Assembly: GCA_032718475.1 (NCBI GenBank)
Contig: JAUCBJ010009060.1
Span: forward strand, 72,065 to 136,064
Reading direction: 5' to 3'
Source of the DNA: Nemertoderma westbladi
Lineage: Eukaryota; Animalia; Xenacoelomorpha
DNA length: 64,000 nt
Part shown: one piece after another, positions 1 through 64,000 of the stretch
How positions within the stretch are numbered: the first letter of the stretch is position 1
Layout: every line of letters starts with the position of its first letter
Program-made: the position numbers and the translations under genes
Notes under the pieces: model-generated
What the model saw: the letters and a program-made list of their open reading frames with translations, nothing else
What the model was told of the DNA's origin: nothing
Databases searched by the model: none

Positions 1-141
1 CATGGTGATCACGCCGAAGTTTTAAAGAGCATAATAAGACGTTTGAACATGCGTTACCGACAGAAATGGCGAAAACTGGAAAATAAACTGGAGGGTCAAG
101 ACAAAGTGTTGACGCTTCAACATATCCATGATATGATAGCT
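1..141 (+). pseudogene. Fragment of a divergent BEL/Pao gag (related family), cut by window edge and by a retroposon tail
   Basis: Frame 1 reads HGDHAEVLKSIIRRLNMRYRQKWRKLENKLEGQDKVLTLQHIHDMIA, which aligns without gaps to YGNTPTVLLKIIGRLHHRLRREWRKIEYQREERGGFLKLEDVYLLIS in the gag of the BEL element below. Confidence 0.75.
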
Positions 142-142
142 A

Positions 143-187
143 ACTACTACTACTAGGATAGGCATGCTGCATTGCAGCTGTATTTTT
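143..187 (-). mobile_element. 3' tail of RTE-like LINE (or SINE sharing its tail)
   Basis: Near-exact reverse complement of AAAATGCAGCTGCAATGCAGCATGCC..TCCTAGTA plus a (TAG)n tail, the same 3' end that follows the RTE ORF at 55219-55252. Confidence 0.7.
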
Positions 188-310
188 CTGGGCATTCGAT
201 TTCAGTTGTGTATTTTGATTACTAAAGGTTAGAGGTAGAGGTTTCCTAAGAGTTTTCCTCTATCGATTCTTGTAGCTTTTGTTCAAAAATGTATGCACCG
301 CTCAGAGATA

Positions 311-468
311 TAATCTCACGGCATAAACTAAATGTTCTGTGAAATTCCACAGCATAACCTAAACGTGCTGTGAAATTTCACGGCATAAACTATACCTGCC
401 GCGAAATTTCACGGCATAAACTAAACGTGCCGCGAAATTTCACGGCAAAACTAAACATGCCGCGAATT
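311..468. repeat. ~32-bp tandem repeat, ~5 copies
   Basis: Unit approx. AAATTTCACGGCATAAACTAAACGTGCCGCG repeated with variants. Confidence 0.8.
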
Positions 469-2579
469 GAGGTTATTTCTTTATTAACTGTGTCCGTTGT
501 GGGCCACCGTAATAAAGAATGGATATATATGGATATATATATGGATATTGAAATAATATTAAATCAATGTACACTCTTAAAGCTGCAGCGAAAAAATGTA
601 GCTAATTTCCTAGGTTACATATAAAATAATAATATTATTTTTAAGAACATTAATTTTACTACTTTGCAGAAATTAAATTAAAAAATATTCAGACAAATAT
701 ATTGTGGAATAAACTATTTCAGATATAAGCCTACAACAGCCATGCCATGGATGCATTCATGTTATTATATCTTTTGTCATTTACCTGAGATAGCAATACA
801 ACATTTATAGCGGCACAGGCACAGACACACGCAACATTTATAGTATACAGATTCAATATGAATTGGGACTAGAAAGCCAGCAAGCTGGCTGGAAGGAGCC
901 CGGGTGAAGAATCCTACAGTATTTACAAGACTATTACAAATAAAAACCTTGTCGGTCAGCAGTAAGTAAACTAAACAATTGTCTAAACTATAAGGCGTGG
1001 GGCTAGCTGACTTTGTGGCTCGTCCCACAAAATAAAAAATGAAACTTTGCTATGACAACACACCCGGTTCTATTAAATTTGCGTGATTTGAGTTTTATGC
1101 TCGCACCACTATTTGTAAGAAATGTTAAAATTTATCTTACAGTATGTCAATGTAGTAATGGTATTAAAATATAATTAAATTAATTTACACTATTAACAAT
1201 CCATTTTATGGATTTATTTCATGTGTATATAATTTTTTTTTTTTTTTTTTTGTTTGAAATAAATTTATACAAATTATTATTGTCATCAATGTAAAACGAT
1301 TAATCATAAATATAAAAGAAGTAGATCGTACCAACAACGTAATAATTTACACAAATTTACACTATTAATGCTTCAGCTAAAAAATGATGCTAATCCTATG
1401 TAATAATAAAAATAAGAATATTATTTTTAAGAACTTTCTACATATATCCTATACAAAATAATCAGCCCAATGATTCGTGGAATAATAATATAATCCTACT
1501 GCAGTGGTATATTTTATTTGTTTATTGACAACTCAACTATTTTCTGTCTATCCCTGAGAGCTGATAAAGGATGTGTAGACTCAGCCAGCAGCAGGAGGGG
1601 TGTAGTCAAGAAATTCCTGCATTGATGGAATTCTATCTCAGGCAGCCCTGCACTCAACCATTCCTACACAGCTAGCTGCTGCAGCAGCTCAGGGGAAGAG
1701 TTGTTACTTTACCATTGCTTTTAATTTCGCGACAAAATAATTTCAAAAAAACGAAATATATCGAATACCACACATAGAATCGATCTGATATTTTGTAACG
1801 CGATTATGAACCACCAAAGCAATTTACTTTTAAAATTTCAACAAAATCGCCGGGCAGGAAGTGCCTGAACCTTGATAATTATCAGTCAGTCAGTGTTATA
1901 TATCCTGAGATTTTTACAGTAAGTATCCCGCAGATTTTTACAGTAAGTATCCCGCCTGTCGAGGGGGCTCCTAAATACAGGCAGGATGGTAGACTTTAAA
2001 GAATGCTGTCTGGGCTGGAATAGCAACACTGCTGCCTATTACAATTCCCCTCTGGTTAAGCTACAGTAAAAAATCCCAGCAGCTAGCAGCTCTACACCCC
2101 CGCAGAGACTATATTAAATGGGCAGGATTAAATTTGTACTCAATAATTGTGAAGTTTTATTTACGTTTAGATCAATTAAATACACATTTATTAAAGAAAA
2201 TCACGTGAACTAATTAAAAACTGCAATGTAATGGGGTATGGGGATTACAGCTATATAACTTTTAAGTATAATTATTTAAATCTTATACATACTATAAAAT
2301 AATTAATTTCCTTTAAAAGGCAGGTTGAAAATGGTGTTTTTACCGTAATCAACTGAATTAACTGCTATTATCTTAGCTTCTCGAAGGCCACACGGAAATT
2401 CAACTTGGAAAATTTCTAAACTTTTGCCAAACAAACATGTGTACCAAGTTGGATATATTTCATCGAGGATTGGCTTTAAAATTGAACACTGCAAAAAAAA
2501 GCGACAGAACGACAGGTTGATTAATGGTACCCCTACGCTAAGGCTCACTCACTTCGTGGCTCGCCCCACAGTAGTGTGG

Positions 2580-2850
2580 GAGCCATGGTCCATATATTAC
2601 TGATCCTGGGGGTAGTGGCAGCCCTGGGCCACGAGGGGGTATTTTATTTTTTTTACTATTAGTTTTTTTAATGGCAGCCATGGTCCAATACTATTATACT
2701 GATTCTGGGAGCAGTGGCAGCCCTGGGCCACGAGGAGGGGTATTTTATTTTTTTTTTACTATTTGTTTTTTTAATGGCAGCCATGGGCCAACTGTTATCT
2801 GATTATGGGGTGATGGCAGCCCTGGGCCACGTGGGGTATTTTTTTTTCTT
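2580..2850. repeat. ~90-100-bp tandem repeat, 3 copies
   Basis: GCCATGG.CCA...CTGAT...GGCAGCCCTGGGCCACG..GGGGTATTTT repeated three times immediately left of LTR1. Confidence 0.8.
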
Positions 2851-2997
2851 TAGCAGTATTTATATTTTATTATAGAATTATATTCCCTAAATGCCGTGGA
2901 TTTTCAAAATTTTATTTTATTCGAATTAACTTTGTAAAAGATTACTTTGAGTCCTCATTTGTGTTTGTTCTATCATTTGTACGCCTATTGGTCAAGT

Positions 2998-3084
2998 GGT
3001 TCAGTAGCTCAGTCGGTAGAGCGTTGGAAATTATATGTGTAGTAGGTATTGAGTTCGAATCCTAGTAAGTGCGAATTATTTTTT
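2998..3084 (+). promoter_or_regulatory. tRNA-like Pol III internal promoter cassette in LTR U3 (also in LTR2 ~18054 and LTR3 ~35300)
   Basis: A box TAGCTCAGTCGGTAGAGCG (D-arm GCTC/GAGC), B box GAGTTCGAATCC, then TTTTTT; acceptor and anticodon stems do not pair, so not a functional tRNA. Confidence 0.7.
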
Positions 3085-3140
3085 GTGCAGAATTTCAACT
3101 CATTTAAATTAACCGCTACAAATTAATTGCATTTGTCTGT

Positions 3141-3401
3141 ACCAATGAGACTGTAGTTATTTGATTGTAACCAATGTCGTGCAAGTTATATATTAGCTGG
3201 ACCAATAGCTATCTTTAAAAACCTGTTAGAACCTATAGAACAATCGAGAATTTTCTCGATTGATTGCAGCACAAATTTGCTATATAAAGGTGCGATTTGT
3301 TCATTAGTTATACCTCTCAGATTATCTTATCTTATCAATATTCTGTCGTGCTTAGTTTATTTCAGATTACATTGTATTATAATTATATCTTCTGTAATAA
3401 A
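3141..3401 (+). promoter_or_regulatory. LTR Pol II promoter (CCAAT x3, TATA) and poly(A) signal
   Basis: CCAAT at 3142, 3171, 3202; TATATAAAG at 3281; AATAAA at 3396, the order expected for U3/R of an LTR. Confidence 0.65.
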
Positions 3402-5569
3402 GTCAGAATTATCGCTAATCTGCTTTTTCTATCTGTTTTACCATGATTCACCACGGTGAACCCAACTAAGGGACAGGATGGCCGGCTAGAGATCGGGCCG
3501 CAGCAATGAACGGGAACATCGGGGGAATGTAGACAAGAGACAACCCGCAATACCATCTTGAGTTATTCGCCCATCGCCTGAAAGGTTAGACAGCGTTCGA
3601 CGCCTCGCTACCTAAGCGTAAGACCAAAGATCAAAAGGTAGAAGTAGTGACACGCTGTGAGCCTAAAATTACATCTTAGGGACTGTACTGTCTTGATTCA
3701 GGAAAAACCACAGTAGACCTTCACATTCCTACGGGGGGAGAGAGAGAGCAGGCAGATACTAGTACGCAGATAGGACGTAGGCACACCGGTACGAAGCATA
3801 CAAATTGGTAGGGTGCAGCAAACTGTACGCCTAACTCTTGCTAAGTGCAGGTGCGTGTGCGACTATTTGTAGTACAACAGTGTCCATTGCATTAGAACTT
3901 GTAGGCTAGGAGGGTCGTTGTGTTTCACCTGAATTAGGATTGTACCGTTCAGGCGGTAGGGCAGTTTACAACTAGGCGCAAATAAATTGAGGCTATTAGG
4001 GATATACTAACATCTACCGTGTCCCCGCCAACGCCCTAATAGGAAGTTACCCGGACTACCTGGGTGACTAAAATTCTAGATAGGAGCCAGGATAGCTATT
4101 AGTAACTGTACGCCTACTGTAGTAAACTAACACATCTCTTCTTAGTATCAGGGACCTGGTACCTAAAATTGCCGAATTCTGGGCGTAGCATTAACCTTAT
4201 GCCTGAATTTGAGTCCTGGAAATACGCAAGAGGGGAAGGAACCTTATCATTCGTGAGTATTGGACCTACAAGTTACAAAATTAGAATATTCGTAAAATGC
4301 ACACCGTACCCAGTAATTATATATGTGAAGGAGCAAAACTGCTTTTGACCGTTCAGAATTAACACACGCGCGTTAGAAATTATTTACACCTCAAAATATA
4401 TAAAATTAACTTTCGTCCGTACTGTGCTTTGCCCGCTAGTTAGACATCTCCAAATCTCTGCCTCTGTACCTAGCTAGCGTCCCTTCGCCCAACCATATAA
4501 ATCACACCGCGGCAAAGTATACGAGCCCCTTAGTCCGTCAGTGAGTCAGCCTGATTTTAGGATTCGCTGCGCGGGATTTTGTTTTATCGAAGTTTGTCTG
4601 CTCGTAGACTGTTTTCTGCCTCACCGGTTATAAGAGATCGATACTGCAATATATTCGCTTACTTAGAGTTTACTGTTTTGGTGAGAAGGTCGGATTTATG
4701 ATTTGATTCACAAACTTTACAGTAGGATATTGCAGGTATTGTTACCGTCTCTTCCATATAGTAGGAATATGTTTTACTGAACTACGGTTCGGTAGGACTA
4801 AAGTTATTTGAAAATTTTGTATTTTGAGGTAAAAATTTATATTTGATTAGCTAAGTGCTAATTTTTTGAAATAAAATTTGATTTGAACCGCGTGTAAAAT
4901 ATTTTTGGAATTGAATACCGGTGTTTAAAAGGGTTTAAATACCATATTGTACCGGTACAAAATTTTCGTAAAAGTAAAACCTAACTCTTTTGTTTTTCAG
5001 GATTCAGAACTCATTTCTAGACTGTAACGGGAGCAAGACCGTGTTTAGCAAGTTTGGGAGATAGATAACTCAACAACTTTGGTTGGGAAAATCGCGCTTC
5101 GTCCGCAACGTTAAAAACGGAAAGGTTCACGTTCGGTTTGTATCTGGGAATCTGTTTTTCTGGAGAATTATTGGAGTGGGTGAGTTCGAAAAGTTGCATA
5201 AATAAGTTAGGCATTACCGTATTAGTTAAAATTATTGTGGGTTCCACTGTCTCAAGTATTTATGCATTCCGTATGATTTCTTTGTTCATTGCTGAATTAG
5301 TCCGTATTATTGTATTTAATTTACCTTTTGATAACGCATATCGTTATCCGATTTATTTGTTATAAAATTGGCCGCTAGGCTAATTTTATTATATACTTAT
5401 TCCGTGACATTTATTTGCTGTAAAATTGGCCGTTTAGGCTAATTTTATCCATCTGCTATAAAATCGGCCGGTAGGCTAATTTTATATGACTGTAATTAGT
5501 ACCGTTTAGATATAAATACGGTAAACTCGATACTTTGACACTCACTTTACTTGACTTACAACTACCGAA

Positions 5570-8500
5570 ATGAGTGACAAACAAGACTATACGAAGAATA
5601 CACAAACCGACTATGACTCATGCGACGGAGATAAGTCAGCAGCGGAAGAACAACAGGGGAAGACTCGCGAGCCTACCGAACCTACACCGTGTGCGTCACC
5701 AGTACATCCAACGGGAGTACCGGATGCCGTAGTACGAGGCGACGGCAGGACCGAGGACTTTCTAACTGTTCCGCAACCTAGATACAGGGAAACGGACATG
5801 GTAAGTTCAGCAGGAAGCCAGGAGAGCGTGGTTAGAAGCGTCGGTGGATACATGGCGCATATTACCAGGAGTATTGGAGAAGGCCAACGCATATTAGACG
5901 AGTTGACCGCTCCGATGTCTCGATTCGAGTTCTACACCCTCCAGGTTAGAGTACAGAGTAAAGTATATAAGTCCGTAGATAATCTAGTTGGCCTACAAGA
6001 TCTAGCTAGACAGAGACAGGACATGGATACTCAACTTAGAATCCTCGAGAAACTAATGATCGCTAGAGAGAAACTGATTCAGTTTAAGTCGACGATTAGA
6101 CAGATACAACAGGAACAAGCGGACCAGTTGTTAGGTGAGTCAGTTTCGGACGAATTATTACAGCCCGAGGAAGAACAGGAACTGTACCGACTGGATGGAC
6201 AATTGAAACATCTGACGGACCACTTACGTATGTGCGGCGAGGATGTCGGAGATTGGGAAACCGTGCCGGAATATACGAGGGAAACTTCACCCGTACGAAT
6301 CGAATCGGCACCGGGAATACTGAATCAATCACTGGTGAGTATTCGCAGCGAGATTAACGAGGTAAGCATGGTCACGTCAGAAGTTGCTCGACAACAGCAA
6401 CAGTTCTACAGACAGCAACACGAGATGGAAGAACAAACTCAACTGCTAATGATACAAACAGCGGTAGAGGAAGAGAAAATACGTGTTGCGAATGTAGCGA
6501 GAATCTCTCATCTGCAGGAACAAGCCGAACTCGAAGCGGCCGAAATGGAAAGGTTAGAGTTGGACATTGCCCAACAAGCGGCAGCGGCCGAGTTAGCGCA
6601 ACGAACGGCAACAGCCGAGTTAGAGCGACAAACGGCAGCGGCAGCGGCAGCGGCCGAGTTAGAGCGACAAACGGAAGCGGCAGAGTTAGAAAGAAAAAGG
6701 TTAGTTTCAGAAGCCAGAGTCGAGATGAAGACACGGCAAATAAAAGCCCAACAAGCGATACGACAAGCAGAGTTCGAGGCGCAACAACAACAAACGGAAC
6801 AACGAGAAAAGGAAGTTAAACTTCGTTTCGAACTTGAGAAAAGGGCGAGAGAATTAGCCGAAACCAAGGAAAATCTGGATCTTCTAGCCCGTGATCGATC
6901 GATGAGATCTCGTGACGGACATGATTTGGACCAGATAGAGGTAAGGCACCGCCAAATCCAGGAACGACTAAAGGAAGGTTCGATAGGAGCACCTGGACGG
7001 GAACGACAATTAGTAAAGGACTTATGTCAAAGATTCCCTCAAGTAACCCCTATGTTCGCACCAGTTACAACTAAGGAACCTGTTTCGATTGCGGGTAGTA
7101 GTGATATTTCTCCTATCCATGGTGCGACGGAACACAGGTTTGTTATTCCGGACAAGTTTACACCGCCAAGAGCAACGTCGTCGCCTATTCCGAAAGTCAA
7201 GGTAAGTAACCCACCGATTACAGATCGTAGTAGTTTGTTGACTGGACCTGCACTACTGACGACTAAACAGGTGAGTCCACCGTCGACACCTAAACCCGTT
7301 ACACACTACGCTTACCCAATGACGTTTAGGCCAACAAGGCCTTTGGATTCAAATGCTGTCATTCGACCACGACTTCAGTTTACATCGCAATCTACGACTT
7401 CGAGGAAGACTTGTGAGCCTACCGAACAACGGAGAACAGTGGATACGCGACCGTTCAACCAGTGTACATCGCAATCTACGACTTCGAGGAAGACTTGTGA
7501 GCCTACCGAACAACGGAGACTAGTGGATACGCGACCGTTCAACCAGTTTACATCGCAATCTACGACTTCGAGGAAGACTTGTGAGCCTACCGAACAACGG
7601 AGATCAGTGGACGATGTTCCGAAACGAAACGTTAGAATTCGTACGACACAACGGACGCGAGCACGTCGACCACCATATCCAGATGATAGTAGTACTTCGA
7701 GCGAATCGGATTACCCGAAACGCGAGGTATTTAGAACAGGGGCGGCCGATGAATATAAACGCGAGCGTTCAGACAACTCCTTTGCAGACAATCCTCCACA
7801 GAATACACCAACACAGAAGGCGTTACAACCAACGGACGCAATCAGTACACAACAGTTCGCCGACATCCTGCGACCAGTTGTTAACAAGTTGGCTCAGATC
7901 GAGGAGCGTCTGGAGGAAGTTCAAACCGATAGTTCGAGGAACACTGAATTCGAACACAATAGACACCCGAAGGAACCACAAAGACCGGTACCTTCAAAAC
8001 ACCCATCGTATCAGGGAAAAGCGCCAAGAAGGGATATCAACCAGTGTACCAACCAAGGACGCGAAACTCTGAACGTTGCCGAGGAGATAGCGAAATTCGC
8101 AGCCAGACAGGGATTGCCGGTGCAACAACCACCGAAGTTTTCCGGTAGCTCAAAACACTGGCACACTTTCGTAGACTATATCGAATCTCAGATCGCCGTG
8201 TGCGCCTTTACATCACGGGAGAAGTTTAATTACCTGCTTCAAACGTTGTCAGGAGAACCTAAACGTTTGGCAGAGACCTTCGTTGGTGTACCGGACGCCT
8301 TTCGAACTAGCGTACGATCGTTTAACTTCGATATATGGAGGTACAGTCAGTATGGCCAGGTCAGTAATAGAGGAACTCTGTAAGGGAGGGGCTATCACTA
8401 AACCCGTCGACTTATTAAAACTGGCCGACGAGATAAAGAACGCTATCACTACTTTAAGATCCATTGGACAACTTGACTACGGGAATACCCCTACAGTCCT

Positions 8501-11500
8501 ATTAAAGATCATAGGACGACTCCACCATCGACTTCGTCGGGAGTGGAGAAAGATCGAATACCAGCGAGAAGAGCGGGGTGGATTCTTAAAACTAGAGGAT
8601 GTGTACCTTTTGATATCCAGGGAAGCAGTTGTAGAAACTCGATCCAACTACACTGACCAGCACATCGTAGCAGAAGGGATCACCTTGCCATCCTCCAACC
8701 GACAAAAACCCCAGACAACATCCACCAAGACGGCCACTTACGCCACACCGACGGAATCACGACAATTCTCGGACGGTAGTAGGGTATCTGCGCCCATTGG
8801 GACAAAACAGACGAGACAACAACTCAGTACCGACTTCAGCGGCTGCCAATACTGCGAGCATTTAGGCAAGCGGTATATCGGTCACAAGTTGCGAGGTTGT
8901 CGACAGTTTCGCGAGTTAAACTCGGAAGAACGACGGCTGCAGATACGGCCATTGGACTCTTGTTGGCGGTGTACGCGACACGGACACGTCCGTAAAGATT
9001 GCCCAAATACCGACACTTGTCCATCCTGTGGACGCAACCACGACGGTCTGCTCCACACAGACAGCCACACACCGACAAAACGCTTCGCCAGGGAACACCC
9101 GGAAGCAGCAGCGAGATGTGATGCGGCCTACAGAAAACGAGAATCGAAAACGACTCCGACCTTCGTGACCCATATTGAGGATTGCTTCTCAGAACAACCC
9201 GGATCGTCGGACGAAGAGTCAGAAGACGACGACGTATATTCGGATGGAGATGAACAGCCATCGATCGCGCTTCTGACTACTGACCAACTAAAGGGATTTA
9301 GTGTAATTCCGATTAAGATTACTGGCACAAAGGGGAGTAAGAGAATCTACGCTATTCTAGATTCAGCCTCATCTCACAGTTACGTGGATGAAAAGATAGC
9401 TGATGTAGTGACGGATCTCAGACAAGGTAAGCGCGTCAGTTATACCGTAAGTAGTATGCACGGACAGCGTGCAATACCAGTGACACGAGTCAAGTTAAAC
9501 TTAGACTCTCTTCTTCCGAAATCGCAACACAGCGAGAGGGAGAGGTCTTTGTTACCCTTCAAGGATTTGACCTTTGCGGCCACCAAAGACTTTAGTAACC
9601 TACTAGGTCCGGTCCCAGAACAATCCTTGGAGGACCGTAAGTATTTCAGACACCTTGGTGTACCCGAATGTCCTGTCAATTATAGATCGGTAGCCATGCT
9701 GATCGGGACAGACCAATTCAACCTACACCAAGTGTGGGAAACCAGACCATCGGCAGTCGTAGCGGGAAACGCATACGCCTGCAGAACGCCGATAGGGTGG
9801 TATACTCGAGCGCCTGTGCGCACACTAGACGTAAGTGACGAGGAAGACGATGTACAAAGTACATGTAGTTTATTAACTACAAATTCAATTCATTCCTTCT
9901 CACACGACGTGAACCATACTACACTACAGTCGACAAAACATGACAGACGTGTGACTAGTATGATAAGTCACAAGGAGCAGCTAACCCACCAGGTGAGTTT
10001 AGAACTTGGGGAGAAGACGAGTCAGCTAGAGATTCCATCGACGACAGATGATAACGCCGGAAGGCTTGCGAGTCTACCTACCCCAATAACCTCAACAATA
10101 CCCGTCGATATCGATAATGACGCGTTGAGAAATCATCAATTGGAACAAGCTGTATTGGACAAAGAATTAACGGAGAAGACTATCAGGTGGTTAGAACAAG
10201 ATACAGCTGAACCTGGTAGCTACGAACCTTGTATGTCGGAACAGGAGAAACAATCTTTGAGGATCATGGAAGATACTATCCGCCAGACGGAGGACGGACA
10301 TTATGAGGTAGGGATGTTATGGCGTAGCCAAAGTCCTAAACTTATAAATAACTACCCACTAGCTTTAAGACGTCTACACTCAATACGGCAACGTCTATTA
10401 AAGGACGAGAAAGCCCATCTGCAGTACAACACTCAGATGGAGACGTATTTGACTAAGGGATACGCTATCCGAATGACTAACCCAGAGATAGTGACTAACC
10501 AGACATACTACCTGCCACATCACTACGTGAGACACCCCGACAAACCAGATAAAGTACGCGTAGTCAATGACTGTGCGGCTCTGTTTGAGGGAATGTCCCT
10601 CAATAGCGAGTTGATGGATGGACCAAACATGAATAATTATCTTATGGGGGTGATTATGCGCTTCCGTCAGCGTCAAGTAGCTTTTACTTGTGACGTTGAA
10701 GCGATGTTTCACCAAGTGAGAGCGTTAGAGCGAGACAGAGACAGTTTGCGGTTCCTCTGGTACCCGGAAGGAGACTTAAGTCTACCACCGGCGACTTACC
10801 AAATGCAAGTTCGCGTTTTCGGTGCCAGGGACAGCCCAAACTGCACGATGTACGCCCTAAAACAAGCCGCTAGGGATCAGAAACACCTGTATGACCCAGA
10901 GATAATTAGGATTGTGGAACGTGACTTCTACGTCGACGACGGATTACAGAGTTGCGACACAGTAGAACGTGCTACAACAGTAGCACATCAATTACGGGAC
11001 TGCTTAGCGGGCGGAGGTTTTAACCTCACCAAATTCGCCTCAAACAGTGCCGAATTAGTAGACTCATTCGGAACGACTGAGCGTGGAGGTGGTGACATAG
11101 ACCTAGAGTTCGAACCACTACCAACGACCAAGGTGTTGGGGCTCTTTTGGGACCCAAACACAGACAACTTTCGAGTGAAAGTGAGACTGGACAGTCAAGA
11201 AAACACACTGACAAAGAGATCATGCTTGTCAAAATTGAGCCGATTGTTCGATCCATTAGGATTCATCAGTCCAATTATACTGCAAGCCCGCATTTATATG
11301 CGCAGTATTTGGAAGGATGGACTGACATGGGACGAGCCGATCTCATCAGACCAAGTGGACTTATGGAAGACCTGGGAGGCGGAATTATCTTCGCTAGAGG
11401 ATTATTCCATACCCAGAGTCTACTTTCCATTACAAACAACATTTCCTGACAACTTGGAATTACACTGTTTTTCTGACGCCAGTGACAACGGTTTTGGTGT

Positions 11501-14384
11501 GGCAGCGTACTTGCGCAGACAAGTAGACTCAGCAGAATTCGATGTTTCGCTCATTACTTCTAAGGCAAAAACAATGCCTACTAAGTATATGACGACACCA
11601 CGAGCTGAGCTACAAGCCGCAACCCTGTCAACCACCATCGTGAACCTTATACAGACAGAACTACAGTCAAGTTTACAGATATTTTATTGGACTGACGCGA
11701 CGTTGGTTTTATTTTACATAAACAACGACACACTTGAATTCAAGACATTCGTAGCTAACCGTCGTGCAGAAATTCTAGACTGTTCAATAAAAGAGGATTG
11801 GCGACATTGTCCCGGACCACAAAACCCAGCTGATATTGCGTCGTGAGGAATGATGCCTGAGGAATTCTGTAAACCGGAAAACAAAGAATTTTGGCAACAC
11901 GGACCCCAATTCTTGCAGAAATCGATGCAAGATTGGCCACCGTTATACGACAACAAGTCTAACACCATCCCTAAGGACGCCGAAATCAAGAAACCAAAAA
12001 AGGGGAAGGCAAAGAAAAAGACGACGGCGACAAAACTCAAGAAAAAACCGAAGGCGAAATGGAAAGCGATAACTTCAAAGGTCAAGAGAGGAAGACTTGC
12101 GAGCCTTTCTACACCAGACATATCGCCAGACGGTCAAACAGACACGTTACTAGACAGCCAACCAGACATTTTGCCAGACATATCACAAAATGTTCTACCA
12201 GACACTAGTAACATACTGACAAATAGTAAAGCCGCAGTTTCTCTATTGGAGCGGCCTTCTATTGACAAACAACCAGATACGTTACCAGACGTATTGCCAG
12301 ACACGTTGCTAGACGGTCAACCAGACGTTTTGCCAGACACGTCACTAGATATTTCGCCAGATGTTCCGCGAAACATTTTACCAGACATGTCACAAAATGT
12401 TCTACCAGACATTAGTAATGTATTGACAAATAGTGAAGCCGCAGTTTCCCTATTGGAGCGGCCTTGTATTGACAAACTACCAATTTTGACACACTTGAGC
12501 AACCATAAGCATGGTGAAACCTCATGTATTACAGATGTGGGTAGTACCTACGCTAATGTAAATACAGGTGTTACTCTGCGCTCAAGAGACATACCAAACT
12601 TGCAACCTATGGTGAAACCTGGGATTAATATCGGCAGAAAAATAAGTTTACCGAAACCCACTGACCCCATAGAGTTCAAACCACCATTAACGATCAACTT
12701 ACAAAGTACCGACAATCAAGGTAAGAAGACAAAGAAGGACAAATTACTTGTAGACCGGACGGATCAATAGTCAACAAGGGAATACCTACCGGCGGACCCG
12801 TGGGCCCTTCTAGTAATTCAAAACCTTCCAAAATCTCCATTGACTTACCTGATGACGTCACAAATACTTACGTCGACCGTATTGTAAACCTAACAGACTC
12901 TTGGACAAACGTTTGCCGAAAATTAGCGTGGATTGTACGTTTTGTACAATACGTTAAAGGCAAACGTGACTTTACACGTCGACTTACATTGGCTGAGATT
13001 GACAGGTGTGAAATTAAATTAATTCGCCATTACCAACTGCGATATTTCGCGCGCGAATTCACATCTATAAATCAAGGTCAACCAATCAAGTCGTCACCAA
13101 TACTGAGTTGGAGTCCGATTATTTATAATGGCTTAATTTGTCATAAATCTCGGCTTCAAAACATTGACTTTAACACAAACTTTAGATACCCAATAATAAT
13201 ACCACAACATCACGAACTACAACGTGCAATGATACTGGACGCACATTTACATCTGAAACACGCTGGAAGACACCACTGTCTTTCCTACTTACGTACAAGA
13301 TTTGTATTAATTAGACCCAGTAAAGCGTTAAGTTCAGTGACACGTACGTGTATTATTTGTAAAAAGGTACATTCTAGAATAGGTACCCAAGAAATGAGTG
13401 AACTTCCACAAGCACGACTTCAAGCATTCAGACCACCTTTTACAGAGACTGGAATTGATTGCTTTGGTCCCATACATACGAAACGTGGACGTATACTAGT
13501 AAAACGCTGGGGACTGATTTTCACATGTATGTCCAGTAGGGCAGTTCATATTGAACGTGTGATGGATCTTTCCACCAACGCGTTTATACTAGCATTGCGG
13601 CGATTTATCGCTAGACGCGGACTAGTAAAATGCTTGTACTCAGACCAAGGGACAAACTTTGTTGGTGCTCGAAATGAGATTGCTAGAGCCTTTAAGAAAT
13701 TAGATCATGATCAAATCTCGAACGAACTACAACCTCACAAGATTGTTTGGAAGTTTAATCCTCCAGATAGTCCATGGAGAGGCGGAGTCTGGGAGAGATT
13801 GATTAGATCTATCAAAGACGGCCATGGCAAAGGTCATTCCAGTAAACCACATATTGACAGACGACCAACTGACAACACTGTTTGTTGAAATCGAGGCAAT
13901 ACTAAATACTAGACCAATAGTATTAGTACCCGATGACAAACAATCTCAGTTTGCTTTGACACCGGCACACCTGCTAATGCAGGCACCGACTACATTAATG
14001 ACGCCTATTTCTATTCCAATAGAAAGCGATAGCTACGGTAGAAAAGCGTGGAAAATCACGCAACTACTGGCTAACAAATTCTGGGAAATATGGCAAAACC
14101 ATTATTTGCCCTCTATTTCTGCCAGAACAACTTGGTACAATAACACCCGCGCATTAAAGCCGGGAGATCACGTGCTGTTAGCGGAAGTGAATCTAAAAAG
14201 ACGCTTCTGGATAACAGGTGTAATTTTAGCCACACATCCATCTATGGATGGAGTGACAAGAACTGTGACGGTACGGACAATTGACGGTCGTACAGTAGAC
14301 AGACCGACTCAACGTCTCGTACTTCTTGAAGAGACTCGTAACGAGTCTGGAGACTACAAATCTCCACCTAATATTAGTAAATAA
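5570..14384 (+). pseudogene. Disrupted gag-pol of BEL copy 1
   Basis: Same protein as 20623-29922 but broken by +1 T (~8301), CGA>TGA (11844), -1 C (~12756) and +1 (~13813); seen as ORFs 5570, 8283, 11850, 12800 and 13824. Confidence 0.95.
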
Positions 14385-15045
14385 TTAGGAGTTTACAAAT
14401 AGATTTCCACGTACCTGTACACCGTAGTAAGGACAGCGGTAGAATTCCATTGTCTTTATATGTGAACATTGAGGGTAGTACCCTTATGTGTCACATAGGA
14501 GCGGGATTTGTAGGTATAAGAAATGGAATTCTACTTGGAACTCACAATATTGAGACATTTTCGAAATTTTAGACAATCCATTTGGATTTGAAAAATTTTT
14601 AAAATTTTCTCCAGTGAATAGATTTCAGGGTACAGTCGGGTGGAACTTAAAATTAGAGAAACAAGAGAGGAAGACTTGCGAGCCTTTCTTAAAATTTTAA
14701 TTAAATTTTACACGGTCTTGTTTCAATAAGTTACGTCAATAAATAGACTCCCCTATATTTATTACTAATTCTTGATTGCTTATTTTCTGATAATAGTTTG
14801 GGATCAAAAGGTGAGTATTTTAGACTCACAGCCAGTTTAGCCCAAATTCGTTTTTATTTCGGCAAAAAATTTTAGATAAGAAGCAGCGTGTCATTAAAGA
14901 AACCCTAGATCTTAGGCTATGGGTAGGAGGTTAGAGCGTTGTCGAGCCCAAAGGGCAGACGAAACTCTCACGTCTCCTCACAACTAACTACAAACTCTGT
15001 TGTATTCCCTCTAGTAGTAATGATTATGTAACTACACCCCTAATT

Positions 15046-17055
15046 ATGGAGAAAGGGATACAAGGAGAGCCGAGATGGGGATATGATATCCAAGAGGAGG
15101 CAGCAGCGCCATTCGAAAGATTTGGAGCCAAGGACTACACTATATTTGGTATAAAGGAATTATCGGAAAGTACAGCGAAACTCGCGAGAACTAAATATGA
15201 CTCAAATGTATTAAAGAGAAGACAAAACGCATTAAACGAAAGAATCGAAAGTTTGCGCAAAACCTTCAATGAACTTTACCCGTACGACGCTTTGTGTGAT
15301 ACGGGAGACATTAGCGAAGACCCCGATACTGAAATTAGTCGTTTGTATCATACCATGCAATACCTGAAGGCGCACGAACCTATGCCCGCGGTACGCAGAT
15401 GAATTCGATGGAATGCATCTTTACAGACGAACTCGAGGGGACGATAGAGAAACCAAGGAAGCATTTTCAGTTTATAAACTTTATTATCAATGCGGTTCTT
15501 GTATGCGCGAACAACGAAATGCGATTCCGATGCGTTTGAATAAGGAAAATCCCGAACCGATATTGGCGAGGTGTTCGAACCATCAACAACTATGTTACCC
15601 TATGAAGGAGAACGTATCGTGGAGATTACGGATGAATCACGGCAGACGCGCGCGCCTATCGGTCACCTTGGTGATGATTTCGAAGTAACTACTACGATCG
15701 CTGACGATCCTTTAGAGGAACTTCTTGAGATAGAAAGGAACCTCCCGAAGAAATCTCAGACGGAGATTCGACAACTTGAAGCAACAGATGCTATAGTTTG
15801 TATACAACCTTCAGAAACCTACCAACCCATAGATCCAGATGATTACGATTATAGTGTGGGAGGAAGCGCTCGACCGATTGGAGATCTTATATACGAACGA
15901 GTGTGGTACCCTGCCAATACGATGTGTGGTAAATGTGGCGTCGCTGGACATCATATGACAAAGTGCAGTGGAAAGCACATTACTACGACTCAGCTAATCT
16001 GTGGATGGTGTGGGGATCAAGGGTCTCATACCTTTTATACTTGCTGGAGATTTATGGCTCAATGTACTTATTGCAATATAAAAGGACATCGAGCATCTGA
16101 ATGCCAACTAAGAGACATACCTTATGAACACGAATCTGTAAAACTCGTGAGGAAATTATTTGATGAGTGGGAAGATTTAGCCGACGAACATGTATCGGCA
16201 CAAAGAAGACGATTTCCGATGAGGGCGCATCTTGGATTTTGGGCGGTAAATCCCCAAACGATGATGTCGGAAGGATACATCTCCGCTATGCCCCAATATG
16301 ACGAACTTATCGAGGTAGTCGATATTTTGCCCCACGACAGCGGATTCCGAGTAGTGCGCGAGTATCTACTACAGATTCACCCGGATAACAAAAACACGTG
16401 GAATTTTCAGAAAGTCGTTAATCGCATTACGTATGGTGAATTCGATCGTTTCCGAACTGAAAAGCGGAATAAAGGAGCTTGGTTAACCGTCGCATGGGCG
16501 TACCGAGCCGCGTTTTACCATAAACGTATACGAGCGAGCGTATTCGAGGAAGAGGAGGTCCTAGAGGCGACGAATATACCAGCCACTCCGGTTGCGCCGT
16601 CTGCACGTCACCCTCGGGAGGACGGACAGGGTAGGATCATACGGGTCCAGAAAGTGGGCCAACAATTAAAGAAAATTATTAATATAGAAGAACGCAAGGG
16701 AGTTGAGCCGACCATTCGAGTTACTCGGGATACGGTATCGCTTCCTAGAGAACCAGTAGGAGGATCGGGACATACACCAGCTGATCAACAGGGGGCGCAA
16801 GCTACTCTTGGGTCTGCGTCGTCCGCTTCTCGCGCGTTCCCAGACGTTCTACCAACTGTAGTGACAACTGATCGGTCACGAGGAATCGGTCGAGGTTTTG
16901 GGATGCCAAATAGACGAATTTGCGAGGAAATAGTCGCACCGTCTCTCAACGTCCAAACGAAACCAGTGACTCGCCCCACGAGTCCCATATCGCGAGCAAA
17001 GTCACCTGTGCGCAGTTTTCGAGGACGCGGCAGGGCTCGATCCACTAAGCGATAA
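15046..17055 (+). pseudogene. Disrupted ORF2 of BEL copy 1 (exonuclease domain deleted)
   Basis: Matches 30584-34309 with a frameshift near 15395 and a 1717-bp deletion at 15592/15593 (equivalent to 31130-32846). Confidence 0.92.
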
Positions 17056-17126
17056 AAGGGAGGGCAAGGGTGGACGGAAGACTCGTGAGCCTTTCTTATG
17101 ATTTGTGATTTATTTGAATTATATTT

Positions 17127-17365
17127 ATATTTAGTAAGTTTTGTATTCTGGAAAACTCATATTTAGTAAAACTTATATTTAGTAAAACTTATATTTAGTA
17201 AAACTTATATTTAGTAAGACTTATATTTGTAAAACTTATATTTAGTAAGACTTATATTTTGTAAGAATTTATATTTTATATTTGTGATTATTCCGAACTT
17301 ATGCAATTTATATTATTCCGAACTTATGCAATTTATATTGTTCCGAATATTATGCAATTTATATT
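17127..17365. repeat. AT-rich 16-bp and 25-bp minisatellites in BEL 3' UTR (counterpart 34380-34620)
   Basis: ATATTTAGTAAAACTT repeats and TTATTCCGAACTTATGCAATTTATA repeats; copy numbers differ between the two elements. Confidence 0.75.
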
Positions 17366-17926
17366 TTATAAGCAGTATTTGTATTTACAGTGAAATAGAA
17401 AGTAAGAGTAGATGGAAGACTCGTGGGCCTTTCTTATAGTTTCATTTGTAAAGTGTTATATTTTGTATTTAGAAAGTTTTATAGTCAGAAAGTTTTGTGC
17501 TTAGAAAGACTCATATTTGTAATTATTCCAAACTTATGCAATCTACATTTAGGTACGAAAGTATTTGTAATTACTTGAATTTATGCAATATTTGAGATGC
17601 AATAGTAGATGGAAGACTCGCGAGCCTTTCTTATTGTTTTCATTTATTTGTATTTGTAATTGTTTGAATTTATGCAATATTGAGATGCAATAGATTTATA
17701 TTGGTGAATTTAATTTAGATTTATATTGTACTTACTTAGTAAAGCCTTAAATACGTAAAGTTTGAATTTGTAATTATTTTTGTATCGAATCATTACGTAG
17801 AAAGGAAGTATTATTTGAAATTTAATTGTAAATATGTAAGTACGCCCTAAGTATTCTATAGTTTGATTGATTATTGGTGAAAACCGTATATTTTATGCAC
17901 GATAATATCCTGTTTTCATGGAGCGG

Positions 17927-19816
17927 TATAGAATTATATTCCCTAAATGCCGTGGATTTTCAAAATTTTATTTTATTCGAATTAACTTTGTAAAAGATTG
18001 CTTTGAGTCCTCATTTGTATTTGTTATATCTATTGTACGCCTATTGGTCAAGTGGTTCAGTAGCTCAGTCGGTAGAGCGTTGGAAATTATATGTGTAGTA
18101 GGTATTGAGTTCGAATCCTAGTAAGTGCGAATTATTTTTTGTGCAGAATTTCAACTCATTTAAATTAACCGCTACAAATTAATTGCATTTGTCTGTACCA
18201 ATGAGACTGTAGTTATTTGATTGTAACCAATGTCGTGCAAGTTATATATTAGCTGGACCAATAGCTATCTTTAAAAACCTGTTAGAACCTATAGAACAAT
18301 CGAGAATTTTCTCGATTGATTGCAGCACAAATTTGCTATATAAAGGTGCGATTTGTTCATTAGTTATACCTCTCAGATTATCTTATCTTATCAATATTCT
18401 GTCGTGCTTAGTTTATTTCAGATTACATTGTATTATAATTATATCTTCTGTAATAAAGTCAGAATTATCGCTAATCTGCTTTTCTATCTGTTTTACCATG
18501 ATTCACTACGGTGAACCCAACCTAAGGGACAGGATGGCCGGCTAGAGATCGGGCCGCAGCAATGAACGGGAACATCGGGGGAATGTAGACCAGAGACAAC
18601 CCGCAATACCATCTTGAGTTATTCGCCCATCGCCTGAAAGGTTAGACAGCGTTCGACGCCTTGCTACCTAAGTGTAAGACCAAAAGATCAAAAGGTAGAA
18701 GTAGTGACACGCTGTGAGCCTAAAATTACATCTTAGGGACTGTACTGTCTTGATTCAGGAAAAACCACAGTAGACCTTCATATTCCTACGGGGGGGAGAG
18801 GGAAAGAGCAGGCAGATACTAGTACGCAGATAGGACGTAGGCACACCGGTACGAAGCATACAAATTGGTAGGGTGCAGCAAACTGTACGCCTAACTCTTG
18901 CTAAGTGCAGGTGTGTGTGCGACTATTTGTAGTACGACAGTGTCCATTGCATTAGAACTTGTAGGCTAGGGGGGTTGCTGTGTTTTCACCTGAATTGGGA
19001 TTGTACCGTTCAGGCGGTAGGGCAGTTTACAGCTAGGCGCAAATAAATTGAGGCTATTAGGGATACTAACATCTACCGTGTCCCCGCCAACGCCCTAATA
19101 GGAAGTTACCCGGACTACCTGGGTGACTAAAATTCTAGATAGGAGCCAGGATAGCTATTAGTAACTGTACGCCTACAGTAGTAAACTAACACATCTCTTC
19201 TTAGTATCAGGGACCTGGTACCTAAAATTGCCGAATTCTGGGCGTAGCATTAACCTTATGCCTGAATTTGAGTCCTGGAAATACGCAAGAGGGGAAGGAA
19301 CCTTATCATTCGTGAGTATTGGACCTACAAGTTACAAAATTAGAATATTCGTAAAATGCACACCGTACCCAGTAATTATATATGTGAAGGAGCAAAACTG
19401 TTTTTGACCGTTCAGAATTAACACACGCGCGTTAGAAATTATTTACACCTCAAAATATATAAAATTAACTTTCGTCCTTACTGTGCTTTGCCCGCTAGTT
19501 AGACATCTCCAAATCTCTGCCTGTACCTAGCTAGCGTCCCTTCGCCCAACCATATAAATCACACCGCGGCAAAGTATACGAGCCCCTTAGTCCGTCAGTG
19601 AGTCAGCCTGATTTTAGGATTCGCTGCGCGGGATTTTGTTTTATCGAAGTTTGTCTGCTCGTAGACTGTTTTCTGCCTCACCGGTTATAAGAGATCGATA
19701 CTGCAATATATTCGCTTACTTAGAGTTTACTGTTTTGGTGAGAAGGTCGGATTTATGATTTGATTCACAAACTTTACAGTAGGATATTGCAGGTATTGTT
19801 ACTGTCTCTTCGAATA
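17927..19816 (+). repeat. LTR2 (shared: 3' LTR of copy 1, 5' LTR of copy 2)
   Basis: Direct repeat preceded by 3' UTR/PPT and followed by the same 5' leader as LTR1. Confidence 0.9.
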
Positions 19817-20622
19817 GTAGGAATATGTTTTACTGAACTACGGTTCGGTAGGACTAAAGTTATTTGAAAATTTTGTATTTTGAGGTAAAAATTTATATTT
19901 GATTAGCTAAGTGCTAATTTTTTGAAATAAAATTTGATTTGAACCGCGTGTAAAATATTTTGGAATTGAATACCGGTGTTTAAAAGGGTTTAAATACCAT
20001 ATTGTACCGGTACAAAATTTTCGTAAAGTAAAACCTAACTCTTTTGTTTTTCAGGATTCAGAACTCATTTCTAGACTGTAACGGGAGCAAGACCGTGTTT
20101 AGCAAGTTTGGGAGATAGATAACTCAACAACTTTGGTTGGGAAAATCGCGCTTCGTCCGCAACGTTAAAAACGGAAAGGTTCACGTCCGGTTTGTATCTG
20201 GGAATCTGTTTTTCTGGAGAATTATTGGAGTGGGTGAGTTCGAAAAGTTGCATAAATAAGTTAGGCATTACCGTATTAGTTAAAATTATTGTGGGTTCCA
20301 CTGTCTCAAGTATTTATGCATTCCGTATGATTTCTTTGTTCATTGCTGAATTAGTCCGTATTATTGTATTTAATTTACCTTTTGATAACGCATATCGTTA
20401 TCCGATTTATTTGTTATAAAATTGGCCGCTAGGCTAATTTTATTATATACTTATTCCGTGACATTTATTTGCTGTAAAATTGGCCGTTTAGGCTAATTTT
20501 ATCCATCTGCTATAAAATCGGCCGGTAGGCTAATTTTATATGACTGTAATTAGTACCGTTTAGATAAACTACGGTAAGTTTGATACTTTGACACTCACTT
20601 TACTTGACTTACAACTACCGAA

Positions 20623-23600
20623 ATGAGTGACAAACAAGACTATACGAAAAATACACAAACCGACTATGACTCATGCGACGGAGATAAGTCAGCAGCGGAA
20701 GAACAACAGGGGAAGACTCGCGAGCCTACCGAACCTACACCGTGTGCGTCACCAGTACATCCAACGGGAGTACCGGATGCCGTAGTACGAGGCGACGGCA
20801 GGACCGAGGACTTTCTAACTGTTCCGCAACCTAGATACAGGGAAACGGACATGGTAAGTTCAGTAGGAAGCCAGGAGAGCGTGGTTAGAAGCGTCGGTGG
20901 ATACATGGCGCATATTACCAGGAGTATTGGAGAAGGCCAACGCATATTAGACGGGTTGACCGCTCCGATGTCTCGATTCGAGTTCTACACCCTCCAGGTT
21001 AGAGTACAGAGTAAAGTATATAAGTCCGTAGATAATCTAGTTGGCCTACAAGATCTAGCTAGACAGAGACAGGACATGGATACTCAACTTAGAATCCTCG
21101 AGAAACTAATGATCGCTAGAGAGAAACTGATTCAGTTTAAGTCGACGATTAGACAGATACAACAGGAACAAGCGGACCAGTTGTTAGGTGAGTCAGTTTC
21201 GGACGAATTATTACAGCCCGAGGAAGAACAGGAACTGTACCGACTGGATGGACAATTGAAACATCTGACGGACCACTTACGTATGTGCGGCGAGGATGTC
21301 GGAGATTGGGAAACCGTGCCGGAATATACGAGGGAAACTTCACCCGTACGAATCGAATCGGCACCGGGAATACTGAATCAATCACTGGTGAGTATTCGCA
21401 GCGAGATTAACGAGGTAAGCATGGTCACGTCAGAAGTTGCTCGACAACAGCAACAGTTCTACAGACAGCAACACGAGATGGAAGAACAAACTCAACTGCT
21501 AATGATACAAACAGCGGTAGAGGAAGAGAAAATACGTGTTGCGAATGTAGCGAGAATCTCTCATCTGCAGGAACAAGCCGAACTCGAAGCGGCCGAAATG
21601 GAAAGGTTAGAGTTGGACATTGCCCAACAAGCGGCAGCGGCCGAGTTAGCGCAACGAACGGCAACAGCCGAGTTAGAGCGACAAACGGCAGCGGCAGCGG
21701 CAGCGGCCGAGTTAGAGCGACAAACGGAAGCGGCAGAGTTAGAAAGAAAAAGGTTAGTTTCAGAAGCCAGAGTCGAGATGAAGACACGGCAAATAAAAGC
21801 CCAACAAGCGATACGACAAGCAGAGTTCGAGGCGCAACAACAACAAACGGAACAACGAGAAAAGGAAGTTAAACTTCGTTTCGAACTTGAGAAAAGGGCG
21901 AGAGAATTAGCCGAAACCAAGGAAAATCTGGATCTTCTAGCCCGTGATCGATCGATGAGATCTCGTGACGGACATGATTTGGACCAGATAGAGGTAAGGC
22001 ACCGCCAAATCCAGGAACGACTAAAGGAAGGTTCGATAGGAGCACCTGGACGGGAACGACAATTAGTAAAGGACTTATGTCAAAGATTCCCTCAAGTAAC
22101 CCCTATGTTCGCACCAGTTACAACTAAGGAACCTGTTTCGATTGCGGGTAGTAGTGATATTTCTCCTATCCATGGTGCGACGGAACACAGGTTTGTTATT
22201 CCGGACAAGTTTACACCGCCAAGAGCAACGTCGTCGCCTATTCCGAAAGTCAAGGTAAGTAACCCGCCGATTACGGATCGTAGTAGTTTGTTGACTGGAC
22301 CTGCACTACTGACGACTAAACAGGTGAGTCCACCGTCGACACCTAAACCCGTTACACACTACGCTTACCCAATGACGTTTCGACCTACAAGGCCGGTAGA
22401 TTCAAATGCTGTCATTCGCCCACCGGTTCAGTTTACATCGCAATCTACGACTTCGAGGAAGACTTGTGAGCCTACCGAACAACGGAGACCAGTGGATACG
22501 CGACCGTTCAACCAGTTTACATCGCAATCTACGACTTCGAGGAAGACTTGTGAGCCTACCGAACAACGGAGAACAGTGGATACGCGACCGTTCAATCAGT
22601 GTACATCGCAATCTACGACTTCGAGGAAGACTTGTGAGCCTACCGAACAACGGAGACTAGTGGATACGCGACAGTTCAACCAGCGTGCATCGCAATCTAC
22701 GACTTCGAGGAAGACTTGTGAGCCTACCGAACAACGGAGACTAGTGGATACGCGACAGTTCAACCAGTTTACATCGCAATCTACGACTTCGAGGAAGACT
22801 TGTGAGCCTACCGAACAACGGAGACTAGTGGATACGCGACAGTTCAACCAGTTTACATCGCAATCTACGACTTCGAGGAAGACTTGTGAGCCTACTGAAC
22901 AACGGAGACTAGTGGATACGCGACAGTTCAACCAGCGTGCATCGCAATCTACGACTTCGAGGAAGACTTGTGAGCCTACCGAACAACGGAGATCAGTGGA
23001 CGATGTTACGAAACGAAACGTGAGAATTCGTACGACGCAACGGACGCGAGCACATCGACCTCCATATCCAGATGATAGTAGTACTTCGAGCGAATCGGAT
23101 TACCCGAAACGCGAGGTATTTAGAACAGGGGCGGCCGATGAATATAAACGCGAGCGTTCAGACAACTCCTTTATAGACAATCCTCCACAGAATACACCAA
23201 CACAGAAGGCGTTACAACCAACGGACGCAATCAGTACTCAACAATTCGCCGACATCATGCGACCAGTTGTTAACAAGTTGGCTCAGATCGAGGAGCGTCT
23301 GGAGGAAGTTCAAACCGATAGTTCGAGGAACACTGAATTCGAACACAATAGACACCCGAAGGAACCACAAAGACCGGTACCTTCAAAACACCCATCGTAT
23401 CAGGGAAAAGCGCCAAGAAGGGATATCAACCAGATTACCAACCAAGGACGCGAAACTCTGAACGTTGCCGAGGAGATAGCGAAATTCGCAGCCAGACAGG
23501 GATTGCCGGTGCAACAACCACCGAAGTTTTCTGGTAGCTCAAAACACTGGCATACATTCGTAGACTATATCGAATCTCAGATCGCCGTGTGCGCCTTTAC

Positions 23601-26600
23601 ATCACGGGAGAAGTTTAATTACCTGCTTCAAACGTTGTCAGGAGAACCTAAACGTTTGGCAGAGACCTTCGTTGGTGTACCGGACGCCTTCGAACTAGCG
23701 TACGATCGTTTAACTTCGATATACGGAGGTACAGTCAGTATGGCCAGGTCAGTAATAGAGGAACTCTGTAAGGGAGGGGCTATTACTAAACCCGTCGACT
23801 TATTAAAACTGGCTGACGAGATAAGGAACGCTATCACTACTTTAAGATCCATTGGACAACTTGACTACGGGAATACCCCTACAGTCCTATTAAAGATCAT
23901 AGGACGACTCCACCATCGACTTCGTCGGGAGTGGAGAAAGATCGAATACCAGCGAGAAGAGCGGGGTGGATTCTTAAAACTGGAGGATGTGTACCTTTTG
24001 ATATCCAGGGAGGCAGTAGTAGAAACTCGATCCAACTACACTGACCAGCACATCGTGGCAGAAGGAATCACATTGCCATCCTCCAACCGGCAAAAACCCC
24101 AGACAACATCCACTAAGACGGCCACTTACACCACACCAACGGAATCACGACAATTCTCGGACGGTAGTAGGGTATCTGCGCCCATTGGGATAAAACAGAC
24201 GAGACAACAACTCAGTACCGACTTCAGCGGCTGCCAATACTGCGAGCATCTAGGCAAGCGGTATATCGGTCACAAGTTGAGGGGTTGTCGACAGTTTCGC
24301 GAGTTGAACTCGGAAGAACGACGGCTGCAGATACGGCCACTGGACTCTTGTTGGCGGTGTACGCGACACGGACACGTTCGCAAGGATTGCCCAAATACCG
24401 ACACTTGTCCATCCTGTGGACGCAACCACGACGGTCTGCTCCACACAGACAGCCACACGCCGACAAAACGCTTCGCCAGAGAACACCCGGAAGCAGCAGC
24501 GAGATGTGATGCGGCCTACAGAAAACGAGAATCGAAAACGACTCCAACCTTCGTGACCCATATTGAGGATTGCTTCTCAGAACAATCCGGATCGTCGGAC
24601 GAAGAGTTAGAAGACGACGACGAATATTCCAATGGAGACGAACAACCGTCGATCGCGCTTCTGACCACTGACCAACTGAAGGGATTCAGTGTAATCCCGA
24701 TTAAGATTACTGGCACAAAGGGGAGTAAGAGAATTTACGCGATCCTTGATTCAGCCTCATCCCACAGCTATGTGGACGAAAAGATAGCTGACGTCGTGAC
24801 GGATCTCAAACAAGGTAAGCGCGTCAGTTACACCGTGAGTAGTATGCACGGACAGCGTGCAATACCAGTGACACGAGTCAAGTTAAACTTAGACTCTCTT
24901 CTTCCGAAATCGCAACACAGCGAGAGGGAGAGGTCTTTGTTACCCTTCAAGGATTTGACCTTTGCGGCCACCAAAGACTTTAGTAACTTACTAGGTCCGG
25001 TCCCAGAACAATCCTTGGAGGACCGTAAGTATTTCAGACACCTTGGTGTACCCGAATGTCCTGTCAATTATAGATCGGTAGCCATGCTGATCGGGACAGA
25101 CCAATTCAACCTACACCAAGTGTGGGAAACCAGACCATCGGCAGTTGTAGCGGGAAACGCATACGCCTGCAGAACGCCGATAGGGTGGTATACTCGAGCG
25201 CCTGTGCGCACACTAAACGTAAGTGACGAGGAAGACGATGTACAAAGTACATGTAGTTTACTAACTACAAATTCAATCCATTCCTTTTCACACGATGTGG
25301 ACCATACTACACTACAGTCGACAAAACATGACAGACGTGTAACTAGTATGATAAGTAGTCACAAGGAGCAGCTAATCCACAAGGTGAGTTTAGAACTTGG
25401 GGAGAAGACGAGTCAGCTAGAGATTCCATCGACGACAGATGATAGGCTTGCGAGTCTACCTACCCCAACAACCTCAACAATACCCATCGATATCGATGAT
25501 GACGTGTTGAGAAATCATCAAGTGGAACAAGCTGCACTGGACAAAGAATTAACGGAGAAGACTATCAGGTGGTTAGAACAAGATACAGCTGAACCTGGTA
25601 GCTACGAACCTTGTATGTCGGAACAGGAGAAACAAGCTCTGAAGATCATGGAAGATACTATCCGCCAGACGAAAGACGGACATTATGAGGTGGGGATGTT
25701 ATGGCGTAGCCAAAGTCCTAAACTTATAAACAACTACCCACTGGCTTTAAGACGTCTACACTCAATACGGCAACGTCTATTAAAGGACGAGAAAGCCCAT
25801 CTGCAGTACAACACTCAGATGGAGACGTATTTGACTAAGGGATATGCTATCCGAATGACTAACCCAGAGATAGTGACTAACCAGACATACTACCTGCCAC
25901 ATCACTATGTGAGACATCCCGACAAACCAGATAAAGTACGTGTAGTCAATGATTGTGCGGCTCTATTTGAGGGAATGTCCCTCAATAGTGAGTTGATGGA
26001 TGGACCAAACATGAATAATTATCTTATGGGGGTGATTATGCGCTTCCGTCAGCGTCAAGTAGCCTTTACTTGCGACGTTGAAGCGATGTTTCACCAAGTG
26101 AAAGCGTTAGAGCGAGACAGAGACAGTTTGCGGTTCCTCTGGTATCCGGAAGGAGACTTAAGTCTACCACCAGCGACTTACCAAATGCAAGTTCGCGTTT
26201 TCGGTGCCAGAGACAGCCCAAACTGCACGATGTACGCCCTAAAACAAGCCGCTAGAGATCAGAAACACCTATATGACCCAGAGATAATTAGGATTGTGGA
26301 GCGTGACTTTTACGTTGACGACGGTTTACAGAGTTGCGACACAGTAGAACGTGCTACAACAGTAGCACATCAATTACGGGACTGCTTAGCGGGCGGAGGT
26401 TTTAACCTCACCAAATTCGCCTCAAACAGTGCCGAATTAGTAGACTCATTCGGAACGACTGAGCGTGGAGGTGGTGACATAGACCTAGAGTTCGAACCAC
26501 TACCGACGACCAAGGTGTTGGGGCTCTTTTGGGACCCAAACACGGACAACTTCCGAGTGAAGGTGAGACTGGACAGTCAAGAGAACACACTGACAAAGAG

Positions 26601-29600
26601 ATCATGCTTGTCAAAATTGAGCCGATTGTTCGATCCGTTAGGATTCATCAGTCCAGTGATACTGCAAGCCCGCATTTATATGCGCAGTATTTGGAAGGTT
26701 GGACTAACATGGGACGAGCCGATCTCATCAGACCAAGTGGACTTATGGAAGACCTGGGAGGCGGAATTATCTTCGCTAGAGGATTATTCCATACCCAGAG
26801 TTTACTTTCCATTACAAACTACATTTCCTGACAACTTGGAATTACATTGTTTTTCTGACGCCAGTGACAACGGTTTTGGTGTGGCAGCGTACTTGCGCAG
26901 ACAAGTAGACTCAGAAGCATTCGATGTTTCGCTCATTACTTCTAAGGCAAAAACAATGCCTACTAAGTATATGACGACACCACGAGCTGAGCTACAAGCC
27001 GCAACCCTGTCAACCACCATCGTGAACCTTATACAGACAGAATTACAGTCAAGTTTACAGATATTTTATTGGACTGACGCGACGTTGGTTTTATTTTACA
27101 TAAACAACGACACACTTGAATTCAAGACATTCGTAGCTAACCGTCGCGCAGAAATTCTAGACCGTTCAATAAAAGAGGATTGGCGACATTGTCCCGGACC
27201 ACAAAACCCAGCTGATATTGCGTCGCGAGGAATGATGCCCGAGGAATTCTGTAAACCGGAAAACAAAGAATTTTGGCAACACGGACCCCAATTCTTGCAG
27301 AAATCGACACAAGATTGGCCTCCGTTATACGACAACAAATCTAATACTATCCCTAAGGACGCCGAAATCAAGAAACCAAAAAAGGGGAAGGCAAAGAAAA
27401 AGACGACGGCGACAAAACTCAAGAAAAAACCGAAGGCGAAATGGAAAGATATAACTTCAAAGGTCAAGAGAGGAAGACTTGCGAGCCTTTCTACACCAGA
27501 CATATCGCCAGACGGTCAACCAGACACGTTACTAGACGATCAACCAGACGTTTTGCCAGACATATCACAAAATGTTCTACCAGACACTAGTGACATACTG
27601 ACAAACAGTAAAGCCGCAGTTTCCCTATTGGAGCGGCCTTCTATTGACAAACAACCAGATGCGTTACCAGACGTATCACCAGACACATTACTAGACGGTC
27701 AACCAGACGTTTTGCCAGACATATCACAAAATGTTCTACCAGACACTAGTGACATACTGACAAACAGTAAAGCCGCAGTTTCCCTATTGGAGCGGCCTTC
27801 TATTGACAAACAACCAGATGCGTTACCAGACGTATCGCCAGACACGTTACTAGACGGTCAACCAGACGTTTTGCCAGACACGTCACTAGATAATTCGCCG
27901 GATGTTCCGCGAAACATTTTACCAGACATGTCACAAAATGTTCTACCGGACATTAGTAATGTATCGACTAACAGTAAAGCCGCAGTTTCCCTATTGGAGC
28001 GGCCTTGTATTGACAAACTACCAATTTTGACACACTTGAGCAACCATAAGCATGGTGAAACCTCATGTATTACAGATGTGGGTAGTACCTACGCTAATGT
28101 AAATACAGGTGTTACTTTGCGCTCAAGAGACATACCGAACTTGCAACCTATGGTGAGACCTGGGATTAATGTCGGCAGAAAAATAAGTTTACCGAAACCT
28201 GCTGACCCCATAGAGTTCAAACCACCATTAACGATCGACTTACAAAGTACCGACAATCAAGGTAAGAAGACGAAGAAGGACAAATTACTTGTAGACCCGG
28301 ACGGATCAACAGTCAACAAGGGAATACTTACCGGCGGACCCGTGGGCCCTTCTAGTAATTCAAAACCTTCCAAAATCTCCATTGACTTACCTGATGACGT
28401 CACAAATACTCACATCGACCGGATTGTAAACTTAACAGACTCTTGGACAAACGCTTGCCGAAAATTAGCGTGGATTGTACGTTTCGTACAATACGTTAAA
28501 GGCAAACGTGACTTTACACGTCGACTTACATTGGCTGAGATTGACAGGTGTGAGATTAAATTAATTCGCCATTACCAACTGCGATATTTCGCGCGCGAAT
28601 TCACATCTATAAATCAAGGTCAACCAATCAAGTCGTCACCAATACTGAGTTGGAGTCCGATTATTTATAATGGCTTAATTTGTCATAAATCACGGCTTCA
28701 AAACATTGACTTTAACACAAACTTTAGATACCCAATAATAATACCCCAACATCACAAACTACAACGTGCAATGATACTGGACGCACATTTACATCTGAAA
28801 CATGCTGGAAGACACCACTGTCTTTCTTACTTACGTACAAGATTTGTATTGATTAGACCTAGTAAAGCGTTAAGTTCAGTGACACGTACGTGTATTATTT
28901 GTAAAAAGGTACATTCTAGAATAGGTACCCAAGAAATGAGTGAACTACCACAAGCACGACTTCAAGCATTCAGACCACCTTTTACAGAGACTGGAATTGA
29001 TTGCTTTGGTCCCATACATACGAAACGTGGACGTATACTAGTAAAACGCTGGGGACTGATTTTCACATGTATGTCCAGTAGGGCAGTTCATATTGAACGT
29101 GTGATGGATCTTTCCACCAACGCGTTTATACTAGCACTGCGGCGATTTATCGCTAGACGCGGACTAGTAAAATGCTTGTACTCAGACCAAGGGACAAACT
29201 TTGTTGGTGCTCGGAATGAGATTGCTAGAGCTTTTAAGAAATTAGATCATGATCAAATCTCGAACGAACTACAACCTCACAAGATTGTTTGGAAGTTTAA
29301 TCCTCCAGATAGTCCTTGGAGAGGCGGAGTCTGGGAGAGACTGATTAGATCTATAAAGACAGCCATGGCAAAGGTCATTCCAGTAAACCACATATTGACA
29401 GACGACCAACTGACAACACTGTTTGTTGAAATCGAGGCAATACTAAATACTAGACCAATAGTATTAGTACCCGATGACAAACAATCTCAGTTTGCTTTGA
29501 CACCGGCACACCTGCTTATGCAGGCACCGACCACATTGACACCTATTTCTATTCCAATAGAAAGCGACAGCTACGGTAGAAAAGCGTGGAAAATCACGCA

Positions 29601-29922
29601 ACTACTGGCTAACAAATTCTGGGAAATATGGCAAAACCATTATTTGCCCTCTATTTCTGCCAGAACAACTTGGTATAATAACACCCGCGCATTAAAGCCG
29701 GGAGATCACGTGCTGTTAGCGGAAGTGAATCTAAAAAGACGCTTCTGGATAACAGGTGTAATTTTAGCCACACATCCATCTATGGATGGAGTGACAAGAA
29801 CTGTGACGGTACGGACAATTGACGGTCGTACAGTAGACAGACCGACTCAACGTCTCGTACTTCTTGAAGAGACTCATAACGAGTCTGGAGACTACAAATC
29901 TCCACCTAATACTAGTAAATAA
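20623..29922 (+). CDS. gag-pol: BEL/Pao gag-pol polyprotein (gag, aspartic protease, RT, RNase H, integrase)
   Basis: PPKFSG...W..F gag motif; three BEL-type knuckles (CQYC..H..C, CWRCTRHGHVRKDC, CPSCGRNHDGLLH); protease AILDSAS; RT YLPHH, DVEAMFHQV, FYVDD; RNase H LHCFSDAS, PRAEL, WTDA, NPADIASRG; integrase HHCC, GIDCFGP, SDQGTNF, GGVWER. Confidence 0.98.
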   Translation: MSDKQDYTKNTQTDYDSCDGDKSAAEEQQGKTREPTEPTPCASPVHPTGVPDAVVRGDGRTEDFLTVPQPRYRETDMVSSVGSQESVVRSVGGYMAHITRSIGEGQRILDGLTAPMSRFEFYTLQVRVQSKVYKSVDNLVGLQDLARQRQDMDTQLRILEKLMIAREKLIQFKSTIRQIQQEQADQLLGESVSDELLQPEEEQELYRLDGQLKHLTDHLRMCGEDVGDWETVPEYTRETSPVRIESAPGILNQSLVSIRSEINEVSMVTSEVARQQQQFYRQQHEMEEQTQLLMIQTAVEEEKIRVANVARISHLQEQAELEAAEMERLELDIAQQAAAAELAQRTATAELERQTAAAAAAAELERQTEAAELERKRLVSEARVEMKTRQIKAQQAIRQAEFEAQQQQTEQREKEVKLRFELEKRARELAETKENLDLLARDRSMRSRDGHDLDQIEVRHRQIQERLKEGSIGAPGRERQLVKDLCQRFPQVTPMFAPVTTKEPVSIAGSSDISPIHGATEHRFVIPDKFTPPRATSSPIPKVKVSNPPITDRSSLLTGPALLTTKQVSPPSTPKPVTHYAYPMTFRPTRPVDSNAVIRPPVQFTSQSTTSRKTCEPTEQRRPVDTRPFNQFTSQSTTSRKTCEPTEQRRTVDTRPFNQCTSQSTTSRKTCEPTEQRRLVDTRQFNQRASQSTTSRKTCEPTEQRRLVDTRQFNQFTSQSTTSRKTCEPTEQRRLVDTRQFNQFTSQSTTSRKTCEPTEQRRLVDTRQFNQRASQSTTSRKTCEPTEQRRSVDDVTKRNVRIRTTQRTRAHRPPYPDDSSTSSESDYPKREVFRTGAADEYKRERSDNSFIDNPPQNTPTQKALQPTDAISTQQFADIMRPVVNKLAQIEERLEEVQTDSSRNTEFEHNRHPKEPQRPVPSKHPSYQGKAPRRDINQITNQGRETLNVAEEIAKFAARQGLPVQQPPKFSGSSKHWHTFVDYIESQIAVCAFTSREKFNYLLQTLSGEPKRLAETFVGVPDAFELAYDRLTSIYGGTVSMARSVIEELCKGGAITKPVDLLKLADEIRNAITTLRSIGQLDYGNTPTVLLKIIGRLHHRLRREWRKIEYQREERGGFLKLEDVYLLISREAVVETRSNYTDQHIVAEGITLPSSNRQKPQTTSTKTATYTTPTESRQFSDGSRVSAPIGIKQTRQQLSTDFSGCQYCEHLGKRYIGHKLRGCRQFRELNSEERRLQIRPLDSCWRCTRHGHVRKDCPNTDTCPSCGRNHDGLLHTDSHTPTKRFAREHPEAAARCDAAYRKRESKTTPTFVTHIEDCFSEQSGSSDEELEDDDEYSNGDEQPSIALLTTDQLKGFSVIPIKITGTKGSKRIYAILDSASSHSYVDEKIADVVTDLKQGKRVSYTVSSMHGQRAIPVTRVKLNLDSLLPKSQHSERERSLLPFKDLTFAATKDFSNLLGPVPEQSLEDRKYFRHLGVPECPVNYRSVAMLIGTDQFNLHQVWETRPSAVVAGNAYACRTPIGWYTRAPVRTLNVSDEEDDVQSTCSLLTTNSIHSFSHDVDHTTLQSTKHDRRVTSMISSHKEQLIHKVSLELGEKTSQLEIPSTTDDRLASLPTPTTSTIPIDIDDDVLRNHQVEQAALDKELTEKTIRWLEQDTAEPGSYEPCMSEQEKQALKIMEDTIRQTKDGHYEVGMLWRSQSPKLINNYPLALRRLHSIRQRLLKDEKAHLQYNTQMETYLTKGYAIRMTNPEIVTNQTYYLPHHYVRHPDKPDKVRVVNDCAALFEGMSLNSELMDGPNMNNYLMGVIMRFRQRQVAFTCDVEAMFHQVKALERDRDSLRFLWYPEGDLSLPPATYQMQVRVFGARDSPNCTMYALKQAARDQKHLYDPEIIRIVERDFYVDDGLQSCDTVERATTVAHQLRDCLAGGGFNLTKFASNSAELVDSFGTTERGGGDIDLEFEPLPTTKVLGLFWDPNTDNFRVKVRLDSQENTLTKRSCLSKLSRLFDPLGFISPVILQARIYMRSIWKVGLTWDEPISSDQVDLWKTWEAELSSLEDYSIPRVYFPLQTTFPDNLELHCFSDASDNGFGVAAYLRRQVDSEAFDVSLITSKAKTMPTKYMTTPRAELQAATLSTTIVNLIQTELQSSLQIFYWTDATLVLFYINNDTLEFKTFVANRRAEILDRSIKEDWRHCPGPQNPADIASRGMMPEEFCKPENKEFWQHGPQFLQKSTQDWPPLYDNKSNTIPKDAEIKKPKKGKAKKKTTATKLKKKPKAKWKDITSKVKRGRLASLSTPDISPDGQPDTLLDDQPDVLPDISQNVLPDTSDILTNSKAAVSLLERPSIDKQPDALPDVSPDTLLDGQPDVLPDISQNVLPDTSDILTNSKAAVSLLERPSIDKQPDALPDVSPDTLLDGQPDVLPDTSLDNSPDVPRNILPDMSQNVLPDISNVSTNSKAAVSLLERPCIDKLPILTHLSNHKHGETSCITDVGSTYANVNTGVTLRSRDIPNLQPMVRPGINVGRKISLPKPADPIEFKPPLTIDLQSTDNQGKKTKKDKLLVDPDGSTVNKGILTGGPVGPSSNSKPSKISIDLPDDVTNTHIDRIVNLTDSWTNACRKLAWIVRFVQYVKGKRDFTRRLTLAEIDRCEIKLIRHYQLRYFAREFTSINQGQPIKSSPILSWSPIIYNGLICHKSRLQNIDFNTNFRYPIIIPQHHKLQRAMILDAHLHLKHAGRHHCLSYLRTRFVLIRPSKALSSVTRTCIICKKVHSRIGTQEMSELPQARLQAFRPPFTETGIDCFGPIHTKRGRILVKRWGLIFTCMSSRAVHIERVMDLSTNAFILALRRFIARRGLVKCLYSDQGTNFVGARNEIARAFKKLDHDQISNELQPHKIVWKFNPPDSPWRGGVWERLIRSIKTAMAKVIPVNHILTDDQLTTLFVEIEAILNTRPIVLVPDDKQSQFALTPAHLLMQAPTTLTPISIPIESDSYGRKAWKITQLLANKFWEIWQNHYLPSISARTTWYNNTRALKPGDHVLLAEVNLKRRFWITGVILATHPSMDGVTRTVTVRTIDGRTVDRPTQRLVLLEETHNESGDYKSPPNTSK
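22429..23000 (+). repeat. 84-bp coding VNTR in gag (7 copies; 3 copies at 7376-7612)
   Basis: 28-aa unit QFTSQSTTSRKTCEPTEQRRxVDTRxFN. Confidence 0.92.
27500..28020 (+). repeat. ~159-bp coding repeat in RNase H-integrase linker (3 units; 2 in copy 1)
   Basis: PDTLLDGQPDVLPDISQNVLPDTSDILTNSKAAVSLLERPSIDKQ repeated. Confidence 0.85.
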
Positions 29923-30520
29923 TTAGGAGTTCACAAATAGATTTCCACGTACCTGTACACCGTAGTAAGGACAGCGGTAGAATTCCATTGTCTTTATATG
30001 TGAACATTGAGGGTAGTACCCTTATGTGTCACATAGGAGCGGGATTTGTAGGTATAAGAAATGGAATTCTACTTGGAACTCACAATATTGAGACATTTTC
30101 GAAATTTTAGACAATCCATTTGGATTTGAAAAATTTTTAAATTTTCTCCAGTGAATAGATTTCAGGGTACAGTCGGGTGGAACTTAAAATTAGAGAAACA
30201 AGAGAGGAAGACTTGCGAGCCTTTCTTAAAAATTTTAATTAAATTTTACACGGTCTTGTTTCAATAAGTTACGTCAAAAAATAGACTCCCCTGTATTTAT
30301 TTCTAATTCTTGATTGCTTATTTTCTGATAATAGTTTGGGATCAAAAAGTGAGTATTTTAGACTCACAGCCAGTTTAGCCCAAATTCGTTTTTATTTCGG
30401 CAAAAAATTTTAGATAAGAAGCAGCGTGTCATTAAAGAAACCCTAGATCTTAGGCTATGGGTAGGAGGTTAGAGCGTTGTCGAGCCCAAAGGGCAGACGA
30501 AACTCTCACGTCTCCTCACA

Positions 30521-30552
30521 ACTAACTACAAACTCTGTTGTATTCCCTCTAG
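30521..30552 (+). promoter_or_regulatory. Putative splice acceptor for ORF2 subgenomic mRNA
   Basis: ACTAAC branch point, pyrimidine tract TATTCCCTCT, then AG ~30 nt before the ORF2 ATG; identical in copy 1 (14983-15014). Confidence 0.55.
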
Positions 30553-30583
30553 TAGTAATGATTATGTAACTACACCCCTAATT

Positions 30584-33500
30584 ATGGAGAAAGGGATACA
30601 AGGAGAGCCGAGATGGGGATATGATATCCAAGAGGAGGCAGCAGCGCCATTCGAAAGATTTGGAGCCAAGGATTATACTATATTCGGTATAAAAGAATTA
30701 TCGGAAAGTACAGCGAAACTCGCGAGAACTAAATATGACTCAAATGTATTAAAGAGAAGGCAAAACGCATTAAACGAAAGAATCGAAAGTTTGCGCCAAA
30801 CCTTCAACGAACTTTACCCGTACGACACTTTATGTGATACGGGAGATATTTGCGAAGACCCCGACACTGAAATTAGTCGTTTGTATCATACCATGCAATA
30901 CCTGAAGGCGCACGAACCTATGCCCGCGGTAAGAGATGAATTCGATGGAATGCATCTTTACAGACGAACTCGAGGGGACGATAGAGAAACCAAGGAAGCA
31001 TTTTCAGTTTATAAACTTTATTATCAATGCGGTTCTTGTATGCGCGAACAACGAAATGCGATTCCAATGCGTTTGAATAAGGAAAATCCCGAACCGATAT
31101 TGGCGAGGTGTTCGAACCATCAACAACTACGCTACCAGGAAGGAGGGTATCCTTTATCGAATCCATATCATTCATTTGCTATGACCGGACCAAAGGCGGG
31201 AGAAACTGTCATTTACCCACCTAAGGTTGTTGAACCCGATGTATTTGAACTTACGCTGGACGAGGCAAATCAGTCAACCCGCGAAAAGAAAGAAGCTCTT
31301 AGCCTATACAGAGCCTACAAGGCTTTCGAGAAAGGTGAGATGGAAGAATGGGGTGGAAGACTCGCGAGCCTACCTTGCCATTGGACGTCACACGATCAAA
31401 CTCCAGCTAAGGAGATGACACCGGAAGTTTTCGAGAGCATAAACTTTGCTCAAAACGTTATTCAGAGACTACAGATTGCATCCCCGGAGAGGACAAGAGA
31501 AATGCAACCGTATAGTACTTCAACTACGAAACCATTGAGTACGACACTCAACTTTCCTATTAGTATACCAGTCCGACAGGATACGACGTACGAAATACCC
31601 ATCGTGGATCATCCAGAAATCATTTCAAACTTGGAGTTTCTTCCTGCAGTTGTTTTCAGTGATATGAGTAAGATATATGATTTACGTAGACATATTACTC
31701 AAAAGGTCGTGTACAACGTTCCACCTCATATTCAAGACTTCAAGGAACTGGATAGAGCTGGTGCCGATATAGCTCCGAGTAATTTGAAGGGATATTTAAC
31801 CAAGACGATTCGTTTATGGATTGGAACCGGAACCTTCGAGTCGGATACAGATATTGCCGCGGATTGGCGAGGTAAGGTTATTAGCTTCGAAGATGATAAG
31901 GATATAGAGAAGATTTGGCAACCTTCGGAAGAATTGTTGGACGAATGGAATAGAACGTTTAGATCGTTTCAGGAAAATGGTTACATGTTTTACGATAACG
32001 AGGGCGGCAGTCATCAGCAGAGTTTGACTTCTAAGACTATACAGATTAGAGCGGCGGACGGAGTCTTGCACGTTTTCAGTAGACAGAGGAGCGACAAACG
32101 AATGCCGATACCTCCAGCGAATACAAAGCGACACCATCTTATCACCGACATAGTAAAGAAGATGGACCAAGCTTGTAATATTGACGCTAGAATGTTACCG
32201 AAGATGGTAAGAAACATGATTTTAGATAAAACTGTTGTAAAGATTGGATCAGGAGTAAGGGAGGACTTAATTAGCGACTTCGCCGGCATGACGGACAGCG
32301 ATGACCGACTACCGACACCTTACGTCGACACTCGACCTCTTATTTTGTGGTCTATAGAACAGGGATATTTTCGTGAGTATAATACTCAGAAGACTGGAAC
32401 TGGATACATTTCCTACCTGTTATTCAATTGGGATTATAAGGAAAATAAGAGAAACAAGTATATTGAAACTTATGGAGAAGGTGATACTCCAGATATGAGT
32501 GAGTTTGAATCACAGCTTAAATGGAGAGGATGCGTGTATTGGGCTATTACGTCACCTCCAAGAGCGGTCTTACAATATTATTTAGCAATAGAGTCGTCAG
32601 TGAATGTTTGCCTAATCGCCGACATTGTGTCTCGGACTCTCAAAAGACATCCACTTTGTCTCGGAGAAGATCATACTTTCTACATGGAAGGGAGAATTCG
32701 TACCGACGTGTTTAGACAATTCCTTGAACCCTTCTACAACTCCGACGCTCAGTGTAATGCCTTTACTCGAGCAGGATTTAGTATATTTCGAGACGTGTAT
32801 CTTCGCTGTGCGGGATCTCTTATCGAAAGACCATCTATGTTTACATTGTTACCCTATGAAGGAGAACGTATCGTGGAGATTACGGAAGAATCACGGCAGA
32901 CGCGCGCGCCTATCGGTCACCTTGGTGATGATTTCGAAGTAACTACTACGATCGCTGACGATCCTTTAGAGGAACTTCTTGAGATAGAAAGGAACCTCCC
33001 GAAGAAATCTCAGATGGAGATTCGACAACTTGAAGCAACAGATGCTATAGTTTGTATACAACCTTCAGATACCTACCAACCCATAGACCCAGATGATTAC
33101 GATTATAGTATGGGAGGAAGCACTCGACCGATTGGAGATCTTATATACGAACGAGTGTGGTACCCTGCCAATACGATGTGTAGTAAATGTGGCGTCGCTG
33201 GACATCATATGACAAAGTGCAGTGGAAAGCACATTACTACGACTCAGCTAATCTGTGGATGGTGTGGGGATCAAGGGTCTCATACCTTTTATACTTGCTG
33301 GAGATTTATGGCTCAATGTACTTATTGCAATATAAAAGGACATCGAGCATCTGAATGCCAACTAAGAGACATACCTTATGAACACGAATCTGTAAAACTC
33401 GTGAGGAAGTTATTTGATGAGTGGGAAGATTTAGCCGACGAACATGTATCGGCACAAAGAAGACGGTTTCCGATGAGAGCGCATCTCGGATTTTGGGCGG

Positions 33501-34309
33501 TAAATCCTCAAACGATGATGTCGGAAGGATATATCTCCGCTATGCCCCAATATGACGAACTTATCGAGGTAGTCGATATTTTGCCCCACGACAGCGGATT
33601 CCGAGTAGTGCGCGAGTATCTACTACAGATTCACCCGGATAACAAAAACACGTGGAATTTTCAGAAAGTCGTTAATCGCATTACGTATGGTGAATTCGAT
33701 CGTTTCCGAACTGAAAGGCGGAATAAAGGAGCTTGGTTAACCGTTGCATGGGCGTACCGAGCCGCGTTTTACCATAAACGTATACGAGCGAGCGTATTCG
33801 AGGAAGAAGAGGTCCTAGAGGCGACAAATATACCAGCCACTCCGGTTGCGCCGTCTGCACGTCACCCTCGGGAGGACGGACAGGGTAGGATCATACGGGT
33901 CCAGAAAGTGGGCCAACAATTAAAGAAAATTATTAATATAGAAGAACGCAAGGGAGTTGAGCCGACCATTCGAGTTACTCGGGATACGGTATCGCTTCCT
34001 AGAGAACCAGTAGGAGGATCGGGACATACACCAGCTGATCAACAGGGGGCGCAAGCTACTCTTGGGTCTGCGTCGTCCGCTTCTCGCGCGTTCCCAGACG
34101 TTCTACCAACTGTAGTGACAACTGATCGGTCACGAGGAATCGGTCGAGGTTTTGGGATGCCAAATAGACGAATTTGCGAGGAAATAGTCGCACCGTCTCT
34201 CAACGTCCAAACGAAACCAGTGACTCGCCCCACGAGTCCCATATCGCGAGCAAAGTCACCTGTGCGCAGTTTTCGAGGACGCGGCAGGGCTCGATCCACT
34301 AAGCGATAA
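30584..34309 (+). CDS. Accessory ORF2: DEDDy-type 3'-5' exonuclease domain + 3 CCHC zinc knuckles + RG-rich tail
   Basis: FYDNEG (ExoI), IQIRAADGVLHVF, LPKMVRNMILDKTVVKIGSGVRED (ExoII), YVDT, W...P....QYYLAIE (ExoIII); knuckles CSKCGVAGHHMTKC, CGWCGDQGSHTFYTC, CTYCNIKGHRASEC; no signal peptide or TM segment seen. Confidence 0.85.
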   Translation: MEKGIQGEPRWGYDIQEEAAAPFERFGAKDYTIFGIKELSESTAKLARTKYDSNVLKRRQNALNERIESLRQTFNELYPYDTLCDTGDICEDPDTEISRLYHTMQYLKAHEPMPAVRDEFDGMHLYRRTRGDDRETKEAFSVYKLYYQCGSCMREQRNAIPMRLNKENPEPILARCSNHQQLRYQEGGYPLSNPYHSFAMTGPKAGETVIYPPKVVEPDVFELTLDEANQSTREKKEALSLYRAYKAFEKGEMEEWGGRLASLPCHWTSHDQTPAKEMTPEVFESINFAQNVIQRLQIASPERTREMQPYSTSTTKPLSTTLNFPISIPVRQDTTYEIPIVDHPEIISNLEFLPAVVFSDMSKIYDLRRHITQKVVYNVPPHIQDFKELDRAGADIAPSNLKGYLTKTIRLWIGTGTFESDTDIAADWRGKVISFEDDKDIEKIWQPSEELLDEWNRTFRSFQENGYMFYDNEGGSHQQSLTSKTIQIRAADGVLHVFSRQRSDKRMPIPPANTKRHHLITDIVKKMDQACNIDARMLPKMVRNMILDKTVVKIGSGVREDLISDFAGMTDSDDRLPTPYVDTRPLILWSIEQGYFREYNTQKTGTGYISYLLFNWDYKENKRNKYIETYGEGDTPDMSEFESQLKWRGCVYWAITSPPRAVLQYYLAIESSVNVCLIADIVSRTLKRHPLCLGEDHTFYMEGRIRTDVFRQFLEPFYNSDAQCNAFTRAGFSIFRDVYLRCAGSLIERPSMFTLLPYEGERIVEITEESRQTRAPIGHLGDDFEVTTTIADDPLEELLEIERNLPKKSQMEIRQLEATDAIVCIQPSDTYQPIDPDDYDYSMGGSTRPIGDLIYERVWYPANTMCSKCGVAGHHMTKCSGKHITTTQLICGWCGDQGSHTFYTCWRFMAQCTYCNIKGHRASECQLRDIPYEHESVKLVRKLFDEWEDLADEHVSAQRRRFPMRAHLGFWAVNPQTMMSEGYISAMPQYDELIEVVDILPHDSGFRVVREYLLQIHPDNKNTWNFQKVVNRITYGEFDRFRTERRNKGAWLTVAWAYRAAFYHKRIRASVFEEEEVLEATNIPATPVAPSARHPREDGQGRIIRVQKVGQQLKKIINIEERKGVEPTIRVTRDTVSLPREPVGGSGHTPADQQGAQATLGSASSASRAFPDVLPTVVTTDRSRGIGRGFGMPNRRICEEIVAPSLNVQTKPVTRPTSPISRAKSPVRSFRGRGRARSTKR

Positions 34310-35180
34310 AAGGGAGGGCAAGGGTGGACGGAAGACTCGTGAGCCTTTCTTATGATTTGTGATTTATTTGAATTTATATTTATATTTGTGTTTATTCCGA
34401 ACTTAAGCAATTTGTATTGTTCCGAATTTATGAAATACGACTTATATTTAGTAAGAATTTATATTTGTAAGAATTTATATTTTATATTTGTAATTATTTA
34501 GAACTTATGCAATTTATATTATTTCGAACTTATGCAATTTATATTATTTCGAACTTATGCAATTTATATTATTCCGAACTTATGCAATTTATATTGTTCC
34601 GAATACTATGCAATTTATATCTTATAAGCAGTATTTGTATTTACAGTGAAATAGAAAGTAAGAGTAGATGGAAGACTCGTAGGCCTTTCTTATAGTTTCA
34701 CTTGTAAAGTGTTATATTTTGTATTTAGAAAGTTTTATAGATAGAAAGTTTTGTGCTTAGAAAGACTCATATTTGTAATTATTCCGAACTTATGCAATCT
34801 ACATTTAGGTACGAAAGTATTTGTAATTACTTGAATTTATGCAATATTTGAGATGCAATAGTAGATGGAAGACTCGCGAGCCTTTCTTATTGTTTTCATT
34901 TATTTGTATTTGTAATTACTTGAATTTATGCAATATTGAGATGCAATAGATTTATATTGGTGAATTTAATTTAGATTTATATTGTACTTACTTAGTAAAG
35001 CTTTAAATACGTAAAGTTTGAATTTGTAATTATTTGTATCGAATCATTACGTAGAAAGGAAGTATTATTTGAAATTTAATTGTAAATATGTAAGTACGCC
35101 CTAAGTGTTCTATAGTTTGATTGATTATTGGTGAAAACCGTATATTTTATGCACGATAATATCCTGTTTTCATGGAGCGG

Positions 35181-37077
35181 TATAGAATTATATTCTCTAA
35201 ATGCCGTGGATTTTCAAAATTTTATTTTATTCGAATTAACTTTGTAAAAGATTGCTTTGAATCCTCATTTGTATTTGTTATATCGCCTATCGGTCAAGTG
35301 GTTCAGTAGCTCAGTCGGTAGAGCGTTGGAAATTATATGTGTAGTAGGTATTGAGTTCGAATCCTAGTAAGTGCGAATTATTTTTTGTGCAGAATTTCAA
35401 CTCATTTAAATTAACCGCTACAAATTAATTGCATTTGTCTGTACCAATGAGACTGTAGTTATTTGATTGTAACCAATGTCGTGCAAGTTATATATTAGCT
35501 GGACCAATAGCTATCTTTAAAACCTTGTTAGAACCTATAGATCAATCGAGAATTTTCTCGATTGATTGCAGCACAAATTTGGTATAAAAGGGTGCGATTT
35601 GTTCATTAGTTATCTTTCTCATCTATGCTTCTCAGATTATCTTATCTTATCAATATTCTGTCGTGCTTAGTTTATTTCAGATTACATTGTATTATAATTA
35701 TATTTTCTGTAATAAAGTCAGAATTATCGCTAATCTGCTTTTCTATCTGTTTTACCATGGATTCACTACGGTGAACAAACCTAAGGGACAGGATGACCGG
35801 CTAGAGATCGGGCCGCAGCAATGAACGGGAACATCGGGGGAATGTAGACCAGAGACAACCCGCAATACCATCTTGAGTTATTCGCCCATCGCCTGAAAGG
35901 TTAGACAGCGTTCGATCCTTGCTACCTAAGTGTAAGACCAAAAGATCAAAAGGTAGAAGTAGTGACACGCTGTGAGCCTAAAATTACATCTTAGAGACTG
36001 TACTGTCTTGATTCAGGAAAAACCGCAGTAGACCTTCATATTCCTACGGGGGGGAGAGGGAAAGAGCGCAGGCAGATACTAGTACGCAGATAGGACGTAG
36101 GCACACCGGTACAAGGCATACACATTGGTTAGGGTGCAGCAAACTGTACGCCTAACTCTTGCTAAGTGCAGGTGTGTGTGCGACTATTTGTAGTACGACA
36201 GTGTCCATTGCATTATAACTTGTAGGCTAGGGGGGTTGCTGTGTTTTCACCTGAATTGGGATTGTACCGTTCAGGCGGTAGGGCAGTTTACAGCTAGGCG
36301 CAAATAAATTGAGGCTATTAGGGATACTAACATCTACCGTGTCCCCGCCAACGCCCTAATAGGAAGTTACCCGGACTACCTGGGTGACTAAAATTCTAGA
36401 TAAGAGCCAGGATAGCTATTAGTAACTGTACGCCTACAGTAGTAAACTAACACATCTCTTCTTAGTATCAGGGACCTGGTACCTAAAATTGCCGAATTCT
36501 GGGCGTAGCATTAACCTTATGCCTGAATTTGAGTCCTGGAAATACGCAAGAGGGGAAGGAACCTTATCATTCGTGAGTATTGGACCTACAAGTTACAAAA
36601 TTAGAATATTCGTAAAATGCACACCGTACCCAGTAATTATATATGTGAAGGAGCAAAACTGTTTTTGACCGTTCAGAATTAACACACGCGCGTTAGAAAT
36701 TATTTACACCTCAAAATATATAAAATTAACTTTCGTCCTTACTGTGCTTTGCCCGCTAGTTAGACATCTCCAAATCTCTGCCTGTACCTAGCTAGCGTCC
36801 CTTCGCCCAACCATATAAATCACACCGCGGCAAAGTATACGAGCCCTTTAGTCCGTCAGTGAGTCAGCCTGATTTTAGGATTCGCTGCGCGGGATTTTGT
36901 TTTATCGAAGTTTGTCTGCTCGTAGACTGTTTTCTGCCTCACCGGTTATAAGAGATCGATACTGCAATATATTCGCTTACTTAGAGTTTACTGTTTTGGT
37001 GAGAAGGTCGGATTTATGATTTGATTCACAAACTTTACAGTAGGATATTGCAGGTATTGTTACTGTCTCTTCGAATA
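35181..37077 (+). repeat. LTR3 (~1897 bp)
   Basis: Third direct repeat; similarity stops after ...CTCTTCGAATA. Confidence 0.88.
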
Positions 37078-37265
37078 AGTGTGCTACACGAGTGGTATGT
37101 TATAAGAACGGACAGTGTGCTGCACGAGTGGTATGTTACATGAACAAAATATAGCCACGAGGATCAGCGCATGGAAAAGTACATTGACAAAAGTACGTGG
37201 TCCCTTAAAACTGCACGCGAACTGCCTGTTCAGTAGAAATGGGTTAGATGGGAGAGTAAGCATCA

Positions 37266-37368
37266 GGGGCAAGTGGCTAAACTGGTTAGCGCTACTGATG
37301 AGGCCTGATAGGCTGAAACGTACGTATAGCGCTGGTTCAACCCCCGGTGACGTGCTTCCTCATTTTTT
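37266..37368 (+). ncRNA. tRNA-like Pol III unit (SINE-like) containing a minimal type I hammerhead ribozyme
   Basis: A box TGGCTAAACTGG; stem I AGCGCTA(37288-94)/TAGCGCT(37327-33); core CTGATGA; stem II GGCCT-GAT-AGGCT; GAAAC-GTAC-GTA; B box GGTTCAACCCC; T6 at 37363. Confidence 0.85.
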
Positions 37369-37646
37369 CCATTTCTGAACGAAACCATAATATTACATCA
37401 TGCTGATAAAAAACCGTATAGGGTATGTATCTTTTGCTGCAATAAAATTCCAAAATTTTATAAATATAATAATAATAATAATATAAAAAATAGTATAAAA
37501 TATAATACCGATTCCGTCTTTGATAAATTGTTGATGTTAATTGCTTTCAATTATTAAAATGCAATAACAATTATTTTATAATATACTAGGCGAGTAACGA
37601 ATTACATAATATTATGTATTTTAATTTATTGTCATCCTACATTATC

Positions 37647-40600
37647 CGGTTGTTATACACAACGACTATGGTCGTTATACACAAGGACTACGGTCGTTAT
37701 ACACAAGGACTACGGTCGTTATACACAAGGACTAAGGTCGTTATACACAAGGACTACGGTCGTTATACACAAGAACTACGGTCGTTATACACAAGGACAT
37801 CGGTTGTTATACACAAGGACTACGGTTGTTATACACAAGGACTACGGTCGTTATACACAAGGACTAAGGTCGTTATACACAAGGACTACGGTCGTTATAC
37901 ACAAGAACTACGGTCGTTATACACAAGGACATCGGTTGTTATACACAAGGACTACGGTTGTTATACACAAGGACTACGGTCGTTATACACAAGGACTAAG
38001 GTCGTTATACACAAGGACTACGGTCGTTATACACAAGAACTACGGTCGTTATACACAAGGACATCGGTTGTTATACACAAGGACTAAGGTCGTTATACAC
38101 AAGGACTACGGTTGTTATACACAAGGACTACGGTCGTTATACACAAGGACTACGGTCGTTATACACAAGGACTACGGTCGTTATACACAAGGACTACGGT
38201 TGTTATACACAAGGACTACGGTCGTTATACACAAGGACTACGGTTGTTATACACAAGGACTACGGTCGTTATACACAAGGACTACGGTCGTTATACACAA
38301 GGACTACGGTCGTTATACACAAGGACTACGGTTGTTATACACAAGGACTACGGTCGTTATACACAAGGACTACGGTTGTTATACACAAGGACTACGGTTG
38401 TTATACACAAGGACTACGGTCGTTATACACAAGGACTACGGTCGTTATACACAAGGACTACGGTCGTTATACACAAGGACTACGGTTGTTATACACAAGG
38501 ACTACGGTTGTTATACACAAGGACTACGGTTGTTATACACAAGGACTACGGTCGTTATACACAAGGACTACGGTCGTTATACACAAGGACTACGGTCGTT
38601 ATACACAAGGACTACGGTCGTTATACACAAGGACTACGGTTGTTATACACAAGGACTATGGTTGTTATACACAAGGACTACTGTTGTTATACACAAGGAC
38701 TACGGTCGTTATAAACAAGGACTACGGTCGTTATACACAAGGACTACGGTCGTTATACACAAGGACTACGGTCGTTATACACAAGGACTACGGTCGTTAT
38801 ACACAAGGACTACGGTCGTTATACACAAGGACTACGGTTGTTATACACAAGGACTACGGTTGTTATACACAAGGACTACGGTCGTTATACACAAGGACTA
38901 CGGTTGTTATACACAAGGACTACGGTTGTTATACACAAGGACATCGGTTGTTATACACAAGGACTACGGTCGTTATACACAAGGACTACGGTCGTTATAC
39001 ACAAGGACTACGGTTGTTATACACAAGGACTACGGTTGTTATACACAAGGACTACGGTCGTTATACACAAGGACTACGGTTGTTATACACAAGGACTACG
39101 GTTGTTATACACAAGGACTACGGTCGTTATACACAAGGACTACGGTCGTTATACACAAGGACTACGGTTGTTATACACAAGGACTACGGTCAACCAAGGA
39201 CTACGGTCGTTATACACAAGGACTACGGTCGTTATACACAAGGACTACGGTTGTTATACACAAGGACTATGGTTGTTATACACAAGGACTACGGTCGTTA
39301 TACACAAGGACTACGGTCGTTATACACAAGGACTACGGTTGTTATACACAAGGACTACGGTCGTTATACACAAGGACTACGGTCGAACCAAGGACTACGG
39401 TCGTTATACACAAGGACTACGGTCGTTATACACAAGGACTACGGTTGTTATACACAAGGACTATGGTTGTTATACACAAGGACTACGGTTGTTATACACA
39501 AGGACTACGGTCGTTATAAACAAGGACTACGGTCGTTATACACAAGGACTACGGTCGTTATACACAAGGACTACGGTCGTTATACACAAGGACTACGGTT
39601 GTTATACACAAGGACTACGGTCGTTATACACAAGGACTACGGTTGTTATACACAAGGACTACGGTCGTTATACACAAGGACTACGGTCGTTATACACAAG
39701 GACTACGGTTGTTATACACAAGGACTACGGTTGTTATACACAAGGACTACGGTCGTTATACACAAGGACTACGGTTGTTATACACAAGAACTACGGTCGT
39801 TATACAGTACACAAGGACTACGGTCGTTATACACAAGGACTACGGTCGTTATACACAAGGACTACGGTCGTTATACACAAGGACTCCGGTCATTATACTC
39901 AAGGACTACGGTCGTTATACAGTACACAAGGACTACGGTTGTTATACACAAGGACTACGGTTGTTATACACAAGGACTACGGTTGTTATACACAAGGACT
40001 ACGGTTGTTATACACAAGGACTACGGTTGTTATACACAAGGACTACGGTTGTTATACACAAGGACTACGGTTGTTATACACAAGGACTACGGTTGTTATA
40101 CACAAGGACTACGGTTGTTATACACAAGGACTACGGTTGTTATACACAAGGACTACGGTTGTTATACACAAGGACTACGGTTGTTATACACAAGGACTAC
40201 GGTTGTTATACACAAGGACTACGGTTGTTACACAAGGACTACGGTCGTTATACACAAGGACTACGGTCGTTATACACAAGGACTCCGGTGGTTATACACA
40301 AGGACTACGGTTGTTATACACAAGGACTACGGTCGTTATACACAAGGACTACGGTCGTTATACACAAGGACTACGGTCGTTATACACAAGGACTACGGTC
40401 GTTATACACAAGGACTACGGTTGTTATACACAAGGACTACGGTTGTTATACACAAGGACTACGGTCGTTATACACAAGGACTACGGTCGTTATACACAAG
40501 GACTACGGTGGTTATACACAAGGACTACGGTCGTTATACACAAGGACTACGGTCGTTATACACAAGGACTACGGTTGTTATACACAAGGACTACGGTCGT

Positions 40601-43600
40601 TATACACAAGGACTACGGTCGTTATACACAAGGACTACGGTCGTTATACACAAGGACTACGGTCGTTATACACAAGGACTACGGTTGTTATACACAAGGA
40701 CTACGGTCGTTATACACAAGGACTACGGTTGTTATACACAAGGACTACGGTCGTTATACACAAGGACTACGGTTGTTATACACAAGGACTACGGTTGTTA
40801 TACACAAGGACTACGGTTGTTATACACAAGGACTACGGTTGTTATACACAAGGACTACGGTTGTTATACACAAGGACTACGGTTGTTCACAAGGACTACG
40901 GTCGTTATACACAAGGACTACGGTCGTTATACACAAGGACTACGGTTGTTATACACAAGGACTACGGTTGTTATACACAAGGACTACGGTTGTTATACAC
41001 AAGGACTACGGTCGTTATACACAAGGACTACGGTCGTTATACACAAGGACTACGGTTGTTATACACAAGGACTACGGTCGTTATACACAAGGACTACGGT
41101 CGTTATACACAAGGACTACGGTCGTTATACACAAGGACTACGGTTGTTATACACAAGGACTACGGTTGTTCACAAGGACTACGGTCGTTATACACAAGGA
41201 CTACGGTCGTTATACACAAGGACTACGGTTGTTATACACAAGGACTACGGTCGTTATACACAAGGACTACGGTCGTTATACACAAGGACTACGGTCGTTA
41301 TACACAAGGACTACGGTTGTTATACACAAGGACTACGGTCGTTATACACAAGGACTACGGTCGTTATACACAAGGACTACGGTCGTTATACACAAGGACT
41401 ACGGTCGTTATACACAAGGACTACGGTTGTTATACACAAGGACTACGGTCGTTATACACAAGGACTACGGTCGTTATACACAAGGACTACAGTCGTTATA
41501 CAGTACACAAGGACTACGGTCGTTATACACAAGGACTACGGTTGTTATACACAAGGACTACGGTTGTTATACACAAGGACTACGGTTGTTATACACAAGG
41601 ACTACGGTCGTTATACACAAGGACTACGGTTGTTATACACAAGGACTACGGTTGTTATACACAAGGACTACGGTCGTTATACACAAGGACTACGGTTGTT
41701 ATACACAAGGACTACGGTTGTTATACACAAGGACTACGGTCGTTATACACAAGGACTACGGTCGTTATACACAAGGACTACGGTTGTTATACACAAGGAC
41801 TACGGTGTTATACACAAGGACTACGGTCGTTATACACAAGGACTACGGTCGTTATACACAAGGACTACGGTCGTTATACACAAGGACTACGGTTGTTATA
41901 CACAAGGACTACGGTTGTTATACACAAGGACTACGGTCGTTATACACAAGGACTACGGTCGTTATACACAAGGACTACGGTTGTTATACACAAGGACTAC
42001 GGTCGTTATACACAAGGACTACGGTCGTTATACACAAGGACTACGGTCGTTATACACAAGGACTACGGTCGTTATACACAAGGACTACGGTCGTTATACA
42101 CAAGGACTACGGTTGTTATACACAAGGACTACGGTCGTTATACACAAGGACTACGGTCGTTATACACAAGGACTACGGTCGTTATACACAAGGACTACGG
42201 TCGTTATACACAAGGACTACGGTCGTTATACACAAGGACTACGGTCGTTATACACAAGGACTACGGTTGTTATACACAAGGACTACGGTCGTTATACACA
42301 AGGACTACGGTTGTTACACAAGGACTACGGTCGTTATACACAAGGACTACGGTCGTTATACACAAGGACTACGGTTGTTATACACAAGGACTACGGTCGT
42401 TATACACAAGGACTACGGTCGTTATACACAAGGACTACGGTCGTTATACACAAGGACTACGGTTGTTATACACAAGGACTACGGTCGTTATACACAAGGA
42501 CTACGGTTGTTATACACAAGGACTACGGTTGTTATACACAAGGACTACGGTTGTTATACACAAGGACTACGGTTGTTATACACAAGGACTACGGTTGTTC
42601 ACAAGGACTACGGTCGTTATACACAAGGACTACGGTCGTTATACACAAGGACTACGGTTGTTATACACAAGGACTACGGTTGTTATACACAAGGACTACG
42701 GTTGTTCACAAGGACTACGGTCGTTATACACAAGGACTACGGTCGTTATACACAAGGACTACGGTGGTTATACACAAGGACTACGGTTGTTATACACAAG
42801 GACTACGGTTGTTCACAAGGACTACGGTCGTTATACACAAGGACTACGGTCGTTATACACAAGGACTCCGGTGGTTATACACAAGGACTACGGTCGTTAT
42901 ACACAAGGACTACGGTCGTTATACACAAGGACTACGGTTGTTATACACAAGGACTACGGTCGTTATACACAAGGACTACGGTCGTTATACACAAGGACTA
43001 CGGTCGTTATACACAAGGACTACGGTCGTTATACACAAGGACTACGGTTGTTACACAAGGACTACGGTCGTTATACACAAGGACTACGGTCGTTATACAC
43101 AAGGACTACGGTTGTTATACACAAGGACTACGGTTGTTATACACAAGGACTACGGTTGTTATACACAAGGACTACGGTTGTTATACACAAGGACTACGGT
43201 TGTTATACACAAGGACTACGGTTGTTCACAAGGACTACGGTCGTTATACACAAGGACTACGGTCGTTATACACAAGGACTACGGTTGTTATACACAAGGA
43301 CTACGGTTGTTATACACAAGGACTACGGTTGTTCACAAGGACTACGGTCGTTATACACAAGGACTACGGTCGTTATACACAAGGACTACGGTTGTTATAC
43401 ACAAGGACTACGGTCGTTATACACAAGGACTACGGTCGTTATACACAAGGACTACGGTCGTTATACACAAGGACTACGGTTGTTATACACAAGGACTACG
43501 GTTGTTCACAAGGACTACGGTCGTTATACACAAGGACTACGGTCGTTATACACAAGGACTACGGTTGTTATACACAAGGACTACGGTCGTTATACACAAG

Positions 43601-46600
43601 GACTACGGTCGTTATACACAAGGACTACGGTCGTTATACACAAGGACTACGGTTGTTATACACAAGGACTACGGTCGTTATACACAAGGACTACGGTCGT
43701 TATACACAAGGACTACGGTCGTTATACACAAGGACTACGGTCGTTATACACAAGGACTACGGTTGTTATACACAAGGACTACGGTCGTTATACACAAGGA
43801 CTACGGTCGTTATACACAAGGACTACAGTCGTTATACAGTACACAAGGACTACGGTCGTTATACACAAGGACTACGGTTGTTATACACAAGGACTACGGT
43901 TGTTATACACAAGGACTACGGTTGTTATACACAAGGACTACGGTCGTTATACACAAGGACTACGGTTGTTATACACAAGGACTACGGTTGTTATACACAA
44001 GGACTACGGTCGTTATACACAAGGACTACGGTTGTTATACACAAGGACTACGGTTGTTATACACAAGGACTACGGTCGTTATACACAAGGACTACGGTCG
44101 TTATACACAAGGACTACGGTTGTTATACACAAGGACATACGGTGTTATACACAAGGACTACGGTCGTTATACACAAGGACTACGGTCGTTATACACAAGG
44201 ACTACGGTCGTTATACACAAGGACTACGGTTGTTATACACAAGGACTACGGTTGTTATACACAAGGACTACGGTCGTTATACACAAGGACTACGGTCGTT
44301 ATACACAAGGACTACGGTTGTTATACACAAGGACTACGGTCGTTATACACAAGGACTACGGTCGTTATACACAAGGACTACGGTCGTTATACACAAGGAC
44401 TACGGTCGTTATACACAAGGACTACGGTCGTTATACACAAGGACTACGGTTGTTATACACAAGGACTACGGTCGTTATACACAAGGACTACGGTCGTTAT
44501 ACACAAGGACTACGGTCGTTATACACAAGGACTACGGTCGTTATACACAAGGACTACGGTCGTTATACACAAGGACTACGGTCGTTATACACAAGGACTA
44601 CGGTTGTTATACACAAGGACTACGGTCGTTATACACAAGGACTACGGTTGTTACACAAGGACTACGGTCGTTATACACAAGGACTACGGTCGTTATACAC
44701 AAGGACTACGGTTGTTATACACAAGGACTACGGTCGTTATACACAAGGACTACGGTCGTTATACACAAGGACTACGGTCGTTATACACAAGGACTACGGT
44801 TGTTATACACAAGGACTACGGTCGTTATACACAAGGACTACGGTTGTTATACACAAGGACTACGGTTGTTATACACAAGGACTACGGTTGTTATACACAA
44901 GGACTACGGTTGTTATACACAAGGACTACGGTTGTTCACAAGGACTACGGTCGTTATACACAAGGACTACGGTTGTTATACACAAGGACTACGGTTGTTA
45001 TACACAAGGACTACGGTTGTTATACACAAGGACTACGGTTGTTCACAAGGACTACGGTCGTTATACACAAGGACTACGGTCGTTATACACAAGGACTACG
45101 GTCGTTATACACAAGGACTACGGTCGTTATACACAAGGACTACGGTTGTTATACACAAGGACTACGGTTGTTATACACAAGGACTACGGTTGTTCACAAG
45201 GACTACGGTTGTTATACACAAGGACTACGGTTGTTATACACAAGGACTACGGTTGTTCACAAGGACTACGGTCGTTATACACAAGGACTACGGTCGTTAT
45301 ACACAAGGACTACGGTCGTTATACACAAGGACTACGGTCGTTATACACAAGGACTACGGTTGTTATACACAAGGACTACGGTTGTTATACACAAGGACTA
45401 CGGTTGTTCACAAGGACTACGGTTGTTATACACAAGGACTACGGTTGTTATACACAAGGACTACGGTTGTTCACAAGGACTACGGTCGTTATACACAAGG
45501 ACTACGGTCGTTATACACAAGGACTACGGTCGTTATACACAAGGACTACGGTCGTTATACACAAGGACTACGGTCGTTATACACAAGGACTACGGTCGTT
45601 ATACACAAGGACTACGGTCGTTATACACAAGGACTACGGTTGTTATACACAAGGACTACGGTTGTTATACACAAGGACTACGGTTGTTCACAAGGACTAC
45701 GGTTGTTATACACAAGGACTACGGTTGTTATACACAAGGACTACGGTTGTTCACAAGGACTACGGTCGTTATACACAAGGACTACGGTCGTTATACACAA
45801 GGACTACGGTTGTTATACACAAGGACTACGGTCGTTATACACAAGGACTACGGTCGTTATACACAAGGACTACGGTCGTTATACAGTACACAAGGACTAC
45901 GGTCGTTATACACAAGGACTACGGTTGTTATACACAAGGACTACGGTTGTTATACACAAGGACTACGGTTGTTATACACAAGGACTACGGTCGTTATACA
46001 CAAGGACTACGGTTGTTATACACAAGGACTACGGTTGTTATACACAAGGACTACGGTCGTTATACACAAGGACTACGGTTGTTATACACAAGGACTACGG
46101 TTGTTATACACAAGGACTACGGTCGTTATACACAAGGACTACGGTCGTTATACACAAGGACTACGGTTGTTATACACAAGGACTACGGTGTTATACACAA
46201 GGACTACGGTCGTTATACACAAGGACTACGGTCGTTATACACAAGGACTACGGTCGTTATACACAAGGACTACGGTTGTTATACACAAGGACTACGGTTG
46301 TTATACACAAGGACTACGGTCGTTATACACAAGGACTACGGTCGTTATACACAAGGACTACGGTTGTTATACACAAGGACTACGGTCGTTATACACAAGG
46401 ACTACGGTCGTTATACACAAGGACTACGGTCGTTATACACAAGGACTACGGTCGTTATACACAAGGACTACGGTCGTTATACACAAGGACTACGGTTGTT
46501 ATACACAAGGACTACGGTCGTTATACACAAGGACTACGGTCGTTATACACAAGGACTACGGTCGTTATACACAAGGACTACGGTCGTTATACACAAGGAC

Positions 46601-49265
46601 TACGGTCGTTATACACAAGGACTACGGTCGTTATACACAAGGACTACGGTTGTTATACACAAGGACTACGGTCGTTATACACAAGGACTACGGTTGTTCA
46701 CAAGGACTACGGTCGTTATACACAAGGACTACGGTCGTTATACACAAGGACTACGGTTGTTATACACAAGGACTACGGTCGTTATACACAAGGACTACGG
46801 TCGTTATACACAAGGACTACGGTCGTTATACACAAGGACTACGGTTGTTATACACAAGGACTACGGTCGTTATACACAATGACTACGGTTGTTATACACA
46901 AGGACTACGGTTGTTATACACAAGGACTACGGTTGTTATACACAAGGACTACGGTTGTTATACACAAGGACTACGGTTGTTCACAAGGACTACGGTCGTT
47001 ATACACAAGGACTACGGTTGTTATACACAAGGACTACGGTTGTTATACACAAGGACTACGGTTGTTATACACAAGGACTACGGTTGTTCACAAGGACTAC
47101 GGTCGTTATACACAAGGACTACGGTCGTTATACACAAGGACTACGGTTGTTATACACAAGGACTACGGTTGTTATACACAAGGACTACGGTTGTTCACAA
47201 GGACTACGGTCGTTATACACAAGGACTACGGTCGTTATACACAAGGACTACGGTTGTTATACACAAGGACTACGGTCGTTATACACAAGGACTACGGTCG
47301 TTATACACAAGGACTACGGTCGTTATACACAAGGACTACGGTTGTTATACACAAGGACTACGGTTGTTCACAAGGACTACGGTCGTTATACACAAGGACT
47401 ACGGTCGTTATACACAAGGACTACGGTTGTTATACACAAGGACTACGGTCGTTATACACAAGGACTACGGTCGTTATACACAAGGACTACGGTCGTTATA
47501 CACAAGGACTACGGTTGTTATACACAAGGACTACGGTCGTTATACACAAGGACTACGGTCGTTATACACAAGGACTACGGTCGTTATACACAAGGACTAC
47601 GGTCGTTATACACAAGGACTACGGTTGTTATACACAAGGACTACGGTCGTTATACACAAGGACTACGGTCGTTATACACAAGGACTACAGTCGTTATACA
47701 GTACACAAGGACTACGGTCGTTATACACAAGGACTACGGTTGTTATACACAAGGACTACGGTTGTTATACACAAGGACTACGGTTGTTATACACAAGGAC
47801 TACGGTCGTTATACACAAGGACTACGGTTGTTATACACAAGGACTACGGTTGTTATACACAAGGACTACGGTCGTTATACACAAGGACTACGGTTGTTAT
47901 ACACAAGGACTACGGTTGTTATACACAAGGACTACGGTCGTTATACACAAGGACTACGGTCGTTATACACAAGGACTACGGTTGTTATACACAAGGACAT
48001 CGGTGTTATACACAAGGACTACGGTCGTTATACACAAGGACTACGGTCGTTATACACAAGGACTACGGTCGTTATACACAAGGACTACGGTTGTTATACA
48101 CAAGGACTACGGTTGTTATACACAAGGACTACGGTCGTTATACACAAGGACTACGGTCGTTATACACAAGGACTACGGTTGTTATACACAAGGACTACGG
48201 TCGTTATACACAAGGACTACGGTCGTTATACACAAGGACTACGGTCGTTATACACAAGGACTACGGTCGTTATACACAAGGACTACGGTCGTTATACACA
48301 AGGACTACGGTTGTTATACACAAGGACTACGGTCGTTATACACAAGGACTACGGTCGTTATACACAAGGACTACGGTCGTTATACACAAGGACTACGGTC
48401 GTTATACACAAGGACTACGGTCGTTATACACAAGGACTACGGTCGTTATACACAAGGACTACGGTTGTTATACACAAGGACTACGGTCGTTATACACAAG
48501 GACTACGGTTGTTCACAAGGACTACGGTCGTTATACACAAGGACTACGGTCGTTATACACAAGGACTACGGTTGTTATACACAAGGACTACGGTCGTTAT
48601 ACACAAGGACTACGGTCGTTATACACAAGGACTACGGTCGTTATACACAAGGACTACGGTTGTTATACACAAGGACTACGGTCGTTATACACAATGACTA
48701 CGGTTGTTATACACAAGGACTACGGTTGTTATACACAAGGACTACGGTTGTTATACACAAGGACTACGGTTGTTATACACAAGGACTACGGTTGTTCACA
48801 AGGACTACGGTCGTTATACACAAGGACTACGGTTGTTATACACAAGGACTACGGTTGTTATACACAAGGACTACGGTTGTTATACACAAGGACTACGGTT
48901 GTTCACAAGGACTACGGTCGTTATACACAAGGACTACGGTCGTTATACACAAGGACTACGGTCGTTATACACAAGGACTACGGTCGTTATACACAAGGAC
49001 TACGGTTGTTATACACAAGGACTACGGTTGTTATACACAAGGACTACGGTTGTTCACAAGGACTACGGTTGTTATACACAAGGACTACGGTTGTTATACA
49101 CAAGGACTACGGTTGTTCACAAGGACTACGGTCGTTATACACAAGGACTACGGTCGTTATACACAAGGACTACGGTCGTTATACACAAGGACTACGGTCG
49201 TTATACACAAGGACTACGGTTGTTATACACAAGGACTACGGTTGTTATACACAAGGACTACGGTT
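37647..49265. repeat. 22-bp satellite array, ~11.6 kb (~530 units)
   Basis: Unit GGACTACGGTYGTTATACACAA; the very long + strand ORFs here are artefacts of a stop-free unit. Confidence 0.98.
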
Positions 49266-50489
49266 CTTTTTATCAGTTACACCGAATATTTGAATGCGGT
49301 CCAAACAATCGGAGTAGCTAATTTAATTCTAGAAACCTTTCCGGAAATGTTGACAATAATAATGACGTGGCGGCACTCGAGTGCAAACACAACAGAAGTT
49401 TCGGAAAATTTCATTTAGTTCAATGGCCTCCTTGGATAGCCGAAGAGTCGCTATGGTGATTAGGTATATAGACAGCTTTCCATCCCCTATTACCCATCCG
49501 GCACTCTCATTTTTGGCAACGTTATTAAATTACGATACAATGCGTCGGATTGTCGATTTTCTCCAGGACAGCGAATGTACAGTACTGTACCTAAATCTAA
49601 TCTGAGGATTTAGAATGAATGTGGCTCGGTAGAATTCATATTGCCGGCTGCCCCAGTGGATGAGTTTACCTTACATGGACATCATTATAGGCGACCTTAT
49701 GACCGACAGGGTTGCGTCACTCGTGCTCTAGGCAGGGCGAATCTTTCGGTTAGTCGTAAACGCTACGTACATTTGAAGAAGCCGGGAAAACGAATGGGCA
49801 TTTTTTGATAATTGAGTTGCTTGAATAGCAGGATACCCTGAATATGTTAAGAGTTACCACAATGGCTTCCATGTATCTCAGATTTTCAAGTAAAGTATTA
49901 TAATGAAATTTTTTTACTATTTAAATTTAAATGTACAATACATTTTTACAATACAAATGTAAAAACATTTATTGCAGTAACAACTTTTTATAATATCATA
50001 AACGCGTATTGCGTAAAATAGGTACTTGATTTATTAATAGTACGTAATTAAGTTATCATATAGTTAATGAATAATTTACTGTGTAGTTGTGGTATTTTAT
50101 TCAGTAATTGGTTTTATATTTTAGGTTAGCGTAGTGTTTTATTTGTATAATATTGCATTTGAAACAAAATAACATAAGGATCCCCTTCTCGGAAAGCCGC
50201 CGTCTTTTAAAAAAGGAAGTAGGCCATGGGGCTAACTTATATTCAATAGTGAATTGTTAATGATTTTTACACACTCTAGGCCTACTGAAATGTTCTAATG
50301 TATGAATAAATTCATTTATCTACTTTAGGTCTACACAAAATGTAGCGGCTGCATCAATTTACACAGTAATATTATAGTCTGTAACTACATTCACATAAAG
50401 TGACTGTAAATAAACATAAACACTCTACTACGACTACCACTACTAAGTCGAGCGAGCTCTGACAGTGGAAATGAGGTTCTTTCAGGCTC

Positions 50490-51070
50490 CCCTATTCTCC
50501 ACAACATTACCACATTTCTTCAGTGTCCAGGTCTCACCCCCGTATAAAAGTACACTTTCCACTGTGGCTCTAAAGAACATGGTCTTCCGGTGCGGGATAG
50601 GTCTGCGTCTGATTTACAGATGGTATCCATGTTTTGATATACTACTACTACGACTACGCTCGGCATGCTGCATTGCAGCTGCATTATATATATATTACAT
50701 ATATGTTATGAATGTTGTGCCGGCTTGTCAAATTTGCGCCGCCACAACTCCCTATCCCCATGACATTTGCGAGATCATCCGCATCTTAAAGGCCAGAGTC
50801 CTTGGAAGTCGTCAACGTTCTTTAGTTGCCTATATCGATCGTGGTCAAGATTCTATTATTAACATTAAATGTCATGAATTCGGTCTTGGAACATTTATAT
50901 GTAATCCAACCTCCTAAGAAGCCCTTTCGACTTTGTTCAGTAAAATTGTGCATCTGCTAGCGTATTAGAAAGCAGGTCGATGTCATCCGCAAAGTCGGAG
51001 TATGTGACTGTAGTTGCCGGATATCCGCTACTTCTACATTTTTTGTAGTGTAAACCCAAGACCTTCTCCA
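50490..51070 (-). pseudogene. Degenerate RTE-clade LINE reverse transcriptase fragments, with an inserted 3' tail at 50639-50685
   Basis: Minus strand reads LGLHYKKCRSSGYPATTVTYSDFADDIDLL and FFRATVESVLLYGGETWTL, typical RTE RT and post-RT motifs. Confidence 0.75.
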
Positions 51071-51121
51071 TGTAAATAATCAAACACAAGCTATTTCTAA
51101 AGGACAATACCGATTCTCCGT

Positions 51122-52355
51122 ACTTAGTTCCAAGTTAAGCCTCATGCGAATTTAGTTCCATTGGAAACGAATTTAGTTCCAATTTTGGCGAATTTAGTTC
51201 CAATTTAGGCGAACTTAGTTCCAATAACTAGAGAAAAACGAAAACGAATTTATTTCCAATGCATGCGAACTTAGTTCCAATGTATGCAAACTTAGTTCCA
51301 ATGGATGCGAATTTAGTTCCAATGCATGCGAACTTAGTTCCAATGCATGCGAACTTAGTTCCAATGGATGCGAATTTAGTTCCAATGCATGCGAACTTAG
51401 TTCCAATGCATGCGAACTTAGTTCCAATGCATGCGAACTTAGTTCCAATGGTTGCGAATTTAGTTCCAAGGGAAGCAAATTTAGTTCCAATGTTTCAGGT
51501 GTGAGGCGAGCCACGTATTTGGCGAAGAATCTGTTTAATGAAACTATTAGGTGGATGGTTAAATAATAAATGTAAATAACTAACCCATAACGCCCAACCT
51601 CCTAACCAAAACAATCTTATCCCAAACAACGCCCAACCTCTTAACCCAAACAATTCAATTAAGTTCATTAGATTTAATCATTTAAAATGATATTCATTGT
51701 AAAAAAACAACGCCCAAGCTCTTAACCCAAACTACGCCCAACCTCCTAACCCAATCAACGCCCATCCACCTCAACCGAAACAACTGGTAAATATTGTAAT
51801 TGATGTGAAAATGGCACAATGTGCATGACTTGAGTATAGACTACTATATAGACTTAGTCAGTCAGTATCAGCATACTCGTGATTAATATATAATTCAAAA
51901 AGTGTAATTATACATTTAATTCATTAATAATAATTCGTTTTTTAAAAATGACAGAAGGGTTTTACAATTATTTACAATTCTTGTTGACCCTGACCCACCC
52001 CAAATAGTGGCAATACGCAAAAGGCTTCGCCTACTACGCCTCCCACGATTGAAACATTGGAACTAAGTTCGTACCCATTGGAACTAAATTCGCTTCCATT
52101 GGAACTAAATTCGCATGCATTGGAACTAAATTCGCCTCCATTGGAACTAAATTCGCATGCATTGGAACTAAATTCGCATGCATTGGAGTTCCCATCCATT
52201 GGAACTAAATTCGTTTTGATATTCTGGGATTGGAACTAAGTTTGCCTCGATTGGAACTAAGTTCGCTTTGTAAAATTTATTTTGGAACTAAATTCGTTTC
52301 AATTGGAACTAAGTTCGCCTTTGAAAATGTGCGATTGGAACTAAGTTCGTGCTAC
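51122..52355. mobile_element. Foldback-like non-autonomous element with inverted 21-bp tandem arrays
   Basis: GCGAAYTTAGTTCCAATGCAT array (51122-51491) and its reverse-complement array TTGGAACTAARTTCGC... (52038-52349); internal AACGCCCAACCTCCTAACC repeats; termini and TSD not resolved. Confidence 0.7.
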
Positions 52356-52903
52356 CGGTTTAACGCTGCAGTAATATGCTGGTTGACAAGATTGTTAAGA
52401 AACTACATATTTCCCATGTGCTGTAGATTACAAATGGACAAATCTAAAGTAAATGAATGTGTAAGGTTATTACAAACGCTAATGATACATTATCACCATT
52501 TCTACATTTCGTGTGACAGGTAATAAGGCATCAGTGTCACTTTGGAATTGAACCAGAGACTCACTTTGATTAATGTTATGCCATGTTTTTGTCGATGGGC
52601 ATCTCGCCTTTATGTGGTTTGAATAAATTCGGCGACTTACAGTCAATAAACACCCGCGAGACTATTGATTTTATTAAAAATATCATGGGCCGAATCGCCC
52701 ATAATTACGCATTCAATTCAGCAACTGGAGGTAAATTAGTTGATTACTTGGGCCAATTGTTTGTTAATCTCCAAAACCCAGATCGCCGGTGTAGCAAATT
52801 AGGGGATGGGGACAAAATTCGGGGTCAGATAGGGGGTTGGGGAGGGGGGGGGGGGGGGGGGGACTCAGCGCAAACAAAACGCATGAAAAATCCAACTGTG
52901 TAT

Positions 52904-53868
52904 AACTAGGGCCTACACTAACTGGAACTAGTGCCTACACTAACAAGATCTAGGGCCTACACAAACTAGAACTAGGGCCTACACTAACTGGAACTAGTGC
53001 CTACACTAACTAGATCTAGTGCCTACACTAACTAGATCTAGGGCCTACACTAACTAGAACTAGTGCCTACACTATCTAGATCTAGGGCCTACACAAACTA
53101 GAACTAGGGCCTACACTAACTGGAACGAGTGCCTACACTAACTAGATCTAGGGCCTACACTAACTAGATCTAGGGCCTACACTAACTAGATCTAGGGCCT
53201 ACACAAACTAGAACTAGGGCCTACACTAACTGGAACTAGTGCCTACACTAACTAGATCTAGGGCCTACACTAACTAGAACTAGTGCCTACACTAACTAGA
53301 TCTAGGGCCTACACAAACTAGAACTAGGGTCTACACTAACTGGAACTAGTGCCTACACTAACTAGATCTAGGGCCTACACTAACTAGATCTAGGGCCTAC
53401 ACAAACTAGAACTAGGGCCTACACTAACTGGAACTAGTGCCTACACTAACTAGATCTAGTGCCTACACTAACTAGATCTAGGGCCTACACTAACTAGAAC
53501 TAGTGCCGACACTAACTAGATCTAGAACCTACACAAACTAGGGCCTACACTAACTGGAACTAGTGCCTACACTAACTAGATCTAGGGCCTACAATAACTA
53601 GATCTAGGGCCTACACAAACTAGAACTAGGGCCTACACTAACTGGAACTAGTGCCTACACTAACTAGATCTAGGGCCTACACTAACTAGATCTAGGGCCT
53701 ACACTAACTAGAACTAAGGCCTACACTAACTGGAACTAGTGCCTACACTAACTAGAGTTAGTGCCTACACTAACTAGATCTAGGGCCTACACTAACTAGA
53801 ACTAGGGCCTTCACTAACTAGATCTAGGGCCTACACAAACTAGAACTAGGGCCTACACTAACTAGAAC
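52904..53868. repeat. 22-bp minisatellite (~44 units)
   Basis: Unit ACTAGGGCCTACACTAACTAGA with recurring variants. Confidence 0.95.
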
Positions 53869-54902
53869 ACCAACAATCCAATGTAGTGTAAACACTTTTA
53901 GATATTAAATTATTATATAAACTCCACTAACACAGTAATATTATCCATAATTCTGATAAACTTACCATAAACTCTTCAATAACTCCCGTAACATTATCCT
54001 TAATACTTCTGCTCAAAGTTCGTTTTACGTTCGCCCGCTGTAGCTCTCTGATGAGATTGGTATGGGCCTGTAAAGATTACATTTCGTGACAGTCGATTCA
54101 ATAAGCATAACCGCTAGACGACAGGCGAAACTCAATTAATTTAAAAGACAACTACGGCGCTCATATTTCTCCATCAATTTTTATTTTACTATTTCCATAT
54201 CCCCCCCCCCCCCCCCCCCCCCCCACACAGATTCATTCCCCCAGGAGGGCTTCTTTGAGGTACTGTATATGAGGGCAGGGCAGTGTTCCAAAGCATAGTA
54301 ACACCAGGTATGTTCACAGTGAATCGTATAGCGCGTCAGACACGAGACACTAATTCCCGTTGCTAGTTAATTAACATTTCCAAAGCCTCATAAAAACAAT
54401 GAATCAATACACATCCCAAATTCCGTACAATTTAATATTATTAGGAAAATGCACTGTTATAACCTACTTATCTAATATATATAGCAATATCGAAAAAGGT
54501 TTATAAGTAAAAATATCAGATAGGGGGGTGGGGGACTTTCGACGCTTTCCCTAAATTTAGAATTTAACATTGAGGCGGGATATTAATTCGCCGATGGGAT
54601 TTGCGTCCATTTTCCATCCCTGTCTCCAATATTCACTTACAATCTACCTAAAAATAAATATACTACTAATTATTATCATACTAATCCGTAATCACCATAA
54701 TAACAGATTTGCGGCAAATTGGACCAACTATCTAGTCACGTTGGCCCCTAAATCGCAATAATTTTCTACCTTAACAAAAGGGAACTGGCCGATTGGCGCA
54801 TATCCAATCTCGTGAATTAATTAATATCTCTTCTCAGAAAATACTAATTTTTATAGAAAAGTTAAGTTGCGAGTTATAATGGCGCGTTATTCTAACCAAA
54901 TA

Positions 54903-55252
54903 ACACATAACACTAACACATCTCCAACCAGACACTATATAACATTGGAGGTGTCTCATTGGTTCCCCCAAGCTTGACACTCGAACAAAATCGCTTCCGC
55001 TTTGCAGGACATTGCTTTCGCCGTGAGGACCAGCCAGTGCATAATCTTGTACTTTGGCAGCCTCATGGAGTGAATAAGCATGGTGGACAGCCCATGACTT
55101 TCTTGAGACGCATCTTAAAGGACACTGGCCTTGAAGATGCGAATGATCTAGCAAATGTCATGGGTGATAGGGAGTTGTGGCGGTGCAATTTTGTTGACAA
55201 GCCGGCACAGCATTCTTAAAAATGCAGCTGCAATGCAGCATGCCGATCCTAG
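54903..55252 (+). mobile_element. 5'-truncated RTE LINE insertion with 15-bp TSD
   Basis: HISNQTLYN..., FRFAGHCFRR..LVLWQPHG...GGQP...DRELWR is the RTE ORF C-terminus; TSD TATTCTAACCAAATA at 54888-54902 and 55253-55267. Confidence 0.88.
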
Positions 55253-55369
55253 TATTCTAACCAAATATGAAACTAAAAACCTATACTCTTAGACTCTTGT
55301 TTATTGATTTGGTTAGAATTGTCTTCCATTGTAGCCTGTTCCTTTCCCTCAAATAATAAAATAAAAATA

Positions 55370-55458
55370 CATTTTATGACCCTTTTTTATACTCACTATG
55401 ACCCCTTTTTTTATTATTTTTTATGACCCCTTTTTTAGTCATTATGATCCCTATTTTA
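55370..55458. repeat. Short tandem repeat TATGACCCCTTTT x4
   Basis: Four ~24-bp spaced copies visible. Confidence 0.6.
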
Positions 55459-55740
55459 ATAATGTAGCGATTCCTACTACTGTTGTCCTGTTTTTAGTAG
55501 TTTACCGGTATCGGTATTACAGTATATAGTATAGGTAACGCCTCATTATAGGCGTGCGGACATGGTTGTGCTGATGCTGAGTCTTACGTAATGACGCGGA
55601 ACCATAGCATAGAGTATAGTTTACGCCTTTACGGTACTGTGCGCAGCGTGATCGTTTATTGTTTTGGTTAGAAAAACCCGCCTCTGTAACCTGCTCATCC
55701 TTTCCATCAATTGATAAAGTGATAATTTATTGTTTTGGTC

Positions 55741-57037
55741 TATATCCATCACCTCCCCCCGTATCCACCGCCTCCTCCCATATCCACCGCCTCCCCCCAT
55801 ATCCACCGCCTCCTCCCATATCCATCGCCTCATCCTGTATCCACCGCCTCCTCCCATATCCAGCGCCTCCCCCCATATCCAGCGCCTCCTTCCATATCCA
55901 CTGCCTCCTCCCATATCCACCGCATCATCCCGTATCCACTGCATCCTCCCATATCCACTGCCTCCTCCCGTATCCACCGCTTCCCCCCATATCCACCACC
56001 CCCCCCGTATCTACCGCCTCCTCCCATATCCAGCGCCTCCCCCCATATCCACCGCCTCCTCCCATATCCACCGCCTCCTCCCATATCCACCGCCTCCTCC
56101 CATATCCACCGCATCCTCCCGTATCCACCGCATCCTCCCGTATCCACCGCATCCTTCCGTATCCATCACATCCCCCCGTATCCACTGCCTCCTCCCGCAT
56201 TCACCGCCTCCTCCCATATCCACCGCATCCTCCCGTATCCACCACCTCCCCCCATATCCACCACCTCCCCCCGTATCCACCGCCTCCTCCCATATCCAGT
56301 GCCTCCCCCCATATCCACCGCCTCCTCCCGTATCCAGCGCCTCCTCCCATATCCAGCGCCTCCTCCCATATCCACCGCCTCATCCCGTATCCACATCCTC
56401 CTCCCATATCCACAGCATCCTCCCGTATCCACCACCTCCCCCCATATCCACCGCCTCATCCCGTATCCACCGCCTCCTCCCATATCCAACCCCTCCTCCC
56501 ATATCCACCGCCTCCTCCCATATACACCGCCTCCTCCTGTATCCACCACATCCTCCCGTATCCACCGCCTCCTCCCGTATCCACCGCCTCCTCCAGTATC
56601 CACCGCCTCCTCCCGTATCCACCGCCTCCTCCCATATCCACTACCTTCTCCGGTATCCACCGCCTCCTCCCATATCCACCGCCTCCTCACGTATCCACTA
56701 CCTCCCCCCGTATCCACCGCCTCCTCCCATATCCACCGCTTCCTCCAGTATCCACCGCCTCCTCCTGTATCCACCACCTCCTCATCCTCCCTCATCTCTT
56801 CCCACCCCCACCGCCTCCTCCCATATCCACTGCCTCCTCACATATCCACCGCCTCCTCCCATATCCACCGCCTCCTCCCATATCCACCGCCTCCTCCCGT
56901 ATCCACCGCCTCCTCTCGAATCCACCGCCTCCTCCCGTATCCACCGCCTCCTCCCGTATCCACCACCTCCTCCCGTATCCACCGCCTCCTCCCATATCCA
57001 CCGCCTCCTCCCATATCCACCGCCTCCACCACCTCCA
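55741..57037. repeat. 19-bp C-rich minisatellite (~68 units)
   Basis: Unit TATCCACCGCCTCCTCCCR; the Pro-rich and Gly-rich ORFs in all frames are artefacts. Confidence 0.95.
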
Positions 57038-57703
57038 TTAGATATTGATTAGGTTCAATACTGCTGTAATACTGCTCAATACTGCTGTACCGTGTACTGT
57101 ATTGGTGCCAATACACTTTTATTTACATTTTATTACATTTTAATTACAATATCTGCGTTTCTGCGAACTACGACGCCATTCGAGCGAAGGCCGAGTACTC
57201 TTGAGTGCTGAAGAAAATGGAATATGTACGCATTCGGAAGATGAACACCAACAATCTTAAACGGTTTCTCGACAAAAATGATTTGCTGACTGCAGGAACT
57301 TGTGCAGAGAAACTAAAGCGTACGTTATCACTCTTGGATCGAAAGTGTAATGCAATCTTTCCAGAGGATCTATCAGGCTCTACCAACGGAGCTAACGCCG
57401 ACGCGAAGTCCGGTTCCGAGGGACTCCGGGACCCGCCGAGTTCGATCAAATCGACCGCGGCGGGTGCTCTAAAGGATTCCTCGACATCAGGGGGTTCGCT
57501 AAAGGATTCCTCAACCGTGGCGGGTTCGCCTAAGGATCCCTCAACTGCGGAGGGTTCGCTAAGGGATCCATCGACCGCGGTGGTCTCGCCAACAGATCCC
57601 ATGGACCTACCGCCTACAAAGAACTGGGGACCCCAGGAAATGCATAAATCTAATAACTCATTTCTATAAACATCCAGCGGCCGTGGTAACACGTAACATT
57701 TCA

Positions 57704-59250
57704 TCGCCAGCGGTTCCCACGCCTCTGAGTGGTTCGCCAGCGGTTCCCCCACCTCTGAGTGGGTCGCCAGCGGTTCCCACACCTCGGAGTGGTTCGCCAG
57801 CGGTTCCCCCACCTCTGAGTGGGTCGCCAGCGGTTCCTCCACCTCTGAGTGGGACGCCAGCGGTTCCCCCACCTCAGAGTGGGTCGCCTGTGGTTCCCAC
57901 GCCTCCGAGTGGTTTGCCAGCAGTTCCCACGCCTCCTAGTGGTTCGCCAGTGGTTCCCACACCTCGAATGGTTCGCCATCAGATAGATACCACACCTCCG
58001 AGTTGTTCCCCAGCGATTCCCCCACCTTTGAGTGGTTCGTCAGCGGTTCCCACGCCTCCGAGTGGTTCACCAGCGGTTCCAATGCCTCCGAGTGGTTCGC
58101 CATCAGATCCTTCGCCTCCGAATGGTTTGCCAGTGGTTCCCCCACCTCTGAGTGGTTCGCCAGCGGTTCCCACGCCTCCTAGTGGTTTGCCAGCGTTTCC
58201 CACACCTCGGAATGGTTCGTCATCAGATACCACGCCTCCGAGTGGTTCCCCAGTGGTTCCCCCACTTCTGAGTGGGTTCGCCAGCGGTTCCCCCACCTCA
58301 GAGTGGGTCGCTGGCGGTTCCCACGCCTCCGAGTGGTTCGCCAGTGGTTCCCACGCCTCCGAGTGGTTCGACAGCGGTTCCCACGCCTCCGAATGGTTCG
58401 CCATCAGATACCACGCCTCCGAGTGGTTCCCCAGCGGTTCCCCCACCTCTGAGTTGTTCGCCAGCGGTTCCCCCACCTTTGTGTGGTTCGTCAGCGGTTC
58501 CCACGCCTTCGAGGTGGTTCGCCAGCGGTTCCCACGCCTCCGAGTGGATCGCCAGCGGATCTCCCGCCTACGAGTGGTCCGCCAGCGATTTCCCCACCTC
58601 TGAGTGGTTCACCAGCGGATCTCCCGCCTATGAGTGGTTCTCCAGCGGTTTCCCCACCTCTGAGTGATTCGCCAGCGGATCACCCGCCTACGAGTGGTTC
58701 ACCAGCAGTTCCACAACCTACGAGTGGTTCGCCAGAGGTTCCAATGCCTCCGAATGATTCGCCAGCGGATCTCCCGCCTTACAAGTGTTTCACCAGCGGT
58801 TCCCCCACCACTGAGTGGTTCGTCAGCGGGTCTCCCGCCTACGAGTGGGTCGCCAGCGGTTCCACAACCTATGAGTGGTTTGCCAGAGGTTCCCATGCCT
58901 CCGAATGATTCGCCAGCGGATCTCCCGCCTACAAGTGTTTCACCAGCGGTTCCCCCACCACTGAGTGGTTCGTCAGCGGGTCTCCCGCCTACGAGTGGGT
59001 CGCCAGCGGTTCCACAACCTATGAGTGGTTTGCCAGAGGTTCCCATGCCTCGGAGTGGTTCGCCACCGGATCTCCCGCCTATGAGTGGTTCGCCAGTGGT
59101 TCCCACGCCTCCGAGTGGTTTGCCAGTGGATCTCCCGCCTACGAGTGGCTCGCCAGAGGTTCCCCCACCTCCGAGTGGTTCGCCAGCGGTTACCACGCCT
59201 CCGAGTGGTTCACCAGCGGATCCCCATTCTACGAGTGAGCGCTCGCCAGT
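57704..59250 (+). repeat. 30-bp coding tandem repeat (~50 units)
   Basis: GAGTGGTTCGCCAGCGGTTCCCMCRCCTCY encoding SGSPAVP(P/T)P(L/P), with single-base frameshifts. Confidence 0.9.
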
Positions 59251-59381
59251 GTCTTCCATGGACCCTCCGGGTTTGCAAACAGATACTCTAGCTATAAATA
59301 ACTGGGGAACCCAGTATATGCCTAATCCTAAAAATCTGATAACTCATTTTTTTAAACCAAAAGTTTCATCATGTACAGACG

Positions 59382-60806
59382 TACGGTGGCTGAATGTGGC
59401 CAATTTAATTAATTTTAAAATGGGAAATATAAAAGGAAATTAATGAAATATAATTCCTTAAAACAGGAATTAATCAAATATAATTCAACCCAAAACAGGA
59501 ATTAATCAAATATAATTCAACCCAAAACAGGAATTAATCAAATATAATTCAACCCAAAACAGGAATTAATCAAATATAATTCAACCCAAAACAGGAATTA
59601 ATCAAATATAATTCAACCCAAAACAGGAATTAATCAAATATAATTCAACCCAAAACAGGAATTAATCAAATATAATTCAACCCAAAACAGGAATTAATCA
59701 AATATAATTCAACCCAAAACAGGAATTAATCAAATATAATTCAACCCAAAACAGGAATTAATCAAATATAATTCAACCACAAACAGAATTTAATCAAATA
59801 TAATTCAACCCAAAACAGGAATTAATCAAATATAATTCAAACATTTTGGAGGGAAATTTAAAATACTGTCTCAGTGCAGTGCAGCAAATTGTCGTTTCCT
59901 TTTCAGTCTATCAGTGCAGTACTGCAGTAACGGTTGCCCGTACCTCTGTAAGCTTAGCTGCTTAGTTCTGTGGTTAGTTGTTAATCTTTTAATCACTACA
60001 GCACTACTGACTACCGATCTACGTAATGATGGTAGTACAAAATGTCATGATGTCATGGGTGATAGGGAGTTGTGGCGGCGCAATTTTGTCGACAAGCCGG
60101 CACAGCATTCTTAAAAATGCAGCTGCAATGCAGCATGCAGATACTAGTAGTACACCTGCAGTACAGTTCTATATACAACTACTGAACTAACTAATCCTAC
60201 GGAATTACCGGTCTTTCTGAAGATTGGTAAGGTAAAGCTGCCGGATTTCCCCGTAGTCAGGTCGTATCGGTCTGTTGGTAGTCAGTAGTGATTAAAAGAT
60301 TAACAACTAACCACAGAACTAAGCAGCTAAGCTTACAGAGGTACGGGCAACCGTTACTGCAGTACTGCACTGATAGACTGAAAAGGAAACGACAATTTGC
60401 TGCACTGCACTGAGACAGTATTTTAAATTTCCCTCCAAAATGTTTGAATTATATTTGATTAATTCCTGTTTTGGGTTGAATTATATTTGATTAAATTCTG
60501 TTTGTGGTTGAATTATATTTGATTAATTCCTGTTTTGGGTTGAATTATATTTGATTAATTCCTGTTTTGGGTTGAATTATATTTGATTAATTCCTGTTTT
60601 GGGTTGAATTATATTTGATTAATTCCTGTTTTGGGTTGAATTATATTTGATTAATTCCTGTTTTGGGTTGAATTATATTTGATTAATTCCTGTTTTGGGT
60701 TGAATTATATTTGATTAATTCCTGTTTTAAGGAATTATATTTCATTAATTTCCTTTTATATTTCCCATTTTAAAATTAATTAAATTGGCCACATTCAGCC
60801 ACCGTA
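59382..60806. mobile_element. Foldback DNA transposon (non-autonomous) with >500-bp TIRs and 6-bp TSD
   Basis: Starts TACGGTGGCTGAATGTGGCC, ends GGCCACATTCAGCCACCGTA; TSD CAGACG at 59376-81 and 60807-12; 32-bp tandem arrays (AATTCAACCCAAAACAGGAATTAATCAAATAT) inverted in both arms. Confidence 0.95.
60040..60147 (+). mobile_element. Very short 5'-truncated RTE copy nested in the foldback spacer
   Basis: Near-identical to 55154-55252; flanked by GTAGTACA on both sides (TSD overlapping the TAG tail). Confidence 0.85.
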
Positions 60807-61089
60807 CAGACGACATAATTTTCACAAAAAAGGTAACTTTTAGTACAACAAATATTGTTTATACTTTCAATGAAAGCGATAACACTAAGAGACATAGTGA
60901 AAATAAAACTAAGGTAGATGAAGCGGATGTGCATTTCGTGGATAAAATTGGGGCTCATAAAAATGAGGATGATGTAGATATACACTTTGTCAAAAAAATT
61001 GACAAAAACTTACAACCCAAAACAGCTGATCTTGAACAAATTACCATATACCTAAATCAACTGAACAATGATCAGCCACCAAATGTCCT

Positions 61090-61710
61090 TCCTGAGCGAA
61101 AGGATATGAAAACCCTAGAATGTAAAGAGTGGCTGAGCGACACTGTAGTGGATAGTTTTCTTGGTTTACTTAGAAAGCAATTCCCACATGTGGCATCAGT
61201 TCAAAGTGATTTATGTCAGAAACTAGCAGTGGAAAAATATGACACTTTATTCGCCATCCAACTTATGGCCATTCCATATTACGGCAAATACATGTCTTCC
61301 AGACCTGAGTTTTTACTGATACCAGAATGTTATAACAAAGAACATTTTGTTCTTCATGTGGCTGATCTGAAGATGCGACTTGTATACACCATCTCATCAA
61401 CTGCATCACTGCCAGGTAAAAGAGCTTTCCAAATCTGTGAGTTATTAAACCTAATGGACAACCTGACCACCAGTGAGCCGACAATAGACAAATATGAAAA
61501 CCGGAAAAGACAGCATGCATGGAAAGTTACAACTACCCCTAGCAGTCACAAGTACCCAACACAGGAGAACTCTTACGACTGTGGAGTTTACGTCTGCCTC
61601 TTTGCTAATGCAATCGCCACTAACTCCGAAGTTCCACATTTTCACACCGACAGTGATAGATGTAGAAATTGGATTTCTAAATGCCTGGACAATGTGAAAT
61701 ACTATGCCCC
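61090..61710 (+). pseudogene. Ulp1/SENP-family (C48) cysteine protease domain
   Basis: TLECKEWLSDTVVDSFLGLL, LLIP...EHFVL, PTQENSYDCGVYVC; the canonical YDS Asp appears replaced (YTISS). Confidence 0.85.
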
Positions 61711-62249
61711 CGACGAATTTGAACCATCGAGGTCAAATACTAGGAAGTCAACTGATATACTGGTTGGTTCTTTGATACCCAATTGTTAAGGAAGGGACGA
61801 ATCGAAACACATTGCGCCTTCCAAACTAATGGTCTTACCAATCAGCCAAAGTATACAGAGGATTCTTCAACTGCCCCGTAAAGATGCTGTGTCGAAGTTA
61901 AGTAATAGGAAGTATAATGAACTCATGAATGCACGCATCTGCCTTTTCTCAGAGATCAAACCAACTCTGAGTGCTTCGGAGGCAGTTACCTTTCACTTGA
62001 ACCACAGATCATCAGAAGCGCAACTGGCACAGGACATTTTCGAGCTTCATAGATCACGTGTAAATGGAACCATAACAGCGGCCTGTAAGAAACGTTTGAA
62101 GCGAGAATTCCTTCCTGCCCAACCACCTGCTAGCATGGAGATTCATATTGTGCGGGCTCATATTCAGAATCAGCTACAGAAAAAAGATAAACAGGTTTAT
62201 ACCGATATCAAAAGCAAACTTGATCTCATCTGTAACAACTCAACTGTAC

Positions 62250-63490
62250 CCGAAATTTCATCAGAAACCTTAAGGACTGCGATTCTCTCGTTGAACAAAA
62301 ATAAGTCACCAGACTCTACATCACTAGTAGTGGAGCACCTACTAGCTCTTAATCCAACTGTTGTTGTAGGGGTTCTCCACAATATCTTTAGAACATCGTT
62401 GCGCCTATGTCACTGTCCCCAACTTCTTGGGGAGACGATAATTACATGTATCTATAAGGGTCACAGGAAAGATAGATTTCATCCATCCTCATATTGTCCG
62501 GTGTCTACGGTCAATATTATTGCAAAGATCTTGGAAGTGATTTGAATCTCAGAATTTCTTCGGAGTGTCATAAAACCGCATGAGCTGTCGATGGCGTACC
62601 AGAAAGGCATTGGGTGTGACACTTCTATCAGTCTAGCATATGAGATTATAAACCACTTTAACAGTAGCCGAGCTCCAGTGTATTTGTGCCAGACAGATAT
62701 TGACTCAGCATTCGACACAGTTGACTTCAGAGTTCTGTTTGAGAAGTTATCCAGTGTTATAAATCCATCAGTGTGTAGACTCCTTCTGCAGTATTACCTT
62801 AGTGGCCGTTTCTTTTTTAAATTTGGTGAGGAGGTTGACATCAATAGCTTCACTCCAAGAAATGGAGTTAAGCAAGGATCTATCCTTTCACCGATCCTGT
62901 TTAATTTTTATATTTCTGATGCAATTGAGGCTGTTAAGAATTCTGGACTGGGGTGTAGAATTATTATGAATCGCAGTGTCTCCATCCTCAACTATGCCGA
63001 CGATATCATTTTATTTGCTGAATGCGGTGGGGACATCGATAATATGATGGTACTTCTGGGTACCGAGCTAAAGGAAATTGGACTTTCTATCTCCATAAGT
63101 AAAACTCACTGGACAATGGTAAATGGGTCATCTAAAGTGCCGAGTCTCTCTGACAGAACGCTATCAATCCTTGGTACAAATGTACTCTTCACTAAGTCAA
63201 TATCTTTCCTTGGATTTACTTTCTACCAATCTCCATATCAGCTTCTAAATGAATTTCGACGCAGGATATCGTCAATGGGGGCGATCTTCCACACCAGGGG
63301 TTGGACAGTACGGCAATTTCCTGCGGAATGCATTGCCAGGCTATGGAATGCTGTCGCTGTGCCTGGTATCCTTTATGGCCTAGAATTTAATTTTGGAATG
63401 CTTTCAGTTACTGAAGTGGAATCGCTGAATGGACAGTTTCGTAAAATCATGCGTGGTCTCATGTACTGTAATAATTGTTCGCGCTTTTGA
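62250..63490 (+). pseudogene. Non-LTR (LINE-type) reverse transcriptase domain
   Basis: KNKSPD..EHL, SYCPVS...KILE, AYQKG, DIDSAFDTV, GVKQGSILSPILFNFY, YADD, FLG, PGILYGLE; in-frame TGA at 62543. Confidence 0.93.
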
Positions 63491-64000
63491 AGACCTTTAG
63501 CAGTTTAACCTGCCAAAATTTATATGTCTTTTAGTTAATTAAAACCACTTTAGCATACGACAATAATTTATGCTAATACGCAAAACATTAGCCGAAGTCA
63601 GCCCATGCGCGATCATTCACCCGATGGATCTACACCCGGGAGACTGAATTCGGATGCTTGAATTGTATTATTACAGTGTAAGGTTGCAGTGTATACCTAA
63701 TGTATTATTCGATAGATCGTTAATAATTAATCTCTGACAGATATTATTGGCTTTCGGGAAATATTAACAGTTCCTTTAGGACGTGGCGCTTTATCTATTT
63801 AAACAGAACTAAGACTTATACTAAACGCAACGATACTGCTTATGATTAAAGTATAAAGCGTATTCTTTAGGAAATACTTTGTTACCAATCACAATCATAC
63901 ACACTATTCTGCCGACAGTCAGTATATTTGATCAAACATAAAGAGAGCAGTAATTGACTCACGTAGGGTCTGCTAAATAACATTGGATTCAATACACACC

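Follow-up and report, generated by a model that had tools for sequence, protein, structure and literature searches.

The question posed by this locus is why a retrotransposon should carry one 20-letter sequence, always in the same orientation, at many separate places along its length. The window, the whole 64,000-nucleotide stretch of Nemertoderma westbladi DNA analysed (contig JAUCBJ010009060.1), contains two tandem copies of a BEL/Pao LTR retrotransposon, 17 kb each, that share the middle repeat (Table 1). As in BEL/Pao elements, the copies are flanked by long direct repeats, three in all and each of ~1.89 kb, and the single gag-pol frame of copy 2 contains the Pfam domains Pao peptidase A17, DUF1759, integrase zinc domain and DUF5641. 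There are 281 Pol homologues at E values up to 1e-30, and the closest relatives are 44% identical. LTRs are recognized by TG..CA termini, a tRNA primer site starting TGG and a target-site duplication; the repeat ends mapped here, which may be mis-set, have TAT..ATA termini, no TGG following them and flanks that differ (no target-site duplication). Copy 1 is broken into several frames, is missing 1.7 kb of ORF2 and differs from copy 2 at 2.3% of 15,423 aligned positions. The whole element is covered, in many variants, by contigs from three runs of one organism, and it is therefore a multi-copy family.

The 17-letter core of the motif, GGAAGACTYGYGAGCCT, has 21 exact matches on the + strand of the window, 13 in copy 2 and eight in copy 1, and none on the - strand. 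Variant sites bring the totals to 17 in copy 2, at 11 loci spaced 0.2 to 2.5 kb apart, and 12 in copy 1. The site at 17414 has one mismatch to the core and the site at 34670, which is degenerate, has two. The preliminary description of this DNA had counted ~15 same-strand copies. These are real and correctly placed, but it undercounted, having missed the sites at 28333 and 32895, their copy 1 equivalents at 12791 and 15641, and the copy 1 repeat units at 7488 and 7572. Its variant at 25444 is a genuine site with a G·U pair, with the qualification that 25444 is the position of the AGGCT and the site itself starts at 25441; copy 2 is here without 9 letters that are present in copy 1, and the leading GGA is lost. 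A borderline sequence at 28807 (E=0.51), which has a loop other than YGYG and lies within the conserved integrase zinc motif, is left out of these totals.

Table 1. Positions of the motif sites and of other features of the tandem retrotransposon copies, in the numbering of the window
Feature	Position	Strand	Remarks
LTRs	2871-about 4760, 17927..19816, 35181-37077	+	~1.89 kb each; 17927..19816 is the shared middle repeat; no motif site
Putative leader intron	18641..20054	+	GT..AG joint; run X4 contig joins 18640 to 20055; no motif site
Putative gag-pol intron	20234..30552	+	GT..AG joint; run X4 contig joins 20233 to 30553
Copy 2 gag-pol open frame, BEL/Pao	20623..29922	+	3104 codons
Motif site near gag start	20711..20730	+	ACC type, loop CGCG
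Seven motif sites, one per 84-bp gag repeat unit	22457..22980	+	Loop TGTG; starts 22457, 22541, 22625, 22709, 22793, 22877, 22961
Variant site in protease-RT linker	25441..25460	+	G·U replacing A·C
Motif site in RNase H-integrase insertion	27472..27491	+	TTC type, loop TGCG
Additional site	28333..28352	+	Both partners of pairs 4-17 and 8-13 replaced; A·C and YGYG retained
Motif site in non-coding gap, gag-pol to ORF2	30206..30225	+	
ORF2	30584..34309	+	DEDD-like domain plus three CCHC-type knuckles
Motif site in N-terminal part of ORF2	31355..31374	+	Within stretch deleted from copy 1
ORF2 acidic motifs	near 31991, 32258, 32579	+	
Additional site in ORF2 linker, exonuclease-like domain to knuckles	32895..32914	+	Pair 8-13 U-A to G-C
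ORF2 CCHC-type knuckles	about 33179-33360	+	Three
Three 3′-UTR motif sites	34330..34886	+	Starts 34330, 34670, 34867; related flanks
Copy 1 motif sites	5658..17630	+	12 sites: 5658, 7404, 7488, 7572, 10059, 12090, 12791, 14669, 15641, 17076, 17414, 17611

Present 17 times along the sense strand, the motif would fold into a small RNA hairpin with a G-C rich stem, a fixed A·C mismatch and a YGYG loop. Profile statistics are circular for the sites used in training, so the case against chance is carried by a descriptor of structure only, which specifies a YGYG loop, an A opposite a C and four base pairs without regard to type. It has 15 matches on the + strand of copy 2 and none on the - strand, where 100 Markov resamples average 0.29, and all 15 also start with GG and have G5-C16 and C7-G14 pairs, beyond what the descriptor demands. 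In the window as a whole there are 26 matches, all on the + strand and all inside the element. That the motif is confined to the element, as had been noticed at first inspection, is upheld by the remaining 29,793 bases of the window (11,618 of them satellite), in which neither a fuzzy pattern nor a covariance model finds a site and a profile scan gives one weak match (54530; 9.5 bits of 36). Within the element, the LTR and leader (17927-20710) are without sites. The 11 loci reduce to ~8 independent contexts, as flanks are shared by the three 3′-UTR sites and by the sites at 27472 and 30206, and in ~8 contexts sequence identity ends at the motif edges.

Such an array could be a neutral by-product of short duplications during reverse transcription, or the trace of a recurring peptide (GRLASL, KTxEPT), and the shared flanks, the tandem arrangement of seven of the sites and a suppression of variation between copies that is borderline are all in keeping with this. 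The suppression, which the preliminary description had put forward as a check, amounts to one change in 200 site positions between copies 1 and 2 where 4.6 would be expected (p=0.054, leaving aside the 9-letter indel of the 25441 site). In eight of the 10 84-bp units compared, variable columns number 1 of 20 in the motif and 7 of 64 outside it. Among 40 of the 1154 family variant rows none falls within a motif, with under one expected. A comparison of family contigs shows only two substitutions in 151 bases, and the one family variant inside the site at 30206 is a loop U to C, a permitted change. The coding sites, however, use two reading frames and four sites are non-coding; peptides that the motif could encode occur three times in 120 homologues against ~1.5 expected; the identity, as noted, stops at the motif edges; and the double changes described below preserve pairing. 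At six tested site positions in Gag-Pol only 0-14% of the 120 homologues align, whereas half of the Gag-Pol protein is covered by most of them. A by-product or peptide origin is thus very improbable and largely refuted, and the comparisons support the earlier proposal that the motif is constrained as nucleotide sequence, not as protein.

Several other explanations were considered and set aside. Only some sites are preceded by a T that would give TGG, as copies of a tRNA primer site should be, and insertion footprints of 20 letters would disrupt reading frames; coupled changes would not persist in small-RNA target sites. Recombination sites are at odds with the joints listed, none of which deletes from motif to motif. 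All four were rejected by reasoning.

As RNA, the motif is predicted to fold in the manner first drawn, with changes coupled across the stem, but the fold is weak. Predicted energies of the sense-strand hairpin range from 0 to -4.2 kcal/mol at the 17 copy 2 sites, and in its context the hairpin has a predicted probability >0.5 at three of the 11 loci. The minus strand is predicted to fold better at 10 of the 11, and overall pairing differs little between the strands (83.8% sense, 80.8% minus) because the A·C reads as G·U on the minus strand. Covariation analysis, another of the checks suggested at the outset, gave a score across sites that 32 of 500 shuffles matched and that is not significant. 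More informative are individual changes. At 32895, pair 8-13 is altered from U-A to G-C, and at 28333 pairs 8-13 and 4-17 are replaced by C-G and G-C, respectively; neither site has lost its loop, its A·C mismatch or the GG..C frame. Background words with the same profile score show such a double change with a probability of 0.0013 for 28333, a site that is borderline by sequence score alone (9.8 bits, with 0.45 chance matches above 8 bits expected per copy), and 0.02 for 32895. For the three pairs that vary (2-19, 8-13 and 9-12), pairing holds in 31 of 33 cells on the sense strand and in 20 of 33 on the other, and it is Watson-Crick and G·U pairs that exchange at the variable positions of the sense strand. 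Loop variation consists of T at eight site-positions and A at one (p=0.04 if the sites were independent); background differences between the copies are balanced, with 38 CG/TG and 36 CG/CA. Every site has a G at loop position 2.

A duplex-DNA site, such as one bound by an anti-silencing factor that the element encodes, on the model of VANC in VANDAL transposons, would account for a near-palindrome of high sequence identity, and VANC sites, in the portions of the report consulted, likewise have one orientation and are tandem-amplified (PMC5735166). Poor predicted RNA folding fits such a site, and the site at 25441 reads as well inverted, scoring 28.7 bits against 25.3. Duplex DNA would nevertheless not be expected to show the changes coupled between the two arms at 28333 and 32895 or the one-sided C/T variation, the LTRs and leader contain none of the sites, and the candidate readers carry zinc knuckles, which bind single-stranded nucleic acid. 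A DNA palindrome, which had been named as the alternative, is weakened by these coupled changes and by the wobble pattern, and we regard it as markedly improbable. The double changes point to a hairpin rather than to a site in double-stranded DNA, and the motif, summed over the RNA explanations, is probably a sense-strand RNA hairpin that requires a partner to form. In cells, we infer, the hairpin probably depends on a protein or on a non-canonical A·C pair.

The partner could be another RNA. Near-palindromic sites might pair between genome copies or along one RNA, resulting in dimer links or a condensate. With wobble, YGYG is self-complementary, which would account for all four loop positions, and predicted site-to-site duplexes, at -8 to -30 kcal/mol, are far stronger than the hairpins. 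Such duplexes arise, however, from any near-palindrome. The predicted self-duplexes of CGCG sites reach -20 to -24 kcal/mol and those of UGUG sites -8; the seven UGUG sites self-pair at -8.2, where the background median for that composition is -8.9, and the duplexes that the sites at 28333 and 32895 form with most standard sites are weak (-9 to -13). With a poorly pairing UGUG loop in seven of the 17 sites, dimerization by kissing loops, one of the roles first envisaged, is disfavoured, and RNA-RNA contacts of either kind are distinctly improbable as the function.

Which RNAs would carry the hairpins is indicated by two putative introns (Table 1). Both joints have a good splice context. Each is represented by one contig from run X4, a run listed as DNA by guess, and the same joints are absent from the contigs of the other three runs. 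The leader intron contains a putative primer-binding stretch. A putative spliced gag-pol mRNA retains 17 of the 17 sites and a putative ORF2 mRNA five of the 17, ORF2 apparently being made from spliced RNA. Given a site-free leader intron, the tag cannot separate genomic RNA from spliced gag-pol mRNA, and as the spliced forms keep sites, the motif would mark element RNA in general, with the dose highest on long RNAs. Packaging was among the functions proposed initially. A classical Psi packaging signal sits in the 5′ leader, and splicing removes it from the shorter RNAs. The motif sites have neither property, and from their positions a signal of this classical kind is disfavoured.

To look for the motif in relatives, we used 80 BEL loci from metagenomes (523,154 bases, mostly short, 35-44% protein identity) that share the Gag-Pol plan of the element. 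None of these 80 distant loci has the motif (best covariance model E value, 2.9), so that the conservation in related families anticipated in the preliminary description is not seen in this set. The structural descriptor has 11 matches in them, six on the + and five on the - strand, all of which lack the GG frame. In the 61 loci that are 5 kb or longer, dispersed 16-letter families do not rise above chance, with at most three clusters, like the nulls; copy 2 has seven clusters in the same test. Repeated words in two of the BEL loci are LTR pairs or chance. An ORF2 match is also absent from all 80 loci, many of which are on contigs too short to show one. The exact motif has no match in viral contigs, where queries with ORF2 and Pol likewise find no loci. 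Judged from sequence comparison with these distant, mostly short loci, the motif is a lineage novelty and not a BEL/Pao trait.

A protein reader encoded by the element itself is the most attractive partner. Gag has three knuckle-like CxxC motifs, starting at 24232, 24349 and 24406, and our best reading, with a probability of roughly 0.4, is that the motif is a dispersed, multivalent RNA tag read by these knuckles for selection and compaction of the 17-kb RNA. The Gag zinc knuckles, as presumed reader, would bind hairpins at many points, with the loop G's as the likely protein contact. Many weak contacts, and not one leader signal, would select element RNA over host RNA, and the same contacts could condense the 17-kb RNA into particles, if packaging is indeed their purpose. 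The sites probably spread through short duplications and the expansion of tandem repeats, surviving at places that the proteins can tolerate. The proposed path from hairpin through binding to packaging is modelled on the binding of loop G's by retroviral NC and on dispersed viral packaging signals. In Rous sarcoma virus (RSV), according to the sections of the paper available, the G of a UGCG loop is directly contacted by NC, and this loop is reportedly secondary for packaging (PMC7291142). Dispersed packaging signals are described for RNA viruses and HBV in the available parts of two papers (PMC6281560, PMC7612645). By sequence, the element has many stem-loops with a common loop motif in its sense RNA, as such signals do, with weak folding in context; the motif appears to behave like a dispersed packaging signal, membership of that class being putative.

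The reader might instead be ORF2, with the knuckles binding the tag on the same hairpin and an exonuclease-like domain that protects, trims, exports or localizes the RNA; ORF2 would then be an accessory protein from a spliced mRNA with its own response element. ORF2 is likely a DEDD 3′-5′ exonuclease with three knuckles, a plan assembled from domain calls that are each below threshold. In Pfam the knuckles are the sole detection. Two distant relatives (E values 4e-4 and 9e-4), both unnamed proteins, align with ORF2 over the acidic-motif domain and the three knuckles, and the three-sequence alignment has, in order, D-x-E, D and a Y-preceded acidic position. The best PDB match, 7c42, is below threshold (E=0.042) and lies at the knuckles, a piece in the nuclease region being much weaker; this entry code is named in the accessible part of a paper on trypanosome RNase D, in which an exonuclease is joined to CCHC knuckles that bind RNA (PMC7797062). 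In a protein atlas, a Euglenozoan exonuclease+CCHC cluster ranks first for ORF2, at a score of 0.87 (atlas range 0.87-0.92) that is also below threshold, and structure predictions are of low confidence (pLDDT 31 and 28). An alignment search of metagenome contigs and word-based searches found no match or relative of ORF2.

Three weak searches indicate an exonuclease+CCHC plan, the knuckles of which bind RNA in trypanosome RNase D, as far as that paper was accessible (PMC7797062), and the apparent spliced origin resembles that of CERV of Cer1, as described in the portions available (PMC10309623). Sites are kept in all three RNA forms, and the 80 related loci lack both ORF2 match and motif. Against this, motif and ORF2 are seen together in a single family, many of the 80 contigs lack the length to show an ORF2, and the domain calls (best E=0.042; atlas, 0.87) do not reach threshold. 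ORF2 is for now an unlikely reader.

The evidence for action at the RNA level applies equally to a host protein that reads the hairpin for export, for germ-line transport or to stabilize an RNA with a 5-kb 3′ region. Near-identical sites fit a fixed host protein, and three sites cluster in the 3′ UTR common to every transcript. Rfam 15 has no match at gathering score in the window and none at E values up to 1 in 34200-37700. A host signal might be expected in other elements; none of the 80 loci, which are from other hosts, shares the motif. We consider a host reader quite unlikely, and tentatively prefer Gag.

How LTR retrotransposons recognize their own RNA is described as poorly known in the available text of one paper (PMC6844567), and we found nothing on the selection of own RNA by BEL/Pao elements in the parts of the literature that were accessible. 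In the same partial coverage of work on dispersed or repeated retrotransposon stem-loops, extra exonuclease ORFs and Belpaoviridae packaging, no such motif is described, nor do the accessible portions of PMC5035971 and PMC6431247 contain anything on such motifs. The element provides a 20-letter candidate signal, natural variants that preserve the stem and two candidate readers. If the preferred reading, binding by Gag, is true, dispersed-signal assembly extends to retrotransposons and may account for how 17-kb elements manage their size.

The dispersed packaging signals of single-stranded RNA viruses and HBV are, in the material consulted, also many small, weak stem-loops that share a loop motif and overlap coding sequence (PMC6281560, PMC7612645, PMC8677749). 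These viral signals are degenerate and bind coat or core protein, whereas the 20-mer of the element is near-identical from site to site, has a fixed A·C and is known from sequence alone. The SL-C hairpin in the RSV Psi has a UGCG loop, which is also among the loops of the element, and is bound through NC knuckles, the counterpart of the CCHC knuckles here, as far as the available text describes (PMC7291142). Retroviral Psi is, however, a single-copy signal in the 5′ leader, and the element has 17 downstream sites, none in the leader or LTR, which are present also on spliced RNAs.

Extra DEDDy ORFs in LTR elements are already known from bdelloid rotifers, in which ORF3, like ORF2, is an additional ORF after pol that likely encodes a DEDD exonuclease, and trypanosome RNase D has an exonuclease followed by CCHC fingers, the order that is likely for ORF2 (PMC5408684, PMC7797062, available sections). 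In those sections no repeated RNA motif is reported for either protein; the similarity of ORF2 to them is below search thresholds, and the host element is here BEL/Pao. CERV of Cer1 is an accessory protein from a spliced mRNA, as ORF2 may be, and it acts on genomic RNA (PMC10309623); the terms 'response element', 'cis-acting' and 'stem-loop' do not occur in the accessible text of that paper.

VANC motifs of VANDAL elements are, like the motif described here, element-specific, of one orientation, tandem-amplified and located beside an extra gene, and in the parts of the report available they are 9-bp duplex-DNA sites, mainly non-coding, of a plant DNA transposon (PMC5735166). The retrotransposon motif differs in being a putative 20-letter hairpin, with coupled changes, that is mostly in coding linkers. 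An element with a private RNA barcode and its own knuckle reader, possibly ORF2, would recognize its own RNA and so be the RNA counterpart of the VANC-VANDAL system, a parallel that is conceivable though doubtful.

The LTRs, as mapped, end in TAT..ATA in place of TG..CA, and no target-site duplication was found at the LTR flanks of the element. Within the middle LTR, a TATA-like box near 18337 and an AATAAA near 18452 imply that the U5 would be very long. ARAGORN did not call the tRNA-like stretch of this LTR as a tRNA. The hammerhead-like core has two clear stems and a third that is very short, and had no match in Rfam.

Features of the element copies and of the adjoining sequence
Feature	Position	Remarks
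LTRs	2871 on, 17927-19816, 35181-37077	~1.89 kb each; common to the tandem copies
tRNA-like stretch	18055-18120	A-box- and B-box-like words; also in the other two LTRs
159-bp repeat	27519-27880	24-bp subunits; linker between RNase H and integrase
Borderline look-alike of the dispersed hairpin motif	28807-28826	inside integrase zinc motif; E=0.51
ORF2 family	30584-34309	exonuclease-like domain, three knuckles, conserved C-terminal motif
Minimal hammerhead-like core	37287-37343	closely 3′ of the third LTR
22-bp satellite	37647-49264	531 copies
Additional arrays	52904-60750	19-, 22-, 30- and 32-bp units
Broken frame	60749-63490	Ulp1-type protease domain, then reverse transcriptase

Pfam has no model for the ORF2 family, the domain plan of which is common to ORF2 and its two distant protein relatives, P0124 and P0126. 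Upstream, in gag-pol, the linker that holds the 159-bp repeat is absent from homologues, and the look-alike has a stem paired throughout and a loop that differs from that of the motif. Outside the element, the stop-free frames of the 22-bp satellite are very long, and the broken frame is probably a non-LTR element.

Beyond the LTR end as mapped (19817 on), there is no sign of a TGG primer site. The 11 letters that directly follow this end (19817-19827) are the exact reverse complement of an LTR-internal stretch (18779-18789), after which comes a purine run; the LTR 1 version of the match has one mismatch. The chance of such a complement for a given 11-mer is 0.00065. Self-priming is a trait of Tf1-type elements and, to our knowledge, has not been described in BEL/Pao; by analogy, the LTR complement found here recalls the Tf1-type arrangement.

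Follow-up and report, generated by a model that had tools for sequence, protein, structure and literature searches.

A multi-copy retrotransposon of 19,151 bp (~19.15 kb) carries in the env position an intact extra gene, ORF2, which is under purifying selection like gag-pol and is predicted to encode a DEDDy-type 3′-5′ exonuclease followed by three zinc knuckles. The reading that we favor, with a probability of roughly 0.4, is that ORF2 is a selected accessory exonuclease acting in trans against host small guide RNAs. A nuclease gene in the env slot is already known; the BEL/Pao carrier, the EXD2/WRN-like branch of the nuclease, and the evidence of selection are new here. ORF2 bears on the question of whether enzymes of animal retrotransposons act against small-RNA silencing: it is intact, under selection, and placed in a second lineage of LTR elements, and the natural deletion derivatives together with a small, remote protein family make that question testable with a single protein. 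Even a nuclease that processes nothing but RNA of the element itself would be a new accessory module of BEL/Pao.

The element and its classification

The window, that is, the whole 64-kb stretch of DNA analyzed, contains a tandem array of the form LTR-body-LTR-body-LTR at 2871-37077, with the following parts.

2871..19816, + strand: upstream decayed tandem copy; gag-pol with frame breaks and a stop, ORF2 with a 1-nt insertion and a deletion
17927..19816, + strand: 5′ LTR of the intact copy, 1890 bp, with TA...TA ends; shared with the upstream copy as its 3′ LTR
20623..29922, + strand: gag-pol of BEL/Pao type, 3099 aa, carrying 84-bp and 159-bp tandem repeats
30584..34309, + strand: ORF2, the extra gene in the env position, 1241 aa from ATG to TAA without an internal stop
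35181..37077, + strand: 3′ LTR, 1897 bp; in read run X4, a loose end at 37078 backs its right end

Pfam detected Peptidase_A17 (E 1e-41), DUF1759, an integrase zinc finger, and DUF5641 in the 3099-aa ORF, in BEL/Pao order, and the integrase is 35-41% identical to BEL integrases of metagenome loci. Judged by its sequence, the element is a member of BEL/Pao (Belpaoviridae), a class assignment that rests on Pol. The two LTRs of the intact copy are 98.8% identical over aligned columns. LTRs usually end in TG...CA, but such ends are absent here. A target-site duplication is also absent for the window copies, the outer flanks of the array being different, and the middle LTR mixes letters from both outer LTRs, which is consistent with a recombined array. 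Described Belpaoviridae are 4.2-10 kb long with LTRs of 0.2-1.2 kb and typically have an 18-nt tRNA primer-binding site (PMC8742986), whereas this element has a length of 19.15 kb, LTRs of 1.9 kb, and no tRNA site. BEL-Pao elements that carry a third gene (PMC8742986, and the accessible text of PMC3118150 and PMC13524379) share with it a single gag-pol with BEL/Pao domains, LTRs, and a third ORF before the 3′ LTR; the third genes described so far in these sources are env-like, whereas the one here encodes a predicted exonuclease with knuckles.

ORF2 and its predicted exonuclease domain

ORF2 is a single exon that starts 661 nt past the gag-pol ORF, with 871 nt between its end and the 3′ LTR. 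An earlier note had described an intact 1241-aa ORF inside the LTRs, in the env position, and had listed its motifs; the ORF and its position were confirmed, and every motif was found where it had been placed. The parts of ORF2 are as follows.

31028..31120, + strand: CxxC-x23-CxxH motif, a possible zinc site, aa 149-179 (CxxC at 149, CxxH at 176-179); the N-terminal extension is missing from the three relatives
31916..32668, + strand: predicted DEDDy-type 3′-5′ exonuclease domain, aa ~445-695, with D471, E473, D561, Y666, and E670
33179..33358, + strand: three CCHC zinc knuckles, aa 866-925 (at 866, 891, and 912)
33371..33583, + strand: conserved motif C-terminal to the knuckles, aa ~930-1000, common to the three relatives and matching no known family
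34133..34309, + strand: basic tail with RG repeats, aa 1184-1241 (RGIGRG at 1184, RGRGR at 1231), missing from two of the three relatives

Within the exonuclease domain the motifs are FYDNEG at 469 (D471, E473), IQIRAADG at 486, LPKMV at 538, VVKIGSGVREDL at 551 (D561), YVDT at 580, and YLAIE at 666 (Y666, E670). A long acidic linker separates this domain from the three knuckles. ORF2 has no hydrophobic segment of transmembrane strength (the best 19-residue hydropathy mean, 1.38, lies at the ExoIII helix), and Pfam matched no env family in it.

A phmmer search of ORF2 against 1.84 billion representatives gave five matches, three of which were kept as relatives; P0003 and P0005, matched through generic knuckles only, were dropped. 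The three remote relatives have the same order of exonuclease, linker, three CCHC knuckles, and C-terminal motif, at 20-23% overall identity. D471, E473, D561, and Y666 are invariant in all four family members, and the last acid of ExoIII is E in ORF2 and one relative and D in the other two. In terms of the DEDDy pattern (ExoI DxE, ExoII D, ExoIII YxxxD), the DxE, D, and Y are invariant among the four sequences, with E or D at the last position. A profile from the three relatives alone scored ORF2 at 63.6 bits over aa 526-685 and 25.5 bits over aa 861-1000; the best score among 2000 shuffles and the reversed protein was 7.0 bits, 711 of them giving any score.

The Pfam family PF01612 (DNA_pol_A_exo1) did not match the ORF2 protein, and one relative reached E 0.2, below threshold. 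An Atlas search by ESM features placed 24 of 30 matches in the PF01612 set, at 0.93; with the knuckle and C-terminal part, the same search found nothing above 0.78. Foldseek, which the earlier note had proposed for aa ~445-690, gave seven matches at E<=0.001 with a low-confidence model (mean pLDDT 35.5, pTM 0.36, built from four sequences), all of them EXD2 and the best at 1.5e-4; a single-sequence model had a pLDDT of 31.9. VIA-align with the model ranked EXD2 first (rmsd 5.3, 109 aligned) at Z 8.1, a value close to those reached by unrelated models. Its matches include Egalitarian and Exd1, and its top 22 rows are all what we take, by their titles and from general knowledge, to be DEDD/DnaQ-type nuclease domains. 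A phmmer search of ORF2 against PDB gave no match, and a profile search of PDB reached EXD2 at a weak E of 0.27-0.32. Word-indexed homologue searches found none for aa 340-990 or for the four-sequence alignment, and P0004 returned only itself. The best fold matches, namely EXD2, WRN exonuclease, Nibbler/Mut-7, and Egalitarian (the PF01612 group), have the same order of ExoI DxE, ExoII D, and ExoIII Y; they are host genes with different flanking domains, and ORF2 is 12-16% identical to them, below the Pfam threshold. Taken together, the Atlas, Foldseek, and VIA-align results suggest that the nuclease region very probably has a DEDD 3′-5′ exonuclease fold and falls on the WRN/EXD/RNase D side, the assignment first made from the motifs.

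Selection on ORF2 and loss of the nuclease

Over the 671 codons of ORF2 that we compared between the two window copies, 21 differences were synonymous and 11 changed the amino acid (pN/pS ~0.15, Fisher p 2e-7), with pN/pS of 0.09 for aa 1-187 and 0.03 for aa 931-1075. In the same two copies, pN/pS of gag-pol was 0.11-0.15. Read-derived variants showed the same tendency: 18 of the 26 best-supported ORF2 variants were synonymous, as were 14 of 18 in aa 183-755 (33% expected, p 1e-4) and, among the best 40 of 360 variants, six of the eight scored in the nuclease domain proper (p 0.017), so that 8 to 18 variants underlie the evidence of selection inside this domain. Silent sites diverge by 1-10% between element copies. 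ORF2 is under purifying selection, like gag-pol. The earlier note had named the lack of such a fold, or neutral evolution across copies as judged by dN/dS, as grounds for giving up its reading; with the fold predicted and the evolution not neutral, the reading withstood both.

The nuclease has been lost, with the knuckles kept, in three independent deletions: a 1717-bp out-of-frame deletion of aa 183-755, which include the whole nuclease domain, at 15592/15593 in the upstream copy of the window, and the joints 30723>32756 (runs X1 and X4) and 30739>32868 (run X2). The nuclease is thus probably dispensable in cis. Contigs of ~83% identity cover the nuclease with 0-2 gaps. The summed contig depth was lowest over the nuclease, a kind of depth that cannot rank the parts of a gene.

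Candidate self-primer and a 17-nt motif

Three further features bear on how the element may replicate or be recognized.

18779..18789 (also 36037-36047), + strand: candidate self-primer, an 11-nt LTR segment that is the exact complement of the 11 nt right after the LTR
19817..19827, + strand: primer-binding position, which pairs with 18779-18789
20711..34883, 14 on the + strand and 1 on the − strand: 17-nt motif GGAAGACTYGYRRGCCT, 15 dispersed copies in 9 distinct contexts

A TGG/tRNA-type site is absent at the primer-binding position. The 11-nt complementarity was reached by 4 of 5000 control start points, and the TATA/AATAAA pair of the LTR is ~430 nt upstream of the candidate. Copies of GGAAGACTYGYRRGCCT are spread over gag-pol, the spacer (at 30206), ORF2 (at 31355), and the 3′ untranslated region. 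Those in coding sequence fall in two reading frames, others are non-coding, one is reversed, and the motif is amplified within the 84-bp tandem repeat. All 25 matches in the window are within the two element copies (0.01 expected), and 118 other BEL loci (371 kb) contain none. It is dyad-like, with a core up to 12/14 self-complementary. As RNA, the motif folds no better than shuffles, and Rfam and ARAGORN gave no matches.

Precedents

Juno and Vesta of bdelloid rotifers are Gypsy-like LTR retrotransposons. According to the accessible text of PMC5408684, they have a DEDDy ORF3 in the env position, shared with Athena/Terminon, for which 3′-end processing, a mut-7-like silencing role, and dead RNA-binding forms have been considered. 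The claim of the earlier note that the architecture was undescribed was therefore too broad. ORF3 and ORF2 have in common a separate RNase D-like DEDDy ORF in the env slot, a Glu-for-Asp change, and the same hypotheses; compared by description, the change gives a DEED motif in Juno/Vesta and affects the last acid in ORF2. They differ in the carrier, which is BEL/Pao here and not in Juno/Vesta (the same text leaves BEL/Pao undiscussed), and in the triple CCHC knuckle, which that text does not describe for ORF3. It reports neutral intragenomic variation for the rotifer env-like and GDSL ORFs, whereas selection is seen on ORF2. For the DEDDy third genes reported in 2017, the literature that we found contains neither demonstrated activity nor a selection signal. 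Dada DNA transposons are also mobile elements with a DEDDy 3′-5′ exonuclease, but theirs sits within a DNA transposase, has no knuckles, and does not belong to a retroelement, as far as the available part of PMC3706591 describes it.

A similar domain order is found in TbRND of Trypanosoma brucei, in which an RNase D domain is followed by C-terminal tandem zinc fingers (CCHC-type by the PDB name) that feed RNA to the active site and are needed for RNA binding and cleavage; it lowers guide RNA levels (accessible text of PMC7797062). TbRND was matched by the ORF2 knuckles (E 1.6e-4) and by fold (Z 4.8). It is a mitochondrial host enzyme with four fingers, whereas ORF2 has its three knuckles after the long acidic linker, and the likeness is probably convergent.

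Possible functions of ORF2

We consider the predicted nuclease likely to be catalytically active. By analogy with TbRND, its substrate would be RNA, held in single-stranded form by the three zinc knuckles. The protein would act in trans and, as the weakest step of the proposal, may trim or destroy host small silencing RNAs aimed at the element. Nucleases of several kinds recur in the env slot (accessible text of PMC5408684), which we read as typical of host-conflict genes. The same text holds that selection would disfavor a role in promoting silencing and finds no clear link between the DEDDy ORF and copy number. Against counter-defense, having Glu (E670) where Asp is usual may make catalysis weaker, and nothing in the data favors small RNAs over RNA of the element itself as the target. 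The deletion derivatives are not a specific pointer to it either, since Gag and Pol also act in trans.

A possible, if rather unlikely, alternative is a role in replication: a nuclease packaged by its knuckles would trim RNA of the element itself at the 3′ end, for example a cleaved 11-nt self-primer. The missing tRNA-type site, the exact primer candidate, and the resemblance of the knuckles to those of retroviral nucleocapsid and Air2 fit this role, and 3′-end processing is the first proposal in the accessible text of PMC5408684; the position of the candidate downstream of the TATA/AATAAA pair and the separation of ORF2 from Gag, without a fusion, do not. ORF2 might instead be a weak or dead nuclease kept for RNA binding, in the style of Egalitarian and EXD1, as an adaptor that localizes or shields the element RNA. 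The Glu in ExoIII, the knuckles and RG tail, the presence of Egalitarian and Exd1 among the fold matches, and the dead DEDD forms cited in the accessible text of PMC5408684 are in its favor. Dead DEDD forms usually lose the catalytic acidic residues and Tyr, however, and here all four family members keep the Tyr and three of the acidic residues despite the low overall identity, with the canonical Asp kept in two relatives. We regard the adaptor as unlikely. Proofreading of reverse transcription, permitting a 19-kb genome, is very improbable: the element is about twice the family range of 4.2-10 kb (PMC8742986), but the surplus consists of LTRs, tandem repeats, and ORF2 itself, the nuclease is not fused to Pol, several copies lack it, copies differ at silent sites to the extent given above, and the accessible text of PMC6431247 describes the larger Gypsy elements Burro and Ogre but no such gene in them.

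The confinement of GGAAGACTYGYRRGCCT to the element copies, its occurrence in more than one reading frame, outside coding sequence, and once on the opposite strand, and its self-complementary core raise the idea that ORF2 binds this motif as a sequence-specific anti-silencing or regulatory protein, like VANC of VANDAL transposons, whose targets are likewise amplified in tandem repeats (accessible text of PMC5735166). The lineage-specific N-terminal Cys/His motif, which is under selection, would suit such binding, but Pfam found no DNA-binding family in the ORF2 N-terminus and nothing ties ORF2 to the motif, which a host factor, Gag, or integrase could bind instead; we consider this improbable. 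Equally a long shot is the combined picture of a first BEL/Pao lineage with its own anti-silencing enzyme, in which an EXD2/WRN-like knuckle nuclease would destroy piRNAs/siRNAs, the 17-nt motif would guide it to its own family as an animal counterpart of VANC, and priming would proceed from the element itself without tRNA. Finally, the repeated deletion of the nuclease could mean that ORF2 is recently captured host cargo without benefit to the element. This is hardly credible and largely refuted by the selection data, pN/pS being equal to that of gag-pol; in addition, ORF2 is a single exon with one copy of the element's own 17-nt motif inside it, no close cellular relative was found among the 1.84 billion representatives, and the ~83% identical contigs span the nuclease nearly without gaps.

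Distribution

Searches with the ORF2 alignment found no loci in metagenome and viral contigs, and integrase relatives were also absent from the viral contigs. The nuclease profile had no match at E<=1 in 118 metagenome BEL integrase loci, which is no evidence of absence because few of them reach far enough downstream of the integrase motif (24 extend 1.5 kb past it, 9 2.5 kb, and 6 3.5 kb) and their best-scoring integrases are ~40% identical. In the literature outside Repbase, subscription journals, and the supplementary files of PMC5408684 and PMC3118150, we found no BEL/Pao exonuclease; the word 'exonuclease' does not occur in PMC3118150 or PMC13524379. At the metagenome BEL loci, three of the four long downstream ORFs checked were gag or pol of a neighboring BEL element, and the fourth belonged to no family.

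Relatives and predicted fold of ORF2

The additional gene of the intact downstream element lies between gag-pol and the 3′ LTR:

30584–34309, + strand, ORF2, intact, 1241 aa

The preceding gag-pol encodes 3099 aa, and its Pfam matches (Peptidase_A17, DUF1759, DUF5641, and integrase zinc finger) are those of BEL/Pao. The earlier note had described an intact ORF of 1241 aa with a series of nuclease and zinc-binding motifs, and every motif that it named was located at its given place. A search of ORF2 for a transmembrane segment found none, so that, judged from its sequence, ORF2 is not an env.

Pfam detected only weak knuckles in ORF2. When 1.84 billion representatives were scanned in full by phmmer with aa 340–990 as the query, five matches came up, two of which were left out as relatives because their similarity was through the knuckles alone. 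The other three (P0004, P0006, and P0007; 558–648 aa, 20–23% identity to ORF2), each known from a single ENA contig of 3.0–9.4 kb, have a common order of nuclease-like domain, acidic linker, three CCHC knuckles, and C-terminal motif; they have no counterpart of the first 340 residues of ORF2 or of most of its RG tail. A profile built from these relatives without ORF2 scored 63.6 bits on its nuclease part and 25.5 bits on its knuckle part, against a maximum of 7.0 bits on shuffled ORF2. In the four-sequence family, D471, E473, D561, D582, and Y666 are invariant; as the last acid of the putative active site, two members have Glu and the other two Asp.

Using language-model features of aa 420–720, 24 of 30 matches were 3′-5′ exonucleases of PF01612 (0.93). 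The structure model from the four-sequence alignment was poor (pLDDT 35.5). On this low-confidence model, EXD2 came top both in Foldseek (E 1.5e-4) and in VIA-align (Z 8.1, rmsd 5.3, 109 aligned), followed in the latter by Rrp6, diDNase, RICE1, Pop2, and polymerase proofreading domains and, further down, by Exd1, Nibbler, RNase D, WRN, TbRND, and Egalitarian. Since the two fold searches agree despite the poor model and are joined by the language-model features, the predicted membership of aa 420–720 in the DEDD exonuclease superfamily is well supported; the nuclease may tentatively be placed on the EXD2 branch. The proposal of a DEDD nuclease with knuckles is thus borne out by the PF01612 features, fold matches, conserved residues, and three CCHC knuckles.

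Structure and copies of the element

Self-comparison of the window revealed three LTRs (2871–4760, 17927–19816, and 35181–37077) flanking two bodies. The downstream element has a length of 19,151 bp. In the upstream body, which has decayed, 1717 bp of ORF2 are missing, corresponding to aa 183–755. The junction of this deletion is at the start of a 487-codon frame (15592–17055) in which the knuckles and tail are retained but the nuclease is not. Because target-site duplication is absent at the outer flanks of the array (2871, 37077) and the middle LTR is a mosaic in which letters of the two outer LTRs alternate, recombination probably produced the tandem array. In public DNA runs from three studies, all of one organism, 0.46–0.64 of the ORF2 words were present, and thousands of variant contigs were placed on ORF2; thus, the family is real and multi-copy.

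The LTRs end in TA...TA, not TG...CA, and both strands end in ATA (2871, 37077). Close to the LTR 5′ end lies a tRNA-like A-box and B-box sequence (35297–35365, with counterparts in the other LTRs) that neither ARAGORN nor Rfam called; it could serve as an insulator or as a polymerase III promoter. Within gag-pol, the copy number of in-frame tandem repeats (84 bp x 6.8, 22429–23000; 159 bp x 2.3, 27519–27880) differs between the two window copies, with 2.8 copies of the 84-mer upstream. CpG is undepleted in 20623–34309 (observed/expected 1.11–1.26 vs 0.73–0.78 in two flanking stretches).

Selection on ORF2

The ORF2 parts shared by the two window copies (671 codons) showed 21 synonymous and 11 replacement differences, a pN/pS of ~0.15 (Fisher p 2e-7) that is equal to that of three gag-pol stretches (0.11–0.15), with the exception of the linker at aa 756–860 (1 synonymous, 5 replacement). 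ORF2 is therefore non-neutral in this comparison; neutral evolution would, by the earlier note, have refuted its reading. The part missing upstream was assessed from variants in sequencing-run contigs, with 40 of 360 listed and 26 of these within ORF2. Among those listed, synonymous changes made up 18 of 26 in ORF2, 14 of 18 in aa 183–755, and, for the nuclease itself, 6 of 8, vs 33% expected for transitions. Contigs of ~83% identity span 31669–32400 with 0–2 gaps, suggesting a sister subfamily that retains the nuclease domain. In other copies, deletions joining 30723>32756 and 30739>32868 remove the nuclease. From the low pN/pS and these repeated deletions, we conclude that ORF2 is kept by selection on the lineage, yet single copies can do without it.

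Comparison with known elements

ORF2 is real and under selection, but it is not a new kind of system. The earlier note knew of no description of its architecture; however, one report (PMC5408684) finds DEDDy exonuclease ORFs of putative activity in bdelloid Juno and Vesta elements at the env position, gained at least two times and common to Terminons, with the same candidate roles as those considered for ORF2. A DnaQ-like domain is called a well-known accessory of LTR elements in PMC6338049 and likewise in PMC6431247, and Dada transposases contain DEDDy domains (PMC3706591). ORF2 extends the published arrangement to BEL/Pao and to what appears to be a different nuclease branch, and adds evidence of selection. 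The carrier element is unusually large and has two further oddities, a candidate self-primer in place of a tRNA site and a dispersed 17-nt motif. The ICTV profile gives BEL/Pao env-like third genes only, genomes of 4.2–10 kb, and a tRNA site (PMC8742986), whereas the element with ORF2 has 19,151 bp and no such site.

A search for a BEL/Pao exonuclease in the main texts of openly accessible papers found none. A motif scan for BEL integrase yielded 118 metagenome loci, none of which matched the nuclease profile; only 9 reach 2.5 kb past the motif, and none of the 118 is a close relative. Two metagenome contigs (L022:1147–7090 and L054) carry head-to-tail BEL elements, the second gag beginning at most ~2 kb after the first integrase.

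Possible roles of ORF2

We favor, with a probability of about 40%, a trans-acting exoribonuclease against host small RNAs. The exonuclease would work in trans, not just for its own copy; the zinc knuckles would grip RNA for it, as the zinc fingers of TbRND do; and host small RNAs would be its target. The architecture of ORF2 resembles that of TbRND, in which both the binding and the cleavage of RNA depend on the zinc fingers; overexpressed TbRND lowers guide RNAs (PMC7797062). The recurrence of unrelated nucleases in the env slot suggests host conflict.

The main rival, which we consider rather unlikely, is a replication aid, a 3′ trimming enzyme that would finish the element's own candidate self-primer. 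In its favor, a tRNA primer site is absent after the LTR, and the 11 nt there (19817–19827; also 4761–4771) are the exact complement of LTR 18779–18789 (also 36037–36047), a match equaled at 4 of 5000 control positions. Further pairing to the LTR end is possible (duplex of −32.4 kcal/mol, a value without shuffle control), and the leftmost LTR has a substitution in its complementary site. Tf1 uses a self-priming mechanism, and LTR 18779–18789 is a candidate self-primer of this type.

It is improbable that the nuclease is dead and ORF2 acts as an RNA-binding adaptor, and still more so that ORF2 is a VANC-like binder of the 17-nt motif GGAAGACTYGYRRGCCT. This motif, with a dyad-like core, has 25 sites in the window (5658–34883), all inside element copies, in two reading frames and non-coding DNA, reversed once per copy and amplified within the 84-bp gag repeat; none occurs in 371 kb of other BEL loci. 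Proofreading by the nuclease has very little probability, and passive cargo the least.

Other features of the window

A satellite of 22-bp units (531 copies, 11.6 kb) occupies 37647–49264, and the long ORFs at 39269–49293 are its artefacts. A second 22-bp array (52904–53868) is followed by 19-, 30-, and 32-bp arrays. Broken ORFs at 61106–63490, in which a Ulp1 protease domain (E 3e-9) was detected together with a reverse transcriptase (E 1e-22), are probably another retroelement; upstream of them lies a perfect inverted repeat of 444 bp (59556–60728).

Follow-up and report, generated by a model that had tools for sequence, protein, structure and literature searches.

A high-copy repeat of Nemertoderma westbladi with a type I hammerhead motif between the boxes of a tRNA-type promoter

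The DNA analysed here (the window, 64,000 nucleotides of Nemertoderma westbladi) is repeat-rich animal DNA in which a short segment combines a hammerhead ribozyme motif with the A and B boxes of a Pol III promoter. The locus raises the question of what kind of element carries this combination, and how such an element would be copied if the predicted cut falls inside its own promoter. An earlier note on this DNA had proposed a self-cleaving, tRNA-derived SINE or retrozyme in which the hammerhead replaces the anticodon arm of a tRNA-like unit. We conclude, with a probability of roughly 0.6, that the locus represents one dispersed, monomeric copy of an abundant, non-coding and non-autonomous retrozyme-type element of ~180 bases, likely Penelope-mobilised, with a captured tRNA promoter.

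The hammerhead motif, its promoter frame and its setting

A type I hammerhead ribozyme motif occupies positions 37288-37333 of the + strand, to which all features of the repeat described below belong, and was identified using a structural descriptor with shuffle controls, the Rfam model RF00163 and the variants of the repeat family. The window copy contains a canonical type I core (CUGANGA, GAAA and NUH, with three helices and an open helix I), and each part was found where the earlier note had placed it. Helix I (37288-37294 with 37327-37333) has seven Watson-Crick pairs and can be lengthened by G.U pairing, in agreement with the 7-9 bp proposed. It is followed by CUGAUGA (37295-37301) and a helix II of 5 bp (37302-37306 with 37310-37314), the basal pair of which is indeed G.U in this copy. 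GAAA (37315-37318) leads into a minimal helix III of two pairs, A-U and C-G, closed by the palindromic tetraloop GUAC. Positions 37318-37325 form a perfect 8-nt palindrome, which would allow helix III to form between the two RNAs of a dimer, and GUA places the predicted cut at 37326/37327.

The type I descriptor matched the window once, at this site, and returned a single match in 300 dinucleotide-shuffled windows (none in 300 at stricter stem lengths). The other three of four core-pattern matches in the window belong to a 30-bp minisatellite and failed the stem test. The comparison with Rfam hammerhead models that had been suggested gave a full-length alignment to RF00163 (model positions 1-45 of 45 at 37289-37332, E 0.0043 with 196 bases as query), but the score of 21.6 bits lies below the gathering score of 34, the sequence scored being that of this copy with its minority G.U pair. 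No Rfam hammerhead was found at the gathering threshold over the whole window, and an E-value scan of 1.5 kb returned no hammerhead and two chance matches. The predicted fold of the 103-nt RNA that runs from the tRNA-like start to the T6 is as stable as that of shuffled sequences (z -0.07); helices I and II form in it with probabilities of 0.8-0.95, and helix III with a probability of 0.01 in the monomer model. Predicted energies (kcal/mol) are -9.8 for the self-duplex of the 8-nt palindrome and -42.4 for the cofold of two domains, compared with -16.4 for a single domain.

The canonical metazoan hammerhead is described with a helix I of 6 bp, a helix II of 4 bp and a helix III of 1-2 bp with a palindromic loop, and the Penelope minimal hammerhead with a helix II of 7-8 bp, a helix I of 4-5 bp and an unpaired base at 9/10.1 (PMC4209133). 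With 5 bp in helix II, 7 bp in helix I and no extra base at 9/10.1, the window motif has, judged by its sequence, the dimensions of the canonical metazoan (invertebrate) form, and it does not match the minimal Penelope-type hammerhead. In the case of coral and mussel hammerheads of the canonical class, cleavage occurred as monomers, and in the case of axolotl ones mainly as dimers (PMC7229834), so that both monomer and dimer cleavage are possible for the window motif. Cleavage as dimers, as suggested earlier, is therefore retained as one option that the palindrome would allow, but not as an obligate one. Furthermore, eight of nine Xenopus retrozyme dimers showed no in vitro cleavage (10.64898/2026.07.22.740005), and an intact-looking motif is therefore not necessarily a cutter.

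As previously noted, the hammerhead is flanked by an A box (37274-37285) and a B box (37334-37344), both confirmed by consensus scan, and followed by T6 (37363-37368). The A box is a D-arm remnant, while the B box, a T-loop remnant, directly adjoins the 3' strand of helix I. The tRNA-like 5' start (37266-37273), which is the putative Pol III start region, was placed by its position relative to the A box, with tRNA position 1 at 37267. A type 2 promoter combined with a T-run terminator would yield a Pol III transcript that starts at ~37266 and stops at the T6 after ~100 nt. The two boxes are 48 bp apart, compared with 30-40 bp in SINEs (PMC7279448); an A/B pair at a spacing of 35-75 bp is expected 0.125 times per shuffled window.

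Within the unit, two of seven acceptor-stem pairs and three of five T-stem pairs can form. Helix I overlaps the cloverleaf stems on both sides, the D-stem (3' strand) with its 5' strand and the T-stem (5' strand) with its 3' strand. A cloverleaf reading was therefore rejected, as the ribozyme occupies the D- and T-stem strands; ARAGORN reported no tRNA genes. The proposed replacement of the anticodon arm holds with respect to position, between D-arm and T-arm, but a cloverleaf is not kept: going by these pairings, the ribozyme is located where a tRNA has its anticodon and variable arms, yet is no graft on an intact tRNA, of which the promoter alone is left. The unit may bear a likeness to tRNA-Ala; a blastn search for the parent tRNA against phages returned one chance match (E 4).

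The hammerhead repeat is part of a 570-base stretch that separates the last LTR of a BEL/Pao retrotransposon from a 22-bp satellite, and there is no second copy of it elsewhere in the window. The BEL/Pao copies are arranged in tandem (2871-37077, LTR-internal-LTR-internal-LTR), copy 2 containing an open frame of 3,104 codons (20608-29922) and copy 1 being frameshifted; the best named homologues are from sea urchin, mollusc and nemertean (37-41%, versus 28-35% for insects). A frame of 1,278 codons (stop to stop, 30473-34309) lies 3' of the BEL pol frame and has a broken counterpart near 14935-17055 in the first copy; it gave no Pfam or PHROGs match and an Atlas lead of 0.82 only. The three direct repeats (the LTRs, 1.9-kb) each contain a tRNA-like A box, a B box at 34 bp spacing and a T6, located at 35292-35376 and near 3005 and 18061, with a weak Rfam tRNA match (13.1 bits, E 2.9). 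LTRs bearing tRNAs are known from two non-autonomous groups, Helenus and Ajax (PMC10886601); the pol frame of the BEL/Pao element in the window, in contrast, is long and intact. The DNA from the LTR end to the hammerhead repeat includes a low-copy repeat (37078-37185, depth 20-340) with an internal direct repeat of ~25 bp. The satellite (37647-49264) comprises 531 copies at 95% match and begins 245 bases past the hammerhead repeat. Near the window end, a stop-interrupted LINE-type frame (60749-63490) encodes an Ulp1 protease domain (PF02902) followed by an RVT_1 domain, the best RT homologues being 25-37% identical.

Copies, variants and limits of the repeat

The family was read via DNA contigs of four sequencing runs (X1-X4) aligned at 80% likeness. 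Six runs of one organism were indexed, of which these four, from three studies, contain part of the stretch; X2 and X3 represent one sample. In X2, 1,866 contigs align to 271 bases, 472 of them partly, which bears out the suspected multi-copy family and disposes of a single-copy sequence. Summed contig depth, which counts overlapping contigs repeatedly and gives an order of magnitude only and no copy number, is 5e4-4e5 over 37264-37393 in X1-X3 and 3e3-6e3 in X4; in the flanks it is 3-7 at 37186-37211 and 0-32 at 37420-37650. Allowing for overlap, the family would number between several hundred and roughly ten thousand copies. In X2, the 3' loose ends are AT-rich, long and mixed (median 160-211, agreement 0.45-0.53, among the six rows listed of 172), which indicates that the copies of the unit are dispersed.

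The complete list of X2 variants at 1% or above contains 32 rows, of which four fall inside the ribozyme: 37299 (N7, 1.2%), 37308 (loop 2, 58%), 37314 (C, 72%, restoring G10.1-C11.1) and 37322 (loop 3, 14%). All four sites are thus at tolerated positions (N7, loop 2, 11.1 and loop 3); the chance of this is 0.001 if ten of the 46 sites count as tolerant, with the tolerant list having been chosen after the data were seen. At the same threshold, no X2 variant occurs at 37323-37344, which includes the B box, and the two in the A box (37279 and 37281) stay within its consensus. Across the four runs, the base of helix II is a canonical G-C in 60-88% of depth, with U at 37314 in the remaining 12-40%. 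The U is therefore a subfamily marker, and the G.U pair does not reflect CpG decay confined to the window copy.

At the CpG 37314-37315 the C side is variable and the catalytic G12 invariant (at the 1% level in X2). CpG-type changes of 1-2% occur 3' of the B box (37345, 37346, 37351 and 37354), and at none of the four CpGs within helix I or helix III does a change reach 1%, possibly as a threshold effect. Variants that would break the ribozyme were seen in X4, among the rows listed, at 37297 (6%, two contigs), 37311 (14%, three contigs) and 37328 (20%, one contig). No two-sided covariation in helices I-III was found among variants of at least 1%, these being pooled contig depths and not single copies. 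The repeat is real, multi-copy and constrained. Several diverged contigs match the 5' arm (see below) and the ribozyme, and diverge from the window copy just past the B box (37344-37352), while one variant insert has an altered 3' arm with T8. Both observations suggest further subfamilies.

The repeat extends on both sides beyond the 103 bases (37266-37368) to which it had been assigned. Contig cover begins at 37220 and drops to single-locus level past ~37401, giving a whole unit of ~180 bp (37220-37401); among 32 pieces listed of about 5,400, seven start at 37220-37222. Upstream of the predicted Pol III start lies a 5' arm (37227-37264) that is complementary to a 3' arm (37346-37381) holding the T6, and the latter is followed by an AC/AT-rich tail of ~20 bp (37382-37401). 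A first cluster of 3' ends is located at 37380, where 26, 34 and 23 contigs of X1-X3 have loose ends. The second, at 37397-37401, is represented in X2 by 17, 18 and 29 contigs with loose ends past 37397, 37398 and 37401 (median length 168-211, agreement 0.45-0.52).

The two arms are predicted to form 31 pairs (24 Watson-Crick and 7 G.U) at -31.2 kcal/mol, which was matched by one of 2000 shuffles and by one of 4248 other 45-mers of the window; the corresponding value on the opposite strand is -22.5. The majority letter at 37358 converts an A.C mismatch in the outer helix to A-U. In the loose-end consensus of X1 and X3 position 37239 is G, and its partner 37372 has a C variant at 7-12%, linkage between the two not being established. 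For the unit as a whole, the fold has only modest stability (z -1.49, 11 of 200 shuffles), and the predicted circular fold contains the outer helix, helix I and helix II with probabilities of 0.96, 0.73 and 0.94. The whole-unit RNA is predicted to form a rod, in which an outer helix of ~31 bp would close around the two boxes and the hammerhead between them, and helices I and II would stay free.

How the unit may be copied

Aligned depth over the 5' arm is ~1% of core depth, with a ~100-fold rise from 37262 to 37279 in X2, so that most copies may begin at the Pol III start. Alternatively, the arms would have diverged beyond the 80% likeness floor and hence not been aligned. Arm-like letters were found in the 5' loose ends before 37263 in 25, 38 and 29 contigs, and the X2 arm consensus differs from the window copy at seven of 30 letters. 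In X2, the best-supported 5' loose ends have a median length of only 27 and look like the arm, not like unique flanks. As these ends are short and conserved, the reading of diverged arms is favoured.

The rise in depth at the predicted start, the conserved A and B boxes and the dispersed monomers, with no tandem joint among the joints listed, would also be in line with a tRNA-headed SINE. Its transcription would start at ~37266 and read through the T6, and the uncut transcript would be copied by a LINE or Penelope enzyme; arm-bearing copies would represent source loci, and the hammerhead a passenger or RT-binding fold. We consider this unlikely. The T6 is the majority form (with T8 in the variant insert mentioned above), yet ~35 conserved bases lie beyond it. 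The best 5' loose ends are arm-like, while the 3' ones are long and mixed, and an untranscribed arm would lack a reason for pairing with the 3' arm. No target-site duplication of at least 6 bp was found at 18 boundary pairs of this copy (matches of 4-5 bp occur at four of the 18), nor does the unit match the LINE region of the window. A plain tRNA-derived SINE is likewise disfavoured by the internal T6 with ~35 conserved bases behind it and by the outer arms, the 5' one of which lies upstream of the start in at least part of the family.

The ends of the copies would fit the retrozyme-type element with a Penelope-like mode of insertion. They resemble a Penelope footprint in the two 3'-end clusters 17-21 bases apart, in the AT-rich flanks and in the lack of a duplication of at least 6 bp in this copy. 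In addition, eight of 15 joints listed of 24 connect opposite strands (six with one end in the 5' arm), as do six of ten in X2. For Penelope-like elements, tails and inverted 5' copies have been described (PMC8557442), as well as AT-rich, ATT-type targets, a reverse transcriptase that starts at two sites and a preference for uncut RNA, its main substrate (PMC11167929). The tail has ~20 bp where Penelope elements have 30-40 bp, the consensus of the AT-rich loose ends may represent a variant tail instead of target DNA, and the opposite-strand joints could arise from the inverted repeats of the unit itself. No Penelope partner was found among the 14 window ORFs scanned. A tandem (end-to-start) junction was absent from all ten X2 joints and from the 15 listed of 24, although short-read contigs and the 80% floor could mask one.

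Two 3' ends and inverted joints would similarly be expected of solo pseudo-LTRs, whereby an autonomous Penelope-like element with a tRNA promoter in its pseudo-LTR would have left the copies behind as 3' ends truncated on the 5' side. Type I hammerheads are found in Penelope pseudo-LTRs, and 5' truncation affects most insertions (PMC6765202; 10.64898/2026.07.22.740005). However, the helix sizes are those of a canonical retrozyme and do not match the minimal Penelope type (PMC4209133), there is no RT frame next to this copy, and long pieces carry unshared sequence past 37222 (among the 32 listed of about 5,400), which makes this origin distinctly improbable. Finally, a miniature DNA transposon with the arms as decayed terminal inverted repeats and a Pol III-driven ribozyme gene as cargo can be largely set aside. 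In its favour, the arms are inverted repeats and the 3'-end cluster at 37380 coincides with the end of pairing. Against it, seven of 31 pairs are G.U and the pairing is strand-biased, a better fit to single-stranded RNA than to DNA inverted repeats; copies also end at a second 3' site, 17-21 bases beyond the inverted repeat, and the 18 boundary pairs of this copy lack a duplication of at least 6 bp.

For the retrozyme-type element that we prefer, an RNA spanning the whole unit would be copied by a Penelope-like reverse transcriptase, and the Penelope-type RT/GIY-YIG enzyme would insert the copy into AT-rich DNA, starting at one or the other of two sites ~20 bases apart. The Pol III promoter would render every insertion transcribable alone; most transcripts would be short and terminate at the T6, and such an RNA could cut itself or serve as a dimer partner via the helix III palindrome. 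Because the 3' ~35 bases and the 5' arm lie outside the predicted 100-nt Pol III product, the copied template would have to be longer, and its source would be T6 read-through, Pol II or tandem units. As the A box, ribozyme and B box follow one another in the copies with no break at the scissile bond, the template was probably uncut or re-ligated (circular). In the case of retrozyme circles, a self-paired fold keeps the ribozyme intact (PMC7229834), and animal retrozymes, which are proposed to be Penelope-dependent, also occur as dispersed monomers (10.64898/2026.07.22.740005).

A pile-up of 5' breaks was observed beside the predicted cut, at 37326 in X2 (11 contigs, the best-supported after 37263), with further breaks at 37324 in X3 (seven contigs) and in one contig of X4, and with two joints at 37327. 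The breaks at 37324-37327 could be copies of cleaved RNA, or they may be variants with another helix II; the X2 consensus has hammerhead-like letters.

We also put forward, as an unlikely reading, a Pol III-driven circular-RNA retroelement that is cut inside its own promoter. Only uncut or re-sealed RNA would then give a working A-B daughter, and short T6-ended RNAs would trigger trans cleavage via the palindromic helix III. If this were true, cleavage and ligation would constitute a built-in checkpoint on transposition, and the locus would provide a natural hammerhead made from the D- and T-stem strands of the tRNA itself. The transcription of animal retrozymes and the role of cleavage and circularisation in their copying are standing questions: circles have been proposed as templates for retrozyme copying (PMC7229834), and cleavage was dispensable for a Penelope enzyme in vitro (PMC11167929). 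Because the predicted cut would divide the promoter, the type of RNA that was copied can be read from how the parts are arranged in genomic copies, and the family offers hundreds of loci or more for counting it.

Relation to known elements

A comparison with tRNA-derived SINEs (SINE2) reveals a shared A box and B box in a short, dispersed, non-coding repeat. The unit differs from these by the internal T6, by the lack of an A-tail and, in this copy, of a target-site duplication, and by a ribozyme that occupies the site of the anticodon arm and the variable arm. It also does not fit within one Pol III transcript, as expected of a SINE2: sequence is conserved to ~37401, past the T6 at 37363-37368 and hence outside the predicted transcript, and at least part of the family has an arm upstream of the start. 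Penelope-like elements share with the unit the palindromic helix III; two alternative 3' ends, AT-rich flanks, inverted partial copies and copying across an uncut ribozyme would be further resemblances (PMC4209133, PMC8557442, PMC11167929). In contrast to these elements, the unit has no ORF, its hammerhead is not of the minimal form, and its tail is ~20 instead of 30-40 bp.

The kinship with retrozymes and with the Schistosoma Sm-alpha repeats that had been proposed is upheld, Pol III boxes and a type I hammerhead being present in one repeat. Like metazoan non-LTR retrozymes, the unit has one canonical type I hammerhead with a helix III of 2 bp and a tetraloop, is non-coding, falls within 150-450 bp and occurs in many copies (PMC7229834; 10.64898/2026.07.22.740005). 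Further shared features are a self-paired monomer in which the ribozyme is left free (predicted here), dispersed monomers and the proposed Penelope dependence. Term counts of the main text of PMC7229834 and 10.64898/2026.07.22.740005 gave no mention of a Pol III promoter, whereas the unit contains one; and retrozymes are defined by tandem copies, whereas the unit is known as dispersed DNA monomers. Pattern scans found no relatives in metagenome contigs (0 and 0) or prokaryotic genomes (0). Two matches in viral contigs (1 and 1) were rejected, as the first (L001) lacks helix I and the boxes, and the second (L002) lacks the stems.

No natural hammerhead between boxes A and B was found in the literature searched, as judged by titles, term counts and the openings of abstracts outside subscription journals and Repbase. 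The combination of Pol III boxes and a hammerhead is already known from Schistosoma; it is the interleaved promoter-ribozyme layout that is unusual and was not encountered in the literature covered. Sm-alpha and Sj-alpha are, like the unit, high-copy non-coding repeats with tRNA-type Pol III boxes A and B and a type I hammerhead (PMC6765202, PMC2770079, PMC2576457). According to a review, the promoter of Sm-alpha precedes the hammerhead (PMC6765202), whereas in the window unit the hammerhead lies between the boxes and its cut would part A from B. A total of 2,342 tRNA-Gln predictions were classed as SINEs similar to Sm-alpha (PMC2770079), which suggests that the tRNA head of Sm-alpha is largely whole. 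The window unit, with its D- and T-stem strands used by the ribozyme and no cloverleaf, is set apart by this description, as well as by its internal T6 and by the lack of a tandem array among the joints listed. Compared with the 335 bp of one Sm-alpha-type unit (PMC8490949), its ~180 bases place it among the smallest such units, easily built for cleavage and ligation tests.
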